DNA from: Gammaproteobacteria bacterium
GTDB lineage: Bacteria > Pseudomonadota > Gammaproteobacteria > Ga0077536
Direction of reading: 5' to 3'
NCBI GenBank assembly: GCA_050248455.1
Contig: JBFWSI010000001.1
Coordinates: 1 to 33,302 of the forward strand
Length of the DNA: 33,302 bases
Of the stretch, positions 1 through 33,302 are shown in pieces; positions within the stretch are counted from its first letter, which is position 1; each line of letters begins with the position of its first letter. Both the position numbers and the translations under genes were made by a program. The notes beneath the pieces are model-generated. The model worked only from the letters and a program-made list of their open reading frames with translations. It had not been told where the DNA came from and ran no database searches.

Positions 1-140
1 GCTGGGACTGCCGTCTCGTGATGGACGGCCAGCCGAAAGTGCTGGAAGGCCTGGACTGCTACCACTACCGCGGCGATCGGATCGTCCGCAAGCTCGCCTA
101 CTGCAAGGCGAAGCAGCCGCGCTACACCGACGCGGCGTGA
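1..140 (+). CDS. 3' end of an unidentified CDS (start lies upstream of the window)
   Basis: Frame 3 is open from the window edge to TGA at 138-140 (WDCRLVMDGQPKVLEGLDCYHYRGDRIVRKLAYCKAKQPRYTDAA*). Third codon positions are GC-rich. It is absent from the ORF track because no start lies in the window. Product cannot be recognised from 45 aa. Confidence 0.45.
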   Translation, partial: WDCRLVMDGQPKVLEGLDCYHYRGDRIVRKLAYCKAKQPRYTDAA

Positions 141-176
141 CCACCGCGACACGCGCGTTCCGCGACCCGTGATCGC

Positions 177-386
177 GTACCCCGGATGCAGCGGAGCGAA
201 ACCCGGCATCTTCACGCACCGACACGCCCGATCCCGGGTTGCGCGCTGCGCGCTCCACCCGGGCTACGAACCTCGTGTGCCGCGTTCGATCTTCGTAGCC
301 CGGGTGCAGCGGAGCGAAACCCGGGATCTTCAACGGACCGAGACGCCGCATCCCGGCCTGCGCGCTGCGCGCTCCACCCGGGCTAC
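177..386. repeat. Two tandem copies (period about 118 bp) of a composite REP-like element; each is a forward 33-nt unit plus an inverted 37-nt unit
   Basis: Forward units lie at 177-209 (gtaccccggatgcagcggagcgaaacccggcat) and 295-327 (gtagcccgggtgcagcggagcgaaacccgggat). Inverted units lie at 231-267 and 350-386 (atcccgg..gcgcgctgcgcgctccacccgggctac). Each unit has two self-complementary CCCGGG cores. The last unit overlaps the stop codon at 383-385. Confidence 0.85.
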
Positions 387-1489
387 CTCCGGCCCGGATT
401 CCCGCCCAGCCCCGCCAGCACGCCGTCGCAGGCTTCGATGTTGCGCACGTGCACGTCGAGCATGTGGCGCAGATCGCCGGCAAGCTCCGCATCGCGCACG
501 CGCGGCAGCGCTTCGCGCAGCTTGCGCACGACCCAGCATTGGCCGCGATTGAGGAACGCGAGCTGCTGCAGATAATCGTCCATCGCGACGAGCTTGTCGT
601 AGAAGCTGCCCGTCACCTGCGTGGGCTCGGCGTGCAGGCGTTTCAGGTGACGGCTCAGCATCGCGCAGAACGAGGCCTCGTCGCGCGCGACGGCCTGCAG
701 CAGCGAATGGCCGTCTTCCACTTCCGCGCGCTTCGCCATCGTCGCGACGCCGCGGGCGCCCGCGCGCTCGGCGGTGAGCAGCTCGTTGAGCAGGGCGACG
801 ACTTCGTCGTCGCGCAGGAAACCCATGTAGGCGGGATCGACCGCGGCCATCTGGCAGGGTGAGGATGCGGGTTCGTGCATGAGAGACTCCTTGCGCTCGA
901 CGTCGAACCAGCCCTCCTCGGTGAGGATGCGATCGAGCGCGATGTCGTGGGCCTGGGGATGGATGGTGTCGAGCCGCGTGCACGCATAGCCGATGCCGAT
1001 GGTGAGGGGGCGCGGGGACAGCGCGGCGAGCGTGCGGTCGTAGTAGCCGCCGCCATAGCCGAGGCGATAGCCCGCGCGATCGAAGCCGACGAGCGGCACC
1101 AGCAGCAGCGTCGGCTGCACCCGCTCGTCCTGTGCCGGGATCGGGATGTCCCAGATCCCGCGCGCGAGCGGCTGGCCCGGCGACCATGCGCGGAACACCA
1201 TCGGCGCGCCCTTGGCGAGGACGACGGGCAGCGCGCCGATCGCGCCGCGCTCGGCAAGCAGCTTGATGCAAGTATGGAGATCGACTTCGCCCTTGAACGG
1301 CCAGTAGTAACCGACGCAGGCGATCGGCAGCGTGTCGGCGCCGTCGAGCAGGCAGCGGGAAATCGCGGCCTGGGCGGCGCGACGCCCGGCGTTCGACAGC
1401 GCGAGACGCCGTTCGATCAGCTCCTCACGCTGCGCGCGCCGCCACGCACGGACGCGCGGCCAGTCGTCGCTGTCGTGCATGCCACCCAT
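383..1489 (-). CDS. 5-formyltetrahydrofolate cyclo-ligase (MTHFS) fused in frame to a C-terminal helical domain of unknown function (DUF6306-like)
   Basis: The N-terminal half carries MTHFS hallmarks (YWPFKGEVDL, LLVPLVGFDRAGYRLGYGGGYYDRTL). There is no stop before the second module (LNELLTAERAGARG...FLNRGQCWVVRKL). I chose the start at ATG 1489 (MGGMHDSDDW) rather than the track start at 1606. That start would nearly abut the divergent gene at 1627 and adds an Arg/Pro-rich extension. The exact start is uncertain (1489 or 1480). Confidence 0.75.
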   Translation of the reverse strand: MGGMHDSDDWPRVRAWRRAQREELIERRLALSNAGRRAAQAAISRCLLDGADTLPIACVGYYWPFKGEVDLHTCIKLLAERGAIGALPVVLAKGAPMVFRAWSPGQPLARGIWDIPIPAQDERVQPTLLLVPLVGFDRAGYRLGYGGGYYDRTLAALSPRPLTIGIGYACTRLDTIHPQAHDIALDRILTEEGWFDVERKESLMHEPASSPCQMAAVDPAYMGFLRDDEVVALLNELLTAERAGARGVATMAKRAEVEDGHSLLQAVARDEASFCAMLSRHLKRLHAEPTQVTGSFYDKLVAMDDYLQQLAFLNRGQCWVVRKLREALPRVRDAELAGDLRHMLDVHVRNIEACDGVLAGLGGNPGRR

Positions 1490-1626
1490 GGGGCGAGTAT
1501 ACGGAAGCCGCCGCGGGCCCGCCCGCTTTCCCGGGGGCTTTCGGGAAAACGTCCGACACGGCGTCAGCCGCCGCGTGCGTCCGTATAATCGGGGCTCGAA
1601 CCACATTACTGCCGGGGGGAACCACC

Positions 1627-2790
1627 GTGTCCATTGCCGCCGTCGATCGATCTCTCCAGCAAGCCGTCGACGACGGCCTCGTGCCCGGCATCGTGGCCCT
1701 TGCCGCGACCGGCACGGGACTCTGTTACAGCGGTGCTTTCGGCAGCATGGGCCCGGGCGACGCGCGACCGATGCGCACGGACACGGTGTTCCGCATCGCC
1801 TCGATGACCAAGGCGATCACCGCGACGGCCGCGATGCAGCTCGTCGAGCAGGGCCGGCTGCGACTGGACCAGCCGATGAAGGAGATCGCCGGCGAGATCG
1901 GCGAGGCGCAGGTGCTCACGGGTTTCGACGCGAACGGCGCGCCGCAGCTGCGCGCGCCGCGGCGTGACGTCACGCTGCGCCACCTGCTCACGCATACCAG
2001 CGGTTATTCCTACGATCTCTTCAACGCGGACGTCGGCCGCTACATGGCGCAGGCCGGCCTGCCGTCGATCACCACCTGCCGCTACGATGCGCTGCGCGCG
2101 CCGCTGGTGTTCGATCCCGGCGAGCGCTGGGAGTACGGCATCGGCATCGACTGGGTCGGCCGCATCGTCGAGATCGTCAGCGGCCTCAAGCTCGACGCCT
2201 ACCTCCAGCAGCACGTATTCGATCCGCTGGACATGCGGGACACCAGCTTCGAGCCAAGGCCCGACATGCGATCGCGCCTCGTGCCCGCCGCCGCGCGCAC
2301 GCCGGAAGGCATCGTCGCCATCGACTTCGATTTCCCCAGCGACGCCGATTTCCACATGGGCGGCGGCGGCCTCTATTCGACGGGCCCCGACTATCTGCGC
2401 TTCACGCGCATGATTCTCGACGGCGGCGCGCTGGACGGCGCCCGCGTGCTGCAGGAGGAAACCGTGAAGCTGATGGGCCGCAATGCGATCGGCGACATCG
2501 AGGTGCCGCCCTTCGTCAGCGACAACCCGGCCGTCGCGCTGTCCGCCGAGCTCTTTCCCGGCCAGATCGCGAAGTGGGGGCTGTCCTTCGTCATCAACAC
2601 CGAGGACATTCCCGGCTGCCGCGCCGCGAACAGCCTCGCCTGGGCCGGCGTGCACAATACCTTCTTCTGGATCGATCCGACGCGCAAGCTGACCGCGGTG
2701 CTGTTGATGCAGATGCTGCCGGCGAACGATCCGGGGGTGCTGAAGACCTTGGTGGGATACGAGGCGACGCTGTACGCCGCCCTGAAGTAG
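1627..2790 (+). CDS. Serine hydrolase, beta-lactamase/esterase (class C-like, EstB-type) family
   Basis: 387 aa with a GTG start preceded by GGGGGGA. It has an SxxK motif in FRIASMTKAITA and a downstream YSY motif. Overall architecture fits penicillin-binding-protein-like esterases. Confidence 0.85.
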   Translation: MSIAAVDRSLQQAVDDGLVPGIVALAATGTGLCYSGAFGSMGPGDARPMRTDTVFRIASMTKAITATAAMQLVEQGRLRLDQPMKEIAGEIGEAQVLTGFDANGAPQLRAPRRDVTLRHLLTHTSGYSYDLFNADVGRYMAQAGLPSITTCRYDALRAPLVFDPGERWEYGIGIDWVGRIVEIVSGLKLDAYLQQHVFDPLDMRDTSFEPRPDMRSRLVPAAARTPEGIVAIDFDFPSDADFHMGGGGLYSTGPDYLRFTRMILDGGALDGARVLQEETVKLMGRNAIGDIEVPPFVSDNPAVALSAELFPGQIAKWGLSFVINTEDIPGCRAANSLAWAGVHNTFFWIDPTRKLTAVLLMQMLPANDPGVLKTLVGYEATLYAALK

Positions 2791-2823
2791 ACCGCTGCCC
2801 ACAACGACGAAGTAGGAGGTTCC

Positions 2824-3738
2824 ATGTCGATCGCGGAGCGCAGCGTCGGCGTCTTTCTGTATCCCGACAACTTCACCGGCCCGGAGCTCGCGGACGCGGC
2901 ACGGCGCATCGAGGCGCTCGGCTACCAGGCGATCTGGTATCCCGAGGTCTATTATTACGAGAGCTTCACGCTGGGCGGTTTCCTGTTGAGCCAGACCCAG
3001 CGCATCACCGTCGCGAGCGGCATCGCCAACGTCTATGGCCGCGATCCGATGACCTGTGTGCAGAGCGGACGCAGCCTGCGCGCCTTCCACGGCGAGCGCT
3101 TCGTGATGGGCCTCGGCGTATCGCACGAATCGATCGTCAGCGGCGCCCATGGCCATGCCTACGGCAAGCCGCTGACGACGATGCGCAATTACCTCGACGA
3201 CATGGCGCGTGCGCGGCCCCATCTGCTCGGCGAGGATCCGCCGCTGGTGCTCGGCGCCCTGGGCTGGAAGATGATCGAGCTCGCCGGCGAACGCACGCAG
3301 GGCGCGCACCCGTTCAACTCGCCGCCCGAGCACACGCGCCGCACGCGCGAGATCATCGGTCCCGACAAGTGGCTGTGCACGGCGCAGCACGTGTGCTGGA
3401 CCACCGACGCGAAGGCCGCGCGCGCCGCGGCGCGCAAGGCGCTGGAGTTCTACTTCGTCACGCCGAACCACTACCGCAACTGGCTGCGCCTCGGTTACAC
3501 GGAACAGGACCTCGCAGGCGGCGGCAGCGATCGGCTGATCGACGCGCTGGTCGCCTGGGGGACGGAAACGCAGATCCGCGACCGCATCCGCCAGCACTTC
3601 GATGCCGGCGCGACGCAGGTGATCCTGAACACGATACGCCTGCTGCCGCCCGAGTCGACGCCGAAGGTGCTGGCCTCCGGCGTGAATTACCAGTCGGTGC
3701 CCGACTGGGAAGCGCTGACGGCGCTGAAGCCTGCCTGA
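2824..3738 (+). CDS. Luciferase-like monooxygenase (LLM class flavin/F420-type oxidoreductase)
   Basis: 304 aa with RBS GTAGGAGG upstream of the ATG. The N-terminal pattern (GVFLYPDN...ELADAARRIEALGYQAIWYPE, ITVASGIANVYGRDP, MGLGVSH) is typical of LLM-class oxidoreductases. Confidence 0.8.
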   Translation: MSIAERSVGVFLYPDNFTGPELADAARRIEALGYQAIWYPEVYYYESFTLGGFLLSQTQRITVASGIANVYGRDPMTCVQSGRSLRAFHGERFVMGLGVSHESIVSGAHGHAYGKPLTTMRNYLDDMARARPHLLGEDPPLVLGALGWKMIELAGERTQGAHPFNSPPEHTRRTREIIGPDKWLCTAQHVCWTTDAKAARAAARKALEFYFVTPNHYRNWLRLGYTEQDLAGGGSDRLIDALVAWGTETQIRDRIRQHFDAGATQVILNTIRLLPPESTPKVLASGVNYQSVPDWEALTALKPA

Positions 3739-3754
3739 GCTCCGGAGTCCTCGG

Positions 3755-4168
3755 ATGAGTTTTCGCTACCGCACCCGCGTCCGCTACGGCGAATGCGATC
3801 AACAGGGCGTCGTCTTCAACGCCAACTACATGGTCTACATGGACGACGCGTCCGAGCAGTGGATCTCGAGCCTCGCGCCGGACGGCAAGTTCCAGTCGCT
3901 GGACTGGGACTGGATGGTCGTGCGCTCGGTGCTCGAATGGAAAGCGCCGGCGCACCACGGCGATCTCCTCGAGATCGAAGTCGGCATCGTGCGCTACGGC
4001 TCGACCTCCTTCGACATCGGCTACGTCGGCACGGTCGGCGACCAGCCGGTGTTCGCGGCGCGCGCGGTGTGCGTCAGCGTGAAACCGGTGACGCTGGAGA
4101 AGTGGCCGATTCCGGCGCATGTGCGGGAGAGACTGGGGGCGGTGATGGAGCTCGACGTGCCGGCGTGA
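3755..4168 (+). CDS. Acyl-CoA thioesterase, 4HBT/YbgC-like hotdog fold
   Basis: 137 aa. It begins FRYRTRVRYGECDQQGVVFNANYMVYMDDA, the canonical 4HBT N-terminal motif with catalytic Asp. It lies 16 nt downstream of the LLM gene. Confidence 0.85.
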   Translation: MSFRYRTRVRYGECDQQGVVFNANYMVYMDDASEQWISSLAPDGKFQSLDWDWMVVRSVLEWKAPAHHGDLLEIEVGIVRYGSTSFDIGYVGTVGDQPVFAARAVCVSVKPVTLEKWPIPAHVRERLGAVMELDVPA

Positions 4169-4371
4169 GGGGCCGCGATTAAGATCGATCCGAGGTTCAC
4201 TCCCAGGAGGGTCCCGCGCCCGACACTTCCGCTGTCACGCGTCCACGTCTCTGCGTGCCGGGCACTCACCCGCCGTCACTGGCGCTTGTCTTACAGACAT
4301 TGCGGGCGGATGCTTACACGCTGAAAATCTTCACGTAGTCGCCACGGGAGCGATTCATCATCGCCTGCGCC

Positions 4372-7191
4372 ATGTATTTGATCCCAGCCACCGCTCCCGG
4401 GGACTTCAACGGTCCCCTCACCGACGCGACGCGCCTCGCGGTGCTGCGCGCGACCGGGCTGCTGGGGCCCGAGCAGAATCCGGATCTCGACCGCTACGGC
4501 AACATCGCACGGCGCGTCCTGGACGTCGCCGCCTGCTACATCTCGTTCACCGACGACCGCGCCGTGTTCATCAAGAGCGCCGTCGAAGCGGCGGATCAGC
4601 CGCCGGCTCCCCTGCAGGAGCCGGCCGAGCCGCACATCAGCTGCGCCTACGTCGCCGTGACGGGCCGCCCGCTCGCCGTCCCCGATCTGCGCGAGGACCC
4701 GCGCTTCCGCCAGCATGCGCTCGATTCGACGCCGCACCTCGCCGCCTATCTCGGCGTGCCGCTGAAGGTCTGCGGGCAGTCGATCGGGGCGGTCTGCGTG
4801 ATGCACGACACCGTGCGGGAGTGGACGGCCGCGGAAATCGAGCTGCTGTCGGAGCTCGCCGACGCCGTCGGCAAGCTGATCGAAGTGGCGAGCAATGCGG
4901 AACTGTCGCGGCTGTCATTGGAGCGCACCGAGGGACGCCTGCGCCGCCTGGCGCTGGACGCGCCGCTCGTCGTGTTCCAGACCCTGCCGGACGGCTCGCT
5001 GCTCTACGCCAATCCCTATACCGAAGAGTTCGTCGGGCAGCCGCAGTCGCGCCTGCGCGGCATGGGCTGGGTCGACTTCGTCCACCCGGAATTCCGCGAC
5101 GACGCGCTCGCGCAGGTGCGGCAGGTCATCGAGACGGGCAAGGCCGGCGGCTTCGAGCTGCCCGTGCGCCGCGCCGACGGCGCCTTCCGCACGGTGCACG
5201 TCCGCGCCCAGCCCGTGCGCGGCGGCACGGGGGAAATCGAGTACTGGTCGGGCATCGGCATCGACGTCGAGGAGCGCAAGCAGGCCGAGGCCCAGATGCG
5301 CACGAGCCAGAACATGTTCCGGCTGGCGCTGGACGCGGGCCAGCTCGGTTTCTGGGTCTGGAACGTCGCGACCAACGAAGTGGCCTTCGACGGCCACTGG
5401 GCGCAGATCGTCGGCTACGAGCTCGACGAGCTGGCCGGCAATATCGACACCTGGATCGACCTGGTCCATCCGCAGGACATGCCGCGCGTGCAGGCAACGC
5501 TGAATGCGCATCTCGATGGCCGCACCGAATACTACGAAACGGAGCATCGCCTGCGTCATCGCGACGGCAGCTGGCGCTGGGTGCTGGATCGCGGGCGAGT
5601 CGTCGAGCGCACGCCGGACGGCCGGCCGCTGCGCGCGCTCGGCACGCATGCGGACATCACCGCGCGCAAGGAAGCCGAGCATGCGCTGCAGCGCTCCGAA
5701 GGCCGCCTGCAGCTCGCGATGGGCATCGCGGCGGTCGCGACCTGGGACAGCGACCTGGTCAGCGGGGTCACGCACTGGTCGAAGAGCTATCACACGCTGT
5801 TCGGGCTCGATACGGACACGCGCCCGCTGTGCCCGTCGATGCTGTGGCAGCAACTGGTGCCGGCAGAGGATCGCGAACGGCTGTTCGCCGAGTGGTCGCG
5901 CGCGGAACGCGAGCAGGACGTCTTCCGCTGCGAACATCGCATCCAGCGCCCGGAAGACGGGCGCCTGCTGTGGATGGACACGGCGGGCCGCTTCTTCTTC
6001 GATGCCCACGGTCGTGCCGAGCGCGTGGTCGGTGTCTGCGTCGACATCACCGAACGCAAGCAGTCGGAAGCCGTGCTGCAGGAATCGGCGCGGCGCAAGG
6101 ACGAATTCCTGGCGATGCTCGCGCACGAGTTGCGCAATCCGCTCGCGCCGATCGTCAACGCCGTCGAGTTGCTGCGCGGCGCCGCGGCCCGCGACGAGCA
6201 GGTGGCGAAGGCCCGCGCGATGATCGAGCGACAGACCAACCAGCTCGTGCACCTCGTCGACGATCTGCTCGACGTCTCGCGCGTCTCGCGCGGGCGCATC
6301 GTCCTGCAGAAGGCGCCGATCTCGCTCGGCGACGTGCTGTTGCAGGCCGTGGAGACGATGCGGCCGCAGATCGATGCGCGCGGGCATCGCCTCTCGTTCC
6401 AGCTGCCTGAGCGGCCGCTGCACGTCGATGGCGATTTCACGCGCCTGACCCAGGTCATCAGCAATCTGCTCAGCAACGCGGCGAAGTACACCGATGCCGG
6501 GGGGCACATCGAAGTCGCGCTCGAGGTGCGCGCGAGCGGCGACGACGAGCACGCCGTGATCCGCGTGCGCGACAACGGTCGCGGCATCGACAGCCACACG
6601 CTCAATCACGTGTTCGAGCTGTTCTTCCAGGCCGACAACAGCCTCGATCGAGCCGAAGGAGGGCTGGGCATCGGCCTGTCGCTGGTCAAGCGACTGGTCG
6701 AGAAGCACGGCGGGCGCGTCACGGTGCACAGCGCGGGGCGCGGACACGGCAGCGAGTTCGTCGTGCGGCTGCCGCTGCTGAAGGACCCGGTGCAGCCGGC
6801 GGCGCCGGCGCACGCACGAGCGGCATCCCCGCGGCCCGCGACGCGCATCCTGCTCGTCGACGACAATCGCGACGCGACCGACAGCCTGGCGATGCTGTTG
6901 CAGATGCACGGCCACGACGTGATCTCGGCCTACGAAGGCCGCAGCGCGCTCGATCTCGCGACGCGCGAGCAGCCATCGCTGATCCTCGTCGACATCGGGC
7001 TCCCCGACATCGACGGCTTCGAGGTCGCGCGCCGGCTGCGCGCCGATCCGCGCACCGCCGGCTCCACGCTGGTCGCGCTCACGGGCTACGGTCAGCCCGA
7101 GGACAGAGAGAAGTCGAGAGACGCCGGCTTCGATCACCATCTCGTCAAGCCGGCGGCGGCGGACGTGATCCTGGGGCTCGTGACCGGCTGA
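4372..7191 (+). CDS. Soluble hybrid sensor histidine kinase: GAF, three PAS/PAC modules, HisKA, HATPase_c, REC
   Basis: 939 aa. GAF-like N-terminus (PDLREDPRF...LGVPL). Three PAS/PAC repeats (YWSGIGIDVEERK, RWVLDRGRVV...THADITARK, VVGVCVDITERK). H-box EFLAMLAHELRNPLAPI. N/G boxes (NLLSNAAKYT, GGLGIGLSLV). C-terminal receiver (ILLVDDNRD...LILVDIGLPDIDG). No hydrophobic TM segment seen. Confidence 0.9.
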   Translation: MYLIPATAPGDFNGPLTDATRLAVLRATGLLGPEQNPDLDRYGNIARRVLDVAACYISFTDDRAVFIKSAVEAADQPPAPLQEPAEPHISCAYVAVTGRPLAVPDLREDPRFRQHALDSTPHLAAYLGVPLKVCGQSIGAVCVMHDTVREWTAAEIELLSELADAVGKLIEVASNAELSRLSLERTEGRLRRLALDAPLVVFQTLPDGSLLYANPYTEEFVGQPQSRLRGMGWVDFVHPEFRDDALAQVRQVIETGKAGGFELPVRRADGAFRTVHVRAQPVRGGTGEIEYWSGIGIDVEERKQAEAQMRTSQNMFRLALDAGQLGFWVWNVATNEVAFDGHWAQIVGYELDELAGNIDTWIDLVHPQDMPRVQATLNAHLDGRTEYYETEHRLRHRDGSWRWVLDRGRVVERTPDGRPLRALGTHADITARKEAEHALQRSEGRLQLAMGIAAVATWDSDLVSGVTHWSKSYHTLFGLDTDTRPLCPSMLWQQLVPAEDRERLFAEWSRAEREQDVFRCEHRIQRPEDGRLLWMDTAGRFFFDAHGRAERVVGVCVDITERKQSEAVLQESARRKDEFLAMLAHELRNPLAPIVNAVELLRGAAARDEQVAKARAMIERQTNQLVHLVDDLLDVSRVSRGRIVLQKAPISLGDVLLQAVETMRPQIDARGHRLSFQLPERPLHVDGDFTRLTQVISNLLSNAAKYTDAGGHIEVALEVRASGDDEHAVIRVRDNGRGIDSHTLNHVFELFFQADNSLDRAEGGLGIGLSLVKRLVEKHGGRVTVHSAGRGHGSEFVVRLPLLKDPVQPAAPAHARAASPRPATRILLVDDNRDATDSLAMLLQMHGHDVISAYEGRSALDLATREQPSLILVDIGLPDIDGFEVARRLRADPRTAGSTLVALTGYGQPEDREKSRDAGFDHHLVKPAAADVILGLVTG

Positions 7192-7217
7192 ACGGTGGCG
7201 GATACCCCGTCGATTCG

Positions 7218-7703
7218 TCACAGGTAATAGGCGGTGACGAACACGCCGATCATCGTGAACACCAGCGCCACCTTCAGCGCGGCGCCGACGAGGATCCCGA
7301 GCCAGGTGCCGATGCCGACGCGGCCGGCATGCAGCAGGTCGCCGTGACTCAGGAACTGCCCCGCCGCCGCGCCGACGAAGGGGCCGAACACGAGTCCCGG
7401 CAGGCCGAAGAAGATGCCGACCACGGTGCCGATCGCCGCTCCCCACAGCGCCTTGCCGCTCGCGCCGACGCGTTTCGCGCCGAGGGCGGTGGCGAGGATG
7501 TCGACGACCACGGTCAGCGCGGTGAGCACGCCGATGATCGTCAGGGTCGGGAACACGCTGACGCGCTCGAAGTCGTCGATCCAGGCCGCCAGCACGAGCC
7601 CGACGAAGACGAACGGCGGGCCCGGCAGCGCCGGGAAGATCACGCCGGCGATGCCGACGACGACGAGCACGACGACGAGCAGCCACAGCAGGATCGACGT
7701 CAT
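7218..7703 (-). CDS. DUF456 family integral membrane protein
   Basis: 161 aa, almost entirely hydrophobic/Gly-rich helices (LLWLLVVVLVVVGIAGVIFPALPGPP..., GPFVGAAAGQF). This pattern is characteristic of DUF456. It starts 37 nt downstream of the PhoX-like gene. Confidence 0.8.
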   Translation of the reverse strand: MTSILLWLLVVVLVVVGIAGVIFPALPGPPFVFVGLVLAAWIDDFERVSVFPTLTIIGVLTALTVVVDILATALGAKRVGASGKALWGAAIGTVVGIFFGLPGLVFGPFVGAAAGQFLSHGDLLHAGRVGIGTWLGILVGAALKVALVFTMIGVFVTAYYL

Positions 7704-7740
7704 GCGCCGGCAGCTCCGTGGTCGCGCGCTCGCATGGCCG

Positions 7741-8880
7741 TCACGACGCCCCGCGCAGGAAGGGTCCGCGCACTTCGAAGCTCATGCCGGTCTCGCCGTC
7801 GCGGCCACGCTGCGAGGAAAAGTAGAGCCGCGTGCCGTCCGGGCTGAAGGCGAGGCCCGTCAGCTCGGACTCGTCGTGGCCGACGAGCTGGACGAAAGGC
7901 GCGATGACGGGTACGGCGCCCACCGGCGAGAGCAGCACGATTTGCATGTCGTCGTCGTCCTCGGCGACGAACACCTGGCGCGAAGCAGGATGCGTGGTGA
8001 GATTGTCGGGACTGCGCAGCAGGCCCTGCGAGCGCGCGGCCTCGTAGTGCACGGCCAGTGTCTCGCGGCGCGTGTCGTAGGCCCACACGCGGTGATCCGC
8101 AGTCGTGCTGAAATACACCGTGTCATGCGCGAACCACGCACCCTCGCCGCGCAGGAAGGAGCGCGTGAGCGGGTCGCGCGCGGGCCCCGTCGCCGGTGCC
8201 GCGCGCCAGCTGACGCGCCCGTCGTTCGCGACTTCCGCCGCCTCCAGCGTGCCCGCACTCAAATCGCCGCGTGCGGCAGGCCGAAAACGATAGAAACGTC
8301 CGTCGTACCGATCTTCGGTGAGATAGACGAAATCCGTGCTTGGATCGACCGCCGCCGCCTCGTGCTTGAAGCGGCCTAGCGCGGGCCGCACGACGCCCTG
8401 CCCCGGCGCGAACGGATTGCACTCCCACACCTGTCCGGCGCCGATTTCCTCGCAGGACAGCCAGGTGCCCCAGGGCGTCGGTCCGCCCGAGCAGTTGAAC
8501 GACGTGTCGTGAAGGATGCGATACGCATCGACGACTTCACCGTCGGCCGCGAAGGACAGCACGCCGACGCCGCCGCCACCGTCGTCGACTTCCGAATTCG
8601 ACACATAGACCCAGCCGCCGCCCGTCGCGCGTGCAAACACGGCTCCGCCATCGGGGGCGGCGTGCCAGCGCTGGCCCGTGCCGCGCACGCGCTCGCCCGT
8701 CGTCGCGTGCTGACGCGCGGTGAAGCCGGCCGGCTCGCGCACGCCGTGAGCATCCGGCGCGCCGAGCGGGCCGTAAGGGCCTGCGCCCGGCGTGCTCTCG
8801 GCGCCGGCCGCGCGCCACAGGGCGAGCGCCGCCGCAGTGGCGCTGCAGCGGCGAAGGAAGCGACGGCGATGGACATTCAC
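7741..8880 (-). CDS. Secreted PhoX/DUF839-family beta-propeller protein (putative phosphatase) with a Tat signal
   Basis: Re-called to GTG 8880 (VNVHRRRFLRRCSATAAALALWRAAGA, a twin-arginine signal). It carries the family motif NCSGGPTPWGTWLSCEE. The 507-aa track ORF runs through the next gene and is over-extended. Confidence 0.8.
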   Translation of the reverse strand: MNVHRRRFLRRCSATAAALALWRAAGAESTPGAGPYGPLGAPDAHGVREPAGFTARQHATTGERVRGTGQRWHAAPDGGAVFARATGGGWVYVSNSEVDDGGGGVGVLSFAADGEVVDAYRILHDTSFNCSGGPTPWGTWLSCEEIGAGQVWECNPFAPGQGVVRPALGRFKHEAAAVDPSTDFVYLTEDRYDGRFYRFRPAARGDLSAGTLEAAEVANDGRVSWRAAPATGPARDPLTRSFLRGEGAWFAHDTVYFSTTADHRVWAYDTRRETLAVHYEAARSQGLLRSPDNLTTHPASRQVFVAEDDDDMQIVLLSPVGAVPVIAPFVQLVGHDESELTGLAFSPDGTRLYFSSQRGRDGETGMSFEVRGPFLRGAS

Positions 8881-8959
8881 GGCGTGACGAGCGGCGGCAG
8901 GATCGGAGCAGGTTCCGAACGCATGATAGCGCACAGGTTCGCGCCGCGAGGCGACCTCT

Positions 8960-9460
8960 TCAACACGCGATCGGGCCGACCAGGGATGCCGCGAGCGCCG
9001 CGTCCGACGCGAGCCCGATGCCGCGCGGATCGCCCGCCCAGTACAGGGTGACGTGCAGCGGCGGACGCGGCACGGGCACGGCGAGCACGCGCTCCAGCGC
9101 AGCGTGGATCGCCGCCGCGGCCGGCACGTCGACGCGCTGGACGATCGCGCGCACGGCCGGCGCTTCGGGTCGCTGCACGAGCAGACGGCCTGCGCGTGGC
9201 AGCACGCGCCAGTCGGCGATTGCGGTCGCGGCGAGATGACGGGCGAGCGCATCCGAGGCCGCACGATTGCCGGCCACGTGCGCCGCGAGCGCGCTGCCGA
9301 CGAGCGTCACGTGATACTCGTCCTTCGGCCGATAGCAGACGCCGTCGATTTGCAGCGATCGTCGATGAGCGGCGAAGCACGCATCGTGGAGCGGCAGCAG
9401 CACGCGGCACTCGGCGTCGAGGACGGGCACGGTCGATGCCGCCCAGATTTCCTCGCTCAC
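8960..9460 (-). CDS. 2H phosphoesterase superfamily protein (LigT / 2'-5' RNA ligase-like)
   Basis: 166 aa with two H-x-T-x motifs at the expected spacing (EYHVTLVG near residue 50, PLHVTLYW near residue 135). The GTG start overlaps the upstream stop as GTGA. Confidence 0.7.
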   Translation of the reverse strand: MSEEIWAASTVPVLDAECRVLLPLHDACFAAHRRSLQIDGVCYRPKDEYHVTLVGSALAAHVAGNRAASDALARHLAATAIADWRVLPRAGRLLVQRPEAPAVRAIVQRVDVPAAAAIHAALERVLAVPVPRPPLHVTLYWAGDPRGIGLASDAALAASLVGPIAC

Positions 9461-9900
9461 GGAGCGCTCGGCGCCTCGTCGGCGGCGTCGAGCAGATGCA
9501 GCGCGCGGCGGTACTTCTCCATCCGTGCGTAGTCCTGCGGCATCGGCGCCGCGATGCGCGAGAGATCCAGGTTGTCGTGCAGATCGGCGCGCTTCACGCG
9601 GCGTGCGATCGGATTGCGCGCGGCGCGGCGCACGAAGTCCTCGTAGCTTTCATCCTCGCGCCTGGTCAGCGCGAGCACGGCGTCGATCACCGCGCGCGGG
9701 AAGCCCGCCGTCTCGAGATGCGCGACGGTGACGCCGCAGTCCTCGATCGTGTCGTGCAGCAGCGCGGCCATTTGCTCGTGTTCGTGCGTCAGGGACAGCA
9801 ACATCCGCAGCGGATGCAGCACGTACGGCGCACCGGCCTTGTCCACCTGATTGACGTGCGCCATCGCGGCATAGGCAATGGCCTTCGCGAGCATCGACAT
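9457..9900 (-). CDS. Small alarmone hydrolase-like HD-domain protein (stand-alone SpoT/Mesh1-type hydrolase domain)
   Basis: Motifs AHVNQVDKAGAPYVLHP, ALLHDTIED and VKRADLHDNL match the RelA/SpoT HD hydrolase domain. No synthetase or regulatory domains are present. I chose the start at ATG 9900 (GGAG 7 nt upstream) rather than the TTG at 9912 used by the track. Confidence 0.8.
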   Translation of the reverse strand: MSMLAKAIAYAAMAHVNQVDKAGAPYVLHPLRMLLSLTHEHEQMAALLHDTIEDCGVTVAHLETAGFPRAVIDAVLALTRREDESYEDFVRRAARNPIARRVKRADLHDNLDLSRIAAPMPQDYARMEKYRRALHLLDAADEAPSAP

Positions 9901-9944
9901 GCCTTGCTCCAAGATGGATTACAGCGACGACGAAGACTTTCTTC

Positions 9945-10035
9945 GTAGCCCGGGTGGAGCGCGCAGCGCGCAACCCGGGAGCGGCGCTTCCGGCCCGGCA
10001 GGATCCCGGGTTTCGCGACGTGACCCCCGGGCTAC
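9945..10035. repeat. REP-like composite: forward 37-nt unit plus inverted 33-nt-type unit
   Basis: 9945-9981 gtagcccgggtggagcgcgcagcgcgcaacccgggag. 10002-10035 gatcccgggtttcgcgacgtgacccccgggctac. Same family as the units at 177-386. It lies between the HD gene and rnk. Confidence 0.85.
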
Positions 10036-10082
10036 GGCCTACGGCGTGCGGATGCCGTTTCCGGAGCGGTGGTGACGTCGCA

Positions 10083-10487
10083 TCACGCCGGCGGCTCGAC
10101 CTCGAGCACGGTCAGTTCGTGCCCGCGTCCGTCCGGTCCGGTCCAGGGAATCGACTGCCCCGGCGACAGGCCGAGCAGCGCGGTGCCGACCGGCGAGAGG
10201 ATCGACACCTTGTGCTGCGCGATGTCCGCCTCCTGCGGAAACACCAAGGTCACGCGCCTGGGCGCCGTGCCTGCCGTGACGAAGCTGACCGTCGAGCCGA
10301 TGCGCACGACGTCCGGCGTCATCGACGCCGCCGGCGCGATCTGCGCGCGGTCGATCTCCGCCTGGAGCTCCTCCGCTGCGGCCGGCACCGGCCGATCGAT
10401 GCTTTCGAGCAGCGCGACGATGCGGTCGAAGTCGTTCTCGCTGACGACGATCGGCGGCTTGCTCCTGATGTTCATGTTCCCGTTCAT
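10083..10487 (-). CDS. rnk: Nucleoside diphosphate kinase regulator Rnk (GreA/GreB C-terminal domain family)
   Basis: 134 aa. PPIVVSENDFDRIVALLE plus the C-terminal Gre-like region (VRIGSTVSF...VTLVFPQEADIAQHKVSILSPVGTALLGLSPGQSIPW) is the typical Rnk signature. Confidence 0.85.
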   Translation of the reverse strand: MNGNMNIRSKPPIVVSENDFDRIVALLESIDRPVPAAAEELQAEIDRAQIAPAASMTPDVVRIGSTVSFVTAGTAPRRVTLVFPQEADIAQHKVSILSPVGTALLGLSPGQSIPWTGPDGRGHELTVLEVEPPA

Positions 10488-10789
10488 GGTGTCCGTGCGA
10501 CTCCCTTGCGCGCGCCGGCGAGGCCGGCCGCGATCGTGCGATCGATATCGATGGAAAGCGCCTAGAGAATGGCCGCGTTCGGCGCGGTCAGCCCCCGGAG
10601 CCCGGGGCGCAGACGGCCGAACTCCAGGGGTCAGGAATGTGAAATCGGGCGAACCCGGAAAGCGTTGCAGAGCGCGAAGAGCATGACGCTAGCTTGCCGC
10701 GCCGGCGCGCAATGTCAAGGCGGTCGGCGCACCGAATCCCCCGGTCGCACCCGGTATGCTGGGCGGCATCCCCCAGCGAACGATTACCG

Positions 10790-11722
10790 ATGACCGATTT
10801 CCGCCGCCGCGTCCTCACCGCCCTCGCCTTGAACCGCACGCCCGGCTTCACCTTCGCCGGCAACTATCTCGGCGTCCGTTTCGGAGCCGCCAGCCCGCAG
10901 CGTGCTCGCGTCGAGATGGACGCGGGCCCACACGTCGAGGACGACGCCGGCCGTCTCGACATGGCCGCAGTCTGCCTGCTCGCCGACATCGCGATGGCGA
11001 CGGTCGTGCGCGCCAACCTCACGCCGACGCAAAGGCTGGCGACGGTGAGCATGAGTCTGCAGTTCACGGGCGTGCCGCTGGTCGGCACGCTGGCCGGCGT
11101 CGGCGAATTCGAGGGCTTCGTCGACGGCGCGGACAGCCGGCAGTGTCTCTGTCGCGTGCAGCTGCACGCGGACGATCGCCGGGTGGCGTTCGGAGCGGGC
11201 GCCTTCATGGTCATGGACCCGCCGCCCGGTCAGACCATGCATCCGCTGGTAAGTGCCGTGCATGCGGGCGCGACGGCGCTGGCCGAACAGGCGCTGGACG
11301 AACGCGAGAAAGCCATCCTGGCGCGCGCCGACGGGGCGCTGCACGGCAAGGATTCCGCGCGCGGAGCCCTGCGACGCTTCTGGGGCTTCCTGCCCGAGCC
11401 GACGGCCACCGGCGCGCGTTGCCTTACCGCCAACGGCCCGCATCTCGGCAACCGCGTCGGCCATTTCCAGGGCGGGCTGCAGATCGGAATGGCGCTCGAC
11501 ACCGCGGGCTGCGCGTTATCGGAGGAGTGGTCGGTCTCCAGTGTCGCCGCGTTCTTCCTCAGCCGCGGCGAAGGCGAACACTTCGTCGCGGATGCGCGCA
11601 TCGAGCACCGCGGCCGGCACACCGCCGTGCTGCGCACGGCCGTGCTCGACGGCGCGGGCCGGCAGGTGCTGGTGGCGGAGACGACGCATTTGAAACGAGG
11701 GCCTTGCGTAGCCAGGGTGTAG
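10790..11722 (+). CDS. Double hotdog-fold thioesterase (two PaaI/YigI-like domains)
   Basis: I chose the start at ATG 10790 (MTDFRRRVLTALALNRTPGF); the track start adds an Arg-rich extension. There are two similar halves, each ending in a hotdog-like beta sheet (GEFEGFVDGADSRQCLCRVQL...; ARIEHRGRHTAVLRTAVLD). The stop overlaps a REP unit. Confidence 0.7.
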   Translation: MTDFRRRVLTALALNRTPGFTFAGNYLGVRFGAASPQRARVEMDAGPHVEDDAGRLDMAAVCLLADIAMATVVRANLTPTQRLATVSMSLQFTGVPLVGTLAGVGEFEGFVDGADSRQCLCRVQLHADDRRVAFGAGAFMVMDPPPGQTMHPLVSAVHAGATALAEQALDEREKAILARADGALHGKDSARGALRRFWGFLPEPTATGARCLTANGPHLGNRVGHFQGGLQIGMALDTAGCALSEEWSVSSVAAFFLSRGEGEHFVADARIEHRGRHTAVLRTAVLDGAGRQVLVAETTHLKRGPCVARV

Positions 11723-11779
11723 CGCAGCGAAACCCGGGATCCTGCGTGCCTGTCGTTCGCTCCCGGGTTACCGCTACAC
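11708..11779. repeat. REP-like composite with a degenerate second arm
   Basis: 11708-11740 gtagccagggtgtagcgcagcgaaacccgggat. A degenerate inverted arm lies at 11759-11779 (gctcccgggttaccgctacac). It overlaps the stop codons of both convergent genes (TAG 11720-11722 and 11774-11776). Confidence 0.7.
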
Positions 11780-13174
11780 CGCCGGATGCCGCCTGTGCCA
11801 GCGCGTCGCGCGCTGGAAGGCCCAGCCGGCCTGCACCAGCAGATGCTCGCCGAAATGCGGCGCGACGAATTGGAACGCGATCGGTGCGCCGTCCGGCGTC
11901 TGCCCGCCGGGCAGCGTGAGCGTGGGGCTGCCGGTCATGTCGAAGGGGCAGGTATAGCGCAGCATCCCGGACAGGAGATCGGCGTCCTCGCCGAACTTGG
12001 ACATGCGCTCGACGGTCGGCGCGGCGAAAGCAGTGGCCGGAATGATCAGGAGATCCAGCGACTGGAACACCGCCTGCACGCGGCCCGCGAAATCGGCGCG
12101 GCGCAGCGCGAGCTTCTGGTAGTCCATCGCGCTCAGGCTGCGGCCGAGCTCGATGAGACCGGCGAGACCGGGGCCGTACGCGTCCTTGCGCGAAGGATAG
12201 GTCGCTTCGTGGGCGACGGCGGTTTCGACGGCGCACAGCGGGGTCCAATCGTCGACGGCCTGCGCCGTGTCCGGGAACTTGACGTCGATGACGATCGCGC
12301 CCAGCGCCTCGACGGTGCGTATCGCGTCGAGCAGCATCGCTTTCGTCGCGGCGTCGACGCGCTCGACCGTCCATGCGCGATCGATGCCGACGCGCAGTCC
12401 GCGCAGCCCGCGCGTCATCGTCGCGAGGTAGTCCGGCACCGGCAGCTGCACGGCGGTCGGGTCCAGCGGATCGGGGCCGGCGATCGCAGCGAGGATCGCG
12501 GCGGCATCGGCGGCGCTGCGCGTCATCGGTCCGATGTGATCGAGCGAGGCCGCGAGCTCGAACGCGCCGTGACGACTCACGCGACCCCAGGTCGGCTTCA
12601 GGCCCGTGATGCCGTTCGCCGCGGACGGGAATCGAATCGAGCCGCCGGTATCCGTGCCGAGCGAACCGAAGCAGAGGCCGGCCGCCGTCGCGACGCCGGA
12701 CCCGCTCGACGACGCGCCCGACCACAGCTGCCTGCCCCAGGGATTCACCGGCGGCGGCACGTCGGGATGATGATCGGCGAACGCACCCTCGGTCTGCTGC
12801 AGCTTGCCGAGGATCACCGCGCCGGCTTCGCGCAGGCGCCGCACGGTCGTCGCGTCCTCCGTCGGCTTGAAGTCCCTGTGCAAGGGCATGCCGTGCGTCG
12901 TGCGCACGCCGGCCGTCCACAGCAGGTCCTTCACCGCGAGCGGCACGCCGTGCAAGGGGCCGCGCGCCCTGCCCGCCGCGATCTCGGCGTCCGCCCGCGT
13001 CGCCTCCGCGAGCGCCTGATCCGCCATCACGGTGACATAGCTCAGGAGCGAGCGATCGACCGCTTCGATGCGCGACAGCAAGGCCTGCGTGACTTCGACC
13101 GAGGAACGGTCGCGGGACTGGATCTGGCGGGCGACTTCGAGGAGTTCGAGGTAGTGCAGGTCGGTGTGAGCCAT
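11774..13174 (-). CDS. Amidase (amidase-signature family, GatA-like)
   Basis: I chose the start at ATG 13174 with RBS GGGGAGAAG upstream. It carries GPLHGVPLAVKDL and the Gly/Ser-rich AS motif (GGSSSGSGVATAAGL...GTDTGGSIRFPSA). The track ORF is extended at the 5' end. Confidence 0.9.
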   Translation of the reverse strand: MAHTDLHYLELLEVARQIQSRDRSSVEVTQALLSRIEAVDRSLLSYVTVMADQALAEATRADAEIAAGRARGPLHGVPLAVKDLLWTAGVRTTHGMPLHRDFKPTEDATTVRRLREAGAVILGKLQQTEGAFADHHPDVPPPVNPWGRQLWSGASSSGSGVATAAGLCFGSLGTDTGGSIRFPSAANGITGLKPTWGRVSRHGAFELAASLDHIGPMTRSAADAAAILAAIAGPDPLDPTAVQLPVPDYLATMTRGLRGLRVGIDRAWTVERVDAATKAMLLDAIRTVEALGAIVIDVKFPDTAQAVDDWTPLCAVETAVAHEATYPSRKDAYGPGLAGLIELGRSLSAMDYQKLALRRADFAGRVQAVFQSLDLLIIPATAFAAPTVERMSKFGEDADLLSGMLRYTCPFDMTGSPTLTLPGGQTPDGAPIAFQFVAPHFGEHLLVQAGWAFQRATRWHRRHPAV

Positions 13175-13326
13175 GGTGCTTCTCCCCGGCGCGGTCGGCG
13201 CGTGGTCGTTCTTGCTGCGAAAAGCGTCTCCCCCAAGGTCCGCACCGCAGTGCCGGTGCGGCCGCACTGCAAGACTATCCGTTGCCCGACGCGCGTGCGA
13301 GGACAAAGTCCGATCTCGTAGCTTGG

Positions 13327-13380
13327 GCTGACGAAGGAAGCCCAACATCGGGCGCCGAACCTTGGGCTTCCTTCGTCAGC
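13327..13380. repeat. Perfect 19-bp inverted repeat with a 16-nt spacer
   Basis: Left arm gctgacgaaggaagcccaa (13327-13345), right arm ttgggcttccttcgtcagc (13362-13380). It is intergenic, upstream of the amidase gene. No T-tract follows on either side. Confidence 0.8.
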
Positions 13381-13450
13381 GCAGCGGTGATGAGGCGCGC
13401 ATCACCCCCATCATGAAAAAGACATAGACCTTCGACGTGCACGGCGTTTC

Positions 13451-13672
13451 GTAGCCCGGGTGGAGCGCGCAGCGCGTAACCCGGGATCGGCGCCCGCCGT
13501 CTTTTCATGCATTCGAGAAGATACGTGCGGCGCGCCGAGCATGGCCGAAAGCCCTTGCGTATCGGGCATGCCCTATCCCGGGTTCCGCTACGCTGCACCC
13601 GGGCTACGAAACGGAGGCGCGCTCCTTCACGGCAACCTACGGCCTGCGCGCATCCGGGCTACCGGGATCCCG
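13451..13672. repeat. REP-like units: forward 37-nt unit, inverted 33-nt unit and a partial third copy
   Basis: 13451-13487 gtagcccgggtggagcgcgcagcgcgtaacccgggat. 13575-13607 atcccgggttccgctacgctgcacccgggctac. A partial copy lies at about 13650-13672 (gcatccgggctaccgggatcccg). These fill the ADH-amidase intergenic region. Confidence 0.8.
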
Positions 13673-13677
13673 TGGGT

Positions 13678-14772
13678 CTAGGGCCGCACCGCGACCTTCA
13701 GCACCCCGTCCCGCTGGTTCGCGAAGAGATCGTAGGCGGCGACGATGTCGTCGAGCTTGAAATGGTGCGTCACCAGCACGTCGAGGCTCACGCGCTTCGC
13801 GGCGACGATGTTCATCAATCGTCGCATGCGTTCCTTGCCGCCCGGACACAGCGCGGTGACGATGCGGTGATCGCCGAGGCCCGCGGCGAAGGCGCCGAGG
13901 GGAATGGTGAGATCGCTGGAGTACACGCCGAGGCTGGACAGCGTGCCGCCCGGCTTCAGCACGCGCAGCGCGGACTCGAAGGTGCCCTGCGTGCCCAACG
14001 CCTCGATCGCGCTATCGACGCCACGGCCGCCGGTCAGCTTCATGATCTCGTCGACGGGATCGCAGTCGTGGAAATTCAGCGTGACGTCCGCGCCCATCAC
14101 GCTCGAGATGTCGAGGCGATGCGCGTTGCCGTCGACGGTGATGATGGTGCTCGCGCCGAGCAGGCGCGCGCCGGCGGTCGCACACAGGCCGATCGGCCCC
14201 TGGGCGAAGACGGCGACCACGTCGCCGATCTTGATGTTCGCGTTCTCCGCACCCTTGAAACCGGTGGACATGATGTCCGGGCACATCAGCACCTCTTCGT
14301 CGGTGAGACCGTCGGGAATCGGTGCGAGGTTGGCCTGCGCATCCGGCACGCGCACATACTCCGCCTGCGTGCCGTCGATCAGATTGCCGAAGCGCCAGCC
14401 GGCCGTCGCCTTGTAGCCGTGCGCGCCGCACTGGCCGCTGGGGATCAGATAGCTGCCGTCCTGCGACGGCGCACCGTCCTGGCAGGCGTAGGAGGTGAAG
14501 CTGGGACAGATGGCGCCGGCGATGACGCGCTGGCCCTCCATATAGCCCTGGACCGCGCTGCCGAGCTTCGCGATCACGCCGACGGGCTCGTGCCCGACGA
14601 TCAAACCGGGCTTCACCGGGTACTCGCCCTTGAGGATGTGCACGTCGGTGCCGCAGATCGTGGTGGTCGTGATCTTCACCAGGGCGTCGTTGGGGCCGAC
14701 ATCCGGGATCGGCTTGTCGGCGAGCTCGATGCGGCCCGGGGCGACGAATACGGCGGCTTTCATGCTGCTCAT
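13678..14772 (-). CDS. Zinc-dependent NAD(P)-alcohol dehydrogenase (medium-chain dehydrogenase/reductase)
   Basis: I chose the start at ATG 14772 with AGGAGA 7 nt upstream. MKAAVFVAPGRIELADKPIP..., the Zn-ligand context ICGTDVHILKGEYP..GHEPVG, and the Rossmann motif VAVFAQGPIGL support the call. Confidence 0.9.
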   Translation of the reverse strand: MSSMKAAVFVAPGRIELADKPIPDVGPNDALVKITTTTICGTDVHILKGEYPVKPGLIVGHEPVGVIAKLGSAVQGYMEGQRVIAGAICPSFTSYACQDGAPSQDGSYLIPSGQCGAHGYKATAGWRFGNLIDGTQAEYVRVPDAQANLAPIPDGLTDEEVLMCPDIMSTGFKGAENANIKIGDVVAVFAQGPIGLCATAGARLLGASTIITVDGNAHRLDISSVMGADVTLNFHDCDPVDEIMKLTGGRGVDSAIEALGTQGTFESALRVLKPGGTLSSLGVYSSDLTIPLGAFAAGLGDHRIVTALCPGGKERMRRLMNIVAAKRVSLDVLVTHHFKLDDIVAAYDLFANQRDGVLKVAVRP

Positions 14773-14907
14773 GAAAAGTTCTCCTGCTGGCGAGCGATGC
14801 GTCGGTCCAATACTAATGCGGCCCGCGTGCAGGCGTGGTGACGGCTCTCGAGCGCGGGACGTCGTCCGACAGGCCGTCCTGCATACGGGCGGCAACCGCG
14901 CTCCACC

Positions 14908-14929
14908 GTGAGCGACGACGTTCGCTCAC
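14908..14929. promoter_or_regulatory. 8-bp perfect inverted repeat with a 6-nt spacer in a divergent intergenic region (candidate operator)
   Basis: gtgagcga-cgacgt-tcgctcac, located between the adh start (14772, minus) and the small ORF start (15008, plus). No cognate regulator gene is adjacent. Confidence 0.25.
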
Positions 14930-15007
14930 GGTCGAGCACGATGCGGCCGACAGTCGCACTGCGCGGGCTTGCACACAATGTGCGTCCGCAATCCTGGAGC
15001 GTAAACG

Positions 15008-15301
15008 ATGAAAATCTCGTGCGCCCGGTCAAGCTCGCTCGTACTCGCGACTTCGCTGATGCTCGCGCCGCTGGCGCAGGCCGCCGAGCGCCACGCCGAC
15101 GGCATGCACGGCGATCGCGCTTCGACGCCCCAGTCACGCGCAGACGCAGTGGACAGCAGCCCTGCTCGCAACACCGGCACGGAGAATGGAGATCCTTCGT
15201 CGCTCTACGCAAGCCATTCGCCGCTGGGCCCGGGCGCGCCTGCTGCGAGCGGCACGCCGGAAAGCGCCGGCACCGAAGACGACGGCGACACGACGCGCTG
15301 A
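15008..15301 (+). CDS. Small secreted hypothetical protein (signal peptide plus low-complexity acidic/Pro/Ser-rich tail)
   Basis: 97 aa with GGAG 8 nt upstream of the ATG. The N-terminus MKISCARSSSLVLATSLMLAPLAQA looks like a Sec signal with an AQA cleavage site. The rest is low complexity. Confidence 0.5.
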   Translation: MKISCARSSSLVLATSLMLAPLAQAAERHADGMHGDRASTPQSRADAVDSSPARNTGTENGDPSSLYASHSPLGPGAPAASGTPESAGTEDDGDTTR

Positions 15302-15321
15302 GCCGCGTAGCGCCGATCTCG

Positions 15322-15525
15322 TCAGGGGCAGGGCTCGGTCGGTGCGTCGTCGTGCAGCCCGAATTCGGGATCGCCGCTGTCCAGCGCGATCCGCAGCCAC
15401 AGCACGCGCGCTTCGTCGTCGGCTGCGTCCAGCACGGGCGGCTGGCGATCGAAGCGCATGACGTACTCGAGCTCGAGGGCCAGGAGCTCGCTGTGTGCGT
15501 CCTGGCCAAACACTGCGTCCGTCAT
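15322..15525 (-). CDS. Hypothetical acidic 67-aa protein
   Basis: ATG preceded by GAGGAA. Third codon positions are GC-rich. No recognisable family. It converges on the 15008 ORF. Confidence 0.35.
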   Translation of the reverse strand: MTDAVFGQDAHSELLALELEYVMRFDRQPPVLDAADDEARVLWLRIALDSGDPEFGLHDDAPTEPCP

Positions 15526-15789
15526 GGCGGCCGGTTCCTCTGTTCAGGTTCGGACATTCTGGAATGCCGCGGCAGGAGGGCCAGCAGACGACGGGCGCCG
15601 GCGATGCCGGCATTCGACGCAGGGCGGGTCTGCGAAAAGGAAACGCGCGGCGGCGTAGCGTCCGGCCCGGGCGCGCGGGGACGGGCGCCTACATTGGCGA
15701 GACGTCGCAGATCCTAAGCTGAGCGTGGCGCAGCGTCCGCTGGCCGCTGCCGCACGTCGGCCGTCTCACCACATCCCGGGAGGAACACC

Positions 15790-16329
15790 ATGAATGTATC
15801 TTTTCGCGCCCTGCGCTCACCCACTGCGATGCTGCTCTTGCTGTTCGCCACGCTCGCTTCGCCGGTGAGTTTTGCCGATTCCCGCTCGGATCCCAGAGCG
15901 CAGTTCGCCAACGCCCGCCAGGAGATCCTCGATCTCATCTCGGCCTACAGTTATACCTATGATGCGAAGGACGTCCCCCGCTGGCTCGAGCTCTTCACCC
16001 ACGACGCGCGCTGGGCCTGGTATGCAGGTCCGCAGCGCACGCTGACCGTCAGCCTGCCGGGCAGGCAGGCGATGAACGACTTCTTCGCGCCACGCCTCGC
16101 CGCTCTCGCCCAGCAGGGCGTCCAGAGCCGTCACTTCCAGACCAATACGGTGTTCACCTCGTTCAACGGCAGGGAAGCAAGCGCGAAAACCTATGTCCTC
16201 GTCACCTGGCAATACGCCGGCGAGCTGGTGCCGCGCCCGGTCCATACCGGCTACTACGAGGACAAGTTCGTGCGCACGCCGCGCGGATGGAAGTTCAAGG
16301 AGCGGATCATTTACGTCGATCACGTGTGA
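15790..16329 (+). CDS. NTF2/SnoaL-like fold protein with an N-terminal signal peptide
   Basis: 179 aa with RBS GGGAGGAA upstream. Signal MLLLLFATLASPVSFA. ILDLISAYSYTYDAKDV..WLELFTHDA and the C-terminal GYYEDKFVRTPRGWKFKER are typical of the SnoaL_4/NTF2-like family. Confidence 0.8.
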   Translation: MNVSFRALRSPTAMLLLLFATLASPVSFADSRSDPRAQFANARQEILDLISAYSYTYDAKDVPRWLELFTHDARWAWYAGPQRTLTVSLPGRQAMNDFFAPRLAALAQQGVQSRHFQTNTVFTSFNGREASAKTYVLVTWQYAGELVPRPVHTGYYEDKFVRTPRGWKFKERIIYVDHV

Positions 16330-16342
16330 AGACGGCGGATGC

Positions 16343-16370
16343 GCCCGGTGCGGCGGCGGTCGCACCGGGC
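16343..16370 (+). terminator. GC-rich hairpin 14 nt after the NTF2-like gene stop (candidate intrinsic terminator without a U-tract)
   Basis: gcccggtgcg-gcggcggt-cgcaccgggc: a 10-bp perfect stem with an 8-nt loop. It is followed by tcgcgcgg, so there is no T run. Confidence 0.35.
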
Positions 16371-16632
16371 TCGCGCGGCGCGCGACAGGGGCGGTGCGAA
16401 CCGCAGTCGCGTGACGCTGGACTGCGCTGCCGAGATCGATGCGAACCCAGGGAATCCACACCCGGCAGGAGTCCAAGGAGCGCCCGCGAACAGCTACGCG
16501 CCGCGTGCAGGGGCTCCTCGATCTGCGGCCGCCTTTGCCTCTAGCGTCCACGGGCCACGGGCGGTCCGGTGAAAGGCTTGTTCTGGGTCAAGGCGCATCA
16601 TTTCGTTCTCGCCTACCGTGAAATCTCCTCGA

Positions 16633-16657
16633 ATGTCCTACATATTACGTAGGACAT
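16633..16657. promoter_or_regulatory. 9-bp perfect inverted repeat with a 7-nt AT-rich spacer (candidate operator upstream of the orphan REC gene)
   Basis: atgtcctac-atattac-gtaggacat. It lies in the most AT-rich stretch of this intergenic region, about 90 nt upstream of ATG 16745. Confidence 0.35.
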
Positions 16658-16744
16658 CCGGGCGCATGCTTCGTGGCTGCGGTGAGCCCGCAGCGGCCAT
16701 GGACGGCGATAGCTCGAACATCGATCGCTAACGCCAGTTCCAAT

Positions 16745-17203
16745 ATGCAAGCCAAAGTCTATCCAGAGTGCAACGGTGTCGATATCGCCGCGCCACCGGC
16801 AGCGCAGACGAGCGCGCCTGCCTCCCGCACGGTGCTCTACGTCGAGGACAATCCTTCGAACATGCAGCTCATGCGAAAGCTGTTCGCACGGCGCCGGGAC
16901 ATCCGGCTCGTCTATGCGTACACGCCGCTGCTCGGTATCGAGATGGCGCTGACCGAAAAGCCCGATCTCGTGCTCCTCGACATCAATCTGCCCGGCATGA
17001 ACGGCCGTCAAGTGCTCGCGCGCTTGCGCAGCCATCCGGAAACCGCCGCCGTGCCGATAATCGCGGTGACGGCGAATGCGATGCCGAGCGACGTCGAACA
17101 GGGCCTCGCTGCCGGGTTCGATGCCTATGTGACGAAGCCGATCGACATTTCGGCGTTCATGCAATCGATCGATCGCTGGCTCACCGTCGGCGCTTCGGTG
17201 TGA
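16745..17203 (+). CDS. Single-domain response regulator (REC only)
   Basis: The receiver domain is clear (VLYVEDNPSNMQLM..., DLVLLDINLPGMNG, IIAVTANAM, YVTKPID). The start is uncertain: ATG 16745 was chosen, while the track uses GTG 16673, which contains a 7-bp stem hairpin (16676-16694). No output domain is present. Confidence 0.75.
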   Translation: MQAKVYPECNGVDIAAPPAAQTSAPASRTVLYVEDNPSNMQLMRKLFARRRDIRLVYAYTPLLGIEMALTEKPDLVLLDINLPGMNGRQVLARLRSHPETAAVPIIAVTANAMPSDVEQGLAAGFDAYVTKPIDISAFMQSIDRWLTVGASV

Positions 17204-17225
17204 CGCGACGCCAATCCTGGCGCGG

Positions 17226-18266
17226 TCATTCGTTTGCCGCGGCGCCTACCGGCACACGCAGGAGCGCCGTTATCCCGCGCTCGTGGCCGCGCCGCTCCAA
17301 GCTCGCTCCGAGCTGATCGCAGCATATCGTCACGAGACGACAGCCCAGCCCGGGCGCCACGCCCGAGTCGAAGTCGAGCGTGCCGCCGCCATCGTCCGTC
17401 ACCTCGATCTCGAGGACGGCGTCACGCAGCCGGGCCGATACCGACACCCGCAGCGTCCTGGACCAGTCGCGCCGATGCTTCGCGGCGTTGGTCAGCAATT
17501 CGTTGAGGATCAGCATCAGGTGCGTGAATCGATTGCCCGGCAGCGGCGGCAGCGCCGCCTCGATCCGTCCGATCAGCTCGTCCCCCGGCAGCAGCAAGGC
17601 GCCGCGCGCCCTGTCCAGCAGTTTCTGCAGTTCCAGGGAGACACTGCGCGGCGCCTGGTCCGCATTGCCGAGGAATCCCCGGGACAACTCGGTGAGCGAT
17701 TCGACGCGGCCGATCAGATCGGACAAGAGCTCGTTGCCGCGCTGCGCATCGGCCTCGGGACGGTGCAGTTCGAGCACCGCTCGGATGATCGCGAAGTTGT
17801 TCTGGATCCGATGACCGAACTCCCTGAGCTGCAGGCGACAGGCAGCGAGTCGGCTTTCGAGCTCGTGTATCGTCGCGATGCCGGCCGTCACGTCGCGCGC
17901 CGTGCCGACCAGCGCGCGCGCCGTGCCGTCTTCGTTCCTGAGCGGTCTTGCGTATTGATGCACCCAGCGGACGGGCTCGTCCGCCGACGGCGTCAGCCGA
18001 TGTTGCACCTCGACGACCTTGCCCGACGCGAGACATTCGTCGACCGTCTGGCGGACCGTGGCCCGATCCTCGGGGTGCACCAGTGCCCACGCTTCGCTCA
18101 GCGCGAGCGTTCTCGGGGCTGCCGGCGCCGCCATGCCGGGATGCGCGCAAGGCATGACCCAGCACTGGTGTTCGCGCAGATCCAACTGCCAGACCCAGTG
18201 CGCTCCGAGGCCGAGGGCATACGCCAGATCCTCGGGCCAGTCGGGCGGCATCGAAAACTCGGCCAT
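17226..18266 (-). CDS. Soluble PAS sensor histidine kinase of the HisKA_2/HWE type
   Basis: I chose the start at ATG 18266 (GGGGAG upstream), 16 nt after the GGDEF-EAL stop. It has a PAS-like N-terminus (WVWQLDL...VHPEDRATV...LVGTARDVT), the H-box EFGHRIQNNFAIIRAVL typical of HisKA_2, and an N-box ILNELLTNAAKH. The track ORF is over-extended. Confidence 0.8.
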   Translation of the reverse strand: MAEFSMPPDWPEDLAYALGLGAHWVWQLDLREHQCWVMPCAHPGMAAPAAPRTLALSEAWALVHPEDRATVRQTVDECLASGKVVEVQHRLTPSADEPVRWVHQYARPLRNEDGTARALVGTARDVTAGIATIHELESRLAACRLQLREFGHRIQNNFAIIRAVLELHRPEADAQRGNELLSDLIGRVESLTELSRGFLGNADQAPRSVSLELQKLLDRARGALLLPGDELIGRIEAALPPLPGNRFTHLMLILNELLTNAAKHRRDWSRTLRVSVSARLRDAVLEIEVTDDGGGTLDFDSGVAPGLGCRLVTICCDQLGASLERRGHERGITALLRVPVGAAANE

Positions 18267-18282
18267 GCGCTGTCGCTCCCCT

Positions 18283-20439
18283 TCAGTCCACCGCACCGGC
18301 CATCGCCCGGCCGGTGGCCCGCATCGCATCGTCCGACAGTGCGAACGCTGGACACCAGGCCTGCGCGGAGCGCAGCTCGGACAGCGGCACGGGATGCCCC
18401 ATGAGATAGCCCTGCGCGAAGTCGACGCCGAGCTCCCGCAGCGTCGAGAGCACGTCGGTGTTCTCGACGAATTCCGCAATCGTATGTCGGTTCAGCGACT
18501 TGGCGATGTTCACGATGGACTGGACAATCATGTAGTCGAGGGATTCCGCGCAGATGTTGCGGATGAAGCTGCCGGCGATCTTGATGTACTCGGCCGGGAT
18601 GTTCTTCAGATACGCGAACGAGGTCATGCCGGTGCCGAAGTCGTCGAGTGCGAACTCGCAGCCGTACGCCTTGAGGCTGGCCATCAGGCGCAGGGCGGCG
18701 TCGAAGTTGCTGATCGCGGCCGTCTCCGTCACCTCGAACACGATCGCGGTCTTCGCGTCTCGCTTCGCCAGCAGCCGGCACACGGTGCCCACGAACTCCG
18801 GGCTGCTGAGCGACTGGCCGGACAGGTTGATGCTGCACGACGGGCACGCCGCCTCCCCCAGGCTGTCGACCCAGTCGAGCGTGCGCTCTATGACCCAGAG
18901 ATCGATTTTCGGTGCCAGGCCGAAGCGTTCGGCCGCGGGCAGGAACTCCGATGGCGGAATGACGGCGCCGTCCTTGCCGCGCAGGCGCACGAGCACCTCG
19001 AGCTTAGGCCGATAGGGCGGGCAGGCGCGGATCGGGACGATCGGCTGCCCCCACAGCTCGAGCTCGTCCTCGTCGATCGCGCGCTGCAGCTTCGCGGCCC
19101 AGTGCGACGCGGACTGGGTACGGCGCAGTTCCACGTCGTGTTCCTCGTAGACGAGCGCCCGACCGCGTCCGCGCTCCTTGGCCGCATAGCAGGCCGCATC
19201 CGCCTTCTGCAGGATGTCGACCAGCCGATGCGAACCGCAGCGGAATTCCACCAGCCCGACGCTCATGCCCACCGAAAAGGTGAATTCGGACCAGTTGAAG
19301 CGAATGGCGCGGACATTGGCGGCGATGCGATCGATCAGCTTCTGCGCGCGGCTCGAATCGCAGTCCGGGAACACCAGTGCGAACTCATCGCCGCCGAGCC
19401 GGGCGATGATGTCGGCACGACGACCGCCCGCGCGCAGCACCCTGGCCACCTCGCGCAGCAGCTGGTCGCCCGCGGTATGGCCGCAGGTGTCGTTGATCAC
19501 CTTGAACTGGTCCAGGTCGATGAAGCACAGCGTATGCACCGCTCCATCATCGGGGCCCGACTCGAGCAGCTGCTGTGCCCGCTGCTCGAAACCGAGGCGA
19601 TTGACGAGGCCCGTCAGCGCGTCGTGCGTGGCCTGGTACGACAGCTTCTTCGACAGTTGCAGGCGCTTGGTGATGTCCTCGGCAACCACGAGCGCATAGC
19701 AACGTCCGTTCTCGCGACAGAAGACGCGGATCGTGAGCTGCAGCCAGCAGTCCCAGGTCCGATCGGACGCGATCCGGCAATGCACCTGGGCCACCTCGCC
19801 CGGCCGCGTGCTGGCGCGTTCCAGCGATGCGCGCACGGCCGCGCGATCCGCCGCATAGACGAATTCCAGCAGCTGCACGTCGATCATGCCCTGGCTGCTG
19901 TGGGCGGCGAAGAAATTGCGTCCGTAATCGTTGATCTCGCAGATCCGGTATGTCTCGTCGAGCGTGAAGAGTATGCAGGGATTCTCGTCGAACAGCGCGC
20001 GGAGTCGCCGTTCCTGTTCGCGCGCCGTGCGCAGCGCCGCCACGCGCTCCGAGACGTCGCGCACCGTGACGCAGACGAAGGCCGTGCCCTCGACGTCGAT
20101 CGGGCTCAGGTCGATGTCGACGGGAAACTCGCGACCCGCGCGGTCGACGGCGCGCAGATCGGCCGACTTGCCCATCGGCCGCGCAACGCGCTGGCGCGTG
20201 TAGCCGGACACGTGGCCGGCATGTCGCGCCCGCACGGACGCGGGTACCAGAGACGACACGTCGCGCCCGACCAGTTCATCCTTCGCGTAGCCGAACAAGC
20301 GGCTCGCGGCGAGGTTGGCGTATCGGATGGTGCCGCTCGCATCGACCAGCAGCACGCCATCCGGCATCGCTTCGACGACCGACTCACCGACCGCCACCGA
20401 CGGCAAGCGCTGCTGCCGCTCCGTATCTTCCTGCCTCAT
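18283..20439 (-). CDS. PAS-PAS-GGDEF-EAL c-di-GMP turnover protein
   Basis: I chose the start at ATG 20439 (AAGGGGG 5 nt upstream). It has two PAS modules, an intact GGDEF (RLGGDEFALVF) with RxxD (RRAD) five residues upstream, and an EAL domain with EVLVR, DDFGTG, EVTE, AEFVEN and QGY motifs. Confidence 0.9.
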   Translation of the reverse strand: MRQEDTERQQRLPSVAVGESVVEAMPDGVLLVDASGTIRYANLAASRLFGYAKDELVGRDVSSLVPASVRARHAGHVSGYTRQRVARPMGKSADLRAVDRAGREFPVDIDLSPIDVEGTAFVCVTVRDVSERVAALRTAREQERRLRALFDENPCILFTLDETYRICEINDYGRNFFAAHSSQGMIDVQLLEFVYAADRAAVRASLERASTRPGEVAQVHCRIASDRTWDCWLQLTIRVFCRENGRCYALVVAEDITKRLQLSKKLSYQATHDALTGLVNRLGFEQRAQQLLESGPDDGAVHTLCFIDLDQFKVINDTCGHTAGDQLLREVARVLRAGGRRADIIARLGGDEFALVFPDCDSSRAQKLIDRIAANVRAIRFNWSEFTFSVGMSVGLVEFRCGSHRLVDILQKADAACYAAKERGRGRALVYEEHDVELRRTQSASHWAAKLQRAIDEDELELWGQPIVPIRACPPYRPKLEVLVRLRGKDGAVIPPSEFLPAAERFGLAPKIDLWVIERTLDWVDSLGEAACPSCSINLSGQSLSSPEFVGTVCRLLAKRDAKTAIVFEVTETAAISNFDAALRLMASLKAYGCEFALDDFGTGMTSFAYLKNIPAEYIKIAGSFIRNICAESLDYMIVQSIVNIAKSLNRHTIAEFVENTDVLSTLRELGVDFAQGYLMGHPVPLSELRSAQAWCPAFALSDDAMRATGRAMAGAVD

Positions 20440-20706
20440 GTAGACCCCCTTCGATATGTCCGGCGACGACGACGTGGGCCGTCGCACGAATGTCGCTCTG
20501 GATAACGGCGTCTGCAGACGTTCCGACGCAGCTTGGGGGCGTTGGGCTGAAACCTACCTCGGTCGAAGGAGGTGGCGAGCATAAGGCCTCGAGCAGGAGG
20601 CGCCTATTGTCTTCCATGATTATTCGGCACGTTGGACTTCGCACTTTAGTGGAGCGAGCGATACCGTTCGGTCCATCGCTCTGCAAGAAATCTTTGGAGC
20701 GCTCGT
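20440..20706 (-). promoter_or_regulatory. 267-nt untranslated leader/intergenic region between the ANTAR regulator gene and the GGDEF-EAL gene
   Basis: It is visibly less GC-rich than its flanks and has no convincing ORF. Minus-strand hairpins lie at 20656-20681 (7-bp stem gagcgat/atcgctc), 20586-20601 (5-bp stem, 6-nt loop) and 20556-20573 (5-bp stem, 8-nt loop, followed by UUU). Confidence 0.5.
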
Positions 20707-21324
20707 TCAACCTCGTTCGATCATCCTGCTCATCGCGCTCAACAGTTCGAGCGAGCCGCGGCGATCGACGATGCGCTGCGCCGCTTCTTCGAGCGGCATC
20801 CGGTTGCTGCGCGCGAAGTAGCGCACGACCCGGATGCTTTCCTCTTCGCTGAGACCGAAGCGCTCCATCACGATACCGTTGGCGACGTTCGCGGTTCGCC
20901 GCCCGTCGACCAGCTGCCGCGCATGTTCGGACAGCGCCATCAGCTCGGCGGCGCGTGCCAGCCCGGTCTCGACGACGGCAAGGACCTCGCGCGCCGTGGC
21001 CGGCTTGAGGACGAAGCCGACGGCGCCGCTCGATGCCGCATCCCGCACGGTCTCCGTATCCGAACGGCCGGTCAAAAAGGCGAACGGCAATCGGTAGCGT
21101 TCGAGCAGCAGGCGACCCAGGGCCGCACCGCTCTGATCCGGCAGGCCGTAGTCCACCAGCGCGAAGTCGACCTTCAGTCCCTCATCGAGGGCGTTCAAGG
21201 CATCGGCACTCGAATGGGCAACCGTCGTGTGGACCGCTTCGCGCTCGAGTTCGGCGCGGGTGCCCGCGGCGACGAGGCGATCGTCTTCGACCAGCATGAT
21301 CCGGCGTATCGGTTCGCGCTTCAT
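20707..21324 (-). CDS. Response regulator with an ANTAR RNA-binding output domain (REC-ANTAR)
   Basis: I chose the start at ATG 21324 (AGGAAAGGGGA upstream), 22 nt after the kinase stop. REC motifs: IMLVEDDRL, FALVDYGLPDQSG, VLKP. The C-terminal region ANGIVMERFGLSEEESIRVVRYFARSNRMPLEEAAQRIV matches the ANTAR helix pattern. Confidence 0.85.
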   Translation of the reverse strand: MKREPIRRIMLVEDDRLVAAGTRAELEREAVHTTVAHSSADALNALDEGLKVDFALVDYGLPDQSGAALGRLLLERYRLPFAFLTGRSDTETVRDAASSGAVGFVLKPATAREVLAVVETGLARAAELMALSEHARQLVDGRRTANVANGIVMERFGLSEEESIRVVRYFARSNRMPLEEAAQRIVDRRGSLELLSAMSRMIERG

Positions 21325-21346
21325 CGTTTCCCCTTTCCTCGATGAC

Positions 21347-23725
21347 TCAACGGACCGCATTGCGAGCGGCCCGCGTTTCACGACGCAGTGAACGCGTCTG
21401 TGTCTCGCCCGGCCCGGGACCGGGCAGTTCGATCCAGAAGGTCGATCCCGAGCCGTACTCGCTCTCGACGCCGATGGCGCCGCCCATTTGCTCGATCAGC
21501 GCCTTCGCGACCGTGAGGCCCATGCCGGTGCCTTCGATCGAGCGCTCCTCGTCCACGAGGCGGACGAAGGGTTCGAACAGAGACGGAAGCGCGTCGGCCG
21601 GAATGCCGGGCCCCATGAGCCGCTTGCGGGCGGATGCGGACTCCGTCCATTCGAGTCGGACGCTGCCGCCGGGCCGGTTGTACTTGATGGCATTGCTCAG
21701 CAGATTGATGAGCACCTGTCGGAGGCGGGTCGGTTCGGCCCGGACCTCGCAGCTCCCGGCGGCAAGCTCGATGCGAATGCCACGCTCCTGCGCGATTGGC
21801 CGCAGCAGGGCGACGCAGTTCGCCAGTTCGCGCGCGAGATCCACGCAGCCGAGATCCAGCGCATGCGCTTCGCGCTCGAACTTCGACAGATCGAGCACCT
21901 CGTTGATCAGGGCGAGCAAATGGCGGCCCGCAGATTCGATGAAGGCCATGTCTTCGCGCTGTTCCGCGGCGAGGGGCAGTTCGACGTCCGAAATCAGGAG
22001 CTGCGCGAAACCGAGGATGGCGTTCAGCGGCGTGCGCAGTTCATGGCTCATGCGGGACAGAAATTCGCCCTTGGCGTTGGCCGCCGCCTCGGCCTTCAGG
22101 CGGGCGGCATTGAGTTCCTGCGTACGCGATTCGACCAGCCGTTCGAGTTCGTCCCGATTGCGAATCTGCTCGGTCGCATCGCGCGCCACGCCGCAGACCC
22201 CCATCACCATGCCGTTCTCGTCGTGCATGCGGACGAGGACGTGATGATGCGGGACCATGCCGCTGGCCAGGCGGACGCTCGCTTCCACGGCGATCGCGCC
22301 CTCGCGCATCACGCGTTCGAGCGCCTGCTGGAGGCGCGGCACTTCACTCTGTTCGGCGAATTCGAGCAGGTGGCGGCCGTGCAACGCATCCCCCTCCAGC
22401 TCGAATATCTCCTCGACCCGCGGATTCCACCAGCGCAGGCGAAAATCGGCGTCGGTCACGTACACGATGTCGCGGATGGCGGCGATGATCGCGCGGTTCA
22501 CCGCATAGGCTTGGTGCAGTTCGCGCTGCGCCCGGCGGCTGTCCGTGATGTCGACCGAAACCCCGGTGATGCTGCTCACGGCGCCGTCGGCGGCCAGTAC
22601 CGGCGTCATCAGCTGATGGAAGATTCTCCCGCCGATTTCGCATTCGGCCTCGGCGCACGCTCCGCTCTGGGCCTTGCGAAAGGATTCGATCAGCTGCGCG
22701 TCGTGCGCGAAGCGTTCGAACACGTTGGTGCCGATGAAAGTTTCCGGCGACTCCGTGCCGCAGGTCAGGTCCCTGCCTTGCGCCAGGCGTATCATCCCGC
22801 TCGGATCTGCGCTCCACAGCACCACGGGACAGCTCGACAATACCGTCTGGAGCTTTGTGTTCGCGGCAGCGAGCTGCGCCTCGGCCCGGCGCAGCTCGGT
22901 CACGTCCTGGGCCACTGCTGCGAGGTTCAGCGGTTCGCCGGTGATCTCGTCGTCGATCCGGAACACGGTGCCGTGGACCAGCGTGTCGGCGCCCGTCACC
23001 TGGTTGCGAATCCTGATGTCGCCGGTCCATGAGCCGTGCGACATCACGAAAGGGAGCACGAATTCCTCGAAATACGAACGGTCGGGCTCGCCGAAAAAGC
23101 GCTGGGTATGGGAACCGAGCACCTCCTCAGCGGGCATACCGAACATGCGCAGCCCGGCTTCGTTGACGAACTGGATTCTGGCCTCGAGATCGGAGTAGCC
23201 GATGTAGTGCGGCGAGTTGCGCACGATCGCGGCGAGGCGCCGTACGGCATCCTCGGCGGGATTCAGCGCCGGGGTCGCGGGCGCGGCCTGGACGCATTCG
23301 TGCACGCAATCGAAGCTCGAGATCATCTCCTGCACGACGCGGAGCTGGCTGCATTCGCCGTGCTCCCCCTGTCGCAGCGTGCCTCGCTCCTGCACGCGCC
23401 TGACCGATCCGCCCACGCACAGCCGGTAGACGATCGCGTAGGAACTGCGATCGCGGATCCCGCTGCGGCGCGCGTGGCGAACGGCGGCGAAATCCTCGGG
23501 ATGGATGGCGCAGTTGAAACGCGCCGACGCCGGCGGCTGCGCGTACGGGGTTTCGCCGAGGAAGCGATAGATTGCGGCCGACCAGCGCGGTGGGTGATCG
23601 CCCGGCATCACTTCCCACACGCCGACCTCAGCGAGCTCGAGCCCGGCGATAGCCAGATCGCCGCAGTCGAACGGCCGCGGCTCGACTCCCCGTGCATTCA
23701 TGGTCGCTGCCCGCGCGTCGGTCAT
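21347..23725 (-). CDS. Soluble multi-PAS (about four modules) sensor histidine kinase, HisKA plus HATPase_c, no receiver
   Basis: H-box EFLSRMSHELRTPLNAILGF. N/G boxes NLLSNAIKYNRPGG, GTGMGLTVAKALIEQMGG. Several PAS/PAC-like blocks (LAAVAQDVTELRRAE, GVSVDITDSRRAQ, VCGVARDATEQIRN). The start is uncertain (TTG 23779, ATG 23725 or ATG 23701, none with a good RBS); 23725 is given. Confidence 0.85.
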   Translation of the reverse strand: MTDARAATMNARGVEPRPFDCGDLAIAGLELAEVGVWEVMPGDHPPRWSAAIYRFLGETPYAQPPASARFNCAIHPEDFAAVRHARRSGIRDRSSYAIVYRLCVGGSVRRVQERGTLRQGEHGECSQLRVVQEMISSFDCVHECVQAAPATPALNPAEDAVRRLAAIVRNSPHYIGYSDLEARIQFVNEAGLRMFGMPAEEVLGSHTQRFFGEPDRSYFEEFVLPFVMSHGSWTGDIRIRNQVTGADTLVHGTVFRIDDEITGEPLNLAAVAQDVTELRRAEAQLAAANTKLQTVLSSCPVVLWSADPSGMIRLAQGRDLTCGTESPETFIGTNVFERFAHDAQLIESFRKAQSGACAEAECEIGGRIFHQLMTPVLAADGAVSSITGVSVDITDSRRAQRELHQAYAVNRAIIAAIRDIVYVTDADFRLRWWNPRVEEIFELEGDALHGRHLLEFAEQSEVPRLQQALERVMREGAIAVEASVRLASGMVPHHHVLVRMHDENGMVMGVCGVARDATEQIRNRDELERLVESRTQELNAARLKAEAAANAKGEFLSRMSHELRTPLNAILGFAQLLISDVELPLAAEQREDMAFIESAGRHLLALINEVLDLSKFEREAHALDLGCVDLARELANCVALLRPIAQERGIRIELAAGSCEVRAEPTRLRQVLINLLSNAIKYNRPGGSVRLEWTESASARKRLMGPGIPADALPSLFEPFVRLVDEERSIEGTGMGLTVAKALIEQMGGAIGVESEYGSGSTFWIELPGPGPGETQTRSLRRETRAARNAVR

Positions 23726-23807
23726 TACGCAGGCAGGCGGACGCGTATCGCCGATCGCGATCGAACGGGAGATGCGCAACGTAAACCGATTTGGCGTATA
23801 ACCGTCA

Positions 23808-23827
23808 TCGGAATAAGCTTATTCCGA
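23808..23827. promoter_or_regulatory. Perfect 20-bp palindrome in a divergent promoter region (candidate operator)
   Basis: tcggaataag|cttattccga: 10+10 with no spacer, in an AT-enriched stretch. It lies between the kinase start (23725 or earlier, minus) and the small ORF start (23938, plus). Confidence 0.4.
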
Positions 23828-23937
23828 AGCCTAGCCCGCTCGCTAGCGTTTTGCGTGCCAGCCCCCTGTCGCCGGGCACCGATGGTCATCGGCAATCCGG
23901 CCCGACCGCTCCGCCGCCGGCGGACGAGGGAGCAGAC

Positions 23938-24204
23938 ATGCGAGGCGAAGTCATTCTCACGCTGGAAGACAGACATCGGGCCATCGTGCGCATCGACGAC
24001 GGCGACTTTGCAGTACTGCAATTCGTCCCCTCGACCCCCGTGTCCCAGGCCGACGTGATCGGCGGCATGCTGCGCGCCCACGGCATCGTGAGATTGTCGA
24101 ACTGGACGCGTCACGTACATTTCTACACCATCGTCATGGCGAGCGGGTGTTCGTTCCGGACCGCGTTTCGGATCGCGCTCGGCGACGAGTTCCTGCTGTG
24201 CTGA
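23938..24204 (+). CDS. Hypothetical 88-aa protein
   Basis: ATG 23938 is preceded by GAGGGAG. Third-position bias is GC-rich like neighbouring genes. No recognisable domain (MRGEVILTLEDRHRAIVRIDDGDFAVLQF...). It is divergent from the multi-PAS kinase and convergent with cheB. Confidence 0.5.
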   Translation: MRGEVILTLEDRHRAIVRIDDGDFAVLQFVPSTPVSQADVIGGMLRAHGIVRLSNWTRHVHFYTIVMASGCSFRTAFRIALGDEFLLC

Positions 24205-24345
24205 TGCGCAGGCGGAACGCGACGCAAGCGACGGGATCCGGTCGACGGCACGATGCGGCGCTTCGCCGGCGAGCCGCACGAACTGGCGCCGCTGCATCGC
24301 ATCGCCTCGTGCGCCGCCTCCGCGATGTCCCGTGTCGTCGGCTCA

Positions 24346-25431
24346 TCACTGTCTGTTCAGTGCCCCAAAGGCCTGAATGGCCGCCGAGATTCTGCTCAGC
24401 GGCACTACGTCGGCGGCAGCATCGAGCTTTACGGCCTCCTTCGGCATGCCGTAGACCACACAACTGTCCTCGTCCTGGGCAATGGTGTGCGCCTTGGCGT
24501 CGCGCATGTCGCGCAGTCCACGTGCGCCGTCGTCGCCCATGCCCGTCATGATGATGCCCAGCGCGTTCGCGCCGGCCGCTCTCGCCACGGAACGGAACAA
24601 CACGTCCACCGACGGGCGGTGTCGGTTCACGAGCGGCCCGTCGATGACCTCGACGTGATACTGGGCGCCGCTCCGCTTCAGCACCATGTGCTTTCCGCCG
24701 GGCGCGATCAGCGCCCGTCCCGGAATGACGCGGTCATTGCTTCTGGCTTCACGCACCTCTATCTGGCAGAGACCGTCGAGACGATTGGCGAACGCCGCCG
24801 TGAACTGTTCGGGCATGTGCTGCACGATGACCAGCCCCGGTGACACTCGCGGCAGTGCGGAGAGCACCACCTCCAGCGCCTGCGTGCCGCCGGTCGAAGT
24901 GCCGATCGCGACGATGTGCTCGGTCGTTCTGATCATCGCTGCCGAATCAGGGGGCGGCAGCACCGCATCGACGGTATGCTTGGGTGCGGCCTTCTCTCGC
25001 TGCGGCGGTTCGCAGCGCAATCTGTTGACTCGTGCCCGTGCGGCCGCCTTTACCGCGTCAATCAGGTTGTCGGTGGACTCCTGGAGAAACGCTTTCACGT
25101 TCATCCGCGGCTTGGTGACGACGTGGACGGCCCCCGCGGCGAGCACCTGCATCGTCGTTTCCGCGCCTTTCTCGGTCAGGGAGGAACACACGACGATCGG
25201 CGTGGGCTTCTCGGACATCACCTTCCTGACGAAGCTGATGCCGTCCATCCTCGGCATCTCGACGTCGGTGACGATGACGTCCGGCCATTTGGATTTCATC
25301 CGCTCGAGCGCGAACAAGGGATCCGCCACGGCAGCCATCACCTGGATGCTCGGATCCCGGGCGAGCGCCTCGCTCATTACCTGCCGGACGACGGCCGAAT
25401 CGTCGACCACAATCACGTTGATGCTGCTCAC
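24346..25431 (-). CDS. cheB: Chemotaxis response regulator protein-glutamate methylesterase CheB
   Basis: Re-called to GTG 25431 (GAGGAGGG 4 nt upstream; GTGA overlap with the cheD stop). REC ([25 protein letters not shown]) plus methylesterase domain ([22 protein letters not shown]). The track ORF of 538 aa is over-extended. Confidence 0.92.
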
Positions 25432-25955
25432 CCTACCCTCCTCGATCGGGAGTGTCCCCGCTCGACGGTCGACGGATCGCTGTACCGCACCCACACGAGA
25501 CCGTCGCGCATGTCCATTCTGACGCTTCTGTGACCGGTGCCCCCGGTATGCTCTCCCGCGATCCGCAGGCCGAACTCGGCGCAGAGCCTGCGCGCACAGA
25601 CGAGATTTTTCGCGCCGACGGACCGTCCGGCGTTGCGGGCGTCGCCCGCCACCACGCTGCTTCCGCCGAAGAGCTTTACGTGGAACTGCCGTGGCGCCGC
25701 GCTCCACTTCGCCGCATGAGCCAACAGGATGCGCAAGGCCTCGTCGCCGTAGCGACCATCGAGTGAGCCGTCGCAGCTGTCGATCCGTGTCGGGAGCACG
25801 AAATGACACATGCCACCGATACGGAGCAGCGGGTGCCACATGGTCAGCGCGACACACGAACCGAGCAGCGTCCTGACGCGGGTGGTCGATCCGACGAAGC
25901 ACGACTCTCCCGGGAGCAGGAAGACGTCGGCGATCTTTTCGTCGTTGCCGCGCAT
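25428..25955 (-). CDS. cheD: Chemoreceptor glutamine deamidase CheD
   Basis: 175 aa with the CheD signature [12 protein letters not shown]...GGMCHFVLP and KLFGG. It starts 3 nt after the cheR stop. Confidence 0.9.
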
Positions 25956-25958
25956 GGG

Positions 25959-26840
25959 TCACGCCGGCCTGCGGAAGATCGAAGGTGCGACCGGCTGAAC
26001 TGCCGCGGAAACACCATGGAGATTCTCGGAATGGCTCAACATCAGATAGCCGCCGGGACGGACATGGGGCACGACGCGGGCCATCACCTTGCGCTTGGTC
26101 TCCAGGTCGAAGTAGATCATCACGTTGCGCAGAAATACGACGTCGAAGGCGCCAATCTCAGGCAGCGCGGCATTGAGATTGATCGAATGGAAAGACACGC
26201 GCTCGCGCAGGGGGCGGTCGATGAGCAAGGTGCCGCTTTGGCGCCCGATTCCCTTCAGGCAGTACTTCGCGAGGTAGTCCTTGGGAATGCCCGTGGTACG
26301 CGCGATCGCGTAACGCGCCGACCGCGCCACTCCGAGGACACGCGAGCTGATATCCGATCCGAGTATCTCCCAGGACGCGCCGAAGCCCATGGCTTCGGCG
26401 AGCACCATGGCAATGGTGTACGCTTCCTCGCCGGACGACGACGCCGCGCTCCATACGCGAAACGTTCCATCACCCGCCCGCCGCGGAATTATCTCCTCGC
26501 GCAGGTGATCGAAATGCTTCGGTTCGCGAAAAAAGTACGTTTCGTTGGTCGTGAGCAAATCGAGAGCCGTCTGCAGCTCACCCGCCGGCTCGCCGCTCAT
26601 CAGCATCCGGAAATACGCCGCATAGCTCGCAGCGCCGAGATGCTGCACGCGCCTGAGCAGCCTCGCGGCCACCAGCGTTCTCTTGTGGCCGGCGAGACTG
26701 ATGCCGGTGGAGCTGTACAGCCAATCGCGAAACAGCCCGAACTCGCGGCCCGACAGACTCGGACACGTCGTGCCCGCGGCCGCTCCGCCCGGCTCCCACC
26801 GCCCGACCGACCGGGAACCGAGCCTGCTCGTTTCCGTCAC
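25959..26840 (-). CDS. cheR: Chemotaxis protein methyltransferase CheR
   Basis: 293 aa with a GTG start and GAGGAG 6 nt upstream. [13 protein letters not shown], the SAM-binding motif [18 protein letters not shown], and [10 protein letters not shown] support the call. Confidence 0.92.
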
Positions 26841-26850
26841 GGCGCTCTCC

Positions 26851-27369
26851 TCACCTGGCCAGGCTGACGGTGGCGGCCAACTCCTCCGTCGAAAGTATGC
26901 GTTCGACGTTCAGGATGATGACGAAATCGCCGTCGATCTTGCCCATGCCCGCAATGAAATCCGCCCGGAGCTTCGCTCCGAACGAAGGCGCCGGTTCGAC
27001 GCCTTCCGGCGGGATCTCGAGCACCTGGCTGACCGCGTCCACGACGACGCCGACATCCTGCCGCTCGCCGTCGGGACCCACCTCCAGAATGATTATGCAG
27101 GTACGACGCGTGGACTCGGATCGAGTGCCGCCGAATCGCAAGGACAGATCGACGACCGGCACGACGCGGCCTCTGAGATTGATGACGCCGCGCACGAAGG
27201 ACGGCATCATCGGCACGGCGGTGACCAGCCCGTATTCCAGAATCTCCTTCACCGCGAGTATGCCGATCGCGAACGTCTCGTCGCCGAGGCGGAAAGTAAG
27301 ATACTGATGCTGGTCTTCCTGCGCCGAGTCGTCGGCGTGCAGCGCCAGTGGTTTCATCGCAGTGCTCAT
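26851..27369 (-). CDS. cheW: Chemotaxis coupling protein CheW
   Basis: I chose the start at ATG 27369 (AGGAGGA 5 nt upstream; this RBS overlaps the MCP stop TAG). The CheW fold pattern is present: YLTFRLGDETFAIGILAVKEI...VINLRGRVVPVVDL. Confidence 0.9.
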   Translation of the reverse strand: MSTAMKPLALHADDSAQEDQHQYLTFRLGDETFAIGILAVKEILEYGLVTAVPMMPSFVRGVINLRGRVVPVVDLSLRFGGTRSESTRRTCIIILEVGPDGERQDVGVVVDAVSQVLEIPPEGVEPAPSFGAKLRADFIAGMGKIDGDFVIILNVERILSTEELAATVSLAR

Positions 27370-27379
27370 CGCATTCCTC

Positions 27380-29002
27380 CTAGAAACGGACGTACTCGCT
27401 TTCGGCAGCGGCATCCTCGCTCACGGCAAGATTGCCCTGTATCGCGGGCGAGCTGGCCGCGGGCCTGCGTGCAGCGACTACGGTATTCGCTACCGGCTGC
27501 ATCCCGGCGACCCGGAAGAAGCTCATGAGCTGCTGAAGCTGTTGCGCCTGCCCCGACATCTCCTCGGCAGTCGCCGCCAGCTCCTCTGCGGCGGAAGCAC
27601 CCTGCTGCGTGGTCTGGCTGAGCTGCGTCATCGCAGCATTGATTTGCGTGACGCCACTGGCCTGCTCGCCGGACGCGGCCGCGATTTCCTGGACCAGATC
27701 GGAGGTCTTCTGGATGGCCGGCACAATCCGTTCGAGCAGCTCGCCCGCCTGCTCGGCGACCTTCACCGAGTCGTTCGCGACGCCGCCGATCTCCTGAGCC
27801 GCAACCTGCGAGCGCTCCGCCAGCTTGCGCACCTCGGTGGCCACGACCGCGAAACCGCGGCCATGCGCGCCGGCGCGCGCTGCTTCGATCGCGGCATTCA
27901 GCGCGAGCAGATTGGTTTGGTAGGCGATGTCGTCGATGATCGAGATTCTCTCCGCGATCTCGCGCATGGCCGACACGGTCTTGCGCACCGCTTCCCCGCC
28001 TTCGCTCGTCTCCTTGGCGGCGTTCGTCGCCATCGAGTCGGTGACTTTCGCGTTCTCGCTGTTCTGACCCACGGACGCCGACATCTGCTCGATCGACGCG
28101 GAGGACTCTTCGACCGCCGCCGCCTGTTCCGAACTGCTCTGCGACAACGATTGCGCGGTGCCGCTCACCTGCTCGGACGCCGAGGAGAGCGAATCCGCGG
28201 CGTTGCGCACTTCGCCGATGATGCCGGAAAGCCTGTCCACCATGTTGCGCATGCTCTGCAGCAGCCGCCCCGTCTCGTCTCTGGTGTCGATGTCGATACG
28301 CATGCTCAGGTCGCCGTTGGCCAGTCGGTCTGCGACTTCCACCGCCACACCGAGCGGCTTCGTGATGCTGCGGGTTATCCACAGTGCGATGCCGAAAGCC
28401 ACCAGCAGAGCGCCGATTCCCAACCCGATCATGATCGTGCGGGCCGTGGCATAGACTCTCTCGGCGGCCTTGCCGTCTTCGCTCATGAGCTGCCCCTCAT
28501 ACGCGATCAGACCGTTCAGGCTGTCCAGATACCCGCGCATCGTCGGGAAGAGCTCCTCGTGTACGAAGGTCAGCATGCCGGCTCTGTCGCCTTTCTCACG
28601 CAGCACGAGCAGCTGCTTCTGTCCGGCGACGTACTTCTCACGATTCGCCCTCACCTCTGCCAGCATTTCCTTTTCCCGCGGCAGCTCCACGACCTTGGCG
28701 AGCTTTTCGATCCGATCGCCGATGTTGCTGCGTGCCTCCTCGATTCTTTCAATCTGCTTCGACGCATCCGTCTCGTCGGTGGCCAGCATCAGGTCGCGCA
28801 TCGAGATCGCGATGATGTTGACGTTGTCGATTACCTCGTTGGCGAGCACCGTTTTGGGCCAGGTCGTGGCAACCACGCGATTCAGCATCTCGTTGACGGC
28901 CGCGAGGCGCGTGACGCCGACGAAGAAGATTGCCGACATCAGGGCCACGACCGCTCCAAAGCCCACGGCGAGACGCACGCCGATTTTGACGTTATTGAAC
29001 AT
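27380..29002 (-). CDS. Methyl-accepting chemotaxis protein with a four-helix-bundle (4HB_MCP-type) periplasmic sensor, HAMP and signalling domain
   Basis: 540 aa. Two TM segments flank a helical periplasmic domain of about 160 aa. HAMP ([20 protein letters not shown]). Highly conserved hairpin tip [40 protein letters not shown]. The C-terminus ends ...SEYVRF. Confidence 0.92.
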
Positions 29003-29107
29003 TTTCTCTGCTCCTTTCTGCGGGAAATACCAGGTTATCGGTCAGCCTGCGCGTCTTGCGCGCGGCACTCGGCTCCGTGCGGAGCCATGCTTCATCGAAG
29101 AGATCGT

Positions 29108-31300
29108 TCACGTTGCGACCTGCGGCACAGGCTCGCCGATCGTCCGCTCCCTGTCGGGGTCGGCGGCGACCTGTATGAGTCCCGGCACGTCGAGGATCAG
29201 CGCGACCTCGCCGCTGCCCAGGATCGTGGATCCGCTGATCCCGGCAAGCGATCCGAACATCGTCCCCAGCGGCTTGATCACGGTCTGCGACTCCCCGATC
29301 AGCTCGTCGACAATCATGCCGGCCTTCATCGTGCCGAATCGCACGACGACGATATTGGCGCGCCGCCCCCTCTCGCCTTCGATCGCGAAGAGATCGCGAA
29401 TTTCGAGGACGGGAAGCACTTCGCCGCGCAGATCCACGTAGCCTCGACTGCGCGCGGCGCGGCGCATGAGCGGCGGGCACTCCAGGCACTCGACCATGGT
29501 GTCGAGCGGAATCACGTAGCGCGCCTTGCCGACGCCGACCAGGAATCCGTCGATGATCGCGAGAGTCAAGGGAAGCCGGATGCGCACCGTGGTGCCGAGA
29601 CCGGGCCGGCTTTCGATCTCGACCGTGCCCCGCAGCGCCTCGATGTTGCGCTTGACGACGTCCATGCCCACTCCGCGACCGGAGAGATTGCTGACGTGAT
29701 CCGCCGTCGAGAACCCGGGGGCGAAGACGAGGTTGTCCATCTCCTTTTCGGAGAGGCTCTGGCTTTCGGACACGATCCCCCGTTCGATGGCCTTCTGCAG
29801 GATCCTGTCTCGCTTCAGGCCGCCGCCGTCGTCCGCGACCTCGATGACGATGCTGCCGGAATCGTGGAATGCGTTCAGACTCAGCGTGGCGCGCGCCGGC
29901 TTGCCGCGCGCAGCGCGCACTTCGGCGGGCTCGATCCCGTGATCCATGGCGTTGCGCACGAGATGCATCAAGGGATCTCCGATGCGCTCGACCATCGATT
30001 TGTCGAGCTCCGTATCGGCCCCGCGGATGTCGAGATCGACGTCCTTGCCGAGCTCGCGACTGACGTCGCGTACGACCCTCGTATAGCGTTGGAACGTGGA
30101 TCCAATCTGCACCATGCGCAAGGTCAGCACACTGTTGCGGAGATCCTCGACCAGCTGCAGGAGCACTCTCGTCGACTCGATCAGATCCAGGTTGCCGCCG
30201 CGACGCGCCACCGTCTGCGTGGCGGAGCCGGCAATGACGAGCTCTCCCACCAGATCGATGAGTTGATCGAGCTTCTCGGCGTTGACGCGGATCAGACGTC
30301 CCTCGTCCTGTCGACGTTCCCTGGTCTGCTGTTTGTCGAGGGCGGCGGCTACCACCGAGGCATGGACGGCGCCGGCCTGCGTGAGGACTTCGCCTATCGG
30401 CCTGGGCGCCGGCTCTGCGATGCGCGCCTGCTCGGCCGCCTGCTGCCTGAGGCCGAGCTCCAGTTCGCCGTTCGTAATGGCGCCGCAGCGCACCAGTATT
30501 TCCCCGAGGCGCATCGGATCCTCGGGGAGCCCGTTTATCAGCTCGATGTATTCGAGCACCCGGCTCGCCGGTGGAAGGATCCGGATCTGCGCGTCCTCGC
30601 GGACGAAATCGAAGGCCGCCTCGATTTCGTGCTTGTCGGCGGCACTTCGGAAGGCGAGCTCGAAGCCGAGATAGCAGGCCTCCGGGTCCATGTCGGCGGC
30701 GGCCGGGAGCGCGTCGGTAATGGTGGCGAGGTGAACGATTTCGCCGAGGGTCGCCAGGTACTGGAGCTGCGACAACGGATCCATCCCGTTGCGCAACACG
30801 TCCAGGCCATAGCGCAGGGATATGTGCCAGCACTCCCTCAGGCCCGGTGCCCCTCCGATTTCAGTCGTCGAGGAGCAATCCTCGGGCGCAGCGGGCGGCG
30901 ATGCGCCGCGGGCTTTCCCCAGCCGCGCAAGCTCGGCAAGCAGCGCCGCTCCCTTCGCCTGCGCCTCGGCATCGATCTCCACGCTGGCCACGACCGGATC
31001 GACGATGGCGCCAGCGTGATCGACGCACGTCAGCAACAGCGCTATGCACGCTGGCGTAACGCCGATGTGGCCGTCCCTGATGCGGTCGAGCAGCGTTTCG
31101 ACCTCATGCATGAACTCGACGATGGGATCGAAGCCGAAGAGTCCGGCGGATCCTTTGATCGTATGAGCGGCGCGGAAAATCTCGTTGATCAGATCGGGAT
31201 CGGTCGGCCGGGACTCCAGCGCCAGCAAGGCCTGCTCCATCCGCTCCAGCAGTTCACGACTTTCGGCCACGAAAGTCTGCACGGCCGCATCGAGGTTCAT
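29108..31300 (-). CDS. cheA: Chemotaxis histidine kinase CheA (Hpt, dimerisation, HATPase and CheW-like domains; no receiver)
   Basis: 730 aa. Hpt site FRAAHTIKGSAG. N-box HLVRNAMDHGIE. G-boxes DDGGGL, GRGVGMDVV. C-terminal CheW-like domain. The ATG overlaps the STAS stop as ATGA. Confidence 0.93.
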   Translation of the reverse strand: MNLDAAVQTFVAESRELLERMEQALLALESRPTDPDLINEIFRAAHTIKGSAGLFGFDPIVEFMHEVETLLDRIRDGHIGVTPACIALLLTCVDHAGAIVDPVVASVEIDAEAQAKGAALLAELARLGKARGASPPAAPEDCSSTTEIGGAPGLRECWHISLRYGLDVLRNGMDPLSQLQYLATLGEIVHLATITDALPAAADMDPEACYLGFELAFRSAADKHEIEAAFDFVREDAQIRILPPASRVLEYIELINGLPEDPMRLGEILVRCGAITNGELELGLRQQAAEQARIAEPAPRPIGEVLTQAGAVHASVVAAALDKQQTRERRQDEGRLIRVNAEKLDQLIDLVGELVIAGSATQTVARRGGNLDLIESTRVLLQLVEDLRNSVLTLRMVQIGSTFQRYTRVVRDVSRELGKDVDLDIRGADTELDKSMVERIGDPLMHLVRNAMDHGIEPAEVRAARGKPARATLSLNAFHDSGSIVIEVADDGGGLKRDRILQKAIERGIVSESQSLSEKEMDNLVFAPGFSTADHVSNLSGRGVGMDVVKRNIEALRGTVEIESRPGLGTTVRIRLPLTLAIIDGFLVGVGKARYVIPLDTMVECLECPPLMRRAARSRGYVDLRGEVLPVLEIRDLFAIEGERGRRANIVVVRFGTMKAGMIVDELIGESQTVIKPLGTMFGSLAGISGSTILGSGEVALILDVPGLIQVAADPDRERTIGEPVPQVAT

Positions 31301-31656
31301 GTCGCGCTCCTTTTTCCCGACGGCGTGGACGCCGCGGCTGCTTCATGTGCACGGTCGACGGATTCCAGCATTTCCCCGTTCATGCGATACGTGTCGAGCA
31401 CCGCGCTGACCGCGCCGCTGGGCTCCCGCACCGAGAACGACTTTCCGTCGCGCGCCGCTTCACGTCTTGCCAGGAGCAGCTGCTGCAGCCCTGCCGTGTC
31501 GAATTCGTTCACTTGCGCCAGGTCCACCTCGACGGCATCGCTGCCCAGGACCGCGGCGAGCAACGCTTCTTTCAGCTCGCCGGCCGAATAAATCGTCATC
31601 TCGCCGGAGATCGACATGCGGGTGACTGCGTCCGCCTTGCTCACGTTCATTCTCAT
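31297..31656 (-). CDS. STAS-domain protein (anti-sigma-factor-antagonist fold) embedded in the che operon
   Basis: 119 aa with GAGGAG 7-8 nt upstream. ISGEMTIYSAGELKEALL...VEVDLAQVNEFDTAGLQQLLLA matches the SpoIIAA/STAS pattern. Thr-Ala replaces the usual Ser-Ser in the DSSG loop. Confidence 0.75.
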   Translation of the reverse strand: MRMNVSKADAVTRMSISGEMTIYSAGELKEALLAAVLGSDAVEVDLAQVNEFDTAGLQQLLLARREAARDGKSFSVREPSGAVSAVLDTYRMNGEMLESVDRAHEAAAASTPSGKRSAT

Positions 31657-31675
31657 GGTCGCGCTCCTCTGTACG

Positions 31676-32044
31676 TCACGGCAGGCAGAGCTTGGATACG
31701 GCCTGCAGCATCTGGTCGGGCTTGAACGGCTTGACGACCCAGGCCTTCGCGCCGGCCGCCTGCCCTTCCTGTTTCTTCGACTCCTGGGACTCTGTCGTCA
31801 GCATGATGATCGGCGTGAAGCGATACTGCGGATGCTTCTTCACCTCCTTGACGAAACTGATGCCGTCCATGTTCGGCATGTTGACGTCGCTGATGATGAG
31901 ATGAATCTTCTGGCCCGTGAGCTTGTCCAGCGCGTCGCGTCCGTCGCAGCCCTCGACGACCGCGTAGCCCGCCTGCGTCAGCGCGATGCGCACGACCTGA
32001 CGCAGCGACGCCGAGTCGTCGACCACCATGATGGTTTTGTTCAT
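31676..32044 (-). CDS. cheY: Chemotaxis response regulator CheY
   Basis: Single REC domain (IMVVDDSASLRQ, LIISDVNMPNMDG, IIMLTTES, VVKPF). I chose ATG 32044 (GGGAGA 8 nt upstream) over the GTG at 32050. Confidence 0.9.
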   Translation of the reverse strand: MNKTIMVVDDSASLRQVVRIALTQAGYAVVEGCDGRDALDKLTGQKIHLIISDVNMPNMDGISFVKEVKKHPQYRFTPIIMLTTESQESKKQEGQAAGAKAWVVKPFKPDQMLQAVSKLCLP

Positions 32045-32065
32045 GTGCACGTCTCCCGGGAGTGA

Positions 32066-33223
32066 TCAGAAGAAGGTGATGGCGTCGTCGCCGCCGGCGA
32101 CGGCCACCGCATCGCACGCGCCGCGGTGGTTCTCGCGCTCTTCCTGCGTCGAGTAGGTCTGGGCGAGACGCTCTATCGCCTGCGCGACCTGGCCGGCGTC
32201 GGGCAACCCGGATTGGCCCCCCAGCGCTTTCATGTTCGACGCCACGTGTTCGAGCACTTGTCCGACGCGATCCTGGAACTGGAGGTTGACGAGCGCGGAC
32301 GCGATTCGAATGCTGATTTCCGCCTGTTCCGCGCGCAGCGCCCCGGCCGTCTCGCCCAGTTCGCGCGTCACCGCGTCGAAGTCCGCGATCACCCCCTGAA
32401 TGTGTGCGTGCGAAGTGCCGACGAAGCGCGCGTCGCGTTCGGCCGAGTGTTCCACCGTATCCGCGGTGGTCCGGATCGCGTCGGAGATGATCGTGACCTT
32501 GTTGCTGATGCGCTTGCCCGTTTCACCCGACATCGTCGACAGCTTGCGCACTTCGTCGGCGACCACCGCGAAGCCCCGGCCGGCGTCGCCAGCGCGAGCC
32601 GCTTCGATCGCCGCGTTCAATGCGAGCAGATTGGTCTGGTCGGCGATGCTCGCCACCTCGGCAGCCATCACGGTCAGTTCGGTCGTGAAGCCGACGAGAT
32701 GCCGGATGCGCTCGAGCATCTGGGACTTCTCGCCCAGCGCCGCTTCGAGAGAATTCGTGACCGCCGTGAGCCGCGCCTCGCTGTCGCGGATGAGGGCCGC
32801 GACGTGTTCGGTCGACGCCTGGCCACCGCCCGCGGCGGAGGCGTCCAGCCGCGCGACGATGTCGGCGAAAGCCTGCGTCAACGCGGTGATGGCGTGCTCC
32901 GTCTGCACGCGCGCACTCTCGATCTGGCGAGCCCAGACCGGGATCGCATCGCCGGTCAGCGCGGCGTAGCCGTCGACATGCGCGGCGAGCGGGCGCACGG
33001 CCTCCGCGCGCGCCGCTTCCACATCGCGTTCGAATCGAAGCTCCCGGTAGTCCGCACTGCGGGAGGTGCGTGCGGCCAGCGCCAGGCCGAGACAGCCCAG
33101 CGGCACGGCAAGCATCATCGACGACGGCGAGAAGGCGCCGATGCCTGCGACGGCGAAGGCAGCGACGCCCGCGTACAGGACGCAGAGCGCGACGGGTGAG
33201 CGCAACAGTTTGGAGTCGTACAA
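32066..33223 (-). CDS. Methyl-accepting chemotaxis protein, membrane-hairpin-anchored, no periplasmic sensor or HAMP
   Basis: 385 aa with a TTG start and GAGGAA 6 nt upstream. Two adjacent hydrophobic helices with a loop of only a few residues (...[17 protein letters not shown]...) are followed directly by the cytoplasmic bundle. Tip motif [46 protein letters not shown] lies near the C-terminus. Confidence 0.88.
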
Positions 33224-33302
33224 GCCCGATTCCTCGATCAGCGATTGAACGAACCCTCGACGCGCGCGCCGACGCGAGAGCCGCGCGGCACGGCCTGTCG
33301 AG

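Follow-up and report, generated by a model that had tools for sequence, protein, structure and literature searches.

The locus is tentatively interpreted as a motility/chemotaxis-associated c-di-GMP module consisting of two transcription units, with a non-canonical ANTAR partner. Unit 1, with its own conserved upstream region, would comprise a multi-PAS HisKA kinase (kinase 1) and a REC-ANTAR regulator. Unit 2 would start at a sigma-28/FliA-type promoter within the 267-nt gap that follows the ANTAR gene, and its mRNA would carry a structured 5′ UTR of ~174 nt and encode two proteins, an RbdA-like enzyme of the PAS-GGDEF-EAL type and a PAS-HisKA_2 kinase (kinase 2), with a DivK-like receiver gene converging on its end. 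Unit 2 may share the expression of the late flagellar/chemotaxis regulon, like Escherichia coli pdeH (yhjH), which is FliA-dependent (PMC4866697). The ANTAR regulator, once phosphorylated by kinase 2, kinase 1 or both, would work in trans on the enzyme mRNA leader by a recognition mode other than the dual hexaloop; its effect would be on translation or on the fate of the mRNA and not on an intrinsic terminator. If true, sensory input would be coupled to c-di-GMP turnover. The features below are numbered from the first letter of the whole stretch of DNA analyzed (33,302 nt), referred to as the window.

16673..17203, plus strand: convergent single-domain receiver, DivK-like (Pfam; PDB DivK 1m5t)
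17226..18266, minus strand: kinase 2, soluble, PAS-HisKA_2-HATPase, 346 aa; its gene begins 16 nt past the end of the enzyme gene (Pfam)
18283..20439, minus strand: soluble PAS-PAS-GGDEF-EAL enzyme, 718 aa, RbdA/PA0861-like (Pfam; PDB 5xgb)
20440..20613, minus strand: predicted 5′ UTR of the GGDEF-EAL mRNA, ~174 nt (conservation, covariation, fold), containing the next five elements
20445-20451, minus strand: SD AAGGGGG
20523-20545, minus strand: predicted helix P3
20552-20576, minus strand: predicted hairpin P2
20563-20575, minus strand: anti-SD stretch CCACCUCCUUCGA
20581-20607, minus strand: predicted hairpin P1
20621..20649, minus strand: sigma-28/FliA-like promoter with conserved blocks, predicted from sequence, CTAAAG-N15-GCCGAATA
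20650..20706, minus strand: unconserved spacer just 3′ of the ANTAR stop codon
20707..21324, minus strand: REC-ANTAR response regulator, 205 aa, divergent ANTAR subfamily (Pfam; AlphaFold2; Foldseek; residue mapping)
21347..23725, minus strand: soluble 4×PAS-HisKA-HATPase histidine kinase, 792 aa (Pfam; no TM segment)
23937-24204, plus strand: small ORF between the chemosensory cluster and kinase 1
24346..33223, minus strand: chemosensory cluster of MCP, unknown ORF, STAS, CheA, MCP, CheW, CheR and CheB (Pfam)
31300-31656, minus strand: STAS, within the chemosensory cluster

The ORF coordinates and spacings given in the original prediction were reproduced exactly. The kinase 1 stop codon (21347-21349) is separated by 22 nt from the REC-ANTAR ATG at 21324, the REC-ANTAR stop codon (20707-20709) by 267 nt (20440-20706) from the GGDEF-EAL ATG at 20439, and the GGDEF-EAL stop codon (18283) by 16 nt from the kinase 2 start at 18266; on the plus strand, the receiver gene runs to 17203, which leaves 22 nt to the convergent kinase 2 stop codon at 17226. 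The operon-like spacing that had been claimed holds within two pairs, kinase 1 with the regulator and the enzyme with kinase 2; the 267-nt gap does not show it. All of the named domains scored above the Pfam gathering threshold in a profile search, and the PAS modules, put at about seven, proved to be seven (four, two and one in the three sensors). None of these sensors contained a TM segment, as had been predicted (19-residue Kyte-Doolittle window, cut-off 1.6), compared to values of 2.2–2.4 reached by the two MCPs in the window.

In kinase 1, four PAS domains, HisKA (67 bits) and HATPase_c were identified; its start is ambiguous, since the ATG at 23725 is not kept in the sister genome, L001. 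A 4-codon in-frame deletion near 21616 has removed the G1-box Asp (KRL----MGPG in the window, KRLCVTDTGPG in L001). The enzyme carries two PAS domains, GGDEF (135 bits) and EAL (213 bits), with the GGDEF, RxxD I-site, EVLVR, DDFG, EVTE, EFVE and QGY motifs present and KIA in place of KID at position 620. Kinase 2 combines PAS, HisKA_2 (30.3 against a cut-off of 22.3) and HATPase_c, has the H-box EFGHRIQN, and is closest among solved structures to the EL346 LOV kinase (4r3a).

The gap between the ANTAR and enzyme genes was found to consist of two parts: ~57 unconserved nucleotides, followed by a conserved promoter-like element and the leader. Identity to L001 drops, with gaps, to 55% in the spacer (measured over 20649-20706), compared to 88–91% in the flanking sequence, and the spacer cannot be aligned in L171. 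The promoter and UTR are 88–89% identical to those of L001, exceeding the third codon positions (75–82%). The promoter motif occurs once in the whole window, against a chance expectation of at most 0.05 (≤2 mismatches), and its −35 and −10 blocks are invariant across four orthologous leaders, while the spacer between them varies. It agrees with TCTAAAG and GCCGATAA of Pseudomonas aeruginosa fliC, GC and −11A included; however, its spacing is one base longer and its −10 has two mismatches. In L081, CTAAAG-N15-GTCGATAT lies about as far ahead of the enzyme start codon, and a similar motif also precedes the ANTAR gene. Another is found ahead of the MCP-ANTAR operon of L174, and no sigma-28-like motif was found in front of the enzyme gene in L173 or L174.

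The leader is gap-free and 88% identical to that of L001, again above the third codon positions, and a 2-nt indel in L172 shows that the region is non-coding. Six pairs show compensatory changes, all within P1 and P2, and 92.5% of the cells in these hairpins are paired, compared to 29–46% with the partners slid, in a sample of four sequences, three of them close, from which the tested structure was itself derived. In the MFE fold, a helix sequesters the SD. The folding energies of the UTRs were not significantly better than those of shuffles (z = −1.0 to −1.9). The leaders of the four lineages were found to share neither a sequence motif nor a structural one, and therefore a conserved ANTAR operator is only putative.

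The REC-ANTAR/PAS-GGDEF-EAL pair was found to be co-inherited in four lineages, with ANTAR/enzyme identities of 94%/90% (L001), 47%/56% (L081), 45%/49% (L173) and 30%/44% (L174). Its intergenic region is long in each of them (267–378 nt). Such conservation supports, at the level of sequence, a functional link between the regulator and the GGDEF-EAL gene. Strand and gene order are kept in L001, L172, L081 and L174, but the ANTAR gene of L081 has no preceding kinase gene. The pair is divergently oriented in L173, which makes read-through from ANTAR to enzyme impossible in that lineage. The next gene after that of the enzyme encodes a HisKA_2 kinase in the window clade and in L081; in L173 and L174 it does not. 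Sister-clade ANTAR regulators have HisKA_2 kinases directly upstream and no GGDEF-EAL neighbor. This coupling to the same ANTAR type argues against the "second tier" role originally assigned to kinase 2 and makes a partnership of this kinase with the ANTAR regulator plausible.

The same pattern could arise from the opposite wiring, in which the enzyme sets a c-di-GMP level sensed by REC-ANTAR or its kinase and the regulator has its RNA targets at other genomic sites. There are precedents: in the REC-ANTAR protein NasT of Pseudomonas putida, bound c-di-GMP prevents the binding of RNA (PMC10783516), and PdtaS, the Mycobacterium tuberculosis kinase of the ANTAR regulator PdtaR, is also a c-di-GMP binder (10.1101/615575). 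Co-inheritance without a conserved leader motif and with variable gene orientation also fits. We nevertheless consider this explanation rather unlikely, as it does not account for the long conserved leader of the window clade, and c-di-GMP binding is reported to be limited to Pseudomonas NasT homologues (PMC10783516).

The two genes may also be mere neighbors in a common motility/chemosensory regulon, with no direct interaction in either direction. Che or MCP genes adjoin the pair in the window, L001, L081 (whose module also has a CheB gene on its upstream side) and L174, and their recurrence together with sigma-28-like motifs is compatible with this view, as are the sister ANTAR clades without a GGDEF-EAL neighbor. 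However, at 30–47% ANTAR identity the pair has survived rearrangements, inversion and the loss of both kinases, a persistence typical of direct functional partners, and simple co-regulation is thus judged unlikely.

The regulator has an intact receiver (D14, D15, D58 and K107; Response_reg, 61 bits) and an ANTAR domain that reaches 38.1 bits (gathering cut-off 27.3). In the AlphaFold2 model (pLDDT 89), whose top Foldseek matches were EutV, Rv1626 and AmiR, this domain is predicted with high confidence to fold as an ANTAR domain should. Residue mapping revealed that three hexaloop-reading residues of EutV, K149, Y164 and M172, are replaced throughout the clade; in EutV, Y164 stacks on G4 (the Y164A change lowers affinity 55-fold), and M172 is essential. 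RNA binding could have been lost, rather than its specificity changed, and the regulator might then act by protein contacts, e.g., serving as a phosphate sink or partnering the GGDEF-EAL enzyme or kinase 2 allosterically. An additional conserved C-terminal helix and the pseudo-receiver of the L174 regulator are in line with this, but the ANTAR fold is retained in the model, as are the equivalents of R142, E160, R168 and R175 and several other conserved arginines, making loss of RNA binding quite improbable.

In its interpretation, the original prediction was borne out for the domains and the ANTAR/enzyme link, but not for a single antitermination-gated operon with a two-tier cascade. A four-gene operon in which the regulator, phosphorylated by kinase 1, binds the 267-nt leader, prevents premature termination and lets RNA polymerase into the GGDEF-EAL and HisKA_2 genes is very improbable: shared strand and gene order and the adjacent leaders targeted by canonical ANTAR regulators (PMC3369931; PMC10783516) favor it, but no intrinsic terminator was found on the coding strand of the gap, no dual A1/G4 hexaloop in seven orthologous leaders and no Rfam match in the gap, which is unconstrained beside the ANTAR stop codon and then, in silico, provides the enzyme gene with its own conserved FliA-type promoter-like element, and the divergent genes of L173, the replaced hexaloop-reading residues, the kinase-less ANTAR gene of L081 and the missing G1-box Asp of kinase 1 in the source genome all speak against it. 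With no terminator separating the genes, co-transcription is possible, and additional read-through from unit 1 may occur.

The proposed two-unit module resembles several known systems in part. As in EutV/EutW, NasR, NasT/NasS and AmiR/AmiC, a REC (or sensor), a coiled coil and a three-helix ANTAR fold are combined, and the regulator gene adjoins a gene with a long leader. In contrast to canonical ANTAR antitermination, the locus lacks the dual A1/G4 hexaloop and an overlapping terminator, its gap holds a promoter-like element, and K149, Y164 and M172 of EutV are replaced. PdtaS/PdtaR of M. tuberculosis likewise joins a cytosolic PAS-type kinase to a REC-ANTAR protein with a c-di-GMP link; Rv1626 was the second-best match to the regulator by sequence and fold, and the sister clades pair ANTAR with HisKA_2 kinases. 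There, however, c-di-GMP acts on the kinase, no GGDEF-EAL neighbor gene is described, and Rv1626, unlike the locus regulator, retains AKG, an aromatic side chain and Met where RNA is contacted. P. putida NasT is also a REC-ANTAR protein tied to c-di-GMP, but its target is the canonical dual-hexaloop leader (NalA) of nirBD and control runs from c-di-GMP to ANTAR.

On the enzyme side, a gene with a predicted sigma-28-type promoter and adjacent che genes recalls the FliA-dependent c-di-GMP phosphodiesterases, such as E. coli PdeH/YhjH, and RbdA (PA0861) of P. aeruginosa is the nearest PAS-GGDEF-EAL protein (E = 5e-119 to PDB 5xgb). RbdA is membrane-anchored. The locus enzyme differs in its solubility, its two PAS domains and its co-inheritance with an ANTAR regulator, and a HisKA_2 kinase gene comes after its gene in the window clade and in L081. 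Wsp-type pathways also link a che-like cluster physically to a c-di-GMP enzyme; here, however, the enzyme has no receiver domain and no CheY was seen in the window; any che-enzyme link would run via REC-ANTAR or the single REC. The soluble PAS-HisKA_2 kinase nearest EL346 and the DivK-like receiver beside it recall the EL346/LovK-LovR type (HWE/HisKA_2 with a single receiver), except that in related loci the HisKA_2 kinase adjoins the ANTAR regulator instead. The receiver itself scored 84 bits in Pfam and matched DivK (1m5t) with E = 1.3e-18; its true start probably lies downstream of 16673.

The open reading frames lie where the original prediction had placed them, four on the minus strand and one convergent on the plus strand, separated by gaps of 22, 267, 16 and 22 nt. 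All of the domains claimed for their products exceeded the curated Pfam cut-offs:

kinase 1, minus strand: 792 aa; four PAS domains, HisKA, HATPase_c
regulator, minus strand: 205 aa; Response_reg (61 bits), ANTAR (38.1 bits, cut-off 27.3)
enzyme, minus strand: 718 aa; two PAS domains, GGDEF, EAL
HisKA_2 kinase, minus strand: 346 aa; PAS, HisKA_2 (30.3 bits, cut-off 22.3), HATPase_c (28.1 bits)
convergent gene, plus strand: single receiver domain

The three sensors lack a hydrophobic segment, as had been proposed; the adjoining MCPs have one. The G+C content of the DNA is ~67%. The orthologous locus L001 (contig DAOKZI010000008, a Gammaproteobacteria MAG) shows ~86% nucleotide identity to the window and is collinear with it from the CheA gene to the receiver gene.

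The pairing of the ANTAR and enzyme genes is robust across lineages, at least four of which contribute to the evidence; this is computational throughout and comes mostly from MAG or read-assembly contigs. The more distant loci are arranged as follows.

Gene order in distant loci carrying the ANTAR and enzyme genes
L081-L084: regulator 47%, enzyme 56% identity; CheB, small ORF, divergent receiver, REC-ANTAR, 330-nt gap, PAS-GGDEF-EAL, PAS-HisKA_2
L173: regulator 45%, enzyme 49% identity; genes divergent over 378 nt; pair without an adjoining HisKA_2 kinase
L174: regulator 30%, enzyme 44% identity; MCP, small ORF, ANTAR, 271-nt gap, enzyme

The conserved core thus consists of an ANTAR gene and an enzyme gene set apart by a long gap. 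Conservation of the whole order kinase, REC-ANTAR, GGDEF-EAL, HisKA_2 kinase had been anticipated; the central pair and its long gap were retained, both kinases are dispensable to the pair as far as gene neighbourhoods indicate, and the order is replaced by a divergent one in L173. These arrangements exclude read-through as a common mechanism. The enzyme-linked ANTAR clade is rare, with five clusters giving a strong profile match among 5.8 billion clustered proteins, and scans of metagenomes and genomes with the ANTAR protein returned mostly generic receivers. An operator shared across lineages found no support: the leaders of L081, L173 and L174 had no k-mer in common with those of the window clade, showed no significant local similarity when alignments were compared with shuffles, and gave no match when searched with a covariance model built on the UTR of the window clade.

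Comparison with L001 divided the 267-nt gap (20440-20706) into two parts. The first ~57 nt after the ANTAR stop codon are 55% identical, with indels, and the remainder is 88-89% identical, without indels. Since the flanking genes are only 75-82% identical between the window and L001 at third codon positions, the second part is more conserved than largely synonymous sites. In an alignment of four orthologous leaders (the window, L001, L172 with a 91% identical regulator, and L171 with a 72% identical one), the conserved part opens with the blocks TAAAGT and TGCCGAATA, which are invariant and enclose 13 variable bases. A similar motif, CTAAAG-N15-GTCGATAT, is found in the gap of L081-L084, 225 nt upstream of the enzyme start codon, and a second one lies upstream of the ANTAR gene there. 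The enzyme genes of L173 and L174 have no sigma-28-like motif immediately before them.

The window element, CTAAAG-N15-GCCGAATA, matches a sigma-28 (FliA) promoter in sequence. When the promoter was defined by a -35 TAAAG and a -10 GCCGATAA ~14 bases apart, 12 of the 14 fixed bases agreed, GCCGA was kept, and the spacer was longer by one base. The pattern occurs once in the window; sites deviating from the consensus at no more than two positions are expected by chance 0.05 times per 33 kb, both strands included. The P. aeruginosa fliC promoter carries TCTAAAG at -36 to -30 and GCCGATAA at -15 to -8, with GC as an extended -10 and the A at -11 flipped out, and in promoters of this type neither the sequence nor the length of the spacer is conserved (PMC12784957). 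Use of the element would place the transcription start near 20613 and give the enzyme mRNA a 5' UTR of ~174 nt. A scan of the coding strand of the gap revealed no sigma-70 promoter. Several other candidates were rejected. Two sigma-54-like sequences, TGGAAG-N-GC (leader) and TGGCAC-N5-ACGCT (upstream of kinase 1), have each lost a key dinucleotide in L001, and an EcfG-type GGAAC...CGTT in the leader has the wrong spacing. An 18-codon ORF in the leader is present in L001 but its changes are mostly non-synonymous, and an in-frame N-terminal extension of the enzyme into the leader is disrupted in L172, where there is a 2-nt indel.

Near-consensus sigma-28 motifs were also seen elsewhere. In L174, CTAAAG-N14-GCCGATAG precedes the MCP gene. 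In locus L090, which also has MCP-CZB and GGDEF-EAL-CZB genes, a HisKA_2-linked ANTAR gene is followed, ~860 nt past its stop codon, by TAAAGTTT-N10-GCCGATA (7445-7470).

Within the predicted UTR, hairpins P1 (20581-20607) and P2 (20552-20576) were supported by RNAalifold and by an explicit pair count, on the same four leaders from which the structure was derived, three of them close. Six pairs are kept through changes on both sides, and 92.5% of cells are paired, compared to 29-46% with the 3' partners slid by 1-3 columns. P1 of L171, although almost wholly changed in sequence, retains a 9-bp stem. No variation occurs in helix P3 or in the closing helix, which therefore give no evidence in either direction, and UTR folding energies were not significantly better than those of shuffles. 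In the minimum free energy fold of the window, the 5' arm of P2 together with its loop, CCACCUCCUUCGA, is base-paired to the Shine-Dalgarno-containing segment UCGAAGGGGGU, so that a switch between the local P2 hairpin and Shine-Dalgarno sequestration is possible according to the folding model. CsrA/RsmA GGA sites were discarded as candidates, their counts in the UTR being not above chance.

The AlphaFold2 model of the regulator, based on 25 homologues, has a mean pLDDT of 89 and comprises a receiver, a long helix, ANTAR helices and one additional C-terminal helix. Its best Foldseek matches were EutV (the RNA-bound form included), Rv1626 and AmiR, and the expected architecture of a receiver, then a coiled coil, then a three-helix ANTAR domain was found. 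The phospho-acceptor pocket is intact, with D14, D15, D58 and K107 invariant in the window, in L001 and in the related proteins P0001, P0002 and P0003. The equivalent residues are kept in L173 and lost in L174, where the ANTAR homologue (4019-4666) is a pseudo-receiver without the phospho-acceptor Asp and acidic pocket. The L174 gene overlaps the small ORF sited 3' of the MCP gene.

The ANTAR domain was aligned to that of EutV (6wsh) by HMMER without gaps. EutV contacts RNA through R142, K143, K147, K149, E160, Y164, R168, M172, N173, R175 and R177; Y164 stacks on the flipped G4 (Y164A causes a 55-fold loss of affinity), K149 hydrogen-bonds G4, and M172 is an essential plug residue (PMC8934654). 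At these eleven positions the window protein has, in order, R, R, V, N, E, I, R, R, S, R and P, the hexaloop readers K149/E160/Y164 and the plug M172 thus being N/E/I/R. Of the 25 aligned homologues, nearly all have other residues in place of the contact Lys and Met (the Lys remains in P0043), and the contact aromatic, F or W in sister clades, is gone specifically in the clade that neighbours GGDEF-EAL genes. With these residues replaced, the regulator is an ANTAR protein by fold and profile, yet it lacks the tested defining features of canonical hexaloop recognition.

The closest solved structure to the enzyme is PA0861/RbdA (E = 5e-119). The GG(D/E)EF active site and RxxD I-site (RRADIIARLGGDEF, residues 340-353) are kept in orthologues, and the EAL motifs EVLVR, EVTE, DDFG, EFVE and QGY are present. 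The KxD motif reads KIA (residues 620-622; 18574-18582, minus strand) throughout the window clade, including L001 and a 99%-identical relative, and KID in L081. GGDEF, the I-site and most EAL motifs are intact in this putative c-di-GMP enzyme. A FliA-controlled c-di-GMP phosphodiesterase has a precedent in E. coli yhjH/pdeH (PMC4866697).

A two-unit model was rated the most likely, albeit tentatively. A FliA-type promoter would drive an mRNA encoding the enzyme and the HisKA_2 kinase, the structured leader of this mRNA would be the probable site of post-transcriptional control, and the co-inherited ANTAR protein would be the leading candidate effector, acting via a non-canonical contact. More speculative is the proposal that a divergent ANTAR clade, without the hexaloop readers, recognises something other than the hexaloops in the 5' leader of a GGDEF-EAL mRNA transcribed under FliA. 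If so, a two-component system linked to a che cluster would act through RNA-level control on c-di-GMP turnover. Known ANTAR regulons are a handful and metabolic (eut, nas/nir, ami and mycobacterial lipid genes), and to our knowledge all of them rely on a single RNA code of paired A1/G4 hexaloops. We know of no regulon or RNA recognition mode of the proposed kind among ANTAR proteins, and literature searches yielded no account of an ANTAR regulator being linked to either a GGDEF-EAL gene or a che cluster. This small, rare clade has kept the ANTAR fold and not the code-reading residues, yet it is co-inherited with a c-di-GMP enzyme beside chemotaxis genes. A direct link would imply a new ANTAR RNA-recognition mode or a new class of c-di-GMP-coupled regulator, and would connect motility regulons with the control of second-messenger turnover at the post-transcriptional level.

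Among the alternatives, c-di-GMP might act on the regulator or its kinase, which is rather unlikely and is suggested by analogy with NasT and PdtaS. There is a smaller chance that the genes are co-regulated only, with no direct link. Loss of RNA binding by the ANTAR domain is improbable.

Least probable of all is the ANTAR-dependent read-through of the gap put forward in the original prediction. The accepted ANTAR substrate is a tandem pair of hairpins, with A as the first and G as the fourth base of each hexaloop (PMC10783516; PMC8934654). Strict and relaxed pattern scans detected no dual A1/G4 hexaloop hairpins in the gap or in the matching regions of six related loci. A single A1/G4 hairpin (ACGGUA; AGGGCA in L001), 37-48 nt past the ANTAR stop codon, was rejected as a canonical substrate; it is not paired with a second one, is upstream of the promoter-like element and is missing in L172 and L171. 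No terminator-like site, overlapping a second hairpin or otherwise, was detected on the minus strand within 20440-20706. The leader had no Rfam match at gathering or permissive thresholds, and a c-di-GMP or other known riboswitch is thus not supported. A long gap behind an ANTAR gene is not in itself evidence for an antitermination leader.

The two-component assignments were also reconsidered. In sister ANTAR clades (34-42% identity) a PAS-HisKA_2 kinase gene lies immediately upstream of the regulator gene; the two overlap in loci L175 and L176, and in L177 the upstream gene is represented on the contig by its ATPase end only. In L081 the HisKA_2 kinase is the sole kinase of the locus. Kinase 1 has a 12-nt (4-codon) in-frame deletion relative to L001 (21610-21625, minus strand, residues 703-704) that removes CVTD and leaves the G1 box (DxGxG) incomplete, without its Asp (KRL----MGPG in the window versus KRLCVTDTGPG in L001). 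The deletion may impair the catalytic activity of kinase 1 in this genome, or it may be an assembly error. Taken together, these observations make the HisKA_2 kinase at least as plausible a partner of the ANTAR protein as kinase 1, which undercuts the two-tier cascade that had been envisaged. The HisKA_2 kinases are only 23-29% identical across clades, a weak orthology, and the partnership is thus one that we infer. The HisKA_2 kinase has the features of its class, the H-box EFGHRIQN at 149 and an ATPase domain. Its closest match is the EL346 LOV kinase, that of the single receiver being DivK; both likenesses fit the suggested association of such kinases with single-domain receivers.

A chemosensory cluster is located upstream on the same strand:

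24346-33223, minus strand: MCP, unknown ORF, STAS, CheA, MCP, CheW, CheR, CheB

The STAS-domain gene (31300-31656) is just upstream of cheA, and no CheY was seen in the part of the cluster visible in the window. The ANTAR module of L081 is likewise preceded by a CheB gene (47% identity). In Wsp-like pathways a che cluster likewise adjoins a c-di-GMP enzyme locus; their receiver-GGDEF output is phosphorylated by a CheA homologue, whereas the enzyme described here has PAS domains and no receiver.

A small ORF on the opposite strand and a conserved region upstream of kinase 1 lie between this gene and the cluster. The ORF (23937-24204, plus strand) encodes 89 aa without a Pfam match and lies between kinase 1 and cheB, divergent from kinase 1; the equivalent place in L081 holds an unrelated 82-aa ORF. 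The conserved region contains a perfect 20-bp palindrome, TCGGAATAAGCTTATTCCGA (23808-23827), a probable regulator binding site that is imperfect in L001 and adjoins a CTAGC-N6-GCTAG inverted repeat.

Downstream of the signalling genes are genes for an amidase-signature amidase and a Zn-dependent dehydrogenase (11774-14895, minus strand). A link to the latter, as in the Massilia-type order ANTAR-REC-ADH, was rejected, the window ADH being just 26% identical. Upstream of its ATG (14771), GAGCGA, TCGCTC and GAGCG (14899-14929, minus strand) could form two mutually exclusive hairpins, one with an ACGGUG hexaloop; this element is not conserved in L001 and was dismissed as support for the link. Cytoplasmic sensors are dense in the window, which encodes another soluble hybrid kinase, GAF-3xPAS-HisKA-HATPase-REC, at 4372-7191 on the plus strand.
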